From contig NZ_OZ244162.1 of assembly GCF_965216485.1 (NCBI RefSeq), forward strand, positions 865,385 to 929,384: DNA of 64,000 bases, in the 5' to 3' direction. Origin of the DNA: Algiphilus sp. (GTDB lineage: Bacteria > Pseudomonadota > Gammaproteobacteria > Nevskiales > Nevskiaceae). Under the pieces are notes generated by a model. That model had not been told where the DNA came from. It saw only the letters and a program-made list of their open reading frames with translations, and searched no databases. Shown here one piece after another: positions 1 to 64,000 of the stretch (position 1 is its first letter; each line of letters opens with the position of its first letter). The position numbers and the translations under genes were made by a program.

Positions 1-1
1 G

Positions 2-679
2 GGCGACGTCTTCTATCTGCACTCCCGTCTGCTTGAGCGCGCCGCGCGCGTGTCGGCGGAATACGTCGAGAAGATCACCGACGGCCGCGTCAAGGGCCAG
101 ACCGGCTCGCTGACCGCGCTGCCGATCATCGAAACCCAGGCCGGTGACGTTTCCGCCTTCGTTCCGACCAACGTGATTTCCATTACCGACGGTCAGATCT
201 TCCTTGAGACCGACCTGTTCAACGCCGGTATCCGCCCGGCCATGAACGCCGGTATCTCGGTATCGCGCGTGGGTGGTGCGGCGCAGACCAAGATCATCAA
301 GAAGCTCGGCGGCGGTGTCCGTCTGGCCCTGGCGCAGTACCGCGAACTCGCGGCCTTTGCGCAGTTCGCCTCGGATCTCGATCCGGCGACCCGTGCCCAG
401 CTCGACCGCGGTCAGCGCGTCACTGAGCTGATGAAGCAGAAGGAATACTCACCGCTGTCCGTGGGCCTGATGGCCAGCTCGCTGTTCGCCATTGAAGAAG
501 GCTACCTGGACAAGGTCGCGGTCGAGAAGATTCAGGCCTGGGAGGCCGGTCTGCACCAGTTCCTGTCCAGCGAACACGGTGCCCTGGTCGACGAGCTGAA
601 CAAGGGTGACTGGAACGACGATCTCAAGAAGCGTCTGACCGACGCCATGGACGCCTACGTCAAGCAGGCTGCGGTCTGA
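2..679 (+). CDS. atpA: F0F1 ATP synthase subunit alpha, C-terminal part (5' end lies upstream of the window)
   Basis: Frame open from base 2 reads [16 protein letters not shown]...[59 protein letters not shown], the conserved AtpA C-terminal region. It is followed by atpG-atpD-atpC in canonical order. Confidence 0.95.
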
Positions 680-723
680 TCCGGATCGAGATGTTGCTTC
701 CCCGCCCAATGGAGGACCGCTAA

Positions 724-1596
724 GTGTCAGCAGCCAAGGAAATCCGCGGCAAGATCAAGAGCGTCCAGAACACGCAGAAGATCACGCGTGCGATGGAAAA
801 AGTGGCCATGTCGAAAATGCGCAAGGCGCAGGAACGCATGGCCCAGGCACGCCCCTATGCGCACAAGATGACGGAAGTCATGCAGCGCGTCGCGGCGGCC
901 AGCTCGGACTACACCCATCCGCTGATGGCAGAGCGTCCGGTCAAGCGGGTGACCTACCTGCTCGTGACCACCGATCGCGGTCTGTGTGGCGGCCTCAACA
1001 TCAACATCTTCCGCAAGGTGTTGGCCGAGATGAAGCGACACCGCGACGAAGGCGTCGAGGTACAGTTCGCGCTGCTCGGCAGCAAGGGCCTCGCCTACTT
1101 CAGGCGGCTCGGCGGCAAGGTGCTGGCGTCGGCCACCGGTCTCGGTGACAAGCCGACCATGCAGGACATGCTGGGCGTGATCAATGCGGTCACCACCTCC
1201 TACGAACAGGGCGAGACCGACCGCGTCTATCTGGTGTCCTCGAAGTTCGTGAACACCATGACGCAAAAGGCGGAAATCGCGCAGCTGCTGCCGGCCAAGG
1301 CACCGGAAGCCGAGATGACCACCGAAGGCGGCTTCGGTTGGGACTACATCTACGAGCCCTCGGCACCCGAGCTGATGGATACCGTGGTCCAGCGCTATGT
1401 CGAGTCGCTGGTCTACACCGCGGTGGTCGAGAACGCAGCCTGCGAACAGTCCGCCCGAATGGTGGCGATGAAGGCCGCCTCGGACAACGCCGGCAAGATC
1501 ATCGACGACCTGCAGCTCGCCTACAACAAGGCGCGTCAGGCCAACATCACGAAGGAGCTCGCCGAGATCGTCGGCGGCGCCGCGGCGATCGAATAA
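724..1596 (+). CDS. atpG: F0F1 ATP synthase subunit gamma
   Basis: GTG start. The N-terminus AKEIRGKIKSVQNTQKITRAMEKVAMSKMRKAQ and the C-terminus NITKELAEIVGGAAA are typical of gamma subunits. It sits between atpA and atpD. Confidence 0.95.
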   Translation: MSAAKEIRGKIKSVQNTQKITRAMEKVAMSKMRKAQERMAQARPYAHKMTEVMQRVAAASSDYTHPLMAERPVKRVTYLLVTTDRGLCGGLNINIFRKVLAEMKRHRDEGVEVQFALLGSKGLAYFRRLGGKVLASATGLGDKPTMQDMLGVINAVTTSYEQGETDRVYLVSSKFVNTMTQKAEIAQLLPAKAPEAEMTTEGGFGWDYIYEPSAPELMDTVVQRYVESLVYTAVVENAACEQSARMVAMKAASDNAGKIIDDLQLAYNKARQANITKELAEIVGGAAAIE

Positions 1597-3042
<1,446 letters not shown>

Positions 3043-3060
3043 TCCGCGGACGATTAGCTC

Positions 3061-3483
3061 ATGGCAGAACTCCAGCTCGACATCGTCGCCAACGAAGGCG
3101 AGATCCATTCCGGCAAGGCGGTCATGGTGGTCGCACCGGCGGCACAGGGTGAGGTCGGTATCGCGCCGCGCCACGCCCCCCTGCTGACCTCCCTCAAGCC
3201 GGGCGAAATGCGGGTGGAGACCACTGACGGCCAGCGTCTGACCTTCTTTGTCGGTGGTGGCATCCTCGAGGTGCAGCCGGATCGCGTGTCGGTGCTCGCC
3301 GACACCGCGCTGCGCAGCGAAGATGCCGATGAAGCCGCCGCGGCCGAAGCTAAGAAGGCCGCCGAGGCCTCCATGGAAGGCGCGGAGTCGGAATCCGATC
3401 TCGAACGCGCCCAGGCCGAACTGGCCGCCGCGGCCGCGCGACTTGAGTTCGTACGCAAGCTCAAGGGCAGCACCCACAAGTAA
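3061..3483 (+). CDS. atpC: F0F1 ATP synthase subunit epsilon
   Basis: 140 aa, directly after atpD. It has a beta-sandwich N-terminal region (LDIVANEGEIHSGKAVMVVAPAAQGEVGIAPRHAPLLT) and a helical Ala/Glu-rich C-terminus. Confidence 0.92.
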   Translation: MAELQLDIVANEGEIHSGKAVMVVAPAAQGEVGIAPRHAPLLTSLKPGEMRVETTDGQRLTFFVGGGILEVQPDRVSVLADTALRSEDADEAAAAEAKKAAEASMEGAESESDLERAQAELAAAAARLEFVRKLKGSTHK

Positions 3484-3490
3484 TCCCGAG

Positions 3491-3512
3491 GCCGCCAGCA
3501 TCTGCTGGCGGC
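3491..3512 (+). terminator. GC-rich hairpin after atpC (possible atp operon terminator or attenuator)
   Basis: Perfect 9-bp inverted repeat GCCGCCAGC-atct-GCTGGCGGC, 8 nt after the atpC stop. No T-run follows. Confidence 0.45.
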
Positions 3513-3545
3513 GCCTCAGCCCGCGCTCCCCTACACTGGCGGGTC

Positions 3546-4967
3546 ATGGATAGTCGCAACCCCCTACACGTCATCGTCCTTGCGGCGGGCCAGGGCACGC
3601 GCATGCAAAGCGCATTGCCCAAGGTGCTGCATCCCGTCGCCGGACGCCCCATGCTCGCGCACGTACTGACGACTGTCGCACGCCTGAAGGCGGCGGCCTG
3701 TCATGTCGTGATCGGCCACGGTGGTGACATCGTGCAGCGTGAAATCCAGCCGCCCGAAGGCCTGGCGCTGTGCTGGGCCGAACAGCACGAGCAGCTCGGT
3801 ACGGCCCACGCCGTGGCGCAGGCCATACCGGCGGTGCCCGATGCGGCACAGGTGCTCGTCATGTACGGCGATGTGCCGCTGGTCCAGCCCGAGACGCTGG
3901 CGCAACTGCTGGAGGCGGGCGATACCACCGGCGCCCTGCTCGCCACCGAACTCGCAGACCCCAGCGGCTACGGCCGCTTGCTGCGCACCGTCGACGGCCG
4001 ACTCGCGGCCGTCGTCGAGGACAAGGACGCGACCGCCGAGCAGCGCCAGGTCCGAGAGATCAACACCGGCTTCGTCTGCGCCCCTGCGCGCAAGCTGCGC
4101 GATTGGCTGGCCCGCATCGATAACGACAACGCCAAGGGCGAGTACTACCTGACCGATCTCGTGGCCCTGGCCGCGGGAGAGGGAGCACCGCTGGCGGTTG
4201 CCACGGCCGCGGAGGCCGCCGATGTCGAAGGCGTCAACGACCGTGTGCAACTGGCGCGCGCCGAGCGCCGTTTCCAGGCGCGTCAGGCCGAGGCGGTGAT
4301 GCGCGCGGGCGTCAGTCTGCGCGATCCGGCGCGCTTTGATCTGCGCGGCACGCTGGAAGCGGGCCGCGACGTGGTCATCGATGCCGGTGTGATCATCGAG
4401 GGCCATGTGGTGCTCGCCGATGGCGTGCAGGTGGGTCCCTTCGTGCATCTGCGCAATGTCGAAGTCGGTGCGGGCAGCCGCATCCATTCGCACAGCGTGC
4501 TGGAATCCGCTGTGGTGGGGGCCGATTGCGATATTGGTCCCTTTGCACGGCTGCGGCCGGGGACGGAGTGCGCGGACGGCGCCCGGGTCGGCAACTTCGT
4601 CGAGATCAAGAACGCTTCCCTCGGGCCCGGCGCCAAGGCCAACCATCTGAGCTATCTCGGCGACGCCAGTGTCGGCGCGCGCGCCAATATCGGCGCGGGC
4701 ACCATCACCTGCAACTACGACGGGGCCAACAAGCATCGCACACGCATTGGTGAGGCCGCTTTCATCGGCAGTAATACCGCCCTGGTGGCACCGGTGGAAA
4801 TCGGCGATCGCGCCACCATCGCGGCCGGCTCCACGATCACCAGGAATGCACCGGCCGACGCGCTGACCCTGGCGCGTGCCCGCGAGCAGAAGTCATTGAG
4901 TGGCTGGAAGCGCCCGCAGAAGCGGTCTGCCAATGACCCGAGCGAGGGGCCGCAAGGCGGTCGCTGA
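3546..4967 (+). CDS. glmU: Bifunctional UDP-N-acetylglucosamine pyrophosphorylase / glucosamine-1-phosphate N-acetyltransferase
   Basis: N-terminal LAAGQGTRM nucleotidyltransferase motif. C-terminal hexapeptide-repeat (left-handed beta-helix) region ending NYDGANKHRTRIGEAAFIGSNTALVAPV. Conserved atp-glmU-glmS synteny. Confidence 0.93.
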   Translation: MDSRNPLHVIVLAAGQGTRMQSALPKVLHPVAGRPMLAHVLTTVARLKAAACHVVIGHGGDIVQREIQPPEGLALCWAEQHEQLGTAHAVAQAIPAVPDAAQVLVMYGDVPLVQPETLAQLLEAGDTTGALLATELADPSGYGRLLRTVDGRLAAVVEDKDATAEQRQVREINTGFVCAPARKLRDWLARIDNDNAKGEYYLTDLVALAAGEGAPLAVATAAEAADVEGVNDRVQLARAERRFQARQAEAVMRAGVSLRDPARFDLRGTLEAGRDVVIDAGVIIEGHVVLADGVQVGPFVHLRNVEVGAGSRIHSHSVLESAVVGADCDIGPFARLRPGTECADGARVGNFVEIKNASLGPGAKANHLSYLGDASVGARANIGAGTITCNYDGANKHRTRIGEAAFIGSNTALVAPVEIGDRATIAAGSTITRNAPADALTLARAREQKSLSGWKRPQKRSANDPSEGPQGGR

Positions 4968-4998
4968 GCAAACCGGCGACAGGACGAGAGAGAACAGC

Positions 4999-6825
<1,827 letters not shown>

Positions 6826-6933
6826 GGCCGCGCGCCCTCGGGGCGGCGTCCAAAAGTGCGCTAAGGTCGGTGCCCGTGTCGCAGCCGGCCACAGACCGCG
6901 TCGCACACGGCTATCGTCTGGAGGAGATTACCC

Positions 6934-9558
6934 ATGCCCCGTTTCCTGTCTGCGGCAATCGCCGCCGTCCTTGTTCTTGGAATGTCCGCCTGCGGGCGTT
7001 CTGAGGCTCCCGATGCGCCGGATAACCAAAGCGCACCGGATCGGCTGGTCAACGAAGAGACCGGCGATGTGGTCCCGCGTCAGCCCATGCGCGTACGCAA
7101 CGCCTTGCCGCCCGGCCAGAGTGGTTTCGTTTCGCTGACCGGCCAGGTCCAGGGTGCCGCAAGCGGTCAGCCGGGAGACTACGGTGCCCATCTCGACGAT
7201 CAGCGCCTGATGTACTGGAGCTTCCAGCTCAAGCCGGGCGGTTTTGCAGATATTTCCGAGTTGACGCCCGAACAGCCGCGTGAGGGCGTGCGTATCTACC
7301 GTGACGCGTTCGGCATCCCCATCGTCTATGCCGACGGCATGGCGAACGTGGGCTTCGGCACCGGCTATGCGCTGGCCCAGGATCGGCTCTTTCTGCAGGA
7401 CGCCGGCCGCCGCCTGGCGCGCGGCACGCTGGCCGAACTCACCGGCAACGGCGATGTGCCCAACGACATCCAGACCCGCGTGCTGACCTACTCCGAGGCC
7501 GAATACCAGGCCATGTTCGACCGTCAGAGCGAAGCGGTGCGCACCCTGGTGCAGGGCTTCGTGGATGGCACCAATGCCTGGATCGCCGAGGCACGGGCCA
7601 ATCCCACGTTGCTGCCGGCCGAATATGCCTTGCTGCAGACGCTGCCCGAGCCGGTGACAGTCACCGACGTGATGGCCGCGGGCGTACTCATCACCCGTTC
7701 GGTGGCCTCCGCGGGGGGCAATGAATTCGACAATGTGCGCGCACTGAAGGCGCTCACGGCGCAGCACGGTGCAGAGACCGCGAGCGCCATTTTCCGCGAC
7801 GTGTTGTGGTTCGACGATCGCAAGGCGGCCGTCACCGTTCCGCTGGAAGAGGGCACTTTCAGCAACGTCACGACGCCGACCGATCAGCGCGAAACCGTCT
7901 TCAACGCCATGGCGGATTTCGCGCTCGGTCTGCCCGATGATCTCGCCGAAGGGCCGGGGACCGGCGCCGCGCCGGTGCCTGCACTGCCCGATGCCGTTGG
8001 CGACCTGAGCCCCGATGGCCTCGGCACGGTGCTGGCGCGCCGCGTTCGCCAGATGTTCGATGTATCCGGCGGTGCCTCCTACATGCTGGCGGTCACCCCC
8101 GAGCGCAGTGCCAATGGCCGGCCACTGCTGTTCAACGGTCCTCAGCTCGGCTACTCCTATCCGAGCCAGCTCATGGAGATCGAGGTGCACGGCGCAGGCA
8201 TTGATGCGCGCGGCGCCACGGCGCCGCTGCTTCCCGTGGTGGGTATCGGCTACGGCGAACGTACGGCCTTCGGCGTCACCACCGGCAACTCCAAGACCAT
8301 CGACTCCTTCATCGAGACCTTGGCCGAGGACAACCCCAAGCAGTACCTGCACAACGGGGAGTTCAAGGACATGGCCTGCCGCATGGAGACCGTGCGTTAC
8401 CGCCAGGCGCAGCAGGGGGTGCCGCTTGGTCCCGACCTCTTCGCGGTGGAGGTGGAAGTCTGTCGCACCGTGCACGGCCCGGTGGTGGCACGCTCTGAAG
8501 ATGGACGCTTCGCGCGCACGCTGAACTACGCCATGTGGAATCGCGAGGTCGACACCATCAACGGCGTCATGAAGTGGGGCATGGTCGATACCTTTGAGGC
8601 ATTCGATGCCGCCATGCGCGAAGTGACCTGGAACGAGAACACCATGTACGTCGATGCCGATGGCAAGGTCGCCTATTACCACCCGGGCCTGCATCCGCTG
8701 CGTGCACCGGAAGGTGACCAGCGCTTCCCGCTGCCCGGCACGGGGGCTTTCGACCACGACGGCTTCATGGCTTTTGAACAACTGCCGCGCGTGGTCGATC
8801 CCAAGCAGGGCTACATCGCCAACTGGAACGAGAAACCGGCCTTTAGCTGGGGTGAGGGCGTGGGCGGCAATGCCCAGTCACTGCCCGCCGGACCGGCACA
8901 CCGCGTCACCAACTGGACGCAGCAGGCGGCGGCGGACGGGCAGATCAGCTTCGAGGACATCCTCGCCTTCGACAAGGAGGCCGGCATTCGCGACCCGCGC
9001 GCCGAAGCCGTGCTCCCCATCCTGCAGGCCCTGCGCGCCGACGCCACGCTGAGTGACCGTCAGACCGCGCTGATCGACACCGTACTGGCTTGGGACCGCA
9101 ATCACTATCGGGAAGACATCGACATCGAGGATGAAGACGCCACCGATACCCCCGGCGCGACGGTCTTCGACACCCTGGTCCGTGCCCTCATCGACGCACT
9201 CTTCGCCGATGACCTCCCGGAAAGTCTGATGGCCCGCATGACGGCGGTGGGCAATCACGAGTATGACGCGCCGCCTCTGTTGAACCTGGCCATCCGCATC
9301 CTGGACCCGGCGCAGTCGACGTTGAACACCCGCTTCGATTTCACCAACGGTCAGGGCACGGAAGCCACCCTCATCGCTGCCATCGACGCCGCCGATCAGC
9401 GCCTGCAGGCGCAATTCGAAACGACCGATATCGCGCGTTACACCCGCGTGCATCATCGCGACGAGGTGTGTTCTCTCACCGGCGGCATCATCGGCCCCTG
9501 CCTGACCATGCCGCACCAGGATCGCGGCTCCTGGAATCAGGCCATCGGTTTCGAGTAG
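6934..9558 (+). CDS. Penicillin/cephalosporin/acyl-homoserine-lactone acylase family protein (Ntn hydrolase, S45-like), lipoprotein
   Basis: GGAGGAG RBS 8 nt upstream. Lipobox LVLGMSAC. Internal autoprocessing-type site GGASYMLAV...RPLLFNGPQLGYSYPSQLMEIEVHG. 874 aa, as is typical for this family. Confidence 0.85.
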   Translation: MPRFLSAAIAAVLVLGMSACGRSEAPDAPDNQSAPDRLVNEETGDVVPRQPMRVRNALPPGQSGFVSLTGQVQGAASGQPGDYGAHLDDQRLMYWSFQLKPGGFADISELTPEQPREGVRIYRDAFGIPIVYADGMANVGFGTGYALAQDRLFLQDAGRRLARGTLAELTGNGDVPNDIQTRVLTYSEAEYQAMFDRQSEAVRTLVQGFVDGTNAWIAEARANPTLLPAEYALLQTLPEPVTVTDVMAAGVLITRSVASAGGNEFDNVRALKALTAQHGAETASAIFRDVLWFDDRKAAVTVPLEEGTFSNVTTPTDQRETVFNAMADFALGLPDDLAEGPGTGAAPVPALPDAVGDLSPDGLGTVLARRVRQMFDVSGGASYMLAVTPERSANGRPLLFNGPQLGYSYPSQLMEIEVHGAGIDARGATAPLLPVVGIGYGERTAFGVTTGNSKTIDSFIETLAEDNPKQYLHNGEFKDMACRMETVRYRQAQQGVPLGPDLFAVEVEVCRTVHGPVVARSEDGRFARTLNYAMWNREVDTINGVMKWGMVDTFEAFDAAMREVTWNENTMYVDADGKVAYYHPGLHPLRAPEGDQRFPLPGTGAFDHDGFMAFEQLPRVVDPKQGYIANWNEKPAFSWGEGVGGNAQSLPAGPAHRVTNWTQQAAADGQISFEDILAFDKEAGIRDPRAEAVLPILQALRADATLSDRQTALIDTVLAWDRNHYREDIDIEDEDATDTPGATVFDTLVRALIDALFADDLPESLMARMTAVGNHEYDAPPLLNLAIRILDPAQSTLNTRFDFTNGQGTEATLIAAIDAADQRLQAQFETTDIARYTRVHHRDEVCSLTGGIIGPCLTMPHQDRGSWNQAIGFE

Positions 9559-9579
9559 GCCCGGGCCGCCCCCTCTGGT

Positions 9580-9608
9580 CCGTCTGGCGGCGGGATGCCG
9601 CCAGACGG
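9580..9608. terminator. Bidirectional hairpin between the two convergent acylase genes
   Basis: Perfect 12-bp inverted repeat CCGTCTGGCGGC-gggat-GCCGCCAGACGG, centred in the 60-bp gap between stops at 9558 (+) and 9619 (-). Confidence 0.5.
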
Positions 9609-9618
9609 GCGAGTGGGC

Positions 9619-12084
9619 TTATTCGCTCAGCCGCTCGACGGTGAGGTTCGGGTCGGCCGCGATCTCCGCTTCCGTGAAGGGAAAGCGCACCCAGTCCTTC
9701 GCCGAGTAGCGTCGGGTCTGGTCCTTGTAGTGCGGGTTGGCCGGATCGGTGGACTGCGAGTAGGTCACGAAACCCTCCGCAATCGGGGTGCAGTCATTGC
9801 TGCAGCCCGGCTCCCAGGTCACGGTCTGGATGTAGCTGTTGCCGAATTTCACCGGGTACCCGGTCTCGTCCAGCGGTGCATCGCCGACCACGGTGAAGGA
9901 GCCAGTCGGGTTGCCCAGGCCGCCGAAGATCGGAATCCGTTCATCCGGATGGATACCGGAATACTGGATATCGCCCATGGGCGTATCCGGCGCGAAGCCC
10001 GCCGCATTGATGGCATTGATGGCATCGCCGAAGGCCAGCTGGACCTGCGGGTTCAGCACGTTCAGATCCCGCGGTGTGTTGACGGGGTCATTGGCGTCGA
10101 AGGGTGTCAGCCAGATCGGAACACTGGCCTGCTGGGCGCGGGTGAAGAATTCGCGCCACAGATGCCCGCCGCGGGAATCCAGATTGGTCGCCAGATCCCA
10201 GTCGGCCAGGGTCTGACAGGCTGTGGTGGCATCCACCGGACCATTCGACGACAACACGGTACCCGTGGGATTGCAGAGCTGGTCGACCACGGTGTCACGC
10301 GCCAGCCGGGCCGAGTAGAGATGGCTGGACAGGGCAATGTCCTGCAGCTGTTCCAGGGTGAAGCCGGTGTTGCCCTCCAGGCCGTCGACGACGTTGCCGA
10401 TGGTCTGCGCATCGCTGCCATCGATGCGCTCTTCGGCGTGCAGGATGCACAAGCGGGTGCGCAGACTGCGCTCGGTCTCCTCGGCGCCGATGATGCGCGC
10501 GAAGCCGGTGATCGGTTCGGCCGGATTGGTCAGCCAGTAGCTGTCATTGCAGTTGGTGACATAGTCGCTGCGCCGCTGCGTGGGCAGGTTCGATGGGCCG
10601 AAAATGCCGTCTGCCGGGGCGTCATCGTCGCTGTCCCAATCGCATTCAGAGCGCGAGCCGTCGAGCACAGGAAGACCAGGCAGAAGCTGAGCAAAGACGG
10701 GGGTCAGCAGCGAAGGGCAGGTCTGGACCTTGCTGTCGGGCACATTGGGCACCACGCTCACATCGCCGTAGTACGGGTCCTGTCCCGGGCCGACTGCCAC
10801 CGTGTTGACCCAAGGAATACCGAGCACGTCGCCGTGCAAGTCGATGAATTCCTCCAGGCTGTCGGCGCGGTTCCAGCGGAAGAACTGCTCGATGAGCCGG
10901 GTGTTCTCCAGATTCGCATCGCGCAGCGTATAGGCGGTGACGCCGTTCCAGGACAGTACCGGCACCCCGGATACCGAGAGTTCCAGCATCGGGCCGAAGC
11001 GCGAGCGGTACAGCGTGCGGGTCGACTCGGTCAGCGAGCCATCTGTTTCCTGGATCTGAATGCGGATGTCCTCGCTTTCCATGTCGACGAACTCGCCGTC
11101 GAAGAGGTACTGCGTGGGGTCGGCGGGGTTGAGCTTGAGTTCATAGAAACTGAAGCGGAAGGCGGTGGAGACCGTGTGGCTCCAGGCCAGATGCTCATTG
11201 AAGCCGATGAGGACCGCCGGAACGCCGTAGAGCGAGGAGCCGAAGATGTTGGCCGACGTATCGCCGGTCAGCGTGAGCTGCATCTGATACAGACGCTCGG
11301 TTCCGCGCCATGGAAAATGCGGGTTGCCGAACAGCATCGACTGCCCGTTCTGGGTGGCATCCGCGCCGAAGCCGTACATATTGCTGCCCAGGTTCTCCGG
11401 CAGCTCGAAAGGCAGCGCGTCCGCGGGAAGGGCGTCGAGCAGATCCTGCGGGTCCGGCGCGCCGCCCCCTGTTCCCGTGGCAGGGGGCGCCGCATTGGCG
11501 ATTTCCGTGGGGAACACCGAACTGCTTGCCAGCACGCCCAGGCGGATGTAGCGCCGATACATGTCGCTCAGATCGATGGGTCGGACCCAGGCGGCGTTGC
11601 GGCAGCTCTGGTGGCGGCCGGCGTGCTGGCCCCGTTTGATCTCCTTCACATAGCGCGAGAAGCCGGCGGCATAGCCGCGGCTCGCCGCCTCCGCCTCGGG
11701 AAGGGCGGCATCGGCCAGCTCCTGCAGGCGCTCATCGCTGATCAGAAAGCGCCAGAAGAAATCGGAATCCACGTTGCCTGCCGTGGCGCCATTGGCATGG
11801 ATGGTGTAGCTGCCGTCGCGTCCCAGAAACTCGGCGCGCTGCCCCTTGATGGTCAGGAACTCCTCGGCCAGCACGCAGAGGTTGTCGCGTGCCTGCACAT
11901 AGCCGATGCCGTAGCCCAGGCTGCCGTAGTCCGCGGCCTTGATGTGCGGGATGCCTCCCGTCGTGGTGCGCACGGTGGCATCGAAACCGTCATCGCTGGC
12001 GGACCCACCATTGCCGCCGCAACCGATCATGGTGGTTGTCAGCAGCGCAGCCGCCGCCATACGGAATGTCCGTCTCCCCATCAT
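9619..12084 (-). CDS. Acyl-homoserine-lactone/penicillin acylase family protein (Ntn hydrolase, PvdQ/QuiP-like), lipoprotein
   Basis: Lipobox TTMIGCGG. Nucleophile context LPENLGSNMYGFGADATQNGQSMLFGNPHFPW. 821 aa. Confidence 0.85.
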   Translation of the reverse strand: MMGRRTFRMAAAALLTTTMIGCGGNGGSASDDGFDATVRTTTGGIPHIKAADYGSLGYGIGYVQARDNLCVLAEEFLTIKGQRAEFLGRDGSYTIHANGATAGNVDSDFFWRFLISDERLQELADAALPEAEAASRGYAAGFSRYVKEIKRGQHAGRHQSCRNAAWVRPIDLSDMYRRYIRLGVLASSSVFPTEIANAAPPATGTGGGAPDPQDLLDALPADALPFELPENLGSNMYGFGADATQNGQSMLFGNPHFPWRGTERLYQMQLTLTGDTSANIFGSSLYGVPAVLIGFNEHLAWSHTVSTAFRFSFYELKLNPADPTQYLFDGEFVDMESEDIRIQIQETDGSLTESTRTLYRSRFGPMLELSVSGVPVLSWNGVTAYTLRDANLENTRLIEQFFRWNRADSLEEFIDLHGDVLGIPWVNTVAVGPGQDPYYGDVSVVPNVPDSKVQTCPSLLTPVFAQLLPGLPVLDGSRSECDWDSDDDAPADGIFGPSNLPTQRRSDYVTNCNDSYWLTNPAEPITGFARIIGAEETERSLRTRLCILHAEERIDGSDAQTIGNVVDGLEGNTGFTLEQLQDIALSSHLYSARLARDTVVDQLCNPTGTVLSSNGPVDATTACQTLADWDLATNLDSRGGHLWREFFTRAQQASVPIWLTPFDANDPVNTPRDLNVLNPQVQLAFGDAINAINAAGFAPDTPMGDIQYSGIHPDERIPIFGGLGNPTGSFTVVGDAPLDETGYPVKFGNSYIQTVTWEPGCSNDCTPIAEGFVTYSQSTDPANPHYKDQTRRYSAKDWVRFPFTEAEIAADPNLTVERLSE

Positions 12085-12207
12085 TGCTTGCTCCTTCGCG
12101 CTTCGTTCGAGCGCTTTGTTTCGTTGATATGACAGTGCCGCATGAGCCTAGCGCATTCGTGCCGCGGAGCGCGTCGCGCTGGCACGGTCGGGCTGGATGG
12201 ATTATTG

Positions 12208-12223
12208 TGGACCGAACGTTCCA
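12208..12223. promoter_or_regulatory. Candidate TetR operator (imperfect 16-bp palindrome)
   Basis: TGGACCGAACGTTCCA has 6 of 8 symmetric pairs and a perfect GAACGTTC core. It lies 14 nt upstream of the TetR start, in the divergent acylase/TetR intergenic region. Confidence 0.3.
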
Positions 12224-12236
12224 TAAAGAACTTCCC

Positions 12237-12854
12237 ATGGCGCGACCTTTGGCCTTTGACCGTGACCGTGCGCTGCGCAGCGCCACGCGCCTGTTCTGGA
12301 CGCGCGGATATCACGCCACGGCGATGCCGGCCTTGCTCGAGCAGATGGGTATCGCCCGCAGCAGCCTCTACGCCAGCTTCGGCGACAAGCGGCATCTGTT
12401 CATCGAGTGCCTGGATCTCTTCGGCCAGCAGACGGCACGTCTGGCGGATGCACCGCCGGGGGCGCCCGCGACCGACATCATCTGGGGCTTCTTCCACGCC
12501 ACCCTGCGGCAGGTACCGCAAGAGCAGTTGCGCAAGGGTTGCTTGCTGGTCAACAGCACGCTCGAACTCGCGGACAGTGAGCCGGCCTTGCGCGCGCGGG
12601 CCTCGGCGCAGTTGGAGTGCATCGAAAGGCGCTTTGCTCAGGCCTTCGAAGCGGCGGAGGCAGCGGGCACACTCAAGGCGCCGCTGGATGCCGTTGCGCT
12701 GGCGCGCTACGTCATGACTGTCAATCAGGGCCTGCGTGTGCGCAGCCGTCAAGGCATGCCGCGCGAGGCGCTGTGGGAGATCCTGACCACCAGTCTGGGC
12801 CTCATCGGTCTTGCACCACCACAACCACAGGGAGACCCATCACATGCCCACTGA
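12237..12854 (+). CDS. TetR/AcrR family transcriptional regulator
   Basis: Start moved to the internal ATG (MARPLAFDRDRALRSATRLFWTRGYHATAMPALLEQMGIARSSLYASFGDKRHLF is an N-terminal TetR HTH). Its stop overlaps the next gene by 11 nt. Confidence 0.85.
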   Translation: MARPLAFDRDRALRSATRLFWTRGYHATAMPALLEQMGIARSSLYASFGDKRHLFIECLDLFGQQTARLADAPPGAPATDIIWGFFHATLRQVPQEQLRKGCLLVNSTLELADSEPALRARASAQLECIERRFAQAFEAAEAAGTLKAPLDAVALARYVMTVNQGLRVRSRQGMPREALWEILTTSLGLIGLAPPQPQGDPSHAH

Positions 12855-13731
12855 AGCGCCCACCGCGCCACCCATCGAGAAGCGCTACGCCACCGTCGAC
12901 GGACGCCAGATCGCCTATGTCGAGCGTGGCAGTGGCGACCCCATCGTGCTACTACACGGCAACCCGACCTCTTCCTACCTCTGGCGCAATGTGTGGCCGG
13001 AGCTGGACGGCCTGGGCCGCGTCATCGTGCCCGACCTCATCGGCCAGGGCGATTCGGAGAAGCTGCCCGCTGAGGAAGGCCCGGATCGCTACAGCTTCGA
13101 CGTGGCCTATCACTATCTCGATGGCCTGCTGCGCCATCTCGGCGCCGATCGCAAGGTGACCCTGGTGCTGCACGACTGGGGCAGTGGCCTGGGTTTCCAT
13201 TGGGCCGCGCAGCATCCCGAAGCGGTCCAAGCCATTGCCTATATGGAGGCCATCGTCATGCCGGTGTCCTGGTCGGATTGGCCGGAGGATGCCGTTGGCA
13301 TCTTCAAGGGCTTCCGATCCGACAAGGGCGAGTCGCTGATCCTGGAGCGCAACATGTTCGTCGAAGGCGTGCTGCCGAGTTCGATCATGCGCACGCTGAG
13401 CGCGGAAGAGATGGAGGCGTACCGCCGTCCCTTCCGCACGCCACAGGATCGTCAGCCCACGCTCAACTGGCCCCGTCAGATTCCCATCGACGGCGAACCG
13501 GAGCACATGGTGCGTCTGGTGGAGGACTACGGCCGCTTCATGGCGCAAAGTCCCATGCCCAAGCTGTTCATCAATGCCGAGCCAGGCAGCATTCTGACCG
13601 GGCGCCCGCGCGACTTCTGTCGCAGCTGGCCGAATCAGCGTGAGGTCACCGTGCCCGGCCTGCACTTCATCCAGGAAGATTCCCCCCAGGAGATCGGTCG
13701 CGCCATCCGCGACTGGCTCACCACCCTCTGA
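12844..13731 (+). CDS. Haloalkane dehalogenase (alpha/beta hydrolase, HLD-II-like)
   Basis: LLHGNPTSSYLWRN (halide-stabilising Asn-Trp context), nucleophile elbow VLHDWGSGLGF, and C-terminal PGLHFIQEDSPQEIG (catalytic His). Confidence 0.85.
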   Translation: MPTEAPTAPPIEKRYATVDGRQIAYVERGSGDPIVLLHGNPTSSYLWRNVWPELDGLGRVIVPDLIGQGDSEKLPAEEGPDRYSFDVAYHYLDGLLRHLGADRKVTLVLHDWGSGLGFHWAAQHPEAVQAIAYMEAIVMPVSWSDWPEDAVGIFKGFRSDKGESLILERNMFVEGVLPSSIMRTLSAEEMEAYRRPFRTPQDRQPTLNWPRQIPIDGEPEHMVRLVEDYGRFMAQSPMPKLFINAEPGSILTGRPRDFCRSWPNQREVTVPGLHFIQEDSPQEIGRAIRDWLTTL

Positions 13732-13750
13732 AATCCCGCAAGGAGCTCGC

Positions 13751-14065
13751 GTGTCCGATATTCCCGTCTACATCATTGCCAATTTCAAGGTGCACGATGC
13801 CGCCACCTATCGCCTCTACGAAAAGGGCTTCTTCCCACTGCTGAAGAAGTACGGCGGCAGCTTCATAACGTATGACGACGCTACCGAGACGCTGGAAGGC
13901 CCCAAGCCGCGGCAGGGGCGTGTGGTGATGTTCCAGTTTCCCTCCGAGCAAGCGGCAAAGGATTGGTATGCCGATCCCGACTATCAGGCGCTGTCCGAGC
14001 ACCGCCGCGCCGGCACCGAACTAGAATTCATCACGCTGGTGCACGGCCTGCCACCGAGGACATGA
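13751..14065 (+). CDS. DUF1330 domain protein
   Basis: GTG start preceded by AGGAG. It is about 100 aa with the characteristic ...YGGSFITYDD...VVMFQFPSEQAAKDWYADPDYQAL pattern. Confidence 0.75.
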   Translation: MSDIPVYIIANFKVHDAATYRLYEKGFFPLLKKYGGSFITYDDATETLEGPKPRQGRVVMFQFPSEQAAKDWYADPDYQALSEHRRAGTELEFITLVHGLPPRT

Positions 14066-14069
14066 AAGG

Positions 14070-14903
14070 ATGAAGGACCACACGCCATCCACGGCAGCCA
14101 GCGAGGCTGCACTACAGAACATCAGCGCACTGATTGCCGGCTGCACCCGCAGTGAGGACGGCTGGCTGCGCGCCGAGCCGAGCAGCGCCTGGATGCAGGG
14201 CCGCAGCCTCTATGGCGGCGTGCAGGCGGCGCTTGCCGTCGAGGCCATGCGGCCTTTCGCCGAGGGACTGCCCATCCGCACGCTGCAGGCTACCCTGTGT
14301 GCGCCGGTTCCGGCTGGCCCGGTCGCCATCCACGCGCGCGTGCTGCGCGTGGGCGGCAGCACTCGCCAGATCGAGGCGCGCATCATCGAGGGCGACCAGG
14401 TGCTTGCGCTCTTCGTCGGCATCTTCGGCAAGGCGCGCGAATCGGTGGTGGCGCACGACTTCGTGGCGCCAGCCTTTGACGAAGCCAAGGGCACCGACAT
14501 GCCCTTCATCAAGGGCATGATGCCGGACTTCCTGCAGCAGTTCCGGGCGCGCCTGCTGCGCGGCCATTTCCCGGGCGCCGGCAAGCCGGACACCGAACAC
14601 CTCTATCGCATCAGCTTGCGCGACAGCGCCGAGCACACCGGTCTGGCCCAGCTGCTCACCATGTCCGACTTTCCGCCTCCGGTGGGGCTGAGCTGGCTGT
14701 CCACCTTCACACCTGCCAGCACCATGACCTGGATGCTCAACTTCACCGGCCATGCCTTCGATGACCAGTCGCTGGACAACTGGCTGATCGACGTCAAGCT
14801 CGACGCCGCCCACGACGGCTATACCCAGCAGACGGTGACCCTGTTCGCGCCGGACGGCTATGCCGTGGCGCGAGGCACCCAGTGCATGGTGGTCTTCGGC
14901 TAG
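14070..14903 (+). CDS. Acyl-CoA thioesterase family protein (double hot-dog, TesB-like)
   Basis: 277 aa. WMQGRSLYGGVQAALAVEAM and a C-terminal ...DGYTQQTVTLFAPDGYAVARGTQCMVVF repeat pattern, typical of thioesterase-II-like proteins. Confidence 0.7.
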   Translation: MKDHTPSTAASEAALQNISALIAGCTRSEDGWLRAEPSSAWMQGRSLYGGVQAALAVEAMRPFAEGLPIRTLQATLCAPVPAGPVAIHARVLRVGGSTRQIEARIIEGDQVLALFVGIFGKARESVVAHDFVAPAFDEAKGTDMPFIKGMMPDFLQQFRARLLRGHFPGAGKPDTEHLYRISLRDSAEHTGLAQLLTMSDFPPPVGLSWLSTFTPASTMTWMLNFTGHAFDDQSLDNWLIDVKLDAAHDGYTQQTVTLFAPDGYAVARGTQCMVVFG

Positions 14904-15041
14904 CGCATGGTGTCGGCGGCCGGGCCCGCGCCACCGGAAGCGGGCGCTACGCGGCGAAGGTGGCGTACCATTTTGGCCACCTTCGCTGCGAACGAGGACA
15001 TGCTTCGCAGCACGCACCCTGAGGCCCACGAGCCTGTCACG

Positions 15042-16067
15042 ATGAAGATGCTTCTCCTGGTCTGTGCCGCCGGCATGGCCGTCGCCTCTTTCCCTGGCCT
15101 GGCCGCCGAAGACGGGCAGGGCGCCCATACAGGCGCGGATTCTAATGGCGCGGCTGCCGCGTTTTCCGGCTTTCGTGACTGCCCGCAGTGTCCGGAGATG
15201 GTGTTGATCCCGTCCGGAGAGGCGCGGCTGGGGAGCCCCGAGTCGGAAGCCGGCAGGGATCCGGATGAAGGGCCGCGCCAAAGCGTAAGCATTGCACAAC
15301 CCCTGGCCTTTGGCCGCCACGAGGTCACTGTTGGTCAGTTCGCGGCCTTCGTCGACGCGACCGGCTATGAAACCGATGCCGAGCGCAATCTGGGTGGTGC
15401 CGAAGGCTGCCTGAGCGCGCGTGCGGTGGGTGCGCGCGGGCAGCGGATCACCTGGGAGTACGAGGCCGGTGTCAACTGGCGCAATCCGGGCTTCGAGCAG
15501 AGCGCCCAGCATCCGGTGGTCTGCGTCAGCTGGTTTGACGCCATCGAATATCTGGAGTGGCTGAGTGACAAGACCGACGCCAACTACCGACTGCCAACCG
15601 AAGCCGAGTGGGAATACGCGGCGCGCGCGGGTAGCGAGGGCGCCTTCTATTTCGGCGATGAGCTCGAAGGCATCTGTGCCCACGCCAACCACGCCGACGA
15701 TGCCTACGCCCGCAGTTGGGATTGGCCAAAGGCCACGCGTGGGGCCAATTGCGACGACGGTGCCGCGCGCACGGCACCCATCGGAAGCTACCGGCCCAAT
15801 GCCTTTGGATTGCACGAAATGCTGGGCAATGTCTGGGAATACACGGGCGACTGCTACATCGATACGCTGGCTGGCATGCCCGCCGATGGCAGTGTGCGGA
15901 TAACGGAACCGTGCCCGCGCCGTGTCGCGCGTGGTGGCGCCTGGCGCAATCTGGTCGACCATATCCGCGCCGCCAACCGCTACCGGGTGTCGCCCGTCAC
16001 GCGCAGCGATTTCGTCGGCTTTCGCGCCGTACGCGCACTGAACGGCGCCAGGCCGCCGAGCGAGTAG
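15042..16067 (+). CDS. Formylglycine-generating enzyme (SUMF1/EgtB/PvdO) family protein, secreted
   Basis: Start moved to MKMLLLVCAAGMAVASFPGLAAE (signal peptide). Motifs include HPVVCVSWFDAIEYLEWLS, YRLPTEAEWEYAARAG, NAFGLHEMLGNVWEY, RGGAW and VGFRAVR. Confidence 0.8.
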   Translation: MKMLLLVCAAGMAVASFPGLAAEDGQGAHTGADSNGAAAAFSGFRDCPQCPEMVLIPSGEARLGSPESEAGRDPDEGPRQSVSIAQPLAFGRHEVTVGQFAAFVDATGYETDAERNLGGAEGCLSARAVGARGQRITWEYEAGVNWRNPGFEQSAQHPVVCVSWFDAIEYLEWLSDKTDANYRLPTEAEWEYAARAGSEGAFYFGDELEGICAHANHADDAYARSWDWPKATRGANCDDGAARTAPIGSYRPNAFGLHEMLGNVWEYTGDCYIDTLAGMPADGSVRITEPCPRRVARGGAWRNLVDHIRAANRYRVSPVTRSDFVGFRAVRALNGARPPSE

Positions 16068-16436
16068 CCGGCAGTACCACGCGCTTTGGGCGCACGGTGT
16101 CGTCCGTCCGGTTGCGGATGTTGGGCCACCAGGTCACGAATCATTGGGGATCAGGCGGGCACGCTCTGCAGGCTGCGGATGCTCCGGTGCGAGCCCACGC
16201 GACCCGTCGAATCGCTTCAGTCCGGGGTGTGTGCGAGCAAGGGCAGCCGACGCCGGGGTTGTTTCCTGCGCACGTCTGATTGGAGCGCTGTTCGACCGTA
16301 TCGGTTGATGGCCTCAGTGCCACTTGGACGCACAATCGGGCTGCCGTCTCACAGCGTCTCCCCACCCCCGCTCGTAAGAGGCCTGGGGCACAGGCCCCCG
16401 ACGGCCACGCTTGACTGAACCCGTATGTCCGACGGT

Positions 16437-17357
16437 TCACCCGGTCTGGTACCAGAGCGGGCGATACTCCCAGCGTTCCACGAGGAAGTCGATGAAGACG
16501 CGCGTCTTGCGCGCCATGATCGGCCGGTCCGGAAAGACGACCGAAATCATGGCCGGTTGCGGCCGATGCTCCGGCAACACCTCGACAAGCTCGCCGCGCG
16601 CCAGCGCGTCGTCGACGAGGAAGCCTGCGAGGAGTGCAATACCCGCGCCGTCGATCGCTGCCTGCCGCAGCATCAGGGCATTGTCGGCGGCGAGCGTCGG
16701 ACGGACCGGCACGACGATCTCGCCGGACGGCCCGGTCAGTCGCCAGACCGGACCGTTGGCCAACGGGCTGAAGTGAAGCAGGGCGTGCGCTGTAAGGTCC
16801 TGTGGACCTCGGATTTCGGGCGCTCCGGCCAGGTAGGTGGGCGCAGCGCACAGATATCGGTTGGTTTCGGCAAGCCGCCGGGTCCTGAGCCCCGTCCCGC
16901 TCGCGTGCTCCCCGATGCGGACGGCGGCGTCGAAACGGTCTCCGATGAGATCAACATAGTCGTCGGAAACGCGCATCTCGAGTTCGATCCCGGGATGAGC
17001 GCGCCTGAAGGCTGCAAGCAACGGGCCAATCGCGATCTGTCCGAAGGATGTGGGCAGAGACAGCCGCAATACGCCTGTTGGCTCGCTGGAGAACTGCGAC
17101 ACCATGGCTTCGGCGTCGCTCAGCCGTGACAGCAGATCCTGCGCAAGCGGAAGCAAGGCCGCGCCCGCCTCGGTCAATGTGACCGACCGGGTATGTCGGT
17201 GAAACAGCGGCGTGCCCAGCGATGCTTCGAGCGCCTTGATGTGGCGGCTGAGGATGGATGGATGCACCTGTAGCCCCTCCGCAGCGCGCGCGAAATTTAG
17301 TTTGGCCGCTACAGCGCAAAATTCCCTCAGCGCGTGCGTCGAAAGGGACGGCTCCAT
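16437..17357 (-). CDS. LysR family transcriptional regulator
   Basis: N-terminal HTH LREFCAVAAKLNFARAAEGLQVHPSILSRHIKALEASLGTPLFHRHTRSVTLTEAG plus a LysR substrate-binding domain. 306 aa. Confidence 0.9.
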   Translation of the reverse strand: MEPSLSTHALREFCAVAAKLNFARAAEGLQVHPSILSRHIKALEASLGTPLFHRHTRSVTLTEAGAALLPLAQDLLSRLSDAEAMVSQFSSEPTGVLRLSLPTSFGQIAIGPLLAAFRRAHPGIELEMRVSDDYVDLIGDRFDAAVRIGEHASGTGLRTRRLAETNRYLCAAPTYLAGAPEIRGPQDLTAHALLHFSPLANGPVWRLTGPSGEIVVPVRPTLAADNALMLRQAAIDGAGIALLAGFLVDDALARGELVEVLPEHRPQPAMISVVFPDRPIMARKTRVFIDFLVERWEYRPLWYQTG

Positions 17358-17368
17358 TGATGCTTACA

Positions 17369-17394
17369 GTGCAATGAATGATGCCATTTTGCAC
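17369..17394. promoter_or_regulatory. Inverted repeat in the LysR divergent promoter (candidate LysR site)
   Basis: GTGCAA-N14-TTGCAC, 12 nt upstream of the LysR start codon in the 100-bp divergent intergenic region. Confidence 0.25.
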
Positions 17395-17457
17395 CTTTAT
17401 TTCATCAACAGCATCTTTTTAGTCTGGTCGCCGCCAACCACACGAGAGGAGATCCTG

Positions 17458-18528
17458 GTGCGTCACCTGAGATTCGCGGTCGGCGAACAACCGCGCTGGC
17501 CCTCCTGGCCCGTACGTTGGCAACTCGTGGCGGCTCTGATGATTGCTGCGCTCCTGCCCGGCGCAATCGTCGCGCAGGTGCCATCCAAAAGAGATGCGAA
17601 AGGGCCGACAATGCACTGTTCGGCCGCGGAAACACTCCGGCGTCCCTGGATCGACGAAGCGGGCAGCCTCGCGCTTCCGCCTTCCCTCGACTGGCCGAAC
17701 GGTGTTGCATTCGACGGCCAGGGCCGGTTGCTGGTGGGGGCCATCACAGCACCGCTCGTTGCGCGCTTTGAGGCGGGGCGCTGGCGCATTATGGATATTG
17801 CGGCTCCGGGCATCTTTTCCGTGACAAGCCTGACCCATGACTCCGCGCGAAATCTGGTCTGGGGGACCTCACCCGCCTTTCTCGAAGCGGACGCCGACCA
17901 GCAGCACGGGCTGTACGCGCTGGATGATGAGCGGTTGCAGGTGGTGCGTTTTCTTCGGTTGCCCGACGACGGCTTTGCCAATGACACCGAGATTGCGCCG
18001 GATGGCCGCCTGCTGGTGACCGACAGCGTGAATGGCCGCGTTCTGGCATACGATTGGATGCGTGACGAGTTTGCGACCCTGGTCGAAGACGAACGCCTCA
18101 GACCGCTGAGCCGCGTCGGGGCGGCCGGGGTGACGGTCGATCAACAGGGCCGCATCTATGTCACCAATTTTGAAACCGGGGAGGTGCTTGTCCTCGACGA
18201 GGACGTGCTACGCGCGGTCGAATTGCCGCGGACTCTGGAGAATCCCGATGGTCTCGTTCTTGTCGAGGATGGTGCACTCCTGGTGGCGGAAGGAGCCGTT
18301 CTGAGCGGCGATGGACGATTGTTGCGCATTGCCGATCCGGCCGAACCGGGTCAGCGTGCCATCGAGGTTCTGCGCGGGCGGCTGGAATCGCCGGTCAATC
18401 TGACCGTGGGGCCGGACCACACCGTCTACGTCACGGAGTCCCGCATCCGAAGGAAGATCGGCCCGAATCCGACAGACGTCAAACCCGATCGCTTCCGCGT
18501 GGTTGTTGTCGACCCGCACGCCGGCTGA
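17458..18528 (+). CDS. Secreted beta-propeller protein (SMP-30/gluconolactonase/LRE- or NHL-like)
   Basis: GTG start after GAGAGGA. Signal-like WQLVAALMIAALLPGAIVAQV. Repeated ...DG.LLV.D / GRIYVTN / TVYVTES blade-like motifs. The upstream part of the listed ORF overlaps the LysR gene, so I rejected it. Confidence 0.6.
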   Translation: MRHLRFAVGEQPRWPSWPVRWQLVAALMIAALLPGAIVAQVPSKRDAKGPTMHCSAAETLRRPWIDEAGSLALPPSLDWPNGVAFDGQGRLLVGAITAPLVARFEAGRWRIMDIAAPGIFSVTSLTHDSARNLVWGTSPAFLEADADQQHGLYALDDERLQVVRFLRLPDDGFANDTEIAPDGRLLVTDSVNGRVLAYDWMRDEFATLVEDERLRPLSRVGAAGVTVDQQGRIYVTNFETGEVLVLDEDVLRAVELPRTLENPDGLVLVEDGALLVAEGAVLSGDGRLLRIADPAEPGQRAIEVLRGRLESPVNLTVGPDHTVYVTESRIRRKIGPNPTDVKPDRFRVVVVDPHAG

Positions 18529-18670
18529 AAACGGAACGCTGGCCTGGCGCTGTCTCCGGGATCAAGGGGTTGCGCGGGCGACCTGCCTGCCGATGCTCGA
18601 ACCCTCCGCAAATCGAGAAGCCGGCGGTCGAAGCGCTTGAATAGGTCCGCCGTTCGGTCTCTGGAGATGG

Positions 18671-19618
18671 CTAGGGCAGTTGCAGCGCCTGGAGCTCAGC
18701 CTCTTCCAGCCGATAGATCAGCCCGGCACCTTCCTCCCGCACCAGCTGGAACCGACCGCTGAGCATGATTGGCTCCCATTGCACTTCGATGCCGCGTTCG
18801 GCGAAGACCTCGACGGCGCCGGCCGGGCCGCCGGGCACATGGAAGAAGCAGGAGGGTGGCGTCGACACCAGCAGGAAATGTGACTGCTCGTCGGTGGCCT
18901 CCAGCGGCAGCATGAAGCCTACGAGTTGTACGGCCTCGCCTTCCAGCCCCTGCACGGTGTCGGAGAATTGCACGTCCAGGGTGTAGTCCTGACGGTAGCG
19001 CACCCGGCTCTCGAGCAGGGTTTCCCAGCGCACGACGCCGTCGATGGCGTCCAGGCCCTGCCACTGGCGGGCGCGGTCGGCAATCACATTGAGCGTGATC
19101 TGGGCTTGTTCCTCGCCGGCACGGACGGTGACGATCTCCTCGCCGTCCTGGTCGGGCCGCACGCCAAAGGTGACTTCGCCGATCTCGTCGGTTTCGGAGG
19201 AGGCCAGTGTCATCAGTGGGCTGTCGCGTGACGTGGTGATCGACACGGTCTTGCCCACCACTGGTTCGCCGGCCGCGTCGAGCAACTGCGCCGTGATGTA
19301 GGCGGGGGTGCCGGCGAGGACATCCACCATCCAGGTGTCGGCGTCAGTCTGGTAGGCGGATTCGTTGTACAGCGTCAGTATCGGCCCGTCCGGCGCGGGT
19401 ACCGACCGCACCGCATTGGGGGCGTCGGCAGGCGGTGCCATGGCGTTCATTTCAGCCTCGGTCAGCGCATTCCCCGGAGCGGTCGCGGTCTGCGGCGTGG
19501 CGGGGGTGCGCTCCGGCGCAGGCTGCACGGAAGGCGATGGGGTCTCGCCGTTGTCCGGTGCGGAGCCGCAGGCGGTGAGGCAGCAGAACAAGACGAGGGC
19601 GGGCAGACGTTGCTTCAT
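18671..19618 (-). CDS. Lipoprotein: Ig-like beta-sandwich region fused to a C-terminal DUF3299 domain (copy A)
   Basis: Lipobox LTACGS. The C-terminus VQLVGFMLPLEATDEQSHFLLVSTPPSCFFHVPGGPAGAVEV matches the DUF3299 pattern (GF..PLE...FLLV....C.H.P). Last gene of the ABC operon. Confidence 0.75.
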   Translation of the reverse strand: MKQRLPALVLFCCLTACGSAPDNGETPSPSVQPAPERTPATPQTATAPGNALTEAEMNAMAPPADAPNAVRSVPAPDGPILTLYNESAYQTDADTWMVDVLAGTPAYITAQLLDAAGEPVVGKTVSITTSRDSPLMTLASSETDEIGEVTFGVRPDQDGEEIVTVRAGEEQAQITLNVIADRARQWQGLDAIDGVVRWETLLESRVRYRQDYTLDVQFSDTVQGLEGEAVQLVGFMLPLEATDEQSHFLLVSTPPSCFFHVPGGPAGAVEVFAERGIEVQWEPIMLSGRFQLVREEGAGLIYRLEEAELQALQLP

Positions 19619-19668
19619 GAATTCTCTACAGACGCATGAGGAGGGTGTGCGAGGGCGATGTTTACCCC

Positions 19669-20541
19669 CTATGGGGAAGGAACCTTCTTGAGTTGCGCAT
19701 GCTCAAGGCGGTAGATCAATCCGGCCTCGGGATCATCGATCAACTGGAAGGTGCCCGCCAGCACGATGGGGTCCCATCGCACCGCAATGGCGGTGTCCGC
19801 GTGCACTTCGACCGCGCCGGCAGGCCCGCCGGGCACGTGGAAAAAACAGGAGGGCGGTGTCGAGACCAGCAGAAAATGGGACTGCCGGTCGCTGGGCTCC
19901 AGAGGCAGCATGAATCCCACCAGCGTGATCTGCGCCCCATCCAGCGCGCGCGCCGGCTCGGAATAGCGGACGTCGAGGGTGTAGTCCTCGCGATAGCGCA
20001 CCTGGCTGGAAAGCAGGGTTTCCCAGGCGGTGATGCCGTCAGCGTCGTCCAGGCCTTCCCAGTCCAGCGCGGCGTCGTCGATCACGTTGAGCAGCATTGT
20101 CGCGGACTGTCCTCGGCCGCGCACCGTCACCGCCTCTTCTCCGGCTTCGAAAGGTCGTACGCCGAAGCTTGCCTCCCCCTGCGCGTCGGTTCTGGTGGCC
20201 TGGGCGGTGATCAGGGCGCTGCCGTCGCGGGTGGCGGCGGAGACCGTCACATCCGGCAGCGGCGCACCGGTGGTGTCGGTGAGCTGGGCTGTGATGAAGG
20301 TGGGGGTGCGGACGACCACGTCGATCATCCATTGGTCCTTGCCCACCTGGTAGGCGGCATCACTGTACAGATGCAGTCGCGCTCCGGATGGGGCTGCCGC
20401 CTGCTCGGCGCGGATGGCGGGCGGCGGTGACGACGGCGTGGCGGCGCGTTCGCCATTGCCCGTGCCACTGCCGTGCTGCGCGCAAGCCAGGGCAGGTACG
20501 CAAAGACCGCACGCCAGTGCGATGCGCGCTGCGATGCTCAT
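19669..20541 (-). CDS. Lipoprotein: Ig-like region + DUF3299 domain (copy B, tandem paralog)
   Basis: Start moved to MSIAARIALACGLCVPALACAQ. That ATG overlaps the permease stop (ATGA). The protein is colinear with copy A, including the identical SHFLLVSTPPSCFFHVPGGPAGAVEV. Confidence 0.75.
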   Translation of the reverse strand: MSIAARIALACGLCVPALACAQHGSGTGNGERAATPSSPPPAIRAEQAAAPSGARLHLYSDAAYQVGKDQWMIDVVVRTPTFITAQLTDTTGAPLPDVTVSAATRDGSALITAQATRTDAQGEASFGVRPFEAGEEAVTVRGRGQSATMLLNVIDDAALDWEGLDDADGITAWETLLSSQVRYREDYTLDVRYSEPARALDGAQITLVGFMLPLEPSDRQSHFLLVSTPPSCFFHVPGGPAGAVEVHADTAIAVRWDPIVLAGTFQLIDDPEAGLIYRLEHAQLKKVPSP

Positions 20542-21707
20542 GCGGACTTCAGCACGGTCGTTACGTCGCGACGATAGGCACGGATGGCGGGGACCAGCGC
20601 AGCCAATGCGCCTATGGCGGTGCCATACAGCAGCAAGGCGGTCTCCGCCGGCAGCCATTGCCAGCCGGTCAAGCCCTCGGTGGCGGCGAAGCCCAGCCAC
20701 TGGCCAGCCAGTTCAGCGACGAGGTGGCCGACGAAGATGCCGAATAGCGTCCCCGCGAGGCTCAACAGCACGCCCTCAACTACGAGGCTGACCAGCACCT
20801 CCCAACGCGTGGCGCCCAGGCAACGCAGCAGCGCCAGTTCGTAGCGACGCGCCTCCAGTGCGTGATACAGCGCGATGAACACGCCCAGGCCCGCGCTGAC
20901 CACGAGCAGCCAGGCGAAGGCGCGCACGCCGTCGATGCCCACGCCGAGCAGCTGCAGCATGCGGTTGGTCTGCACGGCTGGCGCCGCGGCCTGCAGCTGG
21001 GACTGGCTGTTGACCAGCCGCGGTAGGGTGGTGGCGGCAAAGGGGGTGGCGTAGTCGATCAGCAGCGTGGTGATTTCCGGGTCAGTGGGGTCGGCGGTGC
21101 CGTGTACGGCCCATACGCTTTCCACGCTGGTCAGGATCAGGCGGTCGATGACGGTGCCGGTGGCCTCCAGCACGCCGACAACGCGATAGCGGCTGTCGCC
21201 GTGCACGTGGCCCTCAGGCGAGAAGCCGTGCACGCCGGAGAAATGATCATCCAGGGTCAGGCCACTCGCGGCCACTGCGGCGCCGATGGTGGCTTCGCCG
21301 GGTTCCTGCCACAGCCGGCCTTCGCGCACATCGGCGGCGTAGAGCGCCGGGTAGGCGGCGGTGGTGCCGACAATGCGGAAGCCGCGCCAGGAATCGCCCA
21401 GGGCCTGGGGAACGGCGGTCCGCACCATGGGGTGCTCGGCCCAGCGCTGGGCTTCGGCCAGTGGGATGTTCCCGGTAGGGATATCGGCGTGGTAGATCGC
21501 CGACAGCACCAATTGACTCGGGCTGCCCTTGGCGCCGATCACCAGATCGATGCCGGCCGCATCGCCGCGCATGCGCTCTTGCAGATGGTGGCCGAACAAC
21601 AGCAGCAGCACGATGGTGGCGATGCCGATGGCCATCAGTGCCGTGTTGAGGGCGGCCGCGAGCTTGTCGCGCAGCAGATTGGCCCATGCCAGAGAGAGCA
21701 GGGTCAT
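20538..21707 (-). CDS. ABC transporter permease, FtsX/MacB-LolC type
   Basis: 389 aa with an N-terminal TM, a large periplasmic loop, and three C-terminal TMs with an FtsX-like pattern. It overlaps the ATPase gene by 4 nt. Confidence 0.85.
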   Translation of the reverse strand: MTLLSLAWANLLRDKLAAALNTALMAIGIATIVLLLLFGHHLQERMRGDAAGIDLVIGAKGSPSQLVLSAIYHADIPTGNIPLAEAQRWAEHPMVRTAVPQALGDSWRGFRIVGTTAAYPALYAADVREGRLWQEPGEATIGAAVAASGLTLDDHFSGVHGFSPEGHVHGDSRYRVVGVLEATGTVIDRLILTSVESVWAVHGTADPTDPEITTLLIDYATPFAATTLPRLVNSQSQLQAAAPAVQTNRMLQLLGVGIDGVRAFAWLLVVSAGLGVFIALYHALEARRYELALLRCLGATRWEVLVSLVVEGVLLSLAGTLFGIFVGHLVAELAGQWLGFAATEGLTGWQWLPAETALLLYGTAIGALAALVPAIRAYRRDVTTVLKSA

Positions 21708-22360
21708 GCGCTGGGCTCCGGCCGTGTCAGCAGGGTGGCGTCCGGAAAATGCGCGCGCAGTCGCTGATCGTGGGTCACCACAAGCAGGGCCGCGCCTTCG
21801 CGTTCGCTGGCATCGCGCAGCAGTGCGATGACTTCCTGGGCATTGTCGTCATCGAGGCTGGACGTCGGTTCATCTGCGAGCAGGATCGCGGGTTGGTTGA
21901 TCAGCGCGCGCGCAATGGCCACGCGCTGTGCTTCTCCCTGCGACAGGGTCTCCGGCATGGCATGGGCGCGATGTGCGAGGCCAAGTTGGTCGAGCAGCGC
22001 CAGCGCCCGCGGGCGGTCCGCCGGCCGCCGCCCGAAGTGCTGGGCAAGCATCAAGTTCTGCAGCACGTTGACGGCGCCCACCAGATGGAGCCGCTGAAAG
22101 ATCAGGCCGATGTGCTGCCCGCGGAAGCGATCGCGCGCCGCCGGGCCCAGCGCGCGCAGATCCTGTCCCGCAATGCGCAGCGATCCGGCATCGGGCAGCA
22201 GCAGGCCGGCGAGAATATGCAGCAGCGTGGTCTTGCCGCATCCGGACGGTCCCAGCAGCAAATGGGCCTGCCCGGCATCCAGATGCAGACGATCGAGCGC
22301 CAGCACGGTTTGACCCCCGAATCCATGGCGGAGCTGCTGCGCCTCGATCAGTGGGGGCAT
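21704..22360 (-). CDS. ABC transporter ATP-binding protein (MacB/LolD-like)
   Basis: Walker A GPSGCGKTT, signature LSQGEAQRVAIARAL, Walker B ILLADEPTSSLD. Confidence 0.9.
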   Translation of the reverse strand: MPPLIEAQQLRHGFGGQTVLALDRLHLDAGQAHLLLGPSGCGKTTLLHILAGLLLPDAGSLRIAGQDLRALGPAARDRFRGQHIGLIFQRLHLVGAVNVLQNLMLAQHFGRRPADRPRALALLDQLGLAHRAHAMPETLSQGEAQRVAIARALINQPAILLADEPTSSLDDDNAQEVIALLRDASEREGAALLVVTHDQRLRAHFPDATLLTRPEPSA

Positions 22361-22383
22361 GAAGTGTTACGATATAACATATG
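22361..22383. promoter_or_regulatory. Zur-box-like operator (core TGTTA-cgata-TAACA at 22365-22379)
   Basis: GAAGTGTTACGATATAACATATG matches 18 of 23 positions of the enterobacterial-type Zur consensus as I recall it (GAAATGTTATAwTATAACATTTC). It fills the 20-bp gap between two divergent start codons of zinc-associated genes. Confidence 0.6.
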
Positions 22384-22758
22384 AAAACAGAGCTTCCTCA
22401 CCGGACCGCCTGGCTGGATGCCTGCGGCATATCGCTGACGTCGATGTGTGCCGTGCATTGTCTGCTAGTGCCCGTGTGGCCGCTACTGGGCATGGCCTTG
22501 CTTGCCGACCCGCGTGTCGAGCAGTGGGCCCTGATGGCGTCCATGGCCATTGCCGTTCTCGCCATTGGGCATGGTGTCTGCGTGCATCACCGCAAGGCCC
22601 TGCCGCTGTTGCTGATGCTGGCTGGCTTCGGCCTGTATCTCAACAAGGGTTTCCTGGGCGAAGGGCCTGAACCGCTGCAGCTGACCGTCGGCGTAGCCCT
22701 GGTGGCGGGCGCGCATGGGCTCAACCTCCGGTGCCGACGGGGCGCGGCGACTCAGTGA
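22381..22758 (+). CDS. MerC-family small membrane protein
   Basis: 125 aa with about 4 TM segments. It has the N-terminal cysteine motif SLTSMCAVHCLLVP plus a His cluster GHGVCVHH, and resembles MerC-domain proteins. Confidence 0.6.
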   Translation: MKTELPHRTAWLDACGISLTSMCAVHCLLVPVWPLLGMALLADPRVEQWALMASMAIAVLAIGHGVCVHHRKALPLLLMLAGFGLYLNKGFLGEGPEPLQLTVGVALVAGAHGLNLRCRRGAATQ

Positions 22759-23204
22759 TCGTGATAGTGATCCTCGCCGTGGTCGTGCACATGTAGGTCA
22801 TAGGACAGCGTGAGCAACTGGCCGTCCGCCTGTTCCAGCGCCAGTTGCAGATTGACGCTCTTGACTTCCGCCCACTGCACCGGCGCGGCGTCGATCAGAA
22901 TGCGATAGCCATCATCGGGGATGCGCAGGGTCTGTCCGGCACTGAGGGCAATGGCGGGTAGCTGCTGTTCCGGCGCGGTGCTCAGCAGGCGCGCATTGTC
23001 GCTGCCCGCCACCGACGCCCCCACCAGCCGCACGCTCTGCTGCAGGCCGTTGCGAAGACGCAGATGCAACTCGGCGGGTGCATCCTCCGACGGTCTTTCC
23101 ACCCAGCCATCTTCGATGGACACCGTGCGTGATCCGGAGCAGGCCGCCAGCAGGGTGGCGAGTGCCAGCAGCCATGCGGATATCGAAAGTGGACGTGAAG
23201 CCAT
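22752..23204 (-). CDS. Lipoprotein with a beta-sandwich (PCuAC/DUF461-like) body and a His-rich C-terminal tail
   Basis: I prefer the ATG at 23204 (the listed ORF starts at a TTG at 23222). Lipobox LLAACSG. The C-terminus is DLHVHDHGEDHYHDH. Its stop overlaps the MerC-like gene end by 7 nt (convergent). Confidence 0.55.
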   Translation of the reverse strand: MASRPLSISAWLLALATLLAACSGSRTVSIEDGWVERPSEDAPAELHLRLRNGLQQSVRLVGASVAGSDNARLLSTAPEQQLPAIALSAGQTLRIPDDGYRILIDAAPVQWAEVKSVNLQLALEQADGQLLTLSYDLHVHDHGEDHYHDH

Positions 23205-23246
23205 GGTCGGGTGCGTCGCCAAGGAAAAAGGGGGGCGGGTACGGTC

Positions 23247-23879
23247 TCAGTCGAGCCAATCGATGGTTGCGATCAGACGCGCAGTATGCCCGTCGACCGC
23301 CGGTGAGCGGTGCACAAGGCCGTTGCCTTCGTTACCCAGCCAGTGTTCTCCCTTCATCAGCGCGACGTCGCCGGCGCGCAGTTGCTGCGGTTCCGCCTGC
23401 GCACTGGATGCAGTGCCTGATGCACCCAGGTGGTCGCGGTCCACGACATGCTTGGGTAGCCATTCGGTGCCGGGGCCGCAGAAGGTCGCGATCATGCGTA
23501 CCGGAATGCGGTCGACGTGGAAGCGGGGACACATCGCGCGGTCCAGCGCCGTGATGCGCAGCCCAATGGCGGGAGGCTCGAACAGTTCCGCGAACATGCG
23601 GGCGCAGTCAGTTACTGCCACCAGCAGTGGGTTCAGTGCGGGGTCGGTGGGCCAGCGACGGCGCACATCGGCATCGACCGCTGCTGCCGTGCCGTGGCTG
23701 TTGCACAGAAAGCCCGGTCGCGCCCGGCATAGCGTTTCGGCGCCAAGCCGCGCCTGCCAATCGAGACCCCCTTCCCAGACCGCCAGATTGACGCCGGGCT
23801 GGTAGATCTCCGCGAGTACGGCAGCGTTCGGGCCACCGGCGTACTGGGTCATCGCGTGCGCGGGGCTGAGGGTTTCCAT
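23247..23879 (-). CDS. DUF1826 domain protein
   Basis: The motifs MCPRFHVDRIPVRMIATFCGPGTEW and GLVHRSP match what I recall for DUF1826. The start shares 1 nt with the stop of the upstream COG0523 gene. Confidence 0.7.
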   Translation of the reverse strand: METLSPAHAMTQYAGGPNAAVLAEIYQPGVNLAVWEGGLDWQARLGAETLCRARPGFLCNSHGTAAAVDADVRRRWPTDPALNPLLVAVTDCARMFAELFEPPAIGLRITALDRAMCPRFHVDRIPVRMIATFCGPGTEWLPKHVVDRDHLGASGTASSAQAEPQQLRAGDVALMKGEHWLGNEGNGLVHRSPAVDGHTARLIATIDWLD

Positions 23880-25084
23880 CAGGCGGCTTCCTCCTCTTGG
23901 GTCCAGTCGGGGAACGGGTCCGGCAGGCGGGCCCAGGCTTGCGGCCCGCCAGCCAGCTCTTCATCGCTGAGCAGTGCCGCATTGAGCTGGCTACGAATGG
24001 CGGCCTGATCCAGGCCCTGGCCGATGAAGATCAGCTCCTGTCGGCGGTCGCCGAAGGCCTCGCTGCTTCGCTGTGCCATCTGCTCGCGCCAGGCCGAATC
24101 CTCCGGCCATTGCGACGCGGGCACCGCGGCCCACCAGTTACCCGCCGGTCCGTGGCGCATGATGCCGCCGGCCTGTGACCACTGCCCGGCAATATCGAAG
24201 CGGGTCGCCAGCCAGAAGAAGCCCTTGGAGCGCAGCAAGGTGCCGGACCACTGCGGCTTGGTGATCGTGTCCCAGAAGCGCTGCGGGTGGAACGGACGAT
24301 CGGCGCGGTAAACCATGCTCGCGATGCCGTGCTCCTCGGTTTCCGGAATATGCGTGCCGCGCAGTTCCTGCAGCCAGCCTGGCGCGGCGGCGGCGCGCTC
24401 GAAGGAGAAGCGCCCGGTGTTGAGCAGCTTGTCGAGGGGAAGCTGACCGAAGGTGGCGGGGATGATCTCGGCGTGGCGATTCAGCTGCAGGAGCAGCGCG
24501 GTGAGCCGTTCGCGCTCTGCCTGACTGATCAGCTCGATCTTGTTGAGGATGAGAATGTCCGCGAATTCCACCTGGTCGACCAGAAGATCGGCGACGGTGC
24601 GGTTGTCATCCTCGCCGAGGCTTTGGCCGCGTTCGTCGAGTTCGTCAGCCTGTTCGAGGTCGACGGCGATATGGACCGCGTCGACCACGGTCACCATGGT
24701 GTCGAGGCGCGCCAGATCGGACAGGCTCTTGCCGTGCTCATCGCGAAAGGTGAAGGTCTCGGCCACAGGGAGCGGTTCCGAGATGCCGGTGGACTCGATC
24801 ACCAGTGCGTCGAAGCGGTCTTCACGCGCCAGCTTCGCCACCTCGATCAGAAGATCCTCGCGCAAGGTGCAGCAGATGCAGCCGTTCGACATCTCCACCA
24901 GGCGCTCGTCGGCGCGATGGAGCTGGACGTCGCGGCTGACGAGGTCGGCGTCAATATTCACGTCCGACATGTCGTTGACGATGACCGCTACGCGCCGCCC
25001 ATCCCGGTTATTGAGAATGTGATTGAGCGTGGTTGTCTTGCCCGCTCCGAGAAAACCCGAGAGCACCGTGACCGGTAGCGTCAT
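23879..25084 (-). CDS. zigA: COG0523-family GTPase, zinc metallochaperone (ZigA/YeiR/ZagA-like)
   Basis: P-loop [15 protein letters not shown] and metal-binding [12 protein letters not shown] (CxCC). C-terminal CobW_C-like domain. I prefer the ATG at 25084 over the TTG at 25096. Confidence 0.9.
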
Positions 25085-25093
25085 GCGAATCAC

Positions 25094-25116
25094 CAAATGT
25101 TATAACATTGCTAATG
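25094..25116. promoter_or_regulatory. Zur-box-like operator (perfect palindrome AATGTTATAACATT at 25096-25109)
   Basis: A perfect 14-bp palindrome. Its left half AAATGTTATA equals the Zur consensus half-site. It lies 12 nt upstream of the zigA ATG, in the divergent zigA/folE gap, and overlaps a -10-like TATAAC on the zigA strand. Confidence 0.55.
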
Positions 25117-25195
25117 ATCGCATTGCGGCCATGGGCTGGCAATGCCCCGGCGGCGCCGCTGTATCGGCGAGGAGCCGCTGCCTTTCCAACCCACG

Positions 25196-25825
25196 ATGCA
25201 GGAGATGCACGCCATGGATGATGAGCGGGCACTGACCACGGAAGCCCGGCAGGGCGCAGAGCGCCATCGGCCGACGCGGGGGGCCGCCGAAGCCGCCGTC
25301 GACACCCTCATTCGATGGGCCGGGGATGATCCATCGCGTGAAGGCCTGCGCGATACGCCCCAACGCGTCGTGCGCGCCTACGAGGAATTCTTCAGCGGTT
25401 ACGGCGAAAACCCGCGGCAGCCCCTGTCACGCACCTTTGAAGAGGTCGCCGACTATCAGGGCATCGTGCTGCTGCGCGACATCCGCCTGGAATCGCATTG
25501 CGAGCACCACATCGTGCCGATCATCGGCACCGCCCACGTGGCCTATCTCCCGGATCGCCGCGTTGTCGGCATCAGCAAGCTGGTGCGCGTGGTGCACGTC
25601 CTGGCGCGCCGTCTGCAGACGCAGGAGACGCTGACTGCGCAGATTGCGCAGGTGCTCGATGAGGCTCTTGCGCCGCGCGGTGTGGGCGTGCTGATTGACG
25701 CCGCGCATCAATGCATGACGACGCGCGGGGTACGCGATGTGGGCGTGTCCACCGTCACCAGTCATTTCACGGGGGATTTCGCCTCCGACACGGCCCTGCA
25801 GGATCGCCTCTGGCGCCTGCTCTGA
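25196..25825 (+). CDS. folE: GTP cyclohydrolase I, type IA (zinc-dependent FolE)
   Basis: Motifs [38 protein letters not shown] and HQCMTTRGV give the Cys/His/Cys zinc ligand pattern of FolE type IA. The start is uncertain among ATGs at 25196, 25205 and 25214. Confidence 0.9.
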
Positions 25826-25967
25826 GCCCTCGCGCTGGGCGTCATCACCCAGCGGCCATGCTCCTGCCGGCTGGCGTCACGCGCAGCGTTGCGCGAAGAT
25901 GCACGGATTCGCCACGAAAAAGCGCAGATCACGCGCAAACAGAGCGAAGCCAACAGGAGGAGACAGC

Positions 25968-27122
25968 ATGGGCACAGACCCCGAATCGGGCGCGCCTGGG
26001 GACGAAACACCGCGCAGCCTTTCCCGTCGCGTCGTATTGCAGTGCGGCGGCGTGGTGTGCCTGCAGGCCTGGCTGCTGCCGATGGCGGGCTGCGGCACCT
26101 CGACCGCACCCGCCGCCGCCAGTGGGTCGGCATTGCGCGGACCGGAAAAGGCGACGCCCTTCGCGCGCTTCCTGACCGCATCCGAGCGCGCCACCTTGCG
26201 CGCGCTGGTCGACCGCTTGATTCCCGCGGACCTCACACCGGGTGCGGCGGTGGCAGAGGCCGAAAACGCCATCGACGCCTTTCTTGCCGCCTTCCTCACC
26301 GATCCGCCCCTGATCTATGCCGGTGGCCCCTTCTCGGACCGCGCCGGTGCCGCCGACAACGATTTCGAACGCTTCATTCCCCTCGATGCTTACGAGGCTC
26401 TGGCCTGGCGCCTGGTCATCGAAGGCTCGCAAGGTCTGCCTGAGCGCGAGTTCAATGGCCCTATCAAGGGATTGCAGCAGATCTACCGCGAAGGCTTGGC
26501 GCGGCTGGACGTGCGCGCGCAGCAGCTCGCTACCGGCATCCTGCCCGCCGCGCTGGGCGACATCGTCGCGGCGCAGCTCGCCGACATTGGCCTGGACACG
26601 GTGCTGGCACAGGTTGACGCCCTTGCCGGCAATGAGGGCTTTGCCGATCTCCCTGCACCGCTGCGCGACCTGATCCTGTTCGACCCGAGTGACGCGACCG
26701 TGCAGGCGCTGGTCGATGTCGCCTTTCCCGACACCCTGGCCGGGACCTATGGGCCGCCCGAATATGGCGGCAATCGTGATCTGGTCGGCTGGACGCTCGC
26801 CGATTTCGACGGCGATGTGCAGCCACGCGGCTACAGCGACGATGCCGTGGTCAATGCCGATCAACCCGGACCCTTCGACAGCCTGCTGCCACCTTCCTAC
26901 GGACGCGGTGCCGAGGGCACAGCGGCAACGGCCAGGGCGGGCGCGTCCCACACTGGCGTGGCGGACGTCGTGACGCTGCCACTGGTCGTCGCGCCCAGTG
27001 AAAGCCTGGCCGCCATCATTCTGGATGCCGGTGGCTCGCTGACCGCGCTGAAACGTTGCCTGGCGCCCTGGACGACGCCGCCGGCCGACGCAATCTGGAC
27101 CTGGAGCGCCGACCATGCCTGA
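25968..27122 (+). CDS. Gluconate 2-dehydrogenase subunit 3-family protein (TAT-exported small subunit of a GMC dehydrogenase)
   Basis: AGGAGG RBS. Twin-arginine-like SRRVVLQCGG followed by a hydrophobic stretch. It overlaps the downstream GMC gene by 8 nt. Confidence 0.65.
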   Translation: MGTDPESGAPGDETPRSLSRRVVLQCGGVVCLQAWLLPMAGCGTSTAPAAASGSALRGPEKATPFARFLTASERATLRALVDRLIPADLTPGAAVAEAENAIDAFLAAFLTDPPLIYAGGPFSDRAGAADNDFERFIPLDAYEALAWRLVIEGSQGLPEREFNGPIKGLQQIYREGLARLDVRAQQLATGILPAALGDIVAAQLADIGLDTVLAQVDALAGNEGFADLPAPLRDLILFDPSDATVQALVDVAFPDTLAGTYGPPEYGGNRDLVGWTLADFDGDVQPRGYSDDAVVNADQPGPFDSLLPPSYGRGAEGTAATARAGASHTGVADVVTLPLVVAPSESLAAIILDAGGSLTALKRCLAPWTTPPADAIWTWSADHA

Positions 27123-28821
27123 GGCCATCGTCATCGGATCGGGCCCGGCCGGTGCCATTGCGGCCCATGAGCTTGCCCAGCAAGGCTGGTCGGTGACCGT
27201 GCTGGAGCGCGGCCGCAATCTGCGGCCCGGCTTCGGCGAAGTCGACAGCGGTGATCTGGGCACGCTCTACAGCAGCGACGAGATCAAGACCAACCGTGGC
27301 TTCGGCTACCCGCATCCGCTGCTCGAACCGATCACCGGCCGCACGCGGGGCGAGGCCGGTGAGGGCACGCGCCGCAGCGTGCAGGGCACGCACGTCTCGC
27401 TCGGTGCCGCCGTGGGTGGCACATCGCTGCATTACAACGCCAAGTTTCCGCGCTTCTGGAAGCGCGACTTCAAGCAACTGTCCGAGCTGGGCCCCATCGA
27501 CGGGGCACAGGTCGCGGACTGGCCGATCAGCTACGACGACCTCGCCCCCTATTACGACGAGGTTGAGCGCACCATCGGCGTGCAGGGCGATGTCAGCCTG
27601 ATGCCAGCACGCACGCTGGAACAGTCACCGCGCAGCGGCCCCTTCATCATGCCGCCGAACCCGACGGGCTACGCCGCCCGGCTGCTCGCGCGCGGCGCAC
27701 TCAATGTCGGCTGGGAACCCTATCCCTATCCGGCCGCAGTCAATTCGGTGCCTTTCGATGGCCGTCCGGCCTGCAACTCCTGCGGGCTGTGTTCTTCCTT
27801 CGGCTGTCCGATCAACGCCCGTGGCGACGCCATGGTCAGCTACCTCAACCCGGCGGTGCGCAGTGGGCGCGTGCGCGTCATCGAGCGCGCCCTGGTCCAT
27901 CGCATTGCCACCACGCCGGACGGTCGGCGCGCCAGCGATGTGCATTATTTCGATGCGGACGGAGCGCCCAAGCGCATCAGCGCCGACAAGGTGCTGCTGG
28001 CCGCCAGCCCGGTGCAGACCGCCCGGTTGTTGCTGATGTCCGCCAGCAGCGCCCATCCGCTGGGCCTGGGCAATGGTTCGGACCAGGTTGGCCGCAATGT
28101 CATGTTTCACTTCTTCACCATCGGCGGCGCTCTTTTCGCGCGCGACATCCAGTCGCTGCGCGCGCAGAGCACGACAGTGCAGGTGGACGATCTCACCGGT
28201 CCCTTCACCGGCGCCGAGGCAAGGGCCTTCGGTCTGCCCTACATCAAGGGTGGCCTGATTCAGGTGGGCAGCTCGCTGCCGCTGCTGCAGGAGGCCAATC
28301 TTTACGCCGGCCTTGGTGCGCCCTTCGGCACAGCGCACAAGACCTTGATGCAGACCGGTCTGGTGCGGCGGCGTCTGGCAGGCATTCAGTTCGTCGGCGA
28401 GGATCTGCCGCAGGCGCGCAATCGTGTCGACCTTGATCCGGACGTCAAGGACTGGCGCGGCCTGCCCGCGCCGCGTGTGACCTACGCACCGCATGCCCAC
28501 GACCGGGCCGCAGCCACCCTCACCGCGCCCCGCCTGCTGGCCATGCTGCAGGCGACGCCGGGGGCCACCGGTGCCGTGGTGCTGCCGGAGCCGCTGCTGT
28601 CCGATCAGCCTTCGATCACCGCGCACCATGCCGGCACGGCGCGTTTCGGTGACGACCCCGCCACCAGCGTCTGCGATCCCTGGGGCAAGCTGCACGAGGT
28701 GGAGAATGTCCACGTGGTGGACGGTTCGCTGTTCCCTACCTTTCCCGGCTACAACCCGACGCTGACGGTCCTCGCCAGCTCGTTGCGCATCGCACGGGCC
28801 ATCGGCGAAGGGCGCGCATAG
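27115..28821 (+). CDS. GMC family FAD-dependent oxidoreductase
   Basis: N-terminal Rossmann IVIGSGPAGAIAAHELAQQGWSVTVLERG and C-terminal HHAGTARFG...NVHVVDGSLFPT (GMC C-terminal motif). Confidence 0.85.
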   Translation: MPEAIVIGSGPAGAIAAHELAQQGWSVTVLERGRNLRPGFGEVDSGDLGTLYSSDEIKTNRGFGYPHPLLEPITGRTRGEAGEGTRRSVQGTHVSLGAAVGGTSLHYNAKFPRFWKRDFKQLSELGPIDGAQVADWPISYDDLAPYYDEVERTIGVQGDVSLMPARTLEQSPRSGPFIMPPNPTGYAARLLARGALNVGWEPYPYPAAVNSVPFDGRPACNSCGLCSSFGCPINARGDAMVSYLNPAVRSGRVRVIERALVHRIATTPDGRRASDVHYFDADGAPKRISADKVLLAASPVQTARLLLMSASSAHPLGLGNGSDQVGRNVMFHFFTIGGALFARDIQSLRAQSTTVQVDDLTGPFTGAEARAFGLPYIKGGLIQVGSSLPLLQEANLYAGLGAPFGTAHKTLMQTGLVRRRLAGIQFVGEDLPQARNRVDLDPDVKDWRGLPAPRVTYAPHAHDRAAATLTAPRLLAMLQATPGATGAVVLPEPLLSDQPSITAHHAGTARFGDDPATSVCDPWGKLHEVENVHVVDGSLFPTFPGYNPTLTVLASSLRIARAIGEGRA

Positions 28822-28833
28822 GAGACCCCGCGC

Positions 28834-29793
28834 ATGATCCGCAAATCTGTCTGCCTGGCGATCCTTTTCGCCCTCGTCGTGCCGCTATCCGGCTGCGGCG
28901 GCGGGCACAGCACCGGCGAAACGGCGATCGAAAACGGCGGCTTCCGCCTGCTTGTCTTCACCCGCACGGAAGGTTTTCGCCATGCCTCCATTCCCACCGG
29001 CGTGGAAACTGTCGAGCAGCTCGGCGTGATGCACGGCTTCGAGGTCGAACATACCGAGGACCCCGCGGCATTCAATGCCGAGAATCTGGCGCGTTTCGCC
29101 GCCGTGATGTGGCTCAACACCACCGGCGATGTCCTGGACGAGGGGCAGCAGCGCGCCTTCGAGGACTACATCGCGGCCGGTGGCGGCTATGTCGGCGTAC
29201 ATTCCGCCTCGGATACCGAGTTCGACTGGCCCTTTTACGGCCAACTGGTGGGCGCCTATTTCAAGAATCACCCGGTGTTCCCCGTCACCGCCGAGGAAGG
29301 CCCGGGCGTGCAGCAGGGCGTGCTGCGACGCGAGGCAGCCGAGCACCCTTCGACCGCGCATCTGCCCGAGCAATGGACGCTTGAGGATGAGTTCTACGCC
29401 TTCCAAAGCAATCCGCGCGGTGTGGTGCGCGTGCTGATGAACATCGACGAGGACAGCTACGACCAGGACCCGAATACCAGCAATCTTCCGGGTCGCGATG
29501 GCTTCCCGCTGGGGGAGACCGGGCAGATGAACGACCATCCGATGAGCTGGTGCCACGACAATCTCGGTGGCATGGCCTGGTATAGCGCCATCGGTCACAG
29601 CATCGGGCTTTACGACGACGGCGACTTTCGCCAGCACCTGCTGGGCGGCATTCTCACCGCCGCACGCCGCCAACCGGCCGACTGCGCACCGCGCGAGGAT
29701 GGTCCGCTGGCAGAGCCGGAGGAAGGCCCGGCCGCGCCGCAGCAGATTCCGCTGCTCGACGAAATCGCTGACGCCCTGGCGCCGCCAGCCTGA
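28834..29793 (+). CDS. ThuA domain lipoprotein
   Basis: Lipobox PLSGCGG. LLVFTRTEGFRHASIP, YVGVHSASDTEFDWPFY and MSWCH resemble ThuA (trehalose-utilisation-like) proteins. Confidence 0.75.
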   Translation: MIRKSVCLAILFALVVPLSGCGGGHSTGETAIENGGFRLLVFTRTEGFRHASIPTGVETVEQLGVMHGFEVEHTEDPAAFNAENLARFAAVMWLNTTGDVLDEGQQRAFEDYIAAGGGYVGVHSASDTEFDWPFYGQLVGAYFKNHPVFPVTAEEGPGVQQGVLRREAAEHPSTAHLPEQWTLEDEFYAFQSNPRGVVRVLMNIDEDSYDQDPNTSNLPGRDGFPLGETGQMNDHPMSWCHDNLGGMAWYSAIGHSIGLYDDGDFRQHLLGGILTAARRQPADCAPREDGPLAEPEEGPAAPQQIPLLDEIADALAPPA

Positions 29794-29799
29794 GCCCGA

Positions 29800-32061
29800 C
29801 TAGCGCGGGGCGGTGTACCAGACGGGGGAGGTCCAGCCGCGTTCCTCGATGGTCTGGAAGACCGGCGTGCCGCTGAAGCGGGGGCCGTCGGCGGTGGCGG
29901 TCTCCTGGATGGCGCAGCAGCCCTCGAAACCCTGCAGGCCGGTGGATTCCGGAAAGATGCCATTTGCCGGATCGAGGCGCGCGCAGTCGACATCCTTGGT
30001 CAGGCAGAGATGCGTGTTGTAGCGGCAGCTCGGCACTTCCAGCGCGCGCACGTAGTAGAAGGCGTGCTGATTGGCGTTGAAATCCGGGTCCTGCCAGACA
30101 GTACCCAGCTGCGAGGGATGCAGGCCAGTGTAGACGGCACAGCTGTCGCGCGCGGGTAGCCGCGGTGTGTCGTCGGTCTGCGCCACCGTGTACACGCGGA
30201 TGTGACGCTCGCCAGCGGCATCCACCCAACCCTTGATGATCTGCAGCGCCTGCAGCGGATGACCGTCCGAGTCCTGCATGACCCAGGCCGCGATGTACGG
30301 TGCGTCACCGCTGCGCGGCGGCAGGTCGGCGCCCATCGCCACACCGGGGAGTGCGGCGGCAGCCATCGGGTCTTCGCCATCGGCGAGGCGCTGCATGACA
30401 TCCTCGGGAAAGGGCTGCCAGCTCGCCAGCATGCGCATGCGCAGGCGTGGCCCGGAGGTGCCCCAGGTCTCGCCGCGGCGCACCGCCTGCCAGATCGCCT
30501 CGCGCCTGTTTTCCGCTGCCCACACGCCCGCCAGGCCGCCAGGATTGAAGGGACGCGCCACATCGGCGAACAGCCGGCCAGGGCAATTGTCAGGGTCGGA
30601 GGGATCCGGGTTGTCGAAGTCGCCCGCCTCGATGCACTGCCACTCTCCGAGCTGCTCGGCGGGCTCATCGTCGAGCACGCCGCCGTGGCCGGAAAAGCCG
30701 GCCTCGCGCACATTGCCGGGCGTACCGTTGTGGTTGTCGGTGGAAGCCGAAATACCCATGCGGTACGGGTTGATGCCGTCGAGTCGATCCTGGATCGCCA
30801 GGCCTTGGGTGAGGGCGTCACGTACGAAATCCTGCGGTGCGGTGCAGCCGTCGGGCGTCGAACCACTGGTGGTGACGGTGTCGCACACATCGACCGCATA
30901 GAGCGGGTCGCGGTGCTGGCAGAAAGCGGGGTCGGTGGCGCTGCCGGTGCAGTACTCGGCGCATTCGGCCGGGTCATCGGCGTCGCCGGTGCAGACGTGC
31001 TTGAACAGCTCGAAATCGCAGTTCGATTCCTCGCCCTGCAGCAGGCCGCCGCCGAGTCCGACGGCGCATTCGGATTGGCCCTTGTGCTGACTAATCTCGA
31101 AGCCGCGTTCCAGTTCCGCGCGCAGGCGGGCGTCAACCGCCGTCAGCGGCTGGTCGTCGCGCGCCGGCGGCAGACCGGTGGCGGGATCGATCGGCCGGAA
31201 GAAGCGACCATTGGCGGTGTTGGCGCTGTGCGCGATGGTGAAGACATCGCAGCCCTCGATCTCCACGCAGGCCTGCTGCAGATGGTCGAAGAGTTCCCAT
31301 TCGATATTGGTGTTGTCGGGCTGGGCCGCGCTCAGCGCGCCGACGGCCCCAAAGGTGTCGGCAGGCACCGTGTCATTGCGGAAGAAGATGTTGCGATGCA
31401 CGGATTGGCCGAAGGCATTGGGCGTGTACTCATAGGCGTGCATCGTCGTGAAACGGCAGGGCTTGTATTCCTCGTTGTTGATGCGCTGGGTCTCCTGCCA
31501 GGCGATCCGCGTCGTGGGCAGTTCGCCGGTGATGCCCTGAAGAAAGGCGAGGGCCGGGGAGGTGTCGCCCGCCACGAAGCTGCGCACATCGTTGCGGATC
31601 TGCTGGCCCAGCAGATTGCACGCCGGGTTGGTGCCCGGTTCCAGGTTGCCGCGCGCCTCGCACACATTGCGGAAGTTGCCGATGGATTCGGCGTGGTCGG
31701 TGATGGCTGCGAAGTCCAGCGGGCGATCGAGCTGCACCGTGCGCCGCGGGGTATGCGGGTCCTCGTCGCCGGCCGGCAGCCCGACCGGGTCGCCCTGGGC
31801 AAAGCGCAGCGCCTCGCGCGGCCCGTTCATGCTCTGGAAGAAATAGGCGTCGATCGAGAAATTGGTATGGGTGTGCAGGTCGCCGAAGTAGGCGTTGTGA
31901 AAGCCGGGTTGGAAGTCCGCGCAGGGTGCGCTGGGACCGGCGCCGATGTCGCCACCACCGTCGTCGGGGGTTGTGCCGTTGGACGGGGCTGTGCTGGTAC
32001 CACAGCCGCCCAGCCAAAGGGCAAGACAGAGCAGCGCGGGAATCTGAAGCGGTCGGACCAT
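29800..32061 (-). CDS. DUF3604 family protein, cysteine-rich lipoprotein (PHP-like N-terminal metal motif), copy 1
   Basis: I prefer the ATG at 32061 (GGAG 6 nt upstream). Lipobox LWLGGCG. Motifs GDLHTHTNFSIDAYF, ITDHAES, STDNHNGTPG, FYYVRALE and ERGWTSPVWY. 22 Cys after the lipobox. Confidence 0.8.
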   Translation of the reverse strand: MVRPLQIPALLCLALWLGGCGTSTAPSNGTTPDDGGGDIGAGPSAPCADFQPGFHNAYFGDLHTHTNFSIDAYFFQSMNGPREALRFAQGDPVGLPAGDEDPHTPRRTVQLDRPLDFAAITDHAESIGNFRNVCEARGNLEPGTNPACNLLGQQIRNDVRSFVAGDTSPALAFLQGITGELPTTRIAWQETQRINNEEYKPCRFTTMHAYEYTPNAFGQSVHRNIFFRNDTVPADTFGAVGALSAAQPDNTNIEWELFDHLQQACVEIEGCDVFTIAHSANTANGRFFRPIDPATGLPPARDDQPLTAVDARLRAELERGFEISQHKGQSECAVGLGGGLLQGEESNCDFELFKHVCTGDADDPAECAEYCTGSATDPAFCQHRDPLYAVDVCDTVTTSGSTPDGCTAPQDFVRDALTQGLAIQDRLDGINPYRMGISASTDNHNGTPGNVREAGFSGHGGVLDDEPAEQLGEWQCIEAGDFDNPDPSDPDNCPGRLFADVARPFNPGGLAGVWAAENRREAIWQAVRRGETWGTSGPRLRMRMLASWQPFPEDVMQRLADGEDPMAAAALPGVAMGADLPPRSGDAPYIAAWVMQDSDGHPLQALQIIKGWVDAAGERHIRVYTVAQTDDTPRLPARDSCAVYTGLHPSQLGTVWQDPDFNANQHAFYYVRALEVPSCRYNTHLCLTKDVDCARLDPANGIFPESTGLQGFEGCCAIQETATADGPRFSGTPVFQTIEERGWTSPVWYTAPR

Positions 32062-32075
32062 GGCAGGCTCCAATG

Positions 32076-33098
32076 CTAGGCGGCGCCAAGGGCGGTGATG
32101 CGCCCCAGCAGCCAGTAACAGGCGATGCCGCCCAAGGCATGGGTGGCGAGCTGCGCGCTCGGCGCGGCCGGCAGCCAGCGGCCCAGAGGACGCAGCAACA
32201 GCAGGGCGGCGATGAACAGCAGTTGCCCTGCTTCCACCCCGAGATTGAAGCTGGCCAGCGCCCAGGCCTCGGCGGCCGGCGGCAGACCGATATCCGCGAG
32301 CGCGCCGGCAAAGCCGAAGCCGTGCAGCAAGCCGAATCCGAAGGCAACCGCCCAGGGGAAGCGGAAGGTCCAGCTGGGCGGCATCGCGCGGCCGGCTCCC
32401 GGTGGACCGGCACGGGCGAGTTCCACCGCCAGCAGTAGGATCGACAGCGCAATCACGGCTTCCACCGGCGCGGAAGGCAGGCGCAGCTCACCCAGTGTGG
32501 CCAATGACAGCGTGATGCTGTGCGCCAGCGTGAAGGCGGTAACGGTGCCGATCCACGCGCCGACACCGCGGCCGGCACGCCACAGCACCAGCACCAGACC
32601 CAGCACGAAGAGCAGATGATCCGGGCCGGCCAGGATGTGTTCCACGCCGAGCAGGAAGTAGGTCGCCACCGATGGCTGTGCGCGGCTGTCGGTCAGAGTC
32701 AGTGCGACCTCGGGCGCATCGCGGCTGGCGCGCTGATAGCGCGCATCGTTGCCCATGCGAATATGCACCAGCGCTTCCGGCCGAATGCTGTTCATCCCGC
32801 CGACGTGCAGCCGATGCGCCTCCATGGCGGCGCTGCATTGCAGCTGCCAGCGACGGATCAGTGCTTCTTCAGTGACGGTGACTTCGGCCTGTCCGTGCGG
32901 CGCGCATTCTGGCTGCAATGACAGTTGCAGGGGCGGCAGCGTGCGTTCACCGCGGCGCGCATCCTTGGTGAGCACCTGCAGTGTCTGCGGCCCCGTGGCC
33001 TCGATACCGATATAGGCCATGGGTTGCTCGTGCGCGGCTGCCGGCGTGGCCAACAGGCACGCCCAGATGCATGCGCATGCAATGACGGCGATCTTCAT
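32076..33098 (-). CDS. HupE/UreJ-like membrane protein with an extra N-terminal periplasmic domain (HupE_UreJ_2-like), copy 1
   Basis: Signal peptide, then about 140 aa of soluble region with two conserved Cys (IRRWQLQC). The membrane core has GVEHILAGPDHLLF, AHSITLSL, EAVIALSI, GLLHGFGFAG and FNLGVEAGQL. Confidence 0.8.
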   Translation of the reverse strand: MKIAVIACACIWACLLATPAAAHEQPMAYIGIEATGPQTLQVLTKDARRGERTLPPLQLSLQPECAPHGQAEVTVTEEALIRRWQLQCSAAMEAHRLHVGGMNSIRPEALVHIRMGNDARYQRASRDAPEVALTLTDSRAQPSVATYFLLGVEHILAGPDHLLFVLGLVLVLWRAGRGVGAWIGTVTAFTLAHSITLSLATLGELRLPSAPVEAVIALSILLLAVELARAGPPGAGRAMPPSWTFRFPWAVAFGFGLLHGFGFAGALADIGLPPAAEAWALASFNLGVEAGQLLFIAALLLLRPLGRWLPAAPSAQLATHALGGIACYWLLGRITALGAA

Positions 33099-33937
33099 CA
33101 CGTGGAGGGCGCGCGGCGCACCACGAATTGGGCGCGAAGCTGCTCGAGCAGGTCGGCATTCTTCCGTTCACGCTGCAGATGGCGCACTTCATTGACCAGG
33201 GCCTCGCCGGCGGAGTCCACCGTGGCCGGCACGAAGGGGATGACCGCCTGCACGCGCACCAGGTGCAGCCCTGCTGGCGAGGCAATCGGCCCCGACCACT
33301 GCTGCAGCGGGAAGGTCTGCAAGGCGTCGAAGAAGTCACGGCCGAATCGCTTGTGCACTGCCGTGGCATCGGCGGCCTTGATCTGCGCCGGGCCCGGGAA
33401 AGGGTCGCCCGGCGGCAGCGCGGCGCCGGACCCGGCTGCTCGCAGCTCGTGCAGCAGCGCCTCGGCGCGTTGGGGAGCCTGTGCGCCGCGGGTGAGGAAG
33501 ACGTGCTCGAAGCTGATACGCATCGGCTGGCCATAGCGCTCCGGGTGCGCCTGCAGGTGCGCCTGCAGCGCCTCCCGCGTCGGCTCGGGCAGTGGGTGGG
33601 TGTCCTCCAGCAGGAAGCGCATCTTGCGGATGAGCTGACGACGGATGATCTGATCGTCCTCGTCCAGCCCGAGGGCGCGCGCCTGGCGGAACAGTGCCTC
33701 GTTGTCGACCCAGTGCGCGATCATGCGGTCGAGTTCCTCGGCCGTGGGCGGGCGATGCTCGCGCGTCTGGAAATCCGCACGAAGGGCGTCGACGCGCTGC
33801 GCGCTGACCACGATCTCGCGCGCCGCATCGCCGTCGCTGAGTCCATGGTCGAGGGCAAACAGCGCGCCACCGATCAGTGCGAAGACAACCAGGGGCTCGC
33901 GCAGCCAGCGTGGCCCAAGGGACGCGCTAGAAGGCAT
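33098..33937 (-). CDS. Membrane-anchored parvulin-type peptidyl-prolyl isomerase-like protein, copy 1
   Basis: N-terminal TM (EPLVVFALIGGALFAL). C-terminal ...FEHVFL...FFDALQTFPLQQWSGPIASPAGLHLVRV resembles PpiC/rotamase-2 domains. It overlaps the upstream gene by 11 nt and shares 1 nt with the downstream gene. Confidence 0.65.
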   Translation of the reverse strand: MPSSASLGPRWLREPLVVFALIGGALFALDHGLSDGDAAREIVVSAQRVDALRADFQTREHRPPTAEELDRMIAHWVDNEALFRQARALGLDEDDQIIRRQLIRKMRFLLEDTHPLPEPTREALQAHLQAHPERYGQPMRISFEHVFLTRGAQAPQRAEALLHELRAAGSGAALPPGDPFPGPAQIKAADATAVHKRFGRDFFDALQTFPLQQWSGPIASPAGLHLVRVQAVIPFVPATVDSAGEALVNEVRHLQRERKNADLLEQLRAQFVVRRAPST

Positions 33938-36170
33938 AGGCCAGCGATGCGGTGATGTGGTCGCGGTCCGAGCGCAGATTGCGGTCGCCGGCGCCGGTGA
34001 ACATCGTGTAGTCGACGGTGGTGGTGAGATTGCGCGTCAGACGCATCTGAAAGCCGGCCGTGAGCTTGATCTGCCCTTCGACGAAATTCTGGATAGGGAA
34101 GGCGGAGGTGCCCTGCACGTCGTGCTCGAACAGGGCGCGCGGAATGACGGTCATGCCGAACACGGCGTTGTGATAGGTCGGCAACAGCAGGATGCGATAG
34201 CCCCAGGCGAAATCATCGGCAAAGATGTCCGGGTCCGCCTGCTCCGGATTGACGCGGCGCGTATCCGGTTCGCCGCCGCTGCCGCTGCCGTCCGCGCCCG
34301 GGCTGAAGTGGGTGTTGGTGGCGCCGGAGCCTTCGATCTGCAGCCGCTCCAGCGCTGGCAGGTCGAAAATCTGGGTCGCGCCGACCTCTACCGCCACCAG
34401 AATCTGATCGGCGCCGATCCAGTTGCTCGCCGACAGCGCGCGAATCGCGGTGAAGCTGGCCTGCCCGATGGACAGCCGCTCGTAGCCGGTGACGCGCTCG
34501 CCGGCGGAGACCGGGTCGCGCCGGAAGCGCGTCTGCAGGAAGTCCGGCGCCGCCGAACGCGCCCCGGGCACGGTGAAGATGCTCTCCGCCCCCGTGGGAA
34601 TACCGACATCCTCGTCGGGAAACGCGGGTTGCAGCGAGGCGAACAGCACGTCGCGCGTGGCGACCTGGACGGGCTGGTTGGGGCTGTAGGCGATCTCGCC
34701 GGCGAAGGACCAAGCCCCGATATTGGTGGTGCCGCTGAAGCCGTAGAGCTGGATGTCTTCCGGGTAATCCAGGAAGGGCCGGATGGTGTCCACCGGCAGG
34801 GCCTCCTGCCCGACTTCGGGGACGCCGGGAATCTGTGCGGCGATGGTGTCGAGCACGGTATCGTTGATGATGTTGGCATCCCCCGCGAAGCCGCCACAGG
34901 CGAGCAGGGCCTGCGCAAAGGCGGTCTGCTGCGTGACCGGGTCGAGCGCACCCCCCAGGTCGGGCAGCGCATCCAGCAGCAGCGGAAGTACGGCGCCGAG
35001 GTCCCCAGCGGCGATCTGCTCGCGATCGCGCAGACAGCTGCGTTCGGCGGCGAACACGCTCAGATATGGCAGCCGGCTGTGGTAGTTCATGCCGTAGAAG
35101 CTCAGTTCCGAGCCACCGTTGAGCCATTCGGCGTAGTAGTTCAGCCGCAGGCCGAACTGGCCCTCGTCGCGGGGTTCGCCGAAGCGCTCGTCGAGCAGAT
35201 AGGCCGTGCGCGTGGCACTACTGAGCAGGCTGGACAGACCCGACGGCTGGAACTGGCGATTGGGGTCTTCCGGAAACTGGCCGATGCCGATGGTCAGATT
35301 GGTCGGGCCGTCGCCGGCCGCGCCGATATCCGCGGTCGACAGGAAGGAGCCCGCCACATCGGGTTCGGTGGGCGCCCAGTCGTACTGGTAGAAGGCGTTG
35401 ACCGAGACATTGGCCGAGAACTCGTAGTCGGCAATGATCATCCCTACCGGGAGGAAGGCATTCTTCAGGCGTGCGCCGGGCTGGCGCAGCAGGCGCGCAC
35501 TGAGCGGATTGATCTGGTTCAGGCTGCTGAACACCAGAAAGGTGGATTCGCCCCAGCGCAGGATCTGTTGTCCCACCGACAATCGGAGCCGGCCATCGAA
35601 ACCCGGCACGGGTGCACTGACGAAGGCTTCCAGCAGCCGCGCCTGGCGGCCGAGGTCCGCTTCCAGATCCGGTCGGCGCGGGACGCGTTCAGGCTGGAAC
35701 AGTGTGTTTTCGTTAAAGGTCAGAAAGTCGCTGTTGAAGGGGTCGTAGTAGGCAAGGCCGGTGAACTTCGCACTGAGCTCGCCCCAGAACACACTGATCT
35801 CGGGCTGGTACTGCGCCGTGGCGTAGACGATGTCGCCCTGGGCGTAGTTGAGATTGCCGTCGTCGCCATTGACGTTGTAGCCGCCGCGGGCGTCCACCAG
35901 GCGCTGATTCGGGGCGGGATCCCCCATCAGCGACATGCAGTCGTCCTCCACGCACAGGCGTTCCTGGCCGGGCACGTTGAGCTTGGCCAGCAAGGCGTTG
36001 TTGCGGTCCTCCAGGCGCCAGCTGGCACCCACGGCGGCCCGCTGGTTGATGCGGATATCGACCTCACCCAGACGGAAGTCCGCGGCCTGCCCCTGCGTTG
36101 TACCCAGTGCCAGGCAGGCTGCGAAAACCGCCATCCACTGCCACCCACCCCTGCTACGACTCTCCCCCAT
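33927..36170 (-). CDS. DUF1302-like outer-membrane beta-barrel protein
   Basis: GAGGAG RBS and signal peptide ...ALGTTQGQA. Tyr/Gly/Asn-rich alternating pattern, with a C-terminal ...TASLAYAF (aromatic terminal residue). The N-terminal region resembles DUF1302 proteins as I recall them. Confidence 0.65.
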   Translation of the reverse strand: MGESRSRGGWQWMAVFAACLALGTTQGQAADFRLGEVDIRINQRAAVGASWRLEDRNNALLAKLNVPGQERLCVEDDCMSLMGDPAPNQRLVDARGGYNVNGDDGNLNYAQGDIVYATAQYQPEISVFWGELSAKFTGLAYYDPFNSDFLTFNENTLFQPERVPRRPDLEADLGRQARLLEAFVSAPVPGFDGRLRLSVGQQILRWGESTFLVFSSLNQINPLSARLLRQPGARLKNAFLPVGMIIADYEFSANVSVNAFYQYDWAPTEPDVAGSFLSTADIGAAGDGPTNLTIGIGQFPEDPNRQFQPSGLSSLLSSATRTAYLLDERFGEPRDEGQFGLRLNYYAEWLNGGSELSFYGMNYHSRLPYLSVFAAERSCLRDREQIAAGDLGAVLPLLLDALPDLGGALDPVTQQTAFAQALLACGGFAGDANIINDTVLDTIAAQIPGVPEVGQEALPVDTIRPFLDYPEDIQLYGFSGTTNIGAWSFAGEIAYSPNQPVQVATRDVLFASLQPAFPDEDVGIPTGAESIFTVPGARSAAPDFLQTRFRRDPVSAGERVTGYERLSIGQASFTAIRALSASNWIGADQILVAVEVGATQIFDLPALERLQIEGSGATNTHFSPGADGSGSGGEPDTRRVNPEQADPDIFADDFAWGYRILLLPTYHNAVFGMTVIPRALFEHDVQGTSAFPIQNFVEGQIKLTAGFQMRLTRNLTTTVDYTMFTGAGDRNLRSDRDHITASLAYAF

Positions 36171-36446
36171 GCGCTTGGTCTCCTCTTTTCCTGCCCTGTG
36201 GGCATGGCTGGCCGAGCCTCTTCGGGCGGCCTTATGCGTCCGTAATATCCCGAAAATTTTACGACCTGTAAAGACGCCTCGATCTCGATCGTCAGAGGGG
36301 CAGCGGATCGAGGTGATGGCTGCAGGTGATTATTTGACAGCCTGTAAATAAATCGCGCAGCATGTCGTCGTCAAGGGCACTCGCACCGGGGGAGATGCCC
36401 GCGGAGCGCTGGGCGAACAGTCACGGCCCAAGAGGAGTTGGGGGAG

Positions 36447-37292
36447 ATGCTGAAGACATTCCATAACAAGATCTGCGTCATCACCGGAGGCTCGAGCGGC
36501 ATCGGCTACAGCGTGGCCGAGGCGCTGGCGCGCGACGGCGCCCGGCTGCTGCTGGTCGCCCGTCAGCAGGCGGCGCTGGAGCAGGCGGCCTCCTGTCTGC
36601 GCGAGCTGGGTGCGGCGGAGGTCCAGGTCTGCAGTGCTGACGTGACCAGAACGGAAGACCTCGCCCGTGTCGCCCAGGCCGTGTCGGACATGGGCAAGGC
36701 CGCCGATCTGATTATCACCAGCGCCGGTGTGGTCAGTGCCGGGCTGTTCGAGGATGTTCCGCTGGAAGAGTGGCGTCGACTGCATGATGTCAATGTCATC
36801 GGATTGGTCGCGGTGTTGCAGGCCCTGCTGCCCGCGATGCGCGCCCGTGCCAAGGCGGGGGGTGGCGGCGGGCATATCGTCAACATCGCCTCGGCGGCGG
36901 GGCTGGTGGGCTTTCCGGGCATGGCCGCCTACGGTGCGACCAAGGCGGCGGTGGCCGGCTTGAGCGAAAGCCTGCGCGCCGAGCTGTCCGGCCTTGGCAT
37001 TGGGGTCACGGCGGTTTGCCCTGGCTTTGTGCAGACGCCGATCGCCGACAAGATCACGCTGTTCGGGCGTATGGATACACCGCGCACGCGCAAGATGATC
37101 GGGCAGTGGTTCCAGCGCAATGACCTCTCGCCCGAGCGCGTCGCCGCAGCCACCCTGGCCGCGGTGCGGCGCGATCGTGCCCTGGTGGTGGTGGGCAAGG
37201 ATGCAGCCTCCGGCTACTGGACCAAGCGAGTTGCACCCGGGATTCTGCGCATGGTGCTGCGCCGTGCCGGTGGCGCCTCGGCCACCGCCTGA
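36447..37292 (+). CDS. SDR family oxidoreductase
   Basis: Start at the ATG 10 nt after AGGAG. Motifs VITGGSSGIGYS, NIASAAG and YGATKAAV (YxxxK). Confidence 0.9.
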   Translation: MLKTFHNKICVITGGSSGIGYSVAEALARDGARLLLVARQQAALEQAASCLRELGAAEVQVCSADVTRTEDLARVAQAVSDMGKAADLIITSAGVVSAGLFEDVPLEEWRRLHDVNVIGLVAVLQALLPAMRARAKAGGGGGHIVNIASAAGLVGFPGMAAYGATKAAVAGLSESLRAELSGLGIGVTAVCPGFVQTPIADKITLFGRMDTPRTRKMIGQWFQRNDLSPERVAAATLAAVRRDRALVVVGKDAASGYWTKRVAPGILRMVLRRAGGASATA

Positions 37293-37306
37293 GCGGGGAG
37301 AACCGC

Positions 37307-38386
37307 ATGTGGAAGAAAGGGCTTGTCGTGGTCGCGGTGGTGCTGGCCGTGCTGGTCGGGCTGTTCCTGAGCTTCGAGGACCGCATCGTCCGACGCATCG
37401 TCTTTCAGCAGGCGTTGGCGAGCATCCAGGCCGACAATCTCGAAGGCATGGACAACGGCTTGCACGTGGTGCTCTGCGGCTCCGGCTCGCCGCTGCCGGA
37501 CCCGACCCGCGCCGGCCCCTGCGCATTGGTGATCGCAGGCGAGCAGGTGCTGATGGTCGACGTCGGATCGGGCAGCATGCGCAATCTCGGCCCCATGGGC
37601 ATTCCACCCGGGCGGGTGGATGCCTTGCTGCTCACCCATTTCCATTCCGACCATATCGATGGCATCGGAGAGCTGATGCTGCAGCGCTGGGCCGGAGGCA
37701 GCCACTCCACGCCACTGCCGGTGATCGCGCCCGCAGGGGTCACCCCCATCGTCGAGGGCTTCAATCAGGCTTACCGCACCGATATCGGTTACCGCATTGC
37801 ACACCACGGAGAGGCGGTTGTGCCGCCCAGCGGCGCCGGTGCCAGTGCGCGTCCCTTTGCGCTGCCGCCGGCGGAAGGTCGCGTGGTGCTGCAGCAGGAA
37901 GGACTGACCGTCACCGCCTTCCCGGTCGATCACGCGCCAGTGGAGCCGTCGGTGGGCTACCGCTTCGACTACCAGGGACGCAGCGCGGTGATCAGCGGCG
38001 ACACCAAGGCCTCGGACGTAGTGCGTCGCCACGCCCAGGGCGTGGATCTGCTGGTGCACGAGGCGCTGGCCTCGAATCTCGTCGGCATCCTGACCGAGGC
38101 CGCCGAGGTGGCCGGCGAGACGGAGTTGGCGACCATCACGCGCGATATCCTCGACTACCACACCAGCCCGGTGGAGGCGGCGCGCATCGCGGCGCAGGCC
38201 GAAGTCGGGCACCTGCTCTACACCCACATCGTTCCGCAATTGCCGGTGGTATTGCTCGAACGGCAGTTTCTGAAAGGGGTGGACGCCGTCTTCGAGGGTC
38301 CGGTCACGGTGGGCGAGGACGGTCTGTGGGTGTCCATGCCGGCCGACAGCACAGCCATCGACATCGAGCAACTCCTACGCTGGTAG
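37307..38386 (+). CDS. MBL-fold metallo-hydrolase (RNase Z/arylsulfatase-like), N-terminal membrane anchor
   Basis: LLTHFHSDHIDGIGEL (HxHxDH) and later H/D ligands (GDTK, LVHEA). N-terminal hydrophobic VVVAVVLAVLVGLFL. Confidence 0.85.
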   Translation: MWKKGLVVVAVVLAVLVGLFLSFEDRIVRRIVFQQALASIQADNLEGMDNGLHVVLCGSGSPLPDPTRAGPCALVIAGEQVLMVDVGSGSMRNLGPMGIPPGRVDALLLTHFHSDHIDGIGELMLQRWAGGSHSTPLPVIAPAGVTPIVEGFNQAYRTDIGYRIAHHGEAVVPPSGAGASARPFALPPAEGRVVLQQEGLTVTAFPVDHAPVEPSVGYRFDYQGRSAVISGDTKASDVVRRHAQGVDLLVHEALASNLVGILTEAAEVAGETELATITRDILDYHTSPVEAARIAAQAEVGHLLYTHIVPQLPVVLLERQFLKGVDAVFEGPVTVGEDGLWVSMPADSTAIDIEQLLRW

Positions 38387-38416
38387 CACCTGCCATTCGA
38401 TTTCTTTGAGACCCCG

Positions 38417-39547
38417 ATGACCAAGCCCTATCTGCTGTACGGCTGGCAACTGTCCTATTTCAGCGGCAAGGCGCGCGCCTATCTGCGCTACAAGCAGATT
38501 CCCTTCCGCGAGCGGGTGGTGGATGGCTACACCCTGATGCGGCGGATTCCGCGCAAGACCGGGAGCAGTCCGGTCATGCCGGTGGTGGTCACGCCGGAGG
38601 GGGAATGGCTGCAGGACACCACCCATATCATCGAGACGCTGGAAGGTCGCTTTCCCGCGCCTTCCGTCTATCACGAGTCCGCGGCCCTGCGCGTGCTCGC
38701 GCAGTTGCTGGAAGTCTGGGCGGACGAGTGGTGGATTCCCCCCGCGATGCACTACCGATGGTCATATCCCGAAAACGAGGCGCTGTTTCTGAAGGAGGCC
38801 GGGCGCGCATTGCTGCCCTTTGCACCCGGCTTTGTGCAGCGTCGGCTGGCGCGCCGGCCGGCCACCATGCTGAAGAGCTATCTGCCCGGCGTCGGGGTCG
38901 TCCCCGAGCAGTTTGCGCTGATGGAAGCCTGGACCGAGGCCATGCTCGACGCCCTCGACCAGCATTTCGCCAGCCACGATTTCCTGCTTGGCGGGCGCCC
39001 CTGCGTGGCCGATTTCGCCCTCATCGGCCCGCTCTATGCGCATCTGGCCCGGGACCCCTGGCCGCAACGTGCCCTGATCGCGCCGCGTCCGCATCTGCAG
39101 GCCTGGGTGGCGCGCACCCATGCCGGTGCGCAGGGTGATGGGGCGCTGTTCGACATTGCTGCGCTGCCGCCGACCCTGCAGCCGATCCTGCGCGCGCTAC
39201 GCGACGAATTTCTGCCCATGGTGCTTGGCATTCGCGATGCGGTGCTACGGTACGCGGAAGGCGGTACGGGGCAGAAGCCGCGTCTGCCGCGCGCGCTCGA
39301 GTCCATTGATTTTCCCATGGCCGACGGCCGCTTCCACCGTCTGGCCATGCCCTACACGCTGTGGATGATGCAGGGCGTGCAGCGCGGCTATCTGGCGCTC
39401 GACGAGGCACAGCGCACTACGCTGTGCACCGCGATCGGCGGCGGTGCAGCCGCCGAGGCGCTGGCGGCGGACATGGGGCCGCCGCTGCAGCGCACGGGCC
39501 TGCGCGTACGCCTGGCGGAGCCAACCGGCAGCGCGCGCAGCCGTTAG
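38417..39547 (+). CDS. Long glutathione S-transferase-like protein (thioredoxin-fold N-domain), paralog 1
   Basis: LYGWQLSYFSGKARAYLRYKQIPF, LLEVWADEWW..MHYRW and LLGGRPCVADFAL. 376 aa. Confidence 0.7.
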   Translation: MTKPYLLYGWQLSYFSGKARAYLRYKQIPFRERVVDGYTLMRRIPRKTGSSPVMPVVVTPEGEWLQDTTHIIETLEGRFPAPSVYHESAALRVLAQLLEVWADEWWIPPAMHYRWSYPENEALFLKEAGRALLPFAPGFVQRRLARRPATMLKSYLPGVGVVPEQFALMEAWTEAMLDALDQHFASHDFLLGGRPCVADFALIGPLYAHLARDPWPQRALIAPRPHLQAWVARTHAGAQGDGALFDIAALPPTLQPILRALRDEFLPMVLGIRDAVLRYAEGGTGQKPRLPRALESIDFPMADGRFHRLAMPYTLWMMQGVQRGYLALDEAQRTTLCTAIGGGAAAEALAADMGPPLQRTGLRVRLAEPTGSARSR

Positions 39548-39575
39548 GCTACGGCCTTTGTCACCGGAAGATCGC

Positions 39576-40124
39576 ATGTCCCTGAAGCAACGTTTCGAAT
39601 CCGCCTCCCACGCCGCCGTGACGCGCGCCCAGCAATGGGGCGTACCGGTGGAGGAGCTGGAGCGCGTCGTCGATCAGCGCCTGCAGCCCTTGCTGGTCAA
39701 GCACCTGTCGCGTTTCGTGATTCCCTTCGTGCGTCGCTCCGGCGCGCGGGTGGTGGCATTGGAGCCGGGGCGCGTCGCGTGCCGCATGCCGCTGCGCGGC
39801 AACGTCAATCACATCGGCACGATGTACGCCGGTGCCCTGTTCACGCTGGCCGAATTCCCCGGCGGGCCGCTGATGTTGGCCACCTTCGGCATGCGCCGCT
39901 TCATTCCCATCGTGACCGCTCTCGACATGCAGTTCGTACGCGCCGCCAAGAGCGATGTCTCCGTCGAGCTAACGCTGAGCGCGGAAGAGGCCGAGCGCAT
40001 CGAGGCCGAGACCCTGGCCGAAGGCAAGTCAGAATTCGAGGTGCGCGGCGAGCTGAAGGATGCCCAGGGCGAGGTGGTCGCACTCAGCCGCGCGATCTAC
40101 CAGATGCGCCCCAAGCGCCGCTGA
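39576..40124 (+). CDS. Hot-dog fold thioesterase (YiiD C-terminal/DUF4442-like)
   Basis: Start moved to MSLKQRF. GNVNHIGTMYAGALFTLAEFPGG is typical of PaaI/DUF4442-type hot-dog proteins. Confidence 0.65.
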   Translation: MSLKQRFESASHAAVTRAQQWGVPVEELERVVDQRLQPLLVKHLSRFVIPFVRRSGARVVALEPGRVACRMPLRGNVNHIGTMYAGALFTLAEFPGGPLMLATFGMRRFIPIVTALDMQFVRAAKSDVSVELTLSAEEAERIEAETLAEGKSEFEVRGELKDAQGEVVALSRAIYQMRPKRR

Positions 40125-40150
40125 CGGCCGCTTCCCTCACCAGGCCCCGC

Positions 40151-41278
40151 ATGGACGAGACCGCGCCGCGCTATACCGTCTACAAGATGGATATCTCCTA
40201 CTTCAGCGGCAAGCTGGAGGCCTACCTGCGCAACAAGGGCATCGCCTATGCCGCGCAGGACGCGGATGCGCGCACCCTGGATCGCATCCATCGCGCAACC
40301 GGCGCCAAGAAGGTGCCGGCGGTGCAGATGGCGGACGGCCGCTGGCTGTTCGATACCACGCCCATGCTGGACTGGTTCGAGCAACAGCATCCGGAGCCCG
40401 CGCTGGCACCGGCCGATCCGGCGCTGGCCTTCGTCGCAGCGCTGATCGAGGACTATGCCGACGAGTGGCTCTGGCGCCCGGCAATGTGGTGGCGCTGGGA
40501 GCCGGTTCCCACGCGCCTCGCTCTCGGCTGGCGCATTGCCCAGACCGTGAATCTGCCCGCCGTGCACAAGGGCGTCTTCGCGCGCTACTTCGCGCATCGG
40601 CAGCGCCAGACCTGGTTGTGGGACGACGGTGTGGACGCAAGCAATGCTGAGGCGGTGCGCGCGGTCTACCTGCACGAACTCGACACCCTGCAGGCGGTGC
40701 TATCGCAGCAGGCCTATCTTCTTGGCGCGCGGCCGTGCGCGGCGGATTTTGGCTACTTCGCCTCGATGTTCCGGCACTTCGGCAACGACCCCGATCCGGC
40801 CGAGCACATGCGTCGCCGGGCGCCTGCGGTCTATGAGTGGCTTGCCCGTCTCTGGAACGGTTCCCCGCAGCGCTTTGCCGACGAGCCCGCCTGGCAGTGG
40901 CCGGAAGCGCAGCATTGGGCCGGATTATGGCAGCGGATTGCCCAAGACTACCTACCCTATCTGCACGCCAACGCCTGCGCCTATCGCGACGGCAGGAAGC
41001 GCTTTGATGTCGCCTGTGCCGCCTTTGCGCTCAAGGGCACGGTCACCCATCGCTACCGGGTATGGTGCCGGCAGGAATTGCAGCGCCGCTTTGCTGCCTT
41101 GGATGCCGGCGCTCAAGCACGGGTGGAGGCCCTGTTCGCGGCGCATGGCGGCCTGCGGGCCTTGCACGCTGACGGCGTGATCGACGCTGGCATGGGGGAG
41201 CACTTCACCTTGCCCAAGGCGGCCGGTGACTACCGGCCATCGCTACGCGTTGCCCTGATGGGTCAGCCGCGCGACTAG
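40151..41278 (+). CDS. Long glutathione S-transferase-like protein, paralog 2
   Basis: Start moved to MDETAPRY. VYKMDISYFSGKLEAYLRNKGIAY, LIEDYADEWLWRPAMWWRW and LLGARPCAADFGYF. Colinear with paralogs 1 and 3. Confidence 0.7.
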   Translation: MDETAPRYTVYKMDISYFSGKLEAYLRNKGIAYAAQDADARTLDRIHRATGAKKVPAVQMADGRWLFDTTPMLDWFEQQHPEPALAPADPALAFVAALIEDYADEWLWRPAMWWRWEPVPTRLALGWRIAQTVNLPAVHKGVFARYFAHRQRQTWLWDDGVDASNAEAVRAVYLHELDTLQAVLSQQAYLLGARPCAADFGYFASMFRHFGNDPDPAEHMRRRAPAVYEWLARLWNGSPQRFADEPAWQWPEAQHWAGLWQRIAQDYLPYLHANACAYRDGRKRFDVACAAFALKGTVTHRYRVWCRQELQRRFAALDAGAQARVEALFAAHGGLRALHADGVIDAGMGEHFTLPKAAGDYRPSLRVALMGQPRD

Positions 41279-41292
41279 GCCATCCAATGCGT

Positions 41293-41946
41293 TCAGGCTT
41301 TGTCTTGGGGCGGCGAACCGGCCTCGATGCGGCGGATCATGTCGTTGAACACGGCCACGCCGCGATCACGCGAAATGGCGCCGTCGCGCACCAGCTGGCG
41401 CATGCCCCAGAAGCCCATGACGATGATCCAGCTGAACACGCGCGCACTTTCGGTATCCAGGTCCAGTCGCTGCTGCGTCGGCTCCATCCAGACATTGCTG
41501 ATCATCGTGCGGATATTGCGGCGGATGCGGTCCAGCTCCGGCGAATCGCCGGCCGTGCCCGCCATCAATTCCCAAAGCGCGTCGCCGCGCCCCGGCGGCA
41601 TGTCGAGGGTGACCGACTCGGCGCTGACCACAGCCGCCTGCAACCCGTCCGGATGCGCGGCGATGGAGGCGCGCGTCCCCTCCATGACATCGTTGAAGAT
41701 GTGCCATGCGGTCTGCGCCACCAGAGCCTCGAGATTCGAGAAATGGTGATAGACCAGCTGGCGGCTGGTGCCCGCGCGTTCGGCCAGCGCACTCATCGAC
41801 AGGGCGGCCCAGCCGTCGTGCTCCACCAGATCGGCGGCGACCCCGAGCAGCATGTCGCGCCGGTTATCGTGGCTCAGATACTGCCGCTTGCCTTGAGCGG
41901 AGGAGGCGCTGTCACGGGCCTCGGCGCTGTGCTTGGGGGTCTTCAT
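41293..41946 (-). CDS. TetR/AcrR family transcriptional regulator
   Basis: Start moved to MKTPKH. HTH LSMSALAERAGTSRQLVYHHFSNLEALV. Confidence 0.85.
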   Translation of the reverse strand: MKTPKHSAEARDSASSAQGKRQYLSHDNRRDMLLGVAADLVEHDGWAALSMSALAERAGTSRQLVYHHFSNLEALVAQTAWHIFNDVMEGTRASIAAHPDGLQAAVVSAESVTLDMPPGRGDALWELMAGTAGDSPELDRIRRNIRTMISNVWMEPTQQRLDLDTESARVFSWIIVMGFWGMRQLVRDGAISRDRGVAVFNDMIRRIEAGSPPQDKA

Positions 41947-42129
41947 CGCGGCAAGGGTAATGGGCGGACGACGGCCTGTCGATTGCACCCATGCTGCGGC
42001 AGCGCGCCTCCGACCCGATCCCGGCAGGCGCATGGCCCTTCGTCGCAGACAGCGGCCAAATCATCAACACACACCGTGGCGCTGACTTAGCGAATGCGCC
42101 GCGCCAATTACGACCAAGACGAGAACACC

Positions 42130-43050
42130 ATGTCGTTACTGCCTTCCCCGCGCAGCGGGCACGCACCCGCCAACGGGTTGGAACTGGCCTTTGAAGACTA
42201 CGGCGATGCCACCGCCCCGACGGTGGTGATGATCATGGGGCTGGGCACCCAGCTGCTGGGCTGGCCGGAACCACTGATCGCCGAGTTGCTGGAACGCGGC
42301 TTCCGCGTGGTGCGCTTCGACAACCGCGATGTTGGTCTGTCCACCCGCTTGTCAGGGGCCAAGCCCACGGAAGATATCCGCCGCGCCTATTCCAAGTCCC
42401 TGATTGGCCTGCCGGTGCAGGCGCCTTACCGTCTGCAGGATATGGCGCAGGACACGCTGGGCCTGCTTGATGCGCTGCAGATCGAGCGCGCCCATGTGGT
42501 GGGTGCCTCCATGGGGGCGATGATTGGTCAGACGCTGGCCGGCAGCCATGCCGATCGTGTGGCAAGCCTGACCTCGATCATGTCCTCTAGCGGCCACCGT
42601 TGGCTGCGTCCCGGCGATCCGCGCGCCACGCTGCGCCTGTCGCAGCCCCCGCCGGCGCAGGACCCGGAGACCATCGCCCGTCACATGACCGAGACCATGC
42701 GCATCATCGGCAGCAAGCCGCATCTGGCCATGGACGATGCCCAGCGCTACGCCGAGCTCAAGCGTGCCGCTGAGCGTGCCTACTATCCCGCTGGCACGGC
42801 CCGGCAGCTGCTTGCCATCCTCGCCTCCGGCAGTCGGGTGGATCTGCTGCGACGCCTGCGTACGCCCACCTTGGTGCTGCACGGCGAGCACGATCCGCTG
42901 GTGCCCGTGACCCACGGCCGCCACACCGCGCGCTGCATTCCCAAGGCGCGGTTGGAGACTTTCGACGGCATGGGGCACGATCTCCCTCCGGCCCTCATGC
43001 CGCGCTTTGCCGACTTGATTGCCGAACACGCCGCCCAGGCGGTCCGCTGA
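42130..43050 (+). CDS. Alpha/beta hydrolase
   Basis: Nucleophile elbow HVVGASMGAMIG, a C-terminal LVLHGEHDPLVP...GMGHDLP catalytic His context, and VVMIMGLG near the N-terminus. Confidence 0.85.
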   Translation: MSLLPSPRSGHAPANGLELAFEDYGDATAPTVVMIMGLGTQLLGWPEPLIAELLERGFRVVRFDNRDVGLSTRLSGAKPTEDIRRAYSKSLIGLPVQAPYRLQDMAQDTLGLLDALQIERAHVVGASMGAMIGQTLAGSHADRVASLTSIMSSSGHRWLRPGDPRATLRLSQPPPAQDPETIARHMTETMRIIGSKPHLAMDDAQRYAELKRAAERAYYPAGTARQLLAILASGSRVDLLRRLRTPTLVLHGEHDPLVPVTHGRHTARCIPKARLETFDGMGHDLPPALMPRFADLIAEHAAQAVR

Positions 43051-43091
43051 GACCGCCGGGCGAGCGCATAACAGACCACGGGGAGACCACT

Positions 43092-44822
43092 ATGACGACA
43101 ACAATGAAGCGGATGGGCACACGGGGCGCGGCGGTAGTGCTGGCCGCACTGCTAGCGGCCTGCGGCAGCGAGCCGCCGAGCTTTACCGAGCCGGTGCAGA
43201 GCGTGGAGTCGCTGCGCGCGCACAGCACCGAATTCGAGAAGGGCGTGGTGCAGGTCACCGAGGGCGTGCACATGGCCATCGGCTACGGGCTGGCCAACTC
43301 CATCATGGTGGAGGGCGACGATGGGGTGATCATCATCGACACCATGGAAACCCTGGAAGAGGGGCGCGAGGTGCGCGAGGCCTTCCGCACGGTGGTGGAC
43401 AAGCCGGTGCGCGCCATCATTTACACGCATAACCACACCGACCACGTCTTCGGGGCCCAGGCCTTTGTCGACGAGGGCGTGACCCCCGAGGTCTTCGCCC
43501 ATGCCGACACCATGGACTACGTCTACCGGATCATCACCGAGTTCCGGCCCATCGTCACCCGACGCTCGATGCGCATGTTCGGCAATTACCTCGACGACGG
43601 GGTCGTGATCAACAACGGCATCGGCCCCTTCCTGGGCATCGGCCCGGACAGCGAGCTCGGCATCCTTCCGCCCACGCAGACCTTCGAGGACCGCATGAGC
43701 GCGGAAGTGGCGGGTGTGCGCTTCGAACTCGTCCACGCCCCCGGCGAGACCAACGATCAGCTCTTCGTCTGGTTCCCCGATCTGGGCGTGCTGGCACCCG
43801 GGGATAATCTGTACAAGACCTTCCCCAATCTCTACACCATCCGCGGCACGCCGTATCGCTCGCTCAAGGGTTGGGCGGAGAGCATCGACAAGATGCGCGC
43901 GCTGCCGATCGAGCACTTGGTGCCAAGCCATACGCGGCCACTGTCCGGCAAGGAGCAGATTCACCAGACTCTGACCGACTACCGCGACGGCATCCGCTTC
44001 GTCTACGACCAGACCGTGCGGCTGATGAACCAGGGCGCCACCCCCGACGAGATCGCCGAACAGCTGACCCTGCCGCCGCATCTCGCCGAGTCCCCCTATC
44101 TGCAAGAGTTCTACGGCACAGTGGAATGGTCGGCGCGTTCGGTCTTCGCCGGCAATCTCGGCTGGTTCGATGGCAACCCATCGCAGCTCCAGCCGCTGTC
44201 ACCCGGAGATCATGCCGCCCGCATGGCCGACCTGGCCGGCGGCAAGGCCGCCCTGCGCGACCAGGTCCTGGCATCCGCCGAGGCCGGCGATCACCAGTGG
44301 GTGCTACAGCTGTCGGACCACGCGCTGCGGCTCTACCCCGACGACAGTGCAATCACGCAGGCCCGCATCGACGCGCTGACCCATCTCGGGGAACAGTCCG
44401 CCAACCCCAATGCGCGCCACTACTATCTGACGAGTGCACTGGAGCTGCGCGGCCTGGAGATTCCGGTACTCAGCAACGCTGGCGACGAGATGCTGGCCCG
44501 CTTCCCGCTGTCGCGCTTTTTTGCCGCCATTCCGGTCAATCTTGATGCCGCGGCAGCGCTGGAGCTCGACCAGAAAGTGGGTTTCAGCTTCACGGACTCC
44601 GACGAGACCTTCACCATCTGGGTCCGGCGCGGCGTCGCCGAGGTGCGCGACACGCTGATGGAGGACCTCGACATCCACGTCGCCGTGGACTCCCTCGTGT
44701 TCAAGCAGATGCTCGCCCAGCAGCGCAATCCGGCGGTGACCATTGCCAAGGACTTCGAGTACCGCGACGGAGGGCGCGTGGCCTTTGCACGCTTCATGCG
44801 ACTCTTCATGCCGCCGGAATAA
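43092..44822 (+). CDS. Alkyl/aryl-sulfatase, MBL-fold type III (SdsA1/YjcS/Bds1-like), lipoprotein
   Basis: Lipobox LLAACGS. IIYTHNHTDHVFG (HxHxDH), followed by the dimerisation domain and an SCP2-like C-terminal domain, as usual for this family. 576 aa. Confidence 0.85.
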   Translation: MTTTMKRMGTRGAAVVLAALLAACGSEPPSFTEPVQSVESLRAHSTEFEKGVVQVTEGVHMAIGYGLANSIMVEGDDGVIIIDTMETLEEGREVREAFRTVVDKPVRAIIYTHNHTDHVFGAQAFVDEGVTPEVFAHADTMDYVYRIITEFRPIVTRRSMRMFGNYLDDGVVINNGIGPFLGIGPDSELGILPPTQTFEDRMSAEVAGVRFELVHAPGETNDQLFVWFPDLGVLAPGDNLYKTFPNLYTIRGTPYRSLKGWAESIDKMRALPIEHLVPSHTRPLSGKEQIHQTLTDYRDGIRFVYDQTVRLMNQGATPDEIAEQLTLPPHLAESPYLQEFYGTVEWSARSVFAGNLGWFDGNPSQLQPLSPGDHAARMADLAGGKAALRDQVLASAEAGDHQWVLQLSDHALRLYPDDSAITQARIDALTHLGEQSANPNARHYYLTSALELRGLEIPVLSNAGDEMLARFPLSRFFAAIPVNLDAAAALELDQKVGFSFTDSDETFTIWVRRGVAEVRDTLMEDLDIHVAVDSLVFKQMLAQQRNPAVTIAKDFEYRDGGRVAFARFMRLFMPPE

Positions 44823-44865
44823 GCATCCGGCACAGGCGGGCAGCGCTCACGGAGAAGATGAATCA

Positions 44866-45228
44866 ATGGAACACAGCCCGGAATTCCTCGCCCTGGTCGA
44901 TGCCGCACGGGCGCGCATCCGTGAAATCGACGCCAGCGAACTGGCTGTGCGGCTGACCGATGCGCCAGACGCGGCACTGATCGACGTGCGCGAGGAAAGC
45001 GAGTACGCCGCCGGCCATGTACAAGGCGCCGAGCACATCGGCAAGGGCGTCATCGAGCGCGACATCGTCGCCAAGCACCCCGACAAGACCCAGCCCCTGT
45101 ATCTGTATTGCGGCGGCGGCTACCGCTCCGCGCTGGCCGCCGACGCGCTGCAGCAGATGGGCTACACCCACGTGGTCAATGTCGATGGCGGCTGGCGCGC
45201 GCTGCGCGAAATCATGCCCACTGAATAG
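44866..45228 (+). CDS. Rhodanese-like domain protein
   Basis: About 120 aa. LIDVREESEYAAGHVQGAEHI and the active-site loop LYCGGGYRS. Confidence 0.85.
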   Translation: MEHSPEFLALVDAARARIREIDASELAVRLTDAPDAALIDVREESEYAAGHVQGAEHIGKGVIERDIVAKHPDKTQPLYLYCGGGYRSALAADALQQMGYTHVVNVDGGWRALREIMPTE

Positions 45229-45252
45229 CGCGCATCGGCTTGCCGTGGCGGA

Positions 45253-46167
45253 TTATTCCGGCAGCGGGATGAACTCCGCCTCGTCGCCCGGCACCTTGGG
45301 GAATCGGCCCGCCTTCCAGTCGGCCTTGGCCTGCTCGATGCGTTCGCGCCGGCTGGAGACAAAATTCCATTCCATATGGCGCGGACCCAGTCGTTCGCCG
45401 CCGATGATGGCGATGCGGCTGGCCTCCAGGGCTTCCACTTCGATGCCTGCCTGGGCTTCGAAGATGGCCATGGCGTGGGCGGGCAGGATGGAGTCCCGCG
45501 CCTTCAGCTGGCCGCTGGCAACGTAGAGGGCGCGCTCTTCGGCTTCGGGCAGCAGCAGACGCTGGCCCGGTTGCAGGTCGGCCTCCACGTAGAGCGTGTC
45601 GGCATCGGCGCGTACCGGCGAACGCAGCCCGTAGGCGGCGCCCATCATGACGCGCAGGGCGACGCCGTCGATCTCGGTGCGCGGGAGCGCCTCGGAGGGA
45701 TAGTGCAGAAAGGCGGGCTCACACTCTTCCATGGCTTCCGGTAGCGCCAGCCACAGCTGCAGGCCGTGGATGCGCTGCGGATGCGCCGTGACCTCCGGGC
45801 GTTGACGCTCGGAATGTACGATGCCGCGGCCGGCCACCATGAGGTTGAGGTCGCCCGGGCGGATGACCTGCTCGCTGCCGAGGGAGTCGCGATGCAGCAT
45901 TTCACCCTCGAACAGATAGGTCACCGTTGCGAGATTGACGTGCGGATGCGGCCGTACATTGATGCCGGCGCCGGCGGGCAGGTCGGCCGGGCCCATGTGG
46001 TCGAAGAAGACCCAGGGCCCCACCTGCTTGCGGCCCACGGTCGGTAGCACGCGTCGCACCGAGAAACCGCCGAGATCCTTGTCGCGTGGCTGGATGATGC
46101 GCTCGATGGCGCCGCAGCCCTGCGCGACCTCACATTCCAGCTCCAGTTCTTTGGTGGCGTTGCTCAC
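45253..46167 (-). CDS. Pirin family protein (long form)
   Basis: Cupin motifs RPHPHVNLATVTYLFEGEMLHRDSLG and HSERQ. 304 aa. Confidence 0.9.
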   Translation of the reverse strand: MSNATKELELECEVAQGCGAIERIIQPRDKDLGGFSVRRVLPTVGRKQVGPWVFFDHMGPADLPAGAGINVRPHPHVNLATVTYLFEGEMLHRDSLGSEQVIRPGDLNLMVAGRGIVHSERQRPEVTAHPQRIHGLQLWLALPEAMEECEPAFLHYPSEALPRTEIDGVALRVMMGAAYGLRSPVRADADTLYVEADLQPGQRLLLPEAEERALYVASGQLKARDSILPAHAMAIFEAQAGIEVEALEASRIAIIGGERLGPRHMEWNFVSSRRERIEQAKADWKAGRFPKVPGDEAEFIPLPE

Positions 46168-46219
46168 GTGGATTCCCTCATGGTGATGGCATGGCGCATA
46201 GCATGCCCTGGATAGGAAG

Positions 46220-46245
46220 ATTGGGGCCGGATGGCCGGCCCCAAT
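46220..46245 (-). terminator. Strong hairpin between the isochorismatase-family gene and the downstream pirin gene
   Basis: Perfect 11-bp inverted repeat ATTGGGGCCGG-atgg-CCGGCCCCAAT, 17 nt after the 46262 stop. No T-run follows. Confidence 0.45.
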
Positions 46246-46261
46246 CGGTTACTGCATCACC

Positions 46262-46876
46262 TTAGGCAGTCAGCTTGCTGTAGGAGGTGATCAGGTTGCG
46301 GTAGTCCGGGATGTGGTTCGAGAACAGCGCGCCCAGGCCCTCGACATCGTTGCGCCAGTCGCGGTGCAGTTCGCAGGCGACGCCAAACCAGGTCATCAGC
46401 TGCGCGCCGGCCTCGGCCATGCGGTTCCAAGCTGCATCGCGGGTCATTGCATTGAAGGTGCCGGAGGCGTCGGTGACGATGAAGACGTCATAGCCTTCCT
46501 GCAGCGCGGACAGGGTGGGGAAGGCGACGCAGACTTCGGTCACCACGCCGGCAATGATCAGCTGCTTCTTGCCGGTGGCCTTCACCGCCCGCACGAAGTC
46601 CTCGTTGTCCCAGGCGTTGATCTGGCCAGGACGGGCGATGAAGGGCGCATCCGGGTAGGCCGCCTTGAGCTCCGGCACAATGGGGCCGTTCGGGCCGTCC
46701 TCGAAGCTGGTGGTCAGAATGGTGGGCAGCCGGAAGTACTTGGCCAGATCGGCCAGCGCGAGCACGTTGTTCTTGAAGGTGTCCGGCTGGATATCGCGCA
46801 CCAGTGACAGCAGGCCGGCCTGATGGTCAACCAGCAGGACTGCGGCATCTTCCTTGTTCAATCGCTTGTAGCTCAT
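46262..46876 (-). CDS. Isochorismatase-family hydrolase (YcaC-like)
   Basis: Start moved to MSYKRLNKEDAAVLLVDHQ. Motifs LIIAGVVTEVCVAFP and DVFIVTDASG. Confidence 0.9.
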   Translation of the reverse strand: MSYKRLNKEDAAVLLVDHQAGLLSLVRDIQPDTFKNNVLALADLAKYFRLPTILTTSFEDGPNGPIVPELKAAYPDAPFIARPGQINAWDNEDFVRAVKATGKKQLIIAGVVTEVCVAFPTLSALQEGYDVFIVTDASGTFNAMTRDAAWNRMAEAGAQLMTWFGVACELHRDWRNDVEGLGALFSNHIPDYRNLITSYSKLTA

Positions 46877-46956
46877 GTTTCCCCTTTGTGGTGGTGTGAA
46901 AGACCGGCGTGCCGGCGGTTCGCCGCTTCGGGCGGTACCGCCGGCCGCCGGAGGCT

Positions 46957-47823
46957 TCAACGCGGCCGTCCCAGACGCCCGCTGTTGAAGTCGTGGATGG
47001 CTTCGCGGATCTCGGCCTGACTGTTCATGACGAAGGGGCCGTAGCCGACCACGGGCTCATCGAGTGGCTGTCCGCTCAGCACGAGCACCTTGGCGTCGGC
47101 ATTGGCTTCCAGCGTGAAGTCCTGCCCGGCCTGAGTCAGCGCGGCCATCTGTCCCGCGCGCACGATGGCGTCGTCATTGACCTGCAGCGTGCCGTCCAGG
47201 GCCACGATGAGCAGGGTGTGAACCTCCGGAACCTGCAGCGCCGCTCGCCGATCCCGCTTCAGGCGCAGATCCCAGACGTCGACCGGCGAGAAGGTGCGGG
47301 CGGCACCGCGCTGGCCGTCCACCTCACCGGCAATGACGCGGATTTCACCGGCGTCCTCGGCAAGCTTGACCACCGGGATGTCGGCCGCCCGCAGGGCCTG
47401 GTAAGCCGCCGGGGCGCGCTTGTGCGCCGCAGGCAGATTCACCCAGAGCTGCACCATCTCGAAGGGCCCGCCCGAGGCGCTGTAGGCCTCCGAGTGGTAT
47501 TCCTCGTGCACGATGCCGTCGCCGGCCGTCATCCACTGCACATCGCCGGGGCCGATGACACCACCGCCGCCGCTGGAGTCGTGGTGCGCCACTTCGCCAG
47601 CGTAGACGATGGTCACCGTCTCGAAGCCGCGATGCGGATGCGCCCCCACGCCGCGGGGCTCGCCGGTGTTCGGCTCGAAATGGGTCGGGCCGGCGTAATC
47701 CAGCATGAGGAAGGGGCTCACCGGCACGCTGCGCGTGTCGTAGGTGAACAGAGACCGCACCGGAAAACCATCGCCCACCCAGTGCGGTGCGGGCGCGTTG
47801 TAGACGCCAATGATTGATTTCAT
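46957..47823 (-). CDS. Pirin family protein
   Basis: Start moved to MKSIIGVY. Motifs HPHRGFETVTIVYAGEVAHHDSSG and VHEE, plus a C-terminal pirin domain. Confidence 0.9.
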   Translation of the reverse strand: MKSIIGVYNAPAPHWVGDGFPVRSLFTYDTRSVPVSPFLMLDYAGPTHFEPNTGEPRGVGAHPHRGFETVTIVYAGEVAHHDSSGGGGVIGPGDVQWMTAGDGIVHEEYHSEAYSASGGPFEMVQLWVNLPAAHKRAPAAYQALRAADIPVVKLAEDAGEIRVIAGEVDGQRGAARTFSPVDVWDLRLKRDRRAALQVPEVHTLLIVALDGTLQVNDDAIVRAGQMAALTQAGQDFTLEANADAKVLVLSGQPLDEPVVGYGPFVMNSQAEIREAIHDFNSGRLGRPR

Positions 47824-47910
47824 ATCGATCTCCGGTTGCGTCGCGTGCCCCATGCCCGCGACAGCAGAACATGCTATTTTTGGAACGCGGAAAGCGCTAG
47901 ATGGGGTAAA

Positions 47911-47927
47911 TGCAACTAACCGTTGCA
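47911..47927. promoter_or_regulatory. Inverted repeat in the pirin/LysR divergent promoter (candidate LysR site)
   Basis: TGCAAC-taacc-GTTGCA, 18 nt upstream of the LysR GTG start. Confidence 0.25.
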
Positions 47928-47944
47928 ATAATGGAACAATAGCT

Positions 47945-48850
47945 GTGCAGGATCTGAACGACCTCTCCTACTTCGTGCATGTGGTGGATCACGGCGGTTT
48001 CGCGCCGGCGGCCGCCGCCCTGGGCATGCCCAAATCCACCCTGAGTCGGCGCATCGCCCGACTGGAAACGGCGCTTGGGGTGCGCCTGCTGCACCGCTCC
48101 ACGCGCCGGGTGACGGTCACGGAACTCGGCAAGAGTTACTACCAGCGCTGCCGCGCCATGCTGATCGAGGCCGAAGCGGCACAGGAGCTGATCGAACAGA
48201 GCCGTTCGGAGCCCTGTGGTCTGGTGCGGATTACCTGCCCGGTGGCCATGCTCGACATGAATATCGGCGCGATGCTCGCCGACTACCTGGCGCGCAATCC
48301 GCGGGTGGCGATGCAGCTTGATGCCACCAACCGTCGGGTGGACGTACTGGCCGAAGGCGTGGATGTCGCCATCCGGGTCCGGCCGCCGCCGCTGGAGGAC
48401 AGCGAACTGGTGTTGCGCGTCCTGGGCGAGCGTCGGCAGTGTCTGGTGGCCAGCCCTGCGCTGCTCGCGGCGCATGCCACCGTGACGCACCCCGGGGAAC
48501 TCGATCGCCTGCCGAGCATCGGGCTGGGCACCACCCTTCCGGAATGCCGCTGGCGTCTGCTCGGGCCGGAGGGTGCCGAGGCACTGGTGGAACACCAGCC
48601 GCGTCTGATGACGCGCGACATGTTCGCCGTGCGCCGCGCCGCCGTGGCCGGCGTGGGGGTGGCGCAGCTGCCCACGATGATGATGCGTCAGGAGCTTGCC
48701 GAAGGCGCGCTGGTGCGCGTCCTGCCCGAGTGGGCGCCACAGGCGGAGATCATCCATGCCGTGTTTCCCGCCCGGCGGGGGTTGCTGCCTTCCGTGCGCA
48801 CCCTCATCGACGACCTCGTCAGCGCCTTCGCGGCCCTCGACGATGACTGA
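47945..48850 (+). CDS. LysR family transcriptional regulator
   Basis: GTG start. HTH LSYFVHVVDHGGFAPAAAALGMPKSTLSRRIARLETALGVRLLHRSTRRVTVTELG. Divergent from the pirin cluster. Confidence 0.9.
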   Translation: MQDLNDLSYFVHVVDHGGFAPAAAALGMPKSTLSRRIARLETALGVRLLHRSTRRVTVTELGKSYYQRCRAMLIEAEAAQELIEQSRSEPCGLVRITCPVAMLDMNIGAMLADYLARNPRVAMQLDATNRRVDVLAEGVDVAIRVRPPPLEDSELVLRVLGERRQCLVASPALLAAHATVTHPGELDRLPSIGLGTTLPECRWRLLGPEGAEALVEHQPRLMTRDMFAVRRAAVAGVGVAQLPTMMMRQELAEGALVRVLPEWAPQAEIIHAVFPARRGLLPSVRTLIDDLVSAFAALDDD

Positions 48851-48886
48851 GGCCCAGCTGCTGCCTGCCGGCGGGAGCGCCACCCC

Positions 48887-49630
48887 ATGACCCACCTGCT
48901 CTGGGGGGATGCCCTGTTCTGGCTCTTGGCGGTGGTGGGCGTCTTCCTGACCGGCATCTCCAAGAGCGGCTTTGCCGGTGGCGCCGGCGTGGTGGCGGTG
49001 CCCTTGCTGGCGCTGGTGGTCTCACCGGCCCTGGCCGTCACCCTGATGCTGCCGCTCTTGCTGGTCATGGATGCGCAGATCATCACGCATCACCGCCGCA
49101 CCCTGTGCCCCGGCGAACTGCGTGCCTTGCTGCCGGCTGCCCTCGTCGGCATTGCGCTGGGCAGCTATCTGCTGACCGCGCTGCCCGAGGCGCCGCTGCA
49201 GCTGCTGCTGGGCGGCATGTGCATCGCCTTTGCCGCCGTGCAGTGGCGGCGGCCGCGTCTCGCCGCGCGCCGCGGGCTGGGTGCCGTGATGGGGGTCATC
49301 GCCGGTGTCACCAGCACGCTGATCCACGCCGGCGGTCCGCCGCTGAACATGTATCTGGCCACCCGGCAACTGGCACGGGCGGTCTGGCTGTCCACTGCGG
49401 CGGCCTTCTTTGCCAGCATCAATGTCGTCAAGGTCTTCGCCTATCAGGCGGTCGACCTGTGGGAGCTGGACGCGCTGCTGCTCAGTGCCGTGCTATTGCC
49501 GGTGGCGGTGGCCGGCATTCTTGCCGGGCATCGCATCCAGGCGGTGCTGGATGAGGCCACTTTTCAGCGCGGTGTCATGCTCTGTCTTGGATTCTCGGGG
49601 CTGCTGCTGATCGCCAAGGGGTTGGCGTGA
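48887..49630 (+). CDS. Sulfite exporter TauE/SafE family membrane protein
   Basis: 247 aa, polytopic. GISKSGFAGGAGVVAVPLL and GGPPLNMYL are typical TauE/SafE motifs. Confidence 0.85.
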   Translation: MTHLLWGDALFWLLAVVGVFLTGISKSGFAGGAGVVAVPLLALVVSPALAVTLMLPLLLVMDAQIITHHRRTLCPGELRALLPAALVGIALGSYLLTALPEAPLQLLLGGMCIAFAAVQWRRPRLAARRGLGAVMGVIAGVTSTLIHAGGPPLNMYLATRQLARAVWLSTAAAFFASINVVKVFAYQAVDLWELDALLLSAVLLPVAVAGILAGHRIQAVLDEATFQRGVMLCLGFSGLLLIAKGLA

Positions 49631-49651
49631 TGCAGCGGATGCCGGCACCGC

Positions 49652-50839
49652 TCAGCCGAACAGCCGCATGGCGTACCAGTAGACGCCCATGCCGGCAGCC
49701 GAGGCGGTCATTGCCGGCGCCAGTGGCAACCGGACGCGGTTTGCTGCGCGTAGCAGCGGCCAGGCGATGGCAAGCAGCAAAAGCTGCCCGGTTTCCACCC
49801 CGAGATTGAAGCCCAGCAGCGCCAGCACGCGCGACTCCGGCGGAAGCGCCATGTCGTTGAGAATGCCGGCGAAGCCGAAGCCATGGAACAGGCCGAAGGC
49901 AGCAGTCAGGGTCAGCCGCAGCGCAGCGCCTTGGGCGGCATCGCGTGTCGCCAGGCCCATGTAGCTGATCGTGGCGAGCACGATGCCCGCCACCACCAGC
50001 CAGGGCATCACCGGTGACAGCGCCGCGAGCAGCAGCAATGCCGCAGCCAGGGGCACCGCGAGGCGGCGCGCGCCAGCATCCTGACGCACCGCGCTGTCGA
50101 GTGCGACCAGCACGATGGACAGCGCGATGAAGGCTTCCACCGCGCCACTGTCGGGCCGGGCGATGTCCAGAACCGCCAGCGCCAGGGTCAGGCTGTGACC
50201 GACGGTGAAACCGGTGGCGAGGATGACCACTTCGCGCAGGCGGCGCGCAGCCACGATCAAGGCGAGCAGGAAGACCAGATGATCCCAGCCGGTGAGGATG
50301 TGGATCACGCCCAGCGCGAAGAAGGCGGAAACGCCTTCGGGGGCGTTGCCGCTATCGGCACGCTGATCGGCACGCCAATGCCAGCTGTGGGCATCCCGCG
50401 TGAGTACCGCAGTATCCGGGGCGTCGGCGTCGCGCTGCAGGCTGGCGACATGGCTGTGCGCGACGTCGCTGTCGGCGAACAGGCGAAGCTCCACATGGCT
50501 GGGCGTGCCGCGGCAATGCAGCTGCCAGCGGTGGATGAGGTCGCCGGCGCGCAGTTCTGGCAGCAGCGCCGCCTCGGCGCGGCAGGGCCCTTGCGCATCG
50601 TGCAGGCGAAGGCCGCGCTGCAGCAGGGCCGCCGCTTCGCTGCGATAGTCCGCGTGGGAGGGATGCAGACCCAGTCGGGTCAGCTCCTGCTGGGGAATCA
50701 CCATGCGCACGACGGCCCCGGCGTCGCTGGATTGCCAGAAGCTGTGCGAGCTGCTCCGTGTATGGGCTTCGCTGGCTGCACTCCACCAGGCCAGCAGCAC
50801 GATCAGTGCGCCGCTCCAGCCGAGGCTACGGCTGCGCAT
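49652..50839 (-). CDS. HupE/UreJ-like membrane protein with an extra N-terminal periplasmic domain, copy 2
   Basis: Start moved to MRSRSLGW (signal peptide). Motifs IHRWQLHC, GVIHILTGWDHLVF, GHSLTLAL, EAFIALSI, GLFHGFGFAG and FNLGVETGQL. Colinear with copy 1. Confidence 0.8.
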   Translation of the reverse strand: MRSRSLGWSGALIVLLAWWSAASEAHTRSSSHSFWQSSDAGAVVRMVIPQQELTRLGLHPSHADYRSEAAALLQRGLRLHDAQGPCRAEAALLPELRAGDLIHRWQLHCRGTPSHVELRLFADSDVAHSHVASLQRDADAPDTAVLTRDAHSWHWRADQRADSGNAPEGVSAFFALGVIHILTGWDHLVFLLALIVAARRLREVVILATGFTVGHSLTLALAVLDIARPDSGAVEAFIALSIVLVALDSAVRQDAGARRLAVPLAAALLLLAALSPVMPWLVVAGIVLATISYMGLATRDAAQGAALRLTLTAAFGLFHGFGFAGILNDMALPPESRVLALLGFNLGVETGQLLLLAIAWPLLRAANRVRLPLAPAMTASAAGMGVYWYAMRLFG

Positions 50840-51659
50840 CACTGACCTCGACGCCGTAGCGCGCACGCAATGCGTCCAGTCGCTGTGCCAGCAGCGCTTC
50901 GGCGCGTTCCCGCTGCAGCGCGTTGCGCACGGCGTTCTCCACCTGCGCCAGCGCCGGCGTCCGGGCGTGCTCGCGCGTCTCCAAGCGCAGCACAAGAAAG
51001 CGGCCACCGGCTGCCAGTGGCGCAGCGACTTCGCCGGCTTCCAGCGTTGCGACGGCGGCCACCGCCTCGGGTCCGAGGTAGTCGCGCAGGGTATCGGTCG
51101 GCACCAGGCCATCGGGCAGGGGGGCGCGGTCCGCGGTGGGTGGCTGTGCCGATGGCGCGCGCAGGGTCTCGGCCAGGGTCTGGGCCGCTTGGGCGTCGGC
51201 GGCGTACCAGGCGCGCACATGCAACAGGTCCGGGCCGCGGAAGCGTTCCGCATGGGCGTCGAGATAGGCCTGCAGCGCGTCCGGATTCAGCGCCTCGGAT
51301 TCGGCCTCCATGCGAATCATCGCAAGCACTTCGTCGACCAGGGCATCACGCAGACGCGGGGCGCGCAGCGGCAGATCCAGCGCCTTGCCGTATTGCGCGA
51401 GCAGCCGCTCGTTGATGAGCTGGTCGAGCACGTGTGCACGCGTTGCCGCGTCCAGCGGTGCGCGACGATCCGCGGCCACGGCCTGCAGGGCCTCGCGGTA
51501 TTCGTCTTGGGTGATGCCTTCCTCGCCCACGGTGGCGACCAGCGAGGGCTGAGACTGCAGGGCTGGCGCCTGGACCTCGACCAGGCCCATCATGGCCAAC
51601 GCGAGACCGATCAGCAGGCCCGCGATGAGCCAGGGAGTAAAAGCATGCGGTGCGTGCAA
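50826..51659 (-). CDS. Membrane-anchored parvulin-type PPIase-like protein, copy 2 (possibly catalytically degenerate)
   Basis: N-terminal TM WLIAGLLIGLALAMMGL, with the same length and layout as copy 1. The C-terminal domain has GGRFLVLRL where copy 1 has AGLHLVRV. It overlaps the HupE-like gene by 14 nt. Confidence 0.6.
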   Translation of the reverse strand: MHAPHAFTPWLIAGLLIGLALAMMGLVEVQAPALQSQPSLVATVGEEGITQDEYREALQAVAADRRAPLDAATRAHVLDQLINERLLAQYGKALDLPLRAPRLRDALVDEVLAMIRMEAESEALNPDALQAYLDAHAERFRGPDLLHVRAWYAADAQAAQTLAETLRAPSAQPPTADRAPLPDGLVPTDTLRDYLGPEAVAAVATLEAGEVAAPLAAGGRFLVLRLETREHARTPALAQVENAVRNALQRERAEALLAQRLDALRARYGVEVSDAQP

Positions 51660-51739
51660 GCGAAGGCCTCGTGACTAGGAAGGGAACACGGTAGTTGCTA
51701 GTCTACAATTAGACAAAATGTAAAAAAGCGGGAGGGGAC

Positions 51740-53983
51740 ATGCGCCGGATGCTTCGAAAGGTACTGGTGGTGCTCGCACTGGTCGCGCTGATCATCGGGG
51801 TCGTGATCATCGATCGCCAGGGTATGCCGGAGAGCGCCGGCAACATTACGCAGGCGCAACGCGAAGGCGTGCTCTACGACCAGTTGACCCAGCGCAAGGC
51901 GGCGCAGACGCTGGGCGTGGCAGCGCCCAAGCAGATCCTGTTCGGCGATGTGCATGCGCACACCACCTTCTCGATGGACGCCTTTGCGTGGAGTATTCCC
52001 TTGCTCGGGGGGAGCGGGCTGCACCCGCCTGCCGATGCCTGCGACTACGCCCGCTTTGTGGCCAATCTCGATTTCTGGGCGCTGACCGATCACGCCGAAA
52101 GCCTGACGCCGCGCCACTGGCAGATGATCACTGACACCGTGCGGGCCTGCAATGCGGCGGCGGGCGACCCCACCAACCCCGATATGGTGACCTTCGTCGG
52201 CTGGGAATGGACCCAGATGGGCAATACCGCGGAGACCCACTACGGCCATCGCAACGTCTTTCTGCTGCACGACGATCCGGCGCGTACGCCGGTGCGGCCC
52301 ATTGCCTCCGACAGCGTGGCCTTCCGCGCCATGCGCAACGATCCGCTGAATCCCTTCGAGAAGTATGTCGGGCCCTATCTGGCCGATTTCTCTTCACGTC
52401 AGCGCCAGTTCGATCAGCAGCACAAGCAGGCCGAGCTGCGCAGCGTGCCAATCTGCGAGGCGGGGGTGCCCGTGCGCGAATTGCCGGCGGACTGCATCGA
52501 ACTGGCTGCCACACCCGCCGAGCTCTTCGACAAGCTGCGCGACTGGGGCTATCCCGCCATGGCGGTACCGCACGGGACCACGTGGGGCTTCTATACGCCG
52601 CCGGGTGCGGACTGGGACAAGCAGGTGGTACCGGAGCAGGCCGACGCCCAGCACCAACGGCTGATCGAGGTCTTTTCCGGGCACGGCAATGCCGAGCCCT
52701 ATCGCTCGTGGCGCGCCATGCGGCGTGATGCCGATGGCGCGCCGGTGTGCCCGCCGCCCACGCCCGATTACCTGCCGGGCTGCCACCGGGCAGGTGAGCT
52801 GATCCGGGCGCGCTGCGCCGATCCTGACAGCGCCGACTGCGACCAGCGCGTGCGCGAGGCACAGCAGGCCTATCTCGCCGCCGGCCGGGCCGGGCATCTG
52901 GTAGTGCCGGGGGCCGAGGTGGCAGACTGGCTGGACGCCGGGCAGTGCCGCGATTGCTATCTGCCGCCGTTGAACCACCGGCCGGGCGGGGCCGTGCAGT
53001 ACATTCTGGCCAAGCGCAACTTCGAGGCGACGGATGACGACGGTGCGCCCTTCGGCCTGCGCTTCGGCTTCATCGGCTCCAGTGACAACCACAACGCGCG
53101 CCCCGGCAACGGCTTCAAGGAGCGCGACCGCAGCGCCATTGCCGATGTCTATGGCGCGCAGAGTGGTTTCGCGCAGCGCTTCTTCGCGGACGCCGCCAAG
53201 CGCGACGGCGATGCGGCCCGTGCCGAGCCCTTCGAACTCGGGGCCAGTCCGTACAACTTCCTGCAGGTGAACGAGTCGGAGCGCCAGGCGTCCTTCTTCT
53301 ACACCGGCGGCCTGATGGCGGTGCACAGCCAGGGGCGTGATCGGCGCGCGATCTGGGACGCCATCGAACGGCGCGAGGTCTACGCCACCTCGGGCGAGCG
53401 CATGCTGCTCTGGTTCGACCTGCTCGACGCCGGCGCACGCGTGCCCATGGGCAGCATCGTTGAAAGCGCACAGTCGCCCACCTTCGAAGTGCGCGCATTG
53501 GGCGCCTTCGAGCAGCGCGACGGCTGTCCGCAGTCGGCCATCGATGCGCTTGGCGCGGACCGGCTGCAGCAGCTTTCCGGCGGCGAGTGCTATCACCCAT
53601 CCGATCAGCGCAAAGCAGTCGAGCGCATCGAGGTGGTCCGTATCCGGCCCCAGATCGCGGCCGACGAAGCCATCGACACCTTGATCGAGGATCCGTGGAA
53701 AGTCCTGCCCTGTCCGGCTGGCGGCAGCGGATGCACGGTGCAGTTCACCGACCCGGACTTTGCGGCCGAGGGGCGCGAGACGATCTACTACGTGCGCGCG
53801 CTGCAGGCACCCACTGCCACCATCAATGCCGGTGGCCTGCGTTGCCGCTACGGGCCCGATGGCGCCTGCGAGGCGGTGGACCCCTGCTACGGCGATACGC
53901 GCACGCCGGCCGAGGACGATTGCACGGCACCGGCACGCGAGCGTGCCTGGTCGTCACCGATCTATCTGCAACCGTCGCGCTGA
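51740..53983 (+). CDS. DUF3604 family protein, cysteine-rich, N-terminal membrane anchor, copy 2
   Basis: GGGAGGGG RBS. TM VLVVLALVALIIGVVII. Motifs GDVHAHTTFSMDAF, LTDHAES, SSDNHNARPG, IYYVRALQ and ERAWSSPIYL. 18 Cys. Confidence 0.8.
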   Translation: MRRMLRKVLVVLALVALIIGVVIIDRQGMPESAGNITQAQREGVLYDQLTQRKAAQTLGVAAPKQILFGDVHAHTTFSMDAFAWSIPLLGGSGLHPPADACDYARFVANLDFWALTDHAESLTPRHWQMITDTVRACNAAAGDPTNPDMVTFVGWEWTQMGNTAETHYGHRNVFLLHDDPARTPVRPIASDSVAFRAMRNDPLNPFEKYVGPYLADFSSRQRQFDQQHKQAELRSVPICEAGVPVRELPADCIELAATPAELFDKLRDWGYPAMAVPHGTTWGFYTPPGADWDKQVVPEQADAQHQRLIEVFSGHGNAEPYRSWRAMRRDADGAPVCPPPTPDYLPGCHRAGELIRARCADPDSADCDQRVREAQQAYLAAGRAGHLVVPGAEVADWLDAGQCRDCYLPPLNHRPGGAVQYILAKRNFEATDDDGAPFGLRFGFIGSSDNHNARPGNGFKERDRSAIADVYGAQSGFAQRFFADAAKRDGDAARAEPFELGASPYNFLQVNESERQASFFYTGGLMAVHSQGRDRRAIWDAIERREVYATSGERMLLWFDLLDAGARVPMGSIVESAQSPTFEVRALGAFEQRDGCPQSAIDALGADRLQQLSGGECYHPSDQRKAVERIEVVRIRPQIAADEAIDTLIEDPWKVLPCPAGGSGCTVQFTDPDFAAEGRETIYYVRALQAPTATINAGGLRCRYGPDGACEAVDPCYGDTRTPAEDDCTAPARERAWSSPIYLQPSR

Positions 53984-53993
53984 GGGGCACGCC

Positions 53994-55019
53994 ATGTCCA
54001 CGCAGAATCGCTATCGCCTGATCGGGAGCACGCCCTCCCCGTACTCCAACAAGCTGCGTGCGCTGATGCGCTATCGCCGCATCCCGCACGACTGGGTGCC
54101 GCGCACTGCGGCCATCGAATCCGAGATCGCCCACGTCAAGCCGCAGCTCGTGCCCATGCTGCGCTTTCCGGACAGTGCCGAGTATCGGGTCGACTCGACG
54201 CCGCTGGCCTACGCCCTGGAGGCGCGACACAGCGCGCGATCGGTCATCCCCGACGATCCCGGCGACGCCTTCGTCTGCCAGCTCATCGAGGATTTCGCGG
54301 ATGAATGGCTGACCAAGATCATGTTCCACTACCGCTGGTTCTACGCGGCGGACGCCGATTTCGCACAGGCCTGGATCGTTGACGAGCATCAACCCGGTGC
54401 CAGTGACACGCGCCGCGCACAGGCCATGGAATACATCCGCCAGCGCCAGGTCGGGCGCATGGCGATGGTGGGTTGCACCGAAAATAACGCCCCGCTGCTG
54501 GAAGCCAGCTTCGCGGCCTTGCTCGACGTGCTCGAAGGCCAACTGCACGGCGCGGCCTATCTCTTCGGCTCGCGGCCCTCGCTCGCCGATTTCGCGCTCT
54601 ACGGGCAGCTCAAGATGCTCGCCACCGATCCAACGCCGCAGGCCATCGTGCGCCAGCGCGCGCCGCGACTGGATGTCTGGCTGCGGATGATGGACGACGC
54701 CTCTGGCGTAGAGGGCCAATGGCACCCCACCGGAGACGCGCCCAGTGCCGTGCTGCGCGGCCTGCTGGAGCTTGTCGGTACCGACTATCTGCCCTTTCTC
54801 GTGGCCAATGACGCCGCCATGGCACAGGGCAGCGAGACGGTGACGGTACCGATTCGCGGTGGCCAATTCGAGCAGGCTCCCTTCGGCTATCAGGTGAAAT
54901 GCCTGCGCAGCCTGCGTGCCGGCTTTGCCGCTCTCTCCGAACCCGATCGGGTGCATTGGTCGCCGGTGCTGGAGGCCACGGGCTGCCTGCCCATGCTGGC
55001 CGAGGGGAGTGCGGCATGA
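53994..55019 (+). CDS. Long glutathione S-transferase-like protein, paralog 3
   Basis: Start moved to MSTQNRYRLIG. Motifs STPSPYSNKLRALMRYRRIPH, LIEDFADEWLTKIMFHYRW and LFGSRPSLADFALY. Lies 10 nt after DUF3604 copy 2. Confidence 0.7.
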   Translation: MSTQNRYRLIGSTPSPYSNKLRALMRYRRIPHDWVPRTAAIESEIAHVKPQLVPMLRFPDSAEYRVDSTPLAYALEARHSARSVIPDDPGDAFVCQLIEDFADEWLTKIMFHYRWFYAADADFAQAWIVDEHQPGASDTRRAQAMEYIRQRQVGRMAMVGCTENNAPLLEASFAALLDVLEGQLHGAAYLFGSRPSLADFALYGQLKMLATDPTPQAIVRQRAPRLDVWLRMMDDASGVEGQWHPTGDAPSAVLRGLLELVGTDYLPFLVANDAAMAQGSETVTVPIRGGQFEQAPFGYQVKCLRSLRAGFAALSEPDRVHWSPVLEATGCLPMLAEGSAA

Positions 55020-56317
55020 GTGCCCAGCAACCCCGGCCGCCGCTGAAGGCGCATGTCGCGCACTGGCTGATCCGCCACCAGAATTCTATCCACCGGCTGC
55101 GTGCGCGCGGCTTCGGTCTCGACGCGCTGCGCGGGCGCCCGCCGACCTTGGAGCTCTACTATGAGCCAGGTGACCCGCACAGCCATCTTGCCGCGCAATT
55201 GTTGCCGGCGCTCGGCGAGCGGCTGCGCTGCCCGGTGGTGATTCGCGTGGTGGGTGCGCCCGAGGAGGCGCTTTATCCCGAGGCCGACAAGCAGCGGCAG
55301 TGCGCGCTGGACGACGCTGGCATGGTGGCGCCGGCCTACGGGTTGTCCTTCCCGGCTCAGGCGGTACTGCCGGATGCACCCTCGCGTCAGAGAGCGGCAG
55401 CGACGCTGCTGCAGGCCGCCGAGGCCGGCCGCTTCGCCGAGGTGGAGCCCGGCATCGCGCAGGCGCTGTTTCGTGGCGAGGCCATCGCAGTGCCGGATCC
55501 CAGTCCGGATGCGGACGCGGTGGCCCAGCGACTGGCGGAGAATGGCCGTCGCCGCGCGCGCCTGGGGCACTACCTGCCTGGCATGTGGCAGTTCAATGGG
55601 GTCTGGTACTGGGGTGTGGACCGCATGGCGCATCTGGAGGCGGCGTTGCGCGAAGCCGGCCTGCTGCAGGGCGAGAGCCCACTGCTGCGTTGCCAGCCGG
55701 AAGCCGCGCGCCTTCCGGAAGGCCTGTCGGCACAGGCACCGCTGGAGTTCTTCTACAGCTTCCGCAGTCCCTATTCCTACCTGGCAGCGGTGGATGTGCA
55801 GCGGGCGCAGGCGGATTGGCCGGGGCCGATGCATGTGCGGCCGGTGCTGCCAATGGTGATGCGGGGCCTCAAGGTGCCCGCGCGCAAACGGATGTACATC
55901 GTGCGCGACACGTACCGCGAGGCGCAGCGCCGCGGCCTGCCCTTCGGTCTGGTGGCCGACCCGGTAGGGGCGGGGGCGGAGCGCTGCCTGACCAGCTTCA
56001 CCCTGGCCGGCGGCACCACGCAGCAGTTGGCGCTGCTGGTGTCGGCATCGCGGGCCATCTGGTCGCAGGGGGTGGATGTGGCGACCGACGCCGGTCTGCG
56101 TGCGGTGAGCGAGGCGTCCGGCATGGACTGGGCGACAGTACGCGCCAAGCTCGACGACGGCATGGACCTGACGCAGGCGGAAGCGAACCGGCAGGCGCTG
56201 TTCGCGGCGGGCCTCTGGGGGGTGCCCAGTTTCCGCTATGGCCCGCTGGTCACCTGGGGTCAGGACCGCTGGTGGCTGGTTGAGGAGGCACGTCGCCGTG
56301 TGGCGGCGGGTGTCTAG
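55016..56317 (+). CDS. Tandem DsbA-like / 2-hydroxychromene-2-carboxylate isomerase (kappa-GST-like) two-domain protein
   Basis: ATGA overlap with the upstream stop. The second domain has LEFFYSFRSPYSYLA and WGVPSFRYG. The first domain has LELYYEPGDPHSHLA at the equivalent place. Confidence 0.7.
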   Translation: MSAQQPRPPLKAHVAHWLIRHQNSIHRLRARGFGLDALRGRPPTLELYYEPGDPHSHLAAQLLPALGERLRCPVVIRVVGAPEEALYPEADKQRQCALDDAGMVAPAYGLSFPAQAVLPDAPSRQRAAATLLQAAEAGRFAEVEPGIAQALFRGEAIAVPDPSPDADAVAQRLAENGRRRARLGHYLPGMWQFNGVWYWGVDRMAHLEAALREAGLLQGESPLLRCQPEAARLPEGLSAQAPLEFFYSFRSPYSYLAAVDVQRAQADWPGPMHVRPVLPMVMRGLKVPARKRMYIVRDTYREAQRRGLPFGLVADPVGAGAERCLTSFTLAGGTTQQLALLVSASRAIWSQGVDVATDAGLRAVSEASGMDWATVRAKLDDGMDLTQAEANRQALFAAGLWGVPSFRYGPLVTWGQDRWWLVEEARRRVAAGV

Positions 56318-59300
56318 GAGACGAGCGGAGACGCTACGTCCTCCAGCTCGCGTTGCAGCACGTTGGCATGGTCTTCTGCGCCAAAGGCACGGAATTGCGC
56401 CACCGCACTGCGCAGCAACGCGTGGCGCTGTGTGGGGTCCACATCCGGCAACTGTGCGCGCAGGCACTGGCTGAGCGGCACGAAGAGCGTGGCGCCGGTC
56501 GTCTCCACGAGGGCGTCGAGGGCATCCAGTTGGTGCTGCGCACCGGCATGATCGTCGACGGCGAGCAGGATTTTCGCGTAGATCCAGCGTACACGACACT
56601 CCCAGGTGCGCGTGTGCGTCTGCTGCGCGGAAGACAGCGCCTGTTCGGCAGTGGCACGTGCATCCTCCACGCGTTCAAGGTGCAGATAGGCTTGGGCAAG
56701 ATCGGCCAGATGCAGGGCCTCGAACTGGTGGGCAGCCTCGCCAGAAGCCACCTTGTCGCGATGCGCTTCAAGAGTTTGGGCTGCCTCCTGCCACTGTCCC
56801 TGCAGGCCAAGTGCCACGCCCAATGCCCGGTAGGCGAAGGCCAGGAAGAAGGGGCTGCCAAAGCGTTCGGCGCGCTCCACAGCGATGCGTGCTTCGCGCA
56901 TCGCCATTGCGGGCTGTTCGGTAATGCGCGCGATCTCAACCAGGGTGCCGTGCATCCAGCTGACGGTATGCCCGGTCTCACCCTCGACGGCAATGGCCTG
57001 CCGTAGTTCACGTTGTGCTTCGTCCAGCGCACCTTGATTGATGAGGATGAGCGCCCGAAAGGCCCGCGAGAGGAAATTGCCCTCGTGGACGGGGCCCTCA
57101 TACCAAGGTGGCTTGCCCGGTTCGTTGAGCACGCTGATGGCTTCTTCCAGACGCCCGGCCGCAAAGAAGGCCAGCAGGATCGGAATGCGAAAGCGAGCGA
57201 CCAGATCCGCTCGCTGCATGCGGAAGGCGATCTCCAGCGCCTGTCGCGCCTGCGCCACGGCGACGTCGGCATCGCCCTGTTGCAGTTCGAGGCTGGCGCC
57301 GGCAATCAGCAGCTCCGCGAGTACCGGTTGATCGTCGTGACGACGTGCCAGTGCCAGGCCTTCCTCGTAGGCCTTGGCACTCTCGCCGGGCGGGATGCGC
57401 AGCAGGGAGGCCGTGCGCACGATACCGGCGCGGGCGATGGCGGCAAGGCGGTCGCGTTCTGCTCCAGGCGCAATGGCGTCGGCCTGTTCTGCGGCCCTGC
57501 GATAGCGGGTCATGGCGTCGCTGGAGGCACGCACCGTGCCCTCGTAGACCGCCGCTTGAATCTGCCAGTGCAGCGCCTTCAGAGGCGCTTCGGCACAGTG
57601 CCAGTGATGCGCCAGCAGCAGGCTGCGTTCGTCCATGCCCTCGGGCGCCACTTTGGCTTCGATGAGACTGGCCAGACGCGCGTGGATGGCGCTGCGCTTT
57701 TCGCGCAGCTGGGCGCGATAGGCCACTTCCTGGGTAAGGGGGTGCCGGAAATGCCATTCGTCGTCCGCGTTGCCGGCGCGCATGAAGCCGCCTTGCTCGA
57801 GACGGTCCATGGCACGGTCGATGGCCGTTTCGGGCCAGTCCAGCAACTCGGCGAGCTGCTCCTTGCAGAAATCCTTGCCGATGACGGCTGCGTGTGAAAG
57901 CAGGGTCTTGTCCGTGTCGGGCAGGCGGTCGATGCGCGCCGCCAGCAACGCCTGGACGGTATCCGGAATCACGATTTCCGGGGCCGCTTCACGCAGGTGG
58001 TACGCACCGGCCTCGCCCTCCAGATAGCCCTGCTCGACGAGGCTGCGCGCCGCCTCTTCTACAAACAGAGGATTGCCCGCCGCCTGCTGGGCCAGGCGCT
58101 GGGCGATGGGGGTCAGCTCGGCGGTGTCGCCCAGCAGTTCAGTGGTCAGCGCGTGCATTTCCTCCGCCGACAGGGCCTCGAGATGAAGCTGCGCGCGCGG
58201 CGGGAAGGGGAGCCAGTCGACGCCTTCGCCGGCGCGGTAGTTGAGCAGCATCAGCGTCGGGCTGTTGGGGATGGCCTGCGCCAATTCCGCAAAGAACTGC
58301 TGGCTGGCGCGATCGGCCCAGTGCACATCCTCGACCACCAGCAGGCGCGTCTGTGTCCCTTCGGTGAGCAGCGCACGCGCCAGCGCCAGCAGGTGTTCCT
58401 GGCGGCGTTCGGGCGGGATGGTCGAGGGCGCGGCGTCGCGCTCGGCGACGTCGAGCAGTTCGAACAGAAGGCGCATGCTCTCGCGGCACTGGTGCCCATG
58501 CATGGCGTAGGTGCCGGCGATCTTGCGCCGCTGCTCCGCCGGACTGTCGCTGTCATCGATGCCGAACAGGCTTCTCAGCAAGGCCAGCACCGGGTACATC
58601 GGCAGGGCCGCGGCGTAGGGCACGCAGGCGCTGGTGTAGACCGGGATGTCGCGCGCGGCGGCATCTTCCTGAAGCTCCCAGCAGAGTCGGCTCTTGCCAA
58701 TGCCCGCTTCTCCGGTGACCGCAACGACGCCGCCATCGCCGCGCTGGGCGTCGGTCAAGGCCTGTTCCAGGCGTTGGCGCTCCGCCTGGCGTCCAATGAA
58801 GCGCGACAGGCCGCGCTGGCGCGCCCGTTCCAGCCGGGAATGCAGCCGCCCCAGACCTTCGAGCTCGTAGACGCCGACGGGTGTACTCAGCCCCTTGACC
58901 GTCATGGCGCCGAGATCGCGCAGCCGGACATAGCCCTCGACCTGCTGTGCGGTGTCGCGGGTCAGATAGATGCGACCGGACTCGGCAATCTGCTCCATGC
59001 GCGCGGCCAGGTGCACGGTCTGCCCCTTGGCGGTGTAGTCCATGCGCAGATCGTCGCCAATCTTGCCGACCACCACTGCGCCGGAATGCATGCCCATGCG
59101 CAGGCCGAGATTGAGGCCGCTGGACAGGCGCAGACCGTCCGCAAAGCGGCGGAAGGCGGCCTGGATGTCGAGGGCGGCGCGGCAGGCGCGCAGGGCATGG
59201 TCCTCGTGCGCGATGGGTGCGCCGAACAGCGCCATGATGCCGTCGCCGGTGTATTGGTTGACCGTGCCCTCGTAGCGATGCACCGCGCTGCCGAGCAGTT

Positions 59301-59643
59301 CGAAGCAGCGGTCGAGGATGTGATGCCATTGCTCGTCGTCCACCGCTTCCGCCGCGGCGGTGGAGCCGCGCAGGTCGGCAAACAGTACGGTAACGGTCTT
59401 GCGTTCCCCCTCCAGCGCGCTGCGCGAGGTCAGCACCTGTTCGGCCAGATGGCGCGGCGTGTAGTCCCTGTGCGCCTTGTCGGCCGATGTGGTCTGCAGG
59501 CGGTTGCCGCACTGGTTGCAGAAACGCGCCTGCGGCGGGTTGTGGTGTCCGCACTGCGGGCAGGCAGCTTGCAGAGCGCCGCCGCATTGCAGGCAGTAGC
59601 GCGCGTCTTCCGCATTGTTCTGGTCGCAGGAGGGACACTGCAT
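56314..59643 (-). CDS. Double zinc-ribbon / class III adenylate-guanylate cyclase / AAA(STAND) ATPase / TPR multidomain protein
   Basis: N-terminal CPSCDQ...CLQCG...CPQCGH...CNQCG. Cyclase core KTVTVLFADLRGST...YTGDGIMALFGAP. P-loop VTGEAGIGKSRL. Long C-terminal helical-repeat region. 1109 aa. Confidence 0.85.
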   Translation of the reverse strand: MQCPSCDQNNAEDARYCLQCGGALQAACPQCGHHNPPQARFCNQCGNRLQTTSADKAHRDYTPRHLAEQVLTSRSALEGERKTVTVLFADLRGSTAAAEAVDDEQWHHILDRCFELLGSAVHRYEGTVNQYTGDGIMALFGAPIAHEDHALRACRAALDIQAAFRRFADGLRLSSGLNLGLRMGMHSGAVVVGKIGDDLRMDYTAKGQTVHLAARMEQIAESGRIYLTRDTAQQVEGYVRLRDLGAMTVKGLSTPVGVYELEGLGRLHSRLERARQRGLSRFIGRQAERQRLEQALTDAQRGDGGVVAVTGEAGIGKSRLCWELQEDAAARDIPVYTSACVPYAAALPMYPVLALLRSLFGIDDSDSPAEQRRKIAGTYAMHGHQCRESMRLLFELLDVAERDAAPSTIPPERRQEHLLALARALLTEGTQTRLLVVEDVHWADRASQQFFAELAQAIPNSPTLMLLNYRAGEGVDWLPFPPRAQLHLEALSAEEMHALTTELLGDTAELTPIAQRLAQQAAGNPLFVEEAARSLVEQGYLEGEAGAYHLREAAPEIVIPDTVQALLAARIDRLPDTDKTLLSHAAVIGKDFCKEQLAELLDWPETAIDRAMDRLEQGGFMRAGNADDEWHFRHPLTQEVAYRAQLREKRSAIHARLASLIEAKVAPEGMDERSLLLAHHWHCAEAPLKALHWQIQAAVYEGTVRASSDAMTRYRRAAEQADAIAPGAERDRLAAIARAGIVRTASLLRIPPGESAKAYEEGLALARRHDDQPVLAELLIAGASLELQQGDADVAVAQARQALEIAFRMQRADLVARFRIPILLAFFAAGRLEEAISVLNEPGKPPWYEGPVHEGNFLSRAFRALILINQGALDEAQRELRQAIAVEGETGHTVSWMHGTLVEIARITEQPAMAMREARIAVERAERFGSPFFLAFAYRALGVALGLQGQWQEAAQTLEAHRDKVASGEAAHQFEALHLADLAQAYLHLERVEDARATAEQALSSAQQTHTRTWECRVRWIYAKILLAVDDHAGAQHQLDALDALVETTGATLFVPLSQCLRAQLPDVDPTQRHALLRSAVAQFRAFGAEDHANVLQRELEDVASPLVS

Positions 59644-59736
59644 CAGCGACTCCGCCGGTGGCGACGGCGCCGTGCCGTCACCGCGCTAGCCTGACATGCC
59701 CCAACGGCGTAGTCGAGATGTCTAGGCCGCGACGCG

Positions 59737-60192
59737 CTAGTGGAGGACGGCGCGCTGCAGGGGTGGCTCGTCGAAGGGCAGATTCATGAAGCGGCGAAAG
59801 AAGGCGCCGTGTTGCCGGGTGTCGACCAGAGTTTGCAGGCACTGCTGCGCCCATTGCGCAGCCGGGCCGTCCATGGCGGGGGCGAGCCGGCGGACGGTGC
59901 AGCCCAGCGCGAAGCGCGCCTTCTCGTGCTCGCCGTACTGCGTGAAGCTTTCCGCGAGATAGATGCCGGAGAGGGTGACCTTGGTGACACCGAGTCGCGG
60001 ATCGACGATGCCCTCGCGCAGCGCCGCCGCCAGCAGATCGAAGGCGCATCCCACGTAGGGAATGGCCTCGCGCCAGCGACGGAGTTCATAGTGGGATCCG
60101 GCGCTGGCCATCCAGTCGAACCAGGTGGCGGTGATGGTTTCGGCCGGTTCGCTCAACAATGCATTGCGGTGCGTGGGGCAGAGGAAATGCAT
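59737..60192 (-). CDS. Hypothetical protein (about 151 aa, predicted all-helical), upstream of the cyclase gene
   Basis: ORF on the same strand as the cyclase, with third-position GC bias typical of coding sequence here. I recognised no family. I prefer the start at the internal ATG (MHFLCPTH), because the upstream part runs into the promoter and palindrome region. Confidence 0.4.
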   Translation of the reverse strand: MHFLCPTHRNALLSEPAETITATWFDWMASAGSHYELRRWREAIPYVGCAFDLLAAALREGIVDPRLGVTKVTLSGIYLAESFTQYGEHEKARFALGCTVRRLAPAMDGPAAQWAQQCLQTLVDTRQHGAFFRRFMNLPFDEPPLQRAVLH

Positions 60193-60226
60193 GGGGTACC
60201 TGTTCCTGGGTGGTCTCGGAACAGTA

Positions 60227-60243
60227 ATGCGAATCGTTCGCAT
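60227..60243. promoter_or_regulatory. 17-bp palindrome upstream of the hypothetical ORF/cyclase pair (candidate operator)
   Basis: ATGCGAA-tcg-TTCGCAT, perfect 7-bp arms, 35 nt upstream of the ATG at 60192. It is adjacent to a second inverted repeat, CTGTTCC-N11-GGAACAG (60200-60224). Confidence 0.3.
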
Positions 60244-60258
60244 ATGCAAACAAAGCGC

Positions 60259-60289
60259 AAAAAGAGACCCGCAGTTTTGGCTGCGGGTC
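60259..60289 (-). terminator. Rho-independent terminator of fpr
   Basis: On the minus strand, GACCCGCAG-ccaaaa-CTGCGGGTC (9-bp stem) is followed by TCTCTTTTTGCGCTTTGTTT, 32 nt after the fpr stop. Confidence 0.75.
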
Positions 60290-60320
60290 GCGTGCTGCCG
60301 CGTCTTCTTTTTGCTGGGAG

Positions 60321-61097
60321 CTAGTGCTCCACGAAAGCGCGTTCGAAGACGTACTGACCGACGTCGCCGATGTGCTTGGACTGCTGGAAGCCGCGCTCGT
60401 CCAGGATGTCGCGGAACTCGGCGAGCATGCTTGGGCCGCCGCAGATCATGGCGCGGTCGTTCTCCGGATCCAGTGGCGATAGGCCCAACTCGCGCTGAAT
60501 GGTCCCGTCGGTCAGATGCTGGGTGAGGCGGCCTTCGTGCTTGAAGGCTTCGCGGGTCACGGTGGGGAAGTAGTGGAACTGCTCGCGGATGATGTCGCCC
60601 AGCAACTCATGCTCGCGCAGGTCGTGCTCCAGGTAGTCGCGATAGGCCAGGTCGGCGACGTGGCGCACGCCATGGCAGAGCACCACATGGTTGAAGCGTT
60701 CGTAGGTGCGCGGGTCCTTGATGATCGACAGGAAGGGGGCGAGCCCGGTACCGGTGGCAAGCAGATACAGATTCTCACCCGGGTGCAGATCGTCGATCAG
60801 CAGAGTGCCGGTGGGCTTTTTGCTGAGCAGGATTTCGTCGCCGGGCTCCAGGTGCTGCAGGCGTGAGGTCAGAGGGCCGTCAGGCACCTTGATGCTGAAG
60901 AACTCCAGGGTGTCCTCCCAGTTGGCGCTGGCGACGGAGTAGGCGCGCATCAGCGGCTTGCCGTCGACTGGCAGGCCGACCATCAGAAATTGCCCGTTTT
61001 CGAAACGCAGGCTCGGATCACGCGTGGTGGTGAAACTGAACAGGCCGTCGTTCCAGTGACGGACGTCGAGTACTTCTGCGTTTAAGAACTTATTCAT
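60321..61097 (-). CDS. fpr: Ferredoxin--NADP(+) reductase
   Basis: Start moved to MNKFLNAEVL. Motifs RAYSVAS (FAD binding), LLATGTGLAPF (NADP binding) and the C-terminal YVFERAFVEH. 258 aa. Confidence 0.9.
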   Translation of the reverse strand: MNKFLNAEVLDVRHWNDGLFSFTTTRDPSLRFENGQFLMVGLPVDGKPLMRAYSVASANWEDTLEFFSIKVPDGPLTSRLQHLEPGDEILLSKKPTGTLLIDDLHPGENLYLLATGTGLAPFLSIIKDPRTYERFNHVVLCHGVRHVADLAYRDYLEHDLREHELLGDIIREQFHYFPTVTREAFKHEGRLTQHLTDGTIQRELGLSPLDPENDRAMICGGPSMLAEFRDILDERGFQQSKHIGDVGQYVFERAFVEH

Positions 61098-61336
61098 TGG
61101 ATAATTTTCGGCGTAATGCTTAAGTCTTATATTGTATGGGAATGGATCGCAATTCAATCCCCCGTCTAGACGAGGTCGTGGCGTCGCATCGCGCACCCTT
61201 GCCAGATATGCGAGCCTGAAGCCGAGTCGCCGTGGGGCCTGCACGGCCGCGCGTCGCTATCATGGCGCGCGCTTTCGGTACGTCATCTGACTTTTGAAAT
61301 GCCGCTTTGTTCTTTGCCACCCGATTTCGAGGACGC

Positions 61337-62032
61337 ATGACCCGCTGCCTGCACGCCATCCGCCATGTCGCCTTCGAGGACCTCGGCAGTCTCGAAGCAC
61401 TCGCGCATGCGCGCGGCTTCAACGCGCAGTACACCGAGGCCGTCGACCTGCCCAGAGACGGCTTCGCCTGGGACACTGTGGACCCCGTGGTCGTGCTTGG
61501 CGGGCCGATCGGGGTCAACGATGCGGCGGACTATCCCTGTATCAATGAGGAGCTTGCGGGCCTGCGCCGTCGGCTGTCGCACGGTCTGCCCACGCTGGGT
61601 ATCTGTCTCGGCGCGCAGCTCATGGCCGCCGCGCTGGGCGCGCAGGTGCGCGCCACCGGGCGTCAGCACGTTGGCTGGTGGGCGCTCGAGGGCATCGCCG
61701 CGGATGCGCCGCTGGCTCCGCTCCAGAATCTGCCGGTATTGCACTGGCACGGCGATACCTTTGATGTGCCGCGCAATGCCCGACGACTGGCAGCAACGCC
61801 ACAGGTTCCCAACCAGGCCTTTTCGATGGCCGATCACGCCATTCTCGGCTTGCAGTTCCATCTGGAAATCACGCCGCGGGCAATGGAGCAATGGCTCATT
61901 GGCCATCGCAGCCAGCTCGGACACATGGGACTGTCGCCGGCCGAGCTGCGCGCGCAGACCGCGCAACACGGTGCGGCGCTGGAGCACGCTGCGCACCGCA
62001 TTTTCGGCCCCTGGCTGGACGCGGCACGGTGA
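61337..62032 (+). CDS. Class I glutamine amidotransferase-like protein (GMP synthase N-domain-like)
   Basis: Motifs LGICLGAQLMAAALG (nucleophile Cys elbow) and HWHGDTF...GLQFHLE (His/Glu). Confidence 0.8.
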   Translation: MTRCLHAIRHVAFEDLGSLEALAHARGFNAQYTEAVDLPRDGFAWDTVDPVVVLGGPIGVNDAADYPCINEELAGLRRRLSHGLPTLGICLGAQLMAAALGAQVRATGRQHVGWWALEGIAADAPLAPLQNLPVLHWHGDTFDVPRNARRLAATPQVPNQAFSMADHAILGLQFHLEITPRAMEQWLIGHRSQLGHMGLSPAELRAQTAQHGAALEHAAHRIFGPWLDAAR

Positions 62033-62925
62033 GTGCTCTGCTGCTGGTTGCCGCCTGCCTGGCGGCGGGCGTGCTGGTGGCGCGCCTGCCCCATCCAGCG
62101 GGACTGGTTGCCGCTTTCAACTGGTGGGTGCTGAACATCGCACTCCCGGCGCTGGTGCTGGTGCAGATCACGCAGTTGCAGTGGTCGGCAAGCCTGCTGT
62201 GGCCTGCCGTGGCCATGTGGCTGGTTTTTGGCGGCGCGTGGCTGTACGTCGCGCTCCTTGGGCGCGTGGCGGGCTGGCAGCGTGGGGAGATTGGTGCGCT
62301 GGTGCTCACCTGTGGTCTCGGCAATACCTCCTTCATCGGCTATCCCTTGATCGAGGCCTTGCGCGGCGAGACGGGCCTCGGTATCGCCGTGGTGGCCGAT
62401 CAGCTGGGGAGTTTCCTGCTGCTGTCCACGCTTGGGCTGTTCGCTGCGGCGTGGTACGCGGGAACGCACGTGGCGCCGCGTCAGATGCTGCGTCGAGTCG
62501 TGACCTTTCCCGCCTTTATCGCCCTCGTCGTCGCGGGCCTGTTGGTTGCCGGCGGCATCGAGCTCAGCGAAACCGTGCGCGGGGTGCTTGGTCGCCTCGG
62601 GGATACGCTGACGCCGCTGGCGTTGTTTTCGGTGGGGCTGCAACTGCAGTTGCGCATGCGTCGCGAGGATGCTTCGCGCGTTGCCGGGGGGCTGGCCTGG
62701 AAGCTTGTGCTGGCACCGCTCATGGTGCTCGCGGTGACCCTTTGGATCGCCCCCGATGCCACAGTGGCCGCGGTCACCGTCATGCAGGCGGGTATGGCAC
62801 CCATGATCACGGCCGGCATTCTGGCGCAGCAGTATGGCCTCGCCCCCGTGCTTGCCAATCGCGTGGTGGGTTATGGAATCGTGCTGTCGCTGGCCTCTGT
62901 GCCCTTCATTCACTGGATGATGTAG
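62029..62925 (+). CDS. AEC (auxin efflux carrier) family transporter
   Basis: The GTG start overlaps the upstream stop (GTGA). Polytopic membrane protein of about 298 aa, with GLGNTSFIGYPLIEAL and MAPMITAGILA motifs. Confidence 0.8.
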   Translation: MSALLLVAACLAAGVLVARLPHPAGLVAAFNWWVLNIALPALVLVQITQLQWSASLLWPAVAMWLVFGGAWLYVALLGRVAGWQRGEIGALVLTCGLGNTSFIGYPLIEALRGETGLGIAVVADQLGSFLLLSTLGLFAAAWYAGTHVAPRQMLRRVVTFPAFIALVVAGLLVAGGIELSETVRGVLGRLGDTLTPLALFSVGLQLQLRMRREDASRVAGGLAWKLVLAPLMVLAVTLWIAPDATVAAVTVMQAGMAPMITAGILAQQYGLAPVLANRVVGYGIVLSLASVPFIHWMM

Positions 62926-62929
62926 CCCG

Positions 62930-63886
62930 ATGAGCACGGCAATCATTGGCGCCGGGCCCTGCGGCCTGGTTGCCGGCCGCTTGTTGCAGGCTGCGGGCGA
63001 GCCGGTCGTGTTGTTCGACAAGGGGCGTGGCTTCGGGGGGCGCATGGCCACGCGTCGGCATGCGTCGGGTTGCTTCGATCATGGCGTGCCGGGCTTCCGA
63101 ATGAATGATGCGGGCTGGAATGCCACTCTGGCGCGATGGCATCAATGTGACGTATGCGCGCCGGTGGAGCTTGGCGGGATCCAGCACTGGACCGGCGTGG
63201 GCGGCATGTCGGCCATCGGTCGCTGGCTGGCGCGTCCGCTTGAGGTGCGTCGCGCCACGCATGTGGCTGCCGTGTCCTCCGAGGGCGAGCTGTGGGATGC
63301 TCAGCATCAGTCGCTGGGGCATTTCGACCGCGTGGTGATCACGGCGCCTGCGCCGCAGGCGGCGGAATTGGCAGACAGAGCCGCACCCGACTGCATCGCG
63401 TCACTGCGCCAGGTGCACTATGCCCCCTGCTGGACCCTGATGGTCGGTCTGCGCCGGCCGCCGAAGGCCGTGGGGGCGGTGCCGCAGCCACTGGCTCAGG
63501 TCATTCGTGAAACCACCAAGCCGGGTCGCGGGCACACCGGGGAGTGCTGGGTGGCGCACGCCGATTCGGCGTGGAGTACAGCCCACCTTGAGGCGTCGGC
63601 GGACTGGGTGCAGTCCATCCTGTGGGACGCGTTCCAGGGCATAGTCGGAATGGGGCATCGCGATGCCATGCATGTAGCCACGCACCGGTGGCGCTACGCG
63701 CGTGTCACGCGTCCGCTAGAAGGTCCCGGCTATCTCGCCAGCCCACAGGCGCCAATTTTCTTCGCCGGTGACTATTGCCTGGGCGACGGTGTGGAATGCG
63801 CCTTTCGTTCTGCCGAGGCGGTGGCGGCGGCCGTACTCACCACCACCGGCCGCTTTCCTCAGGGCGACACCGCGATTCCAAAGTAG
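62930..63886 (+). CDS. NAD(P)/FAD-dependent oxidoreductase (renalase-like)
   Basis: N-terminal IIGAGPCGLVAGRLL...VLFDKGRGFGGRMATRR dinucleotide-binding motif and C-terminal FFAGDYCLG. Confidence 0.8.
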   Translation: MSTAIIGAGPCGLVAGRLLQAAGEPVVLFDKGRGFGGRMATRRHASGCFDHGVPGFRMNDAGWNATLARWHQCDVCAPVELGGIQHWTGVGGMSAIGRWLARPLEVRRATHVAAVSSEGELWDAQHQSLGHFDRVVITAPAPQAAELADRAAPDCIASLRQVHYAPCWTLMVGLRRPPKAVGAVPQPLAQVIRETTKPGRGHTGECWVAHADSAWSTAHLEASADWVQSILWDAFQGIVGMGHRDAMHVATHRWRYARVTRPLEGPGYLASPQAPIFFAGDYCLGDGVECAFRSAEAVAAAVLTTTGRFPQGDTAIPK

Positions 63887-64000
63887 CTGAGCGCGGCCCC
63901 GGCACTCAGGATCTGGCGCAGCCGCCAATAGTCGATGGCGTGCAGTCCGCGGCGTGCCATCCAGGCATCCATGCAAAAGAGGGCGGCGAAGAGGGCGGTG
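63859..64000 (-). CDS. 3' end of an unidentified, probably membrane, protein gene continuing beyond the window
   Basis: The minus-strand frame is open from the window edge and reads ALFAALFCMDAWMARRGLHAIDYWRLRQILSAGAALSYFGIAVSP-stop, with strong third-position GC bias. It overlaps the convergent oxidoreductase end by 28 nt. It is not in the ORF track because its start lies outside the window. Confidence 0.3.
   Translation of the reverse strand, partial: TALFAALFCMDAWMARRGLHAIDYWRLRQILSAGAALSYFGIAVSP

Follow-up and report, generated by a model that had tools for sequence, protein, structure and literature searches.

A three-gene module of a DUF3604 protein, a foldase-like protein and a HupE-like permease in Algiphilus and other bacteria

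A four-gene envelope operon and a second copy of its core

Four adjacent genes of Algiphilus sp. encode an outer-membrane barrel, a foldase-like protein, a HupE-like permease and a DUF3604 lipoprotein, and the locus raises the question of whether these genes belong together and what the foldase and the permease might do for the DUF3604 protein. We analysed the window, that is the whole stretch of 64,000 nucleotides that contains them. The ORFs read from the sequence held to the coordinates of the initial annotation, 29800-36170, with all four on the minus strand (Table 1). The tight packing reported there was borne out at each junction: the PPIase-like gene starts with an ATG 11 nt inside the 3' end of the porin gene, its own end has one base in common with the HupE-like gene (TGATG), and the last two genes are 14 nt apart, with a GGAG Shine-Dalgarno sequence before the DUF3604 ATG. 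Alternative starts are a GTG at 33101 for the type-1 HupE-like gene and a TTG at 32073 for the type-1 DUF3604 gene. Since the genes overlap, co-transcription of all four is likely; no terminator-like site was found within 29500-36600. Upstream of the operon lie two TTTAC-N5-GTAAA palindromes (36258-36272 and 36334-36348; 2 observed, 0.07 expected), which were absent from all other loci checked; the only promoter-like site of the region, a sigma-70-like match, overlaps one of them. A metal-responsive operator was looked for upstream of the operon and none was found. The only Zur-like box of the window (25096-25109) is at the COG0523/FolE promoter and at neither trio operon, and an Rfam scan of the window detected no riboswitch and no other RNA family. 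Also encoded near the operon in the window are an RNase Z-like MBL hydrolase, an SDR, GST-like proteins and an alkyl sulfatase.

Table 1. Coordinates of the operon genes, the promoter match and the second copy of the trio (positions of the window)
Feature	Position	Strand	Details
DUF1302 outer-membrane beta-barrel, operon gene 1	33927..36170	-	747 aa; Pfam PF06980
SurA/PEB4/PrsA-like membrane-anchored parvulin foldase (PPIase-like), type 1, predicted	33098..33937	-	279 aa; Pfam Rotamase_2
HupE/UreJ-2 permease with N-terminal periplasmic His1 beta-sandwich ('anglerase'-like), type 1	32076..33098	-	340 aa from ATG; Pfam PF13795
DUF3604 lipoprotein, type 1, cysteine-rich, PHP-like, predicted trinuclear metallohydrolase	29800..32061	-	753 aa from ATG; Pfam PF12228
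Sigma-70-like promoter match, 5' of the porin gene	36244..36272	-	9/12 matches; overlaps one TTTAC-N5-GTAAA palindrome
HupE/UreJ-2 permease with N-terminal His1 domain, type 2	49652..50841	-	Pfam PF13795 6.7e-42, 143.2 bits
SurA-like membrane-anchored parvulin foldase, type 2, predicted	50826..51659	-	Rotamase_2 3.3e-10, SurA_N_3 1.6e-9, SurA_N_2 7.5e-9
DUF3604, type 2	51740..53983	+	Pfam PF12228 1.5e-27, 96.7 bits

Family assignment by Pfam and NCBIfam HMM scans gave DUF1302, Rotamase_2, HupE_UreJ_2 and DUF3604 for the four products; NCBIfam had no name for any of them, and neither collection moved a protein to a characterised family. The envelope location proposed for all four products also stood, given the barrel with its C-terminus LAYAF (Pfam PF06980, E=3.6e-134, 449 bits, residues 14-747), the N-terminal hydrophobic helix of the foldase, the signal peptide of the HupE-like protein and the lipobox of DUF3604.

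The core of the operon had been reported to recur at 49652-53983. The trio is present there, but there is no porin, and the type-2 DUF3604 gene is transcribed divergently from the type-2 foldase and HupE-like pair. The foldase gene runs 14 nt into the HupE-like gene; the most likely start of the latter is the ATG at 50839, and its signal peptide is predicted to end at SEA, before HTRS. The type-2 HupE-like protein is about 32% identical to type 1 and has an extra hydrophobic insertion, while the two DUF3604 proteins are 25-26% identical and have all invariant His/Asp positions in common. The N-terminus of the type-2 DUF3604, MRRMLRKVLVVLALVALIIGVVII, looks like an uncleaved membrane anchor and contains no lipobox. 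The types of DUF3604 and HupE-like protein were always matched per locus, and the foldase type agreed wherever it could be called: type-2 DUF3604 was always flanked by a type-2 HupE-like gene, with a type-2 foldase at L002 and L004 and a foldase too weak to type at L137. Judged by their sequences, two deeply diverged versions of the trio exist, both within the window.

Predicted properties of the three proteins

The DUF3604 product had been described as a lipoprotein of 750 aa with an N-terminal PHP-type motif and 22 cysteines, and this description proved close: the type-1 protein has 753 aa, carries the motif GDLHTHTNFSIDA and a lipobox (LGGC), and contains 24 Cys in the precursor, of which 2 are in the signal peptide or lipobox. 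It matched PF12228 with E=1.1e-126 and 424 bits (cut-off 20.4; scored on 29800-32073). Its AF2 model (pLDDT 90.6, pTM 0.90) had the PHP-like phosphoesterase 3E38 as the best Foldseek match (prob 0.99, E 1.3e-4), with a target TM of just 0.42 that we attribute to large insertions. An alignment of homologues showed H63, H65, D71, H123, H222, H278, D442 and H444 to be invariant and E211 nearly so, these nine conserved His/Asp/Glu residues following the PHP order, and about 14 Cys to be conserved. Such a nine-residue set forms the three-metal site of PHP phosphoesterases. PDB sequence searches with the single sequence and with a 60-sequence profile returned nothing meaningful, and hhalign of the profile with YcdX aligned motif I alone, to H7/H9/H15 (18 columns, E 0.007, probability 5.5%). 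Membership of DUF3604 in the PHP group thus rests on the fold search and the motifs; the fold itself is modelled confidently as a PHP-type (beta/alpha)7 barrel, and the protein most likely hydrolyses phosphoester-type bonds in the periplasm. Most of the 60 homologues had a lipobox or a signal anchor, and just 2 of the 60 an RR pattern; no twin-arginine motif was present in the window's DUF3604 and no recurrent Tat motif in the homologues. From these signals we take DUF3604 to be a Sec/lipoprotein-type export substrate, tethered to the membrane as a lipoprotein or by a signal anchor. The family also occurs in Chlamydia trachomatis (CT_425). Literature searches found no functional studies of DUF3604/PF12228 or of PF13795/HupE_UreJ_2.

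The PF13795 match of the type-1 HupE-like protein (E=5.2e-43, 146.9 bits; cut-off 24.5) was confined to residues 148-303, and the approximately 145 extra N-terminal residues are therefore real, in agreement with the initial annotation of an added periplasmic domain of about 140 aa with a conserved Cys pair, here C65 and C88. Signal peptide cleavage is predicted between AAA and HEQP, with H23 as the first mature residue; A22 was invariant, and H23, C65 and C88 were each conserved in at least 90% of 32 homologues. The invariant residues of the TM part in 32 sequences were H154, D160, H161, H193, E213, H259, N285, E289 and Q292, the first helix showing the pattern H-x5-DH (H154...D160 H161). The AF2 model (pLDDT 86) consisted of a beta-sandwich at residues 28-132 followed by helices, and its top Foldseek matches were ZrgA (8F1B) and PA4063 (7AMX), with prob 1.00 and a target TM-score of 0.5-0.6 at a sequence identity of the N-terminal domain of 8-12% only. 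These best structural matches, from V. cholerae and P. aeruginosa respectively, are periplasmic zinc-binding proteins; unlike the present domain they stand alone and are encoded with MacB-type ABC importers. A search with the N-terminal domain alone against 1.8 billion representative proteins gave six weak, uninformative matches.

No described system of this composition had been known to the initial annotation. We likewise found no description of the trio, but the long-HupE architecture, in which a signal peptide and a mature His1 domain precede a HupE/UreJ-2 permease in one protein, was described in 2025 under the name 'anglerases' (Franco Cairo et al., Nat Commun 2025; RbAng-1a structure 9GCE; PMC12537917). 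As in the Ang-1/Ang-2-HupE/UreJ-2 proteins, cleavage before the conserved His1 is predicted here, a periplasmic beta-sandwich precedes the permease, the TM part is 39-44% identical (to RbAng-1a), and the nearest solved fold is ZrgA 8F1B for both. However, the periplasmic domain here has about 120 aa against about 175 aa in RbAng-1a, has no counterpart of the three inserted helices and has the conserved Cys pair. BLASTP and hhalign matched only the TM part of RbAng-1a, apart from an N-terminal HE-RPA, and 9GCE was neither retrieved by the PDB profile search nor present among the top 50 Foldseek matches. Since these searches showed no homology of the periplasmic domain to that of RbAng-1a, only ZrgA as a common nearest fold, we class the protein as 'anglerase'-like and not as a member of Ang-1. 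The reported neighbours of anglerases are DUF4198, IndA-like and PfkB, with DUF3604 and PPIase unmentioned (PMC12537917). The short canonical HupE/UreJ proteins have neither the extra periplasmic domain nor a foldase partner.

The type-1 foldase was matched by Rotamase_2 with E=1.4e-9, and the profile of its family matched SurA (2e-13), PEB4/Cbf2 (3RFW, 2.8e-12, over profile positions 60-271, nearly the whole length), HP0175 and PrsA, scoring under every NCBIfam cut-off. The protein contains no Cys, and its hydrophobic N-terminal helix bears the family motif EPLLHF. Of the two histidines typical of parvulins only one is conserved (H225 in G-x-HLV), the position of the first being variable. By these sequence features it is a predicted foldase with a parvulin domain flanked by N- and C-terminal chaperone helices, as in SurA, PEB4 (Cbf2), HP0175, PrsA and PpiD, and it resembles PpiD and PrsA in its membrane anchoring as well. 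Those proteins are general chaperones, whereas the family described here has its own EPLLHF motif, and its genes nearly always accompany a HupE-like gene.

Linkage of the three genes across bacteria

The initial annotation had called for a count of rotamase-like and HupE_UreJ_2-like genes near DUF3604, and this census was strongly positive and spanned phyla. Among 80 DUF3604 genes from diverse genomes, a foldase-like gene adjoined 24, and a HupE-like gene was also present at 19 of those 24; the linked loci came from Nevskiales, Limnobacter, Moraxellaceae, Halieaceae, Sphingomonadaceae, Myxococcota and Acidobacteriota. The reverse census started from 80 HupE-like genes in metagenomes, of which 54 loci were testable upstream and 13 were informative on both flanks: a foldase-like gene lay directly upstream in 51/54, and DUF3604 was present in 12/13. 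All three loci ascertained through the foldase contained the trio, and trio loci annotated by Pfam included Alteromonas, Kaarinaea, Algiphilus aromaticivorans and Gemmatimonadota. The family search gave at least 7999 significant matches, the source loci stemming from a wide range of unrelated public projects on metagenomes and MAGs. Gene order varied (foldase-HupE-DUF3604, DUF3604-foldase-HupE or divergent). Of 83 foldase and HupE-like pairs, 53 had a 4-nt overlap of the HupE-like start codon with the foldase stop and 10 a 1-nt overlap; the two genes are nearly always neighbours and usually coupled in translation. DUF3604, the foldase and the HupE-like protein are a three-gene module found across at least four bacterial phyla. 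When the flanking ORFs of 52 trio loci were clustered, no fourth gene was universal and no family recurred comparably. The protein P0048 (PF13795 + PF12228) was rejected as a true fusion: it consists of the final 60 residues of a HupE-like protein running on into a DUF3604 signal peptide, and it looks like a frameshift, a read-through or a miscall.

The linkage was not symmetrical. No pair was found near 41 DUF3604 copies with at least 3 kb on both flanks, one MAG contained a trio and an orphan DUF3604 copy (L018, L066), and one pair often followed 2-3 tandem DUF3604 copies (L091, L109, L113, L119, L134, L144, L149, L169). Foldase and DUF3604 occurred on their own at L021, L054 and L076, and foldase and HupE-like protein without DUF3604 at L082 and L098. 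A pair that is nearly always beside DUF3604, while many DUF3604 genes have no pair nearby, is the asymmetry typical of accessory genes, and DUF3604 may not universally require the pair. Genes for COG0523, ZnuA, DUF1826 and DUF3299 were not enriched near the trio, and no systematic link to zinc uptake or COG0523 appeared in 169 loci.

The porin did not belong to the conserved core. It was part of the operon in Algiphilus alone, in the window and at the same position in Algiphilus aromaticivorans (L165), and elsewhere it was found just within 10 kb, at three Nevskiales or Limnobacter loci (L002, L003, L004). As in the DUF1302/DUF1329 pairs of Pseudomonas, gene 1 encodes a full-length DUF1302 barrel, but the usual LuxR/DUF1329 context is here replaced by the trio. 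DUF1329 was absent from the Pfam-scanned ORFs of the window and lay near the trio at L166 and L168 only. The DUF1302 porin is a lineage-specific addition, and the earlier suggestion that the outer-membrane protein supplies the substrate finds no support beyond the Algiphilus lineage.

Possible functions of the trio

The HupE-like protein and the PPIase had been proposed as maturation factors of DUF3604. Because of the asymmetry of the census, that the partners serve DUF3604 is the best reading; what changes is the place of delivery, which must be periplasmic, unlike the import of a classical HupE. The HupE/UreJ proteins characterised so far bring Ni/Co into the cytoplasm, where hydrogenase and urease are loaded with metal. 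The present case resembles theirs in that a HupE-family gene with the H-x5-DH pattern lies beside a metalloenzyme that it possibly serves, and differs in that the client is a predicted Sec/lipoprotein substrate. With such export and no Tat motif, DUF3604 could therefore not, unlike hydrogenase, acquire its metal in the cytoplasm, and import by a classical HupE alone would not supply it.

With the gene structure, the family assignments, the fold predictions, the export signals and the conserved, co-diversifying linkage in hand, we infer a model that extends to complex formation, a role in maturation, the substrate, the metal and the direction in which it flows. DUF3604 would be an exported, membrane-tethered, disulfide-rich enzyme with a putative three-metal PHP-type site, and the foldase and HupE-like protein would form an inner-membrane complex dedicated to it. 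The foldase would take the large cysteine-rich protein on its exit from Sec and hold it folding-competent, and the His1 domain and permease would handle, in the periplasm, the metal ion bound for the trinuclear site, either handing over a captured ion or moving an ion across the membrane; in Algiphilus the DUF1302 porin would have been joined onto this operon. That the trio is an exported metalloenzyme with a dedicated foldase and a metal-handling permease, the pair serving DUF3604 maturation, is a proposal on which our judgement is evenly balanced. The lipobox, the absence of a Tat motif and the approximately 14 conserved Cys point to periplasmic folding. A role in metal handling is suggested by analogy, from the conserved His1, the ZrgA/PA4063-like fold and the metal binding of Ang-1: the protein from a Rhodobacteraceae bacterium has Kd values of 74 nM for Cu2+ and 220 nM for Ni2+ (PMC12537917), its His1 domain being built differently from the present one on the same type of permease. 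A possible precedent for a dedicated helper is E. coli YcdX, a PHP enzyme whose zinc cofactor depends on a dedicated chaperone, YcdY (PMC4464133); there too a PHP-type enzyme, with the motif I alignment given above, is encoded beside a cofactor-maturation protein, but YcdX is small (245 aa), YcdY belongs to the TorD/DmsD family and not to the parvulins, and no permease is involved. Against the maturation role speak the fact that an importer would not obviously metalate a periplasmic enzyme, the DUF3604 copies with no pair nearby, the loci with only foldase and DUF3604 or only foldase and HupE-like protein, and the lack of an upstream metal operator. The more specific idea that the foldase-like protein and the His1/HupE permease are a dedicated periplasmic metallocentre-assembly machine, by which a specific, weakly competitive metal is inserted while DUF3604 folds, is tentative and would be rather less probable than the maturation role.

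Other readings have to be weighed against maturation. The module could serve ion uptake through the His1-domain/HupE protein, DUF3604 hydrolysing a metal-containing or metal-chelating compound in the periplasm (a phosphorylated chelate, for example) and thereby freeing the ion for His1 to capture, and the foldase folding DUF3604 only. This reading accords with the importer role of characterised HupE/UreJ proteins, with the published model of anglerases, which is one of metal capture and uptake (PMC12537917), with the two loci that have the pair and no DUF3604, with the additional canonical HupE_UreJ genes that follow the module at L169, L077 and L161, and with a ZnuA/ABC zinc system that adjoins the trio in a Gemmatimonadota locus (L167); several paralogous hydrolases that feed a single transporter are, moreover, a common catabolic layout. 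We nevertheless consider it unlikely, since a metal-responsive element was not found upstream, the Zur-like box is confined to the COG0523/FolE promoter and the 169 loci gave no systematic zinc-uptake link, while the co-diversified types and the permease-less foldase/DUF3604 pairs fit a relation of client and helper more easily. We know of no PHP enzyme that releases chelate-bound metal.

The catabolism of hydrophobic esters, with uptake by the porin, periplasmic hydrolysis by DUF3604, import of an organic or anionic product by the HupE-like protein and the MBL, SDR, GST-like and alkyl sulfatase proteins in the same pathway, would account for the porin within the Algiphilus operon and for the neighbours: MBL and GST-like genes recurred beside the trio in Nevskiales, Limnobacter and two Myxococcota loci, and alkyl sulfatase or sulfatase genes were nearby in the window, L166 and L113. 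It would also accord with the defect on fatty esters of DUF1302/DUF1329 mutants of Pseudomonas putida (bioRxiv 10.1101/2020.07.04.188060). Most trio loci, however, have neither the porin nor these neighbours, and the TM part of the HupE-like protein keeps the His/Asp/Glu pattern of metal permeases, H-x5-DH included, in addition to the conserved, putatively metal-binding His1. To our knowledge no member of the HupE family carries organic substrates, and we regard this explanation as improbable. Least credible is an adjacency without functional meaning, accidental or in a hitch-hiking island. It can draw only on the genes being linked by sequence and not by experiment, and it is already contradicted by the census, since the linkage held across at least four phyla despite the reshuffled gene order and since a rough chance estimate of about 1% (two low-copy families within 10 kb) compares with the observed 24/80 and 12/13.

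How extracytoplasmic enzymes obtain the right metal despite competition from zinc and copper is an old question, to which the usual answer is cytoplasmic folding followed by Tat export. The trio offers a concrete and widespread test case, in which a disulfide-rich PHP-type enzyme, predicted to be exported by Sec, has a foldase and a metal-handling permease of its own encoded beside it. Three families of little or no functional annotation gain a joint, testable hypothesis, and the 'anglerase' proteins of 2025 gain a candidate client in DUF3604. DUF3604 would best be studied together with its two partners, whose absence may account for any trouble in producing active DUF3604. With the assembly machine, if true, a HupE-family permease would for the first time be seen to act outward or laterally for an extracytoplasmic client, and one large anglerase subfamily would gain the physiological role that it still lacks.

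Arrangement of the two modules and their neighbours

The G+C content of the window was 66.5%. The initial annotation had described four tightly packed minus-strand genes at 29800-36170, and the ORF coordinates confirmed them there. The junctions claimed for them were all read in the sequence: the porin and foldase-like genes overlap by 11 nt, the foldase-like and HupE-like genes by 1 nt (TGATG), and a 14-nt spacer with GGAG precedes the ATG of the DUF3604 gene at 32061. Pfam models placed the products in DUF1302, Rotamase_2, HupE_UreJ_2 and DUF3604, in agreement with the families first named, and no NCBIfam model reached its cut-off for any of the four. There was no terminator-like hairpin within the cluster, and its sole promoter-like match lay 5' of the first gene. 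The claimed recurrence of the core at 49652-53983 stood in part: the second locus is real, but its arrangement differs and it has no porin. Identities between the two modules were 25-26% for DUF3604 and 32% for the HupE-like protein; the modules are two deeply diverged types (type 1 in the four-gene operon, type 2 at the second locus). Below, the DUF3604, foldase-like and HupE-like genes are called the trio, and the latter two the pair.

Features in the window (E, Pfam E-value)
Feature	Position	Strand	Remark
DUF1302 porin, four-gene operon		-	E 3.6e-134
Foldase-like, four-gene operon		-	Rotamase_2, E 1.4e-9
HupE-like, four-gene operon		-	HupE_UreJ_2, E 5.2e-43, residues 148-303 only
DUF3604, four-gene operon		-	E 1.1e-126
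Type-2 HupE-like gene	49652-50841	-	start revised
Type-2 foldase-like gene	50826-51659	-	
Type-2 DUF3604 gene	51740-53983	+	divergent from type-2 foldase-like and HupE-like genes
Palindrome TTTAC-N5-GTAAA, two copies	36258-36272, 36334-36348		divergent region, porin operon/SDR operon
Palindrome GTCTACAATTAGAC	51701-51714		80-nt divergent region, type-2 foldase gene/type-2 DUF3604 gene
Perfect palindrome AATGTTATAACATT (Zur-box-like)	25096-25109		between COG0523 gene and divergent GTP cyclohydrolase I gene
SDR	36438-37292		beside trio
Membrane-anchored RNase Z-like MBL hydrolase	37307-38386		beside trio
Long GST-like proteins	38417-39547, about 40130-41278, 53994-55019		beside trio
DsbA-like protein	55016-56317		beside trio
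Zinc-starvation-type island	18671-25825		two Big_1+DUF3299 proteins, MacB/FtsX permease, ABC ATPase, PCuAC-like, DUF1826, COG0523/CobW GTPase
Two large penicillin-amidase-family genes	6865-12147		convergent
SdsA-like alkyl sulfatase	42774-44822		
FGE-sulfatase-family gene	14907-16067		

The two TTTAC-N5-GTAAA palindromes, against 0.07 expected, are a candidate operator; the motif was found in none of the 164 other loci searched. The Zur-box-like palindrome AATGTTATAACATT was found at neither trio operon of the window. The zinc-starvation-type island resembles the ZrgABCDE and PA4063-4066 systems; in structure, the N-terminal domain of the HupE-like protein is matched best by the first protein of these systems. 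A ZnuA/FtsX/ABC cluster adjoins the trio in a Gemmatimonadota chromosome (L167). The MBL, GST-like, SDR and DsbA-like genes recur by the trio in Nevskiales and Limnobacter, and MBL and GST genes also in Myxococcota loci (loci with neighbours of this set: L002, L003, L004, L050, L065, L144, L165 and L166), and could be a second tier of the system. An alkyl sulfatase was also seen near the trio in L166.

Linkage of the three gene families

In the forward census one genome per species was scanned with a DUF3604 alignment as seed. This gave 80 loci with flanks of at most 10 kb, and the partner genes were sought among their ORFs, translated in all six frames, by phmmer searches that used the proteins of the window as queries. 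A foldase-like gene was found beside DUF3604 in 24 of the 80 loci, and in 19 of these 24 a HupE-like gene was also present. The positives came from Nevskiales (Polycyclovorans, Sinimarinibacterium, Hydrocarboniphaga, Solimonas), from Limnobacter, Moraxellaceae, Halieaceae, Litorivivens and Sphingomonadaceae, from several Myxococcota, and from Acidobacteriota (Terriglobia, Vicinamibacterales). For the reverse census, metagenomes were scanned with a HupE-like alignment, which again gave 80 loci. Of the 54 loci with at least 400 nt upstream, 51 had the foldase-like gene directly upstream of the HupE-like gene and in the same orientation. Flanks long enough to judge the presence of DUF3604 were available on both sides in 13 loci, and 12 of these carried it. 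Since two low-copy families should lie no more than 10 kb from any one gene by chance in only about 1% of cases (a rough estimate), the enrichment was large in both directions, and the association proposed in the initial annotation held outside this genome.

Pfam-annotated loci found via the HupE-like protein included Alteromonas aestuariivivens (DUF3604, Rotamase_2, HupE_UreJ_2), Kaarinaea lacus (Rotamase_2, HupE_UreJ_2, two DUF3604) and two MAGs, one with the trio and the other with the pair alone. The trio was present at all loci found via the foldase-like protein (the Gemmatimonadota chromosome and two more contigs), and those found via DUF3604 were a metagenome contig carrying the trio and Algiphilus aromaticivorans, with an identical four-gene layout, porin included. 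The DUF1302 porin lay inside the operon only in Algiphilus and within 10 kb in just three other loci; no further family of comparable recurrence emerged when all remaining ORFs around 52 trio loci were clustered.

The gene order within the pair was fixed, foldase-like then HupE-like, and among 83 pairs the in-frame HupE-like start and the foldase stop shared 4 nt in 53 and 1 nt in another 10, which is the pattern of translational coupling. The position of DUF3604 relative to the pair varied (upstream, downstream or divergent), and two to three tandem DUF3604 paralogues often had a single common pair. The pair almost always had an adjoining DUF3604, whereas no pair lay near 41 DUF3604 copies whose two flanks each reached 3 kb or more, and a single MAG held an orphan DUF3604 (L066) in addition to a trio (L018). 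Incomplete sets were a foldase and DUF3604 without the permease (L021, L054, L076) and a foldase and permease without DUF3604 nearby (L082, L098). In other genomes every type-2 DUF3604 had a type-2 HupE-like neighbour, and the accompanying foldase-like gene was type 2 as well wherever its score allowed a call (L002, L004). Type 1 showed the same agreement, and the components therefore diversified together.

Features of the three proteins

The AlphaFold2 model of DUF3604, built on a 60-sequence alignment, was confident (pLDDT 90.6, pTM 0.90), with disorder confined to the signal peptide and a Gly/Pro/Thr-rich tether of about 20 residues after the lipobox cysteine. Its top structural match in the PDB was 3E38 (probability 0.99), a two-domain protein with a predicted PHP-like metal-dependent phosphoesterase; the C-terminal part matched generic beta-sandwiches. 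Residues H63, H65, D71, H123, H222, H278, D442 and H444 were invariant, the type-2 paralogue included, and E211 was nearly so. Most of these nine residues lie at or just after predicted beta-strand ends. They are potential metal ligands, and their order is that of the PHP set, which in YcdX, the zinc phosphatase of this family in E. coli, comprises H7, H9, H15, H40, E73, H101, H131, D192 and H194. This agrees with the PHP/amidohydrolase-type site first proposed from an N-terminal motif. Sequence-only PDB searches with DUF3604 returned no meaningful match, and the hhalign alignment placed GDLHTHTNFSIDA on DLHMHTVASTHA of YcdX and stopped there, so the PHP assignment rests on fold and motifs. 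A lipobox was present in most homologues and an RR pattern scored in just 2 of 60; DUF3604 is therefore predicted to be exported unfolded, in which case its disulfides (about 14 cysteines are conserved) and any metal must be acquired in the periplasm.

The 22-sequence profile of the foldase-like protein matched SurA (2e-13), PEB4/Cbf2 (3RFW, 2.8e-12, profile positions 60-271), HP0175 and PrsA. The family has a conserved N-terminal EPLLHF motif followed by a membrane helix. It also has a helical segment that resembles SurA-N (EE-LYREAL-LGLD--D-VVRRRL-QK), and its parvulin domain ends in G-x-HLV; the protein contains no cysteine.

The transmembrane invariants of the HupE-like protein were H154-x5-D160-H161, H193, E213, H259, N285, E289 and Q292. 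Its additional N-terminal part was modelled as a beta-sandwich, best matched by ZrgA (8F1B, 8EZW) and PA4063 (7AMX and others) with probability 1.00, both periplasmic zinc-binding proteins. Predicted signal-peptide cleavage leaves histidine as the first mature residue (His1), conserved in at least 90% of homologues, and the logic is identical to that of the anglerases described in 2025, in which a His1 domain is fused to a HupE/UreJ-2 permease (PMC12537917). In a Rhodobacteraceae protein the Ang-1 domain, whose closest fold is ZrgA, uses a mono-histidine brace to bind Cu2+ (Kd 74 nM) and Ni2+ (220 nM) (PMC12537917). The transmembrane domain of the HupE-like protein is 39-44% identical to that of the Rhodobacteraceae protein, but the periplasmic domain is shorter, has a Cys pair but no helical insertion, and does not align with Ang-1; we therefore term the protein anglerase-like and not an Ang-1 member. 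The anglerase neighbours reported were genes of unknown function (DUF4198, IndA-like, PfkB), and neither DUF3604 nor a PPIase is mentioned in that paper (PMC12537917). In L167 (7888-10104) the trio includes a HupE_UreJ_2 gene for 738 aa, double the usual length, and in L169 (8927-10104) two more short canonical HupE_UreJ genes follow the trio. A metagenome protein of 839 aa (P0048) joins the last ~60 HupE-like residues to a complete DUF3604, lipobox included; it was rejected as a true fusion and looks like a lost stop codon or frameshift.

Proposed role of the pair

We favour a reading in which DUF3604 is the client of the pair, and not its helper, because of the asymmetry of the linkage, in which the pair depends on DUF3604 and DUF3604 does not depend on the pair, the single pair per several paralogues and the joint diversification of the components. 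The pattern is like that of urease maturation genes and of formylglycine-generating enzymes with sulfatases. A precedent for a PHP enzyme with its own cofactor chaperone is YcdX, which requires the dedicated chaperone YcdY for its zinc cofactor (PMC4464133). Since DUF3604 would fold in the periplasm, metal insertion must occur there, and a His1 domain at the mouth of a metal permease is a plausible donor. We infer a mechanism in which the His1 domain donates metal to DUF3604 in the periplasm while the membrane-anchored foldase holds this client near it.

The leading alternative is that the system takes up metal and that DUF3604 releases the ion for import, the known function of HupE proteins. 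The extra HupE_UreJ genes of L169 and the ZnuA gene by L167 agree with it in these few contexts, but it has no regulatory-motif support at either trio operon, and no systematic link to metal-uptake genes was observed. A catabolic system built around the porin, with the MBL, SDR, GST and alkyl-sulfatase genes close by, would fit Algiphilus and some of its relatives, but most trio loci do not conform to it.

Each part has known relatives, namely PHP enzymes, SurA/PrsA foldases and anglerase-HupE permeases, and metalloenzymes encoded with accessory transport and maturation genes are familiar from urease and hydrogenase. All that our literature search on DUF3604/PF12228 and HupE_UreJ_2/PF13795 brought up was a table entry on CT_425 of Chlamydia; it found no function for DUF3604 and no description of this widespread trio. 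We consider the trio moderately to highly interesting because it makes the periplasmic metalation of a Sec-exported enzyme approachable by experiment and offers anglerase-type permeases a candidate client.

Follow-up and report, generated by a model that had tools for sequence, protein, structure and literature searches.

A second copy of a DUF3604/HupE-like/PPIase-like gene trio in Algiphilus sp., joined to GST-like and DsbA-like genes

A 64,000-nucleotide stretch of Algiphilus sp. DNA (GCF_965216485.1 NZ_OZ244162.1:865385-929384; hereafter the window) carries two diverged copies of a trio of genes encoding a DUF3604 protein, a HupE-like protein and a PPIase-like protein. In copy 2 the trio is joined to genes for a GST-like and a DsbA-like protein. 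This locus raises the question of whether the trio is a functional unit, what it may do, and whether its junction with thiol-transferase-like genes has any functional meaning. The genes of the copy-2 region bear only generic names in the source genome, and no literature on the trio or on the GST/DsbA-like genes was found. The explanation that we favour, with a probability of about 0.5, is that a PHP-type hydrolase, DUF3604_2, is matured by the PPI2 and HupE2 proteins and linked to a cytoplasmic thiol-dependent module. The copy-2 trio is a good target for function discovery, not a new principle.

Two trio copies and their conservation

The five genes of the copy-2 region were assigned by Pfam, and inspection of the nucleotide sequence gave their junctions (Table 1). 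Both approaches agreed with all the coordinates, overlaps and gaps given in an initial annotation made from the sequence alone. The TAG stop codon of PPI2 (50828-50826) lies beyond the HupE2 ATG at position 50839, which gives a 14-nt overlap; PPI2 itself starts with TTG, and this start codon is kept in the Algiphilus MAG L003. The divergent intergenic region has 49% GC versus approximately 68% in the surroundings, and 74 of its 80 positions are identical in L003, with 85% identity across the whole region. No match to the sigma-70 consensus was found in these 80 bp, which presumably hold the promoters and operator of both transcription units. A 10-nt gap with a Shine-Dalgarno-like GAGGGG separates the DUF3604_2 stop codon (ending at 53983) from the GST2 ATG (53994); no terminator was predicted between the two genes, and GST2 is probably co-transcribed with DUF3604_2. 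Through an ATGA overlap at 55016-55019, DsbA2 is translationally coupled to GST2.

Table 1. Position and assignment of the features of both trio copies and the associated module genes (positions in the window).
Feature	Position	Strand	Assignment and remarks
Copy-1 trio	29800-33937	-	Pfam; paralogy to copy 2
DUF3604_1	29800-32073	-	lipoprotein; third gene transcribed in copy-1 trio
HupE1	32076-33101	-	second gene transcribed in copy-1 trio
PPI1	33098-33937	-	first gene transcribed in copy-1 trio
SDR	36438-37292	+	Pfam, NCBIfam; listed with the module's other half
TM-anchored RNase Z-like MBL	37307-38386	+	Pfam, NCBIfam
GST1	38417-39547	+	Pfam, NCBIfam
GST3	39635-41278	+	Pfam, NCBIfam
HupE2	49652-50839	-	Pfam HupE_UreJ_2 PF13795, 143 bits
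PPI2	50826-51659	-	Pfam Rotamase_2 41.3 bits, SurA_N_3 38.2, SurA_N_2 36
Divergent intergenic region	51660-51739		AT-rich; 80 bp, 49% GC
DUF3604_2	51740-53983	+	Pfam DUF3604 PF12228, 96.7 bits
GST2	53994-55019	+	Pfam GST_N_3 and GST_C_2; 341 aa
DsbA2	55016-56317	+	Pfam DSBA 75.7 bits, residues 243-424 only; 433 aa

The products of the two copies are clearly related but distant. BLASTP aligned DUF3604_1 with DUF3604_2 at 24% identity (E 4e-8), HupE1 with HupE2 at 34% (E 1e-23), and PPI1 with PPI2 at 32% over the C-terminal half (E 1e-5). The motif blocks previously quoted for the paralogue pairs are all present in both copies, with one correction: the HupE block, given as H(I/E)L.G.DHL, reads HIL.G.DHL in both. 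HupE1 and PPI1 types adjoin DUF3604_1, and HupE2 and PPI2 types adjoin DUF3604_2, so the partners have co-diverged with their DUF3604 subfamily. In other Nevskiales the copy-1 trio lies directly downstream of DUF3604_2, placing the copies side by side. Both copies display the same taxonomic identity gradient and a normal GC content, which favours an ancient duplication followed by vertical descent over a recent acquisition. Judged by their sequences, the two copies represent paralogous subfamilies of ancient origin, and each subfamily has partner subtypes of its own; the identity of approximately 23%, the distinct membrane anchors and the co-diverged partners agree with the initial annotation, which had called this an old duplication or independent acquisition and not a recent repeat. 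A DUF1302 gene lies upstream of the copy-1 trio.

The scan of species-representative genomes revealed at least 595 loci with a relative of the copy-2 DUF3604, and the best 80 of these were analysed. Both HupE and PPI were found within 3.5 kb of DUF3604_2 in 34 of 53 well-flanked loci by an automated count, and four further trio loci had been missed by it due to over-extended ORFs, which brings the proportion to approximately 72%. The remaining 28% or so lack the pair, and some of these loci have DUF3604 alone. Trio loci come from Nevskiales, Moraxellaceae, Binatia and Myxococcota, and three layouts were seen (12 colinear upstream, 11 colinear downstream, 10 divergent), with PPI always directly upstream of HupE. 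Genes of the window with no relation to the trio (LysR, TauE, pirins, isochorismatase) served as a control and turned up again in just 1 of the 80 loci. The PPIase-like/HupE_UreJ_2/DUF3604 trio is thus a real unit, as had been proposed from its presence in two diverged copies, and the neighbourhood census suggested at that time, extended to GST-like and DsbA-like families, found it conserved across phyla in all three gene orders.

The GST/DsbA/MBL module and its junction with the trio

GST2 scores above the gathering cut-offs for GST_N_3 (30.1 versus 22) and GST_C_2 (38.6 versus 24.9), reaches no NCBIfam equivalog at cut-off, and is 27% identical to GST1 over the full length. In DsbA2, sequence searches of the PDB matched 2imd (HCCA isomerase, E 6e-9) and 1r4w (GST kappa); residues S248, S251, P252 and Y253 are invariant in seven orthologues. 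In the N-terminal domain the (D/S)P(H/Y)S and W-G-x-D-R motifs recur, and the layout of two domains is conserved. DsbA2 is therefore predicted to consist of tandem kappa-GST/HCCA-isomerase-like domains. Its C-terminal domain aligns with kappa GST and HCCA isomerase (NahD), keeping the catalytic Ser motif S-P-(Y/F)-S-Y and W-G-x-D-R, but these enzymes have a single domain of approximately 200 aa, whereas DsbA2 has two in 433 aa. Moreover, no nah-pathway (naphthalene/salicylate) genes lie near DsbA2, whose partners are instead long GSTs and a TM-anchored MBL, with sulfatases in more distant relatives. DsbA2 has no CxxC and no export signal, so it resembles these enzymes rather than a DsbA thiol:disulfide oxidoreductase. 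Neither GST2 nor DsbA2 has a signal peptide, as noted initially, or a TM segment, and by these signals both proteins are cytoplasmic.

GST2 and DsbA2 belong to a module of five gene families, one for the DsbA-like protein, one for an RNase Z-like MBL with a TM anchor, and three for long GSTs. In Algiphilus the module is split between the trios, with GST2-DsbA2 at copy 2 and the other half (37.3-41.3 kb) beside copy 1. Among 80 independent loci with DsbA2-type genes, these adjoin GST2 orthologues in 13 and orthologues of the 36438-41278 half in 18; in 15 loci, orthologues of that half are interspersed among the genes of DUF3604 trios. Two loci (L104 and L130) have all five families and no DUF3604. 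In relatives that are more distant, too, the module occurs without DUF3604, frequently next to type I sulfatases and FGE. The trio and the GST/DsbA/MBL module are independent of each other. The earlier suggestion of a cytoplasmic thiol-dependent step downstream of the trio is partly supported, by the predicted location and a physical link in Gammaproteobacteria, but GST2 and DsbA2 are not specific to DUF3604 and are part of a separate five-family module.

The junction of DUF3604_2 with GST2-DsbA2 may then be functionally meaningless, a product of rearrangement in the catabolic-gene-rich regions of Nevskiales and Moraxellaceae. The exact order DUF3604_2-GST2-DsbA2 was found only in Algiphilus (the window and L003) among the DUF3604_2 loci examined. 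Around the 80 DsbA2-type loci, DUF3604 is present at one, and HupE and PPI at none; the trios of Binatia and Myxococcota have no GST, DsbA or MBL genes beside them; the physical link is real but confined to Gammaproteobacteria, and the module's association with sulfatases and FGE points elsewhere. Against chance, however, an orthologue of at least one of DsbA2, MBL and GST1/2/3 lies within 10 kb of DUF3604_2 in approximately 19 gammaproteobacterial loci, in many orders and orientations, whereas unrelated window neighbours do not recur, and in the window one half of the module is attached to each trio. Perlucidibaca has a tight seven-gene operon, DsbA2-MBL-PPI2-HupE2-DUF3604_2-GST1-GST3, with 4-nt overlaps (L015, L016, L028; variants in L031 and L022), and L015 is an isolate genome, that of Perlucidibaca aquatica. 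We regard a meaningless junction as rather unlikely.

A pathway common to the trio and the module is plausible. The interleaving and presumed co-transcription of module genes with DUF3604 trios in Nevskiales and Moraxellaceae suggest a single pathway, in which an ester of a hydrophobic compound would be hydrolysed outside the cytoplasm and its product then processed inside by thiol-dependent enzymes. The absence of DUF3604 at 79 of the 80 DsbA2-type loci means that the link could also reflect lineage-specific co-regulation or mere proximity.

PPI2 and HupE2 as putative maturation partners

In the favoured explanation, the divergently encoded and translationally coupled PPI2-HupE2 pair most likely matures DUF3604_2. 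The domain scores of PPI2 exceed the cut-offs for Rotamase_2 (27), SurA_N_3 (27.2) and SurA_N_2 (28.5), and a TM helix spans residues 11-29. PPI2 resembles the PpiD, SurA and PrsA chaperones in its N-terminal TM anchor and its SurA_N-like and parvulin-like domains. It differs in being much shorter (277 aa), in the loss of the parvulin His, and in having a client that is only presumed. PPI2 reads GGRFLV where PPI1 reads AGLHLV, which agrees with the initial annotation in that the G.H.V-type motif is missing from copy 2; the parvulin G(Y/F/L)H has become GRF, and the motif is lost across the gammaproteobacterial PPI2 type. With the second catalytic His lost, PPI2 lacks the pair of catalytic His residues of an active parvulin. 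PPI2 is probably a membrane-anchored SurA_N-like/parvulin-like protein acting as a chaperone only, and may be a private SurA/PpiD-like chaperone of DUF3604_2. The lipase-specific foldase Lif is an analogue of such a private chaperone for one secreted enzyme, and the PPI2 gene, too, accompanies that of one large secreted enzyme.

HupE2 matches WP_420428407 from Algiphilus sp. at 100% identity. Hydropathy analysis predicts a signal peptide ending in A-x-A|H, a periplasmic domain of approximately 150 aa and about six TM helices. The mature N-terminal His (A25|H26) and H180, D186 and H187, as well as H215, E235, H319 and E349, are kept in at least 85% of 49 HupE orthologues of both types. HupE proteins are characterised by a signal peptide that leaves an N-terminal His, together with H..D-H in their first TM helix. 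HupE2 shares with the HupE/UreJ permeases of hydrogenase and urease clusters its multiple TM helices, signal peptide, N-terminal His, H-x5-D-H in TM helix 1 and a conserved HG, and it is encoded beside the metalloenzyme that it presumably serves. Unlike them, it belongs to the sister family HupE_UreJ_2: the canonical HupE/UreJ model PF04955 gave no match to HupE2 even at E up to 10, and some orthologues show a weak one. It also differs in its extra periplasmic domain with a conserved Cys pair and in having a periplasmic partner enzyme, for which import would be no help. The HupE_UreJ_2 family is not dedicated to DUF3604, since four homologues of approximately 38% identity sit in unrelated gene contexts. 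HupE2 would act as a HupE/UreJ-like metal-binding permease that delivers or inserts metal for DUF3604_2.

HupE/UreJ proteins are secondary Ni/Co transporters that act as importers (PMC2667541). Transport into the cytoplasm is not what a periplasmic enzyme needs, and this speaks against the role proposed for HupE2. It also opens a different explanation, in which the whole trio serves metal acquisition: HupE2 would import Ni, Co or another metal, and DUF3604_2 and PPI2 would assist it, e.g., by freeing, at the membrane surface, metal bound in an organic complex. Conservation of the metal-binding motifs, one HupE_UreJ_2 homologue in a metal-homeostasis context (adjoining BufA1 and two canonical HupE genes), and the CobW/COG0523 metallochaperone gene in the window (23879-25096) are all consistent with uptake. 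Nevertheless, no other member of the trio is as large or as well conserved as DUF3604, which has invariant residues of catalytic type and occurs alone at some loci. No urease, hydrogenase or B12 genes were found near either trio copy in the window, and no metal-responsive regulator or riboswitch beside either copy; the genes nearby encode catabolic hydrolases, GSTs and an SDR. Metal uptake as the purpose of the trio therefore appears doubtful.

DUF3604_2 as a candidate PHP-type metallohydrolase

DUF3604_2, the presumed client of PPI2 and HupE2, matches PF12228 in three to four stretches, with a score far above the gathering cut-off of 20.4, compared to 424 bits for DUF3604_1. The N-terminal TM helix (residues 7-25) and the 18 cysteines attributed to it earlier are both present, and copy 1 carries the lipobox LGGC instead. 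The TM anchor occurs in 111 of 119 subfamily-2 sequences and the lipobox in 81 of 97 sequences of subfamily 1. This single helix would tether DUF3604_2 to the periplasmic face of the inner membrane.

Enzymes of the PHP superfamily have a distorted (beta/alpha)7 barrel and hydrolyse phosphoesters at a bi- or trinuclear metal centre; characterised members include YcdX, histidinol-phosphate phosphatase, CpsB and TrpH/RNase AM. In a Foldseek search with the AF2 model of DUF3604_2 (pLDDT 92.7), the best full-length match was PDB 3e38 (BVU_3505), a PHP-like phosphoesterase with a beta-sandwich domain, itself uncharacterised, with a probability of 0.97-0.98 but a modest score (E only 5e-3, TM-score (TMt) 0.45); PHP domains of Pol III alpha were among the lower matches. 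In the model a predicted barrel precedes a beta-sandwich, an arrangement like that of 3e38. As in PHP phosphoesterases, the invariant set consists of an N-terminal H-x-H-x5-D, then further H, H, H and E, and a C-terminal D-x-H. These residues (H72, H74, D80, H118, H170, H278, E310, D449, H451) are identical in 117 of 117 sequences of both subfamilies, with E120 in 112 of 117, and we tentatively take them, by comparison with the YcdX sites, to correspond to PHP metal-ligand positions. DUF3604_2 differs from PHP phosphoesterases in its size, which is two- to threefold greater and includes long insertions, in being extracytoplasmic and membrane-tethered, in its many invariant Cys and in its dedicated partner genes. 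No sequence-level link to any solved structure or characterised PHP enzyme was detected, even with a profile of 117 sequences, so PHP membership is a prediction from the structure model and motifs. Together, the AF2 model and the invariant His/Asp/Glu set suggest that DUF3604_2 is a PHP-type metallohydrolase that faces the periplasm and has a C-terminal beta-sandwich; it may be a multinuclear-metal hydrolase and is most likely an esterase.

A bolder version of the favoured explanation would make DUF3604 a new class of extracytoplasmic PHP-fold ester hydrolases, matured only by a private PpiD-like chaperone and a HupE-like partner that is a metal insertase and not an importer, with the double-DsbA/GST/MBL module carrying out the cytoplasmic part of one common organo-ester pathway. 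As a whole this is speculative and improbable. If true, the class might comprise, e.g., sulfatases with a fourth type of mechanism or alkyl/aryl phosphoesterases, and surfactant-like or hydrocarbon-derived esters would be its candidate substrates.

All 18 cysteines are invariant in 54 of 54 subfamily-2 sequences, and up to nine disulfides may stabilise the protein. That DUF3604_2 is instead no hydrolase, being a Cys-rich protein for metal binding or redox chemistry, or a scaffold that binds by means of a degenerate PHP-like barrel, would fit these cysteines, the lacking similarity to characterised PHP enzymes and the modest Foldseek scores, but is very unlikely, as only 9 of the 18 Cys are common to subfamily 1 while the His/Asp/Glu set is kept in both, a pattern that fits structural disulfides and a conserved catalytic metal site, and the predicted extracytoplasmic location also favours disulfides. 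RefSeq places the start of DUF3604_2 three codons later, which gives a protein of 744 aa.

Conservation and layout of the DUF3604 trio

The PPIase-like, HupE_UreJ_2 and DUF3604 genes form a trio that is conserved as a unit. When aligned DUF3604 proteins of the copy-2 type were used to scan genomes, one for each species, at least 595 loci with a relative were detected; the best 80 were fetched with 10-kb flanks, and their six-frame ORFs were searched using the proteins of the window. For 53 loci the flanks reach 3 kb or more on either side of DUF3604; among these, an automated count placed both partners within 3.5 kb of it in 34 cases, and four more loci, skipped because of over-extended ORFs, also contain both (~72% in all). 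The gene order is divergent, as in the window, in Algiphilus, Salinisphaera, Solimonas and Sinimarinibacterium, PPI-HupE-DUF3604 in Polycyclovorans and Perlucidibaca, and DUF3604-PPI-HupE in Binatia and Myxococcota, with PPI directly 5' of HupE in every case. As an internal control, the unrelated LysR, TauE, pirin and isochorismatase genes of the window locus recur in one of the 80 loci, from the same genus. This retention of both partners through three gene orders supports the proposal of the initial annotation that the trio is a functional unit. An apparent HupE-DUF3604 fusion (P0168, 839 aa) was rejected as Rosetta-stone evidence, since its HupE part comprises the final ~60 residues only; the in-frame join of a HupE-like end to a lipoprotein DUF3604 is probably a gene-call or frameshift artefact. 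Eight loci share a conserved predicted lipoprotein of ~500-540 aa without a Pfam match, encoded shortly 5' of the trio or operon and absent from the window (L005-L007, L012, L015, L016, L020 at 6238-7866, for example, and L028).

Every element described for copy 2, coordinates and gene content included, was recovered by Pfam searches and sequence reading. The HupE2 and PPI2 genes overlap by 14 nt, the divergent gap measures 80 bp and has 49% GC against ~68% locally, DUF3604_2 and GST2 lie 10 nt apart, and GST2 and DsbA2 overlap at ATGA. The core of the divergent region (51677-51737) is near-identical to that of another Algiphilus genome (L003, a MAG) while the flanking coding DNA is ~85% identical, which points to a conserved regulatory site. 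An imperfect inverted repeat, GACTAGGAA(N13)TTGCTAGTC, lies within the region. No 8-mer pointing to a shared operator is common to the copy-2 and locus-A intergenic regions, a TGTAAA hexamer found in both is too weak to use, and the promoter and terminator scan gave nothing informative.

Features of the window considered in this analysis
Feature	Family or type	Coordinates	Strand	Source
FGE-sulfatase	formylglycine-generating enzyme-like	14907-16067	+	
DUF3299/Big_1 protein		18671-19618	-	
Permease	MacB/FtsX-type	20538-21707	-	
GTPase	CobW/COG0523-type	23879-25096	-	
DUF3604_1	lipoprotein DUF3604	29800-32073	-	
HupE1	HupE	32076-33101	-	
PPI1	PPIase	33098-33937	-	
DUF1302 (copy-1 locus)	DUF1302	33927-36170	-	
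MBL	TM-anchored, RNase Z-like	37307-38386		
GST1	long GST	38417-39547		
GST3 (ORF)	GST	39635-41278		
TetR regulator	TetR_N	41293-42033	-	
Alkylsulfatase-like gene	lipoprotein MBL, SdsA1 type	43092-44822		
TauE	TauE	48887-49630		
HupE2	HupE_UreJ_2	49652-50839	-	Pfam
PPI2	Rotamase_2 + SurA_N	50826-51659	-	Pfam
DUF3604_2	DUF3604	51740-53983	+	Pfam
GST2	GST_N_3/GST_C_2	53994-55019	+	Pfam
DsbA2	DSBA, C-terminal half only	55016-56317	+	Pfam

RefSeq holds Algiphilus sp. proteins identical to HupE2, GST2, DsbA2 and the MBL of the window under generic names ('HupE/UreJ family', 'glutathione S-transferase family', 'DsbA family' and 'MBL fold metallo-hydrolase'). Its 'DUF3604 domain-containing' protein has 744 aa, the window ORF being three codons longer; exact look-ups returned no record for DUF3604_2 of the window or for database protein P0107. 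The NCBIfam search gave no equivalog for any protein of the module. The copy-2 locus thus encodes uncharacterised variants of protein kinds already known, in a conserved cluster and not as a demonstrated new mechanism.

Membrane partners and the two copies

HupE2 is predicted to begin with a signal peptide, followed by ~150 aa of periplasmic domain and some six TM helices. Cleavage between A-x-A and H would expose an N-terminal His that is conserved in 49 orthologues of both types, as are H180, D186, H187, H215, E235, H319 and E349. In these features HupE2 resembles the HupE/UreJ proteins, which are Ni/Co permeases (PMC2667541). That HupE2 is itself a true importer is a less likely reading. 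The HupE_UreJ_2 family is not dedicated to DUF3604: four homologues (~38% identity) sit in other contexts. One of them, in locus L165 (4469-7263), directly follows the genes for a bufferin precursor (BufA1) and two canonical HupE_UreJ proteins, which places the family in a setting of metal homeostasis.

PPI2 combines a TM anchor with SurA_N-like and parvulin-like domains. The histidine of the parvulin G-(Y/F/L)-H motif is kept in PPI1 and in the PPI2 of Binatia and Myxococcota and is lost in gammaproteobacterial PPI2, that of the window included; this loss suggests that the latter act as chaperones rather than catalysts.

Judged by pairwise BLASTP, the paralogue pairs of copies 1 and 2 are related significantly, but distantly: 24% identity for DUF3604 (E 4e-8), 34% for HupE (E 1e-23) and 32% across the C-terminal half of the PPIase (E 1e-5). 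DUF3604 proteins of the copy-1 and copy-2 types form two subfamilies, ~23% identical to each other, with a lipobox in 81 of 97 sequences of subfamily 1 and an N-terminal TM helix in 111 of 119 of subfamily 2, and the HupE and PPI subtypes found beside them differ accordingly. Identity falls off along the same series for both copies (Algiphilus, then Salinisphaeraceae, then other Nevskiales), and the GC content around both is ordinary. These sequence features argue for an ancient duplication of the two copies rather than for acquisition, in line with the old duplication that the initial annotation gave as one option. Additionally, loci of Solimonas, Stagnimonas and Nevskiaceae (L018, L024-L027) have the copy-1 trio immediately 3' of DUF3604_2, so the 18-kb separation in Algiphilus reflects rearrangement of an older super-cluster.

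The GST/DsbA/MBL module

The second module comprises five gene families, namely the double-DsbA protein, the MBL and three GSTs. Its two halves lie apart in Algiphilus, each next to one of the trios: GST1, which is 27% identical to GST2 over the full length, adjoins GST3 and the MBL beside the copy-1 trio. DsbA2 consists of two tandem DsbA-fold domains without CxxC. The C-terminal domain, which can be aligned to HCCA isomerase (2imd) and kappa GST (1r4w), has an intact S-P-Y-S-Y motif; the N-terminal one, for which Pfam at E up to 10 gave no family, carries degenerate forms of the same motifs. The GST3 ORF has 547 aa, with GST domains beginning near residue 180 and orthologues of ~390 aa, and the true start is probably internal.

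Orthologues of the module surround DUF3604_2 in ~19 gammaproteobacterial loci, and in Perlucidibaca they form a single operon, DsbA2-MBL-PPI2-HupE2-DUF3604_2-GST1-GST3, with 4-nt overlaps (L015, L016, L028). Such probable co-transcription in several Gammaproteobacteria suggests that the trio and the module share a pathway. The reverse search started from two-domain DsbA-like genes that are more distant (33-44% identity) and covered 80 metagenomic loci. It found DUF3604 in one locus and HupE or PPI in none, whereas MBL was present in 18, GST2 in 13, GST3 in seven and GST1 in four; L104 and L130 contain the complete set of five families. The two modules are separable. The thiol-dependent downstream step at which the initial annotation hinted is plausible but only partly supported: GST2 and DsbA2 lack predicted export signals and the modules are linked in ~19 loci, yet the module mostly occurs without the trio in this census. 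The census would also suit an incidental juxtaposition of trio and module, which we consider less likely in view of the Perlucidibaca operon.

Unbiased clustering of the same 80 loci yielded type I sulfatases in 24, FGE-sulfatase in eight and DUF1330 in ten, an association with two-domain DsbA-like genes that appears to be previously undescribed; a literature search for the HCCA-isomerase/sulfatase/GST combination returned nothing relevant. Sulfatase-adjoining genes of this kind occur within L083-L162 (e.g., L108 8041-9822 and L118 13281-14201). The window has an FGE-sulfatase gene, but those of its ORFs that were checked include no type I sulfatase. With sulfatase, MBL and alpha/beta-hydrolase neighbours, a shared pathway would possibly act on esters of hydrophobic compounds. 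The taxa concerned (Nevskiales, Perlucidibaca, Binatia, Myxococcota) degrade hydrocarbons and lipids, so the substrate may bear on environmental organo-ester turnover.

The stretch 36438-44822 encodes, in order, an SDR, the MBL, GST1, GST3, TetR, an alpha/beta hydrolase and the alkylsulfatase-like MBL; its MBL, GST, alkylsulfatase, SDR and TetR genes recur beside DUF3604 trios in other Nevskiales and in Moraxellaceae. A cluster of SDRs in 17 loci was rejected because single linkage had merged heterogeneous SDRs in it; the specific association is that of window-type SDR orthologues adjoining copy-1 trios. The TetR gene is conserved (TetR_N 44.7 bits; 160-bit orthologues in L020 and others) and is probably the real gene at its overlap with the plus-strand ORF 41287-42090, which was rejected, having no Pfam match and weak homologues only.

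DUF3604_2 as a predicted metallohydrolase

DUF3604 is a large, widespread family, with thousands of protein clusters in protein searches, and is not known to have a characterised member or a solved relative. Sequence and profile searches of the PDB gave no match, and in the library searched, the literature on DUF3604, PF12228, HupE_UreJ_2 and PF13795 comes to one incidental Chlamydia gene table entry. A first AF2 model from 12 close homologues only (pLDDT 65) was without useful fold matches and was superseded by an AlphaFold model from an alignment of 117 sequences of both subfamilies (pLDDT 92.7, pTM 0.93). Its top full-length Foldseek match, at probability 0.97-0.98 and with modest scores (E 5e-3, TM 0.45), is the structural-genomics entry 3e38 ('two-domain protein containing predicted PHP-like metal-dependent phosphoesterase'); PHP domains of DNA polymerase III alpha rank lower, and the C-terminal part is a generic beta-sandwich. 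None of the 117 sequences departs from H72, H74, D80, H118, H170, H278, E310, D449 and H451, whose H-x-H-x5-D ... D-x-H pattern corresponds to PHP metal sites. No PHP match appeared in Pfam at E up to 10. In view of the nine invariant residues, a non-catalytic DUF3604 is improbable.

The 18 Cys and the TM anchor (residues 7-25) reported for copy 2 were both found, as was the LGGC lipobox of copy 1. Subfamily 2 keeps all 18 Cys without exception, and nine of these are common to subfamily 1. Together with the membrane anchors, this conservation fits a periplasm-facing, disulfide-stabilised metallohydrolase, predicted from the model to be of the PHP type. The trio would then consist of such an enzyme, a chaperone of its own and a membrane protein that handles metal, and if the HupE-like protein does load metal into a periplasmic enzyme, the roles of HupE/UreJ-type proteins would be extended. 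The trio locus is a good target for function discovery, offering as testable outputs a hypothesis for the fold and the catalytic residues, a location outside the cytoplasm, two partners that look obligate, two ancient subfamilies (TM-anchored and lipoprotein) and a recurrent link to an equally uncharacterised GST-like/kappa-GST-like/MBL module, itself tracking with sulfatases.

Elsewhere in the window, the CobW/COG0523-type GTPase lies near the DUF3299/Big_1 protein and the MacB/FtsX-type permease, and 18671-25096 looks like a metal-starvation-type cluster. Directly beside DUF3604_1, 25737-29793 encodes a gluconate 2-dehydrogenase subunit 3-like protein, a GMC oxidoreductase and a ThuA-like lipoprotein; the GMC/Gluconate_2-dh3 pair is also found in L165.
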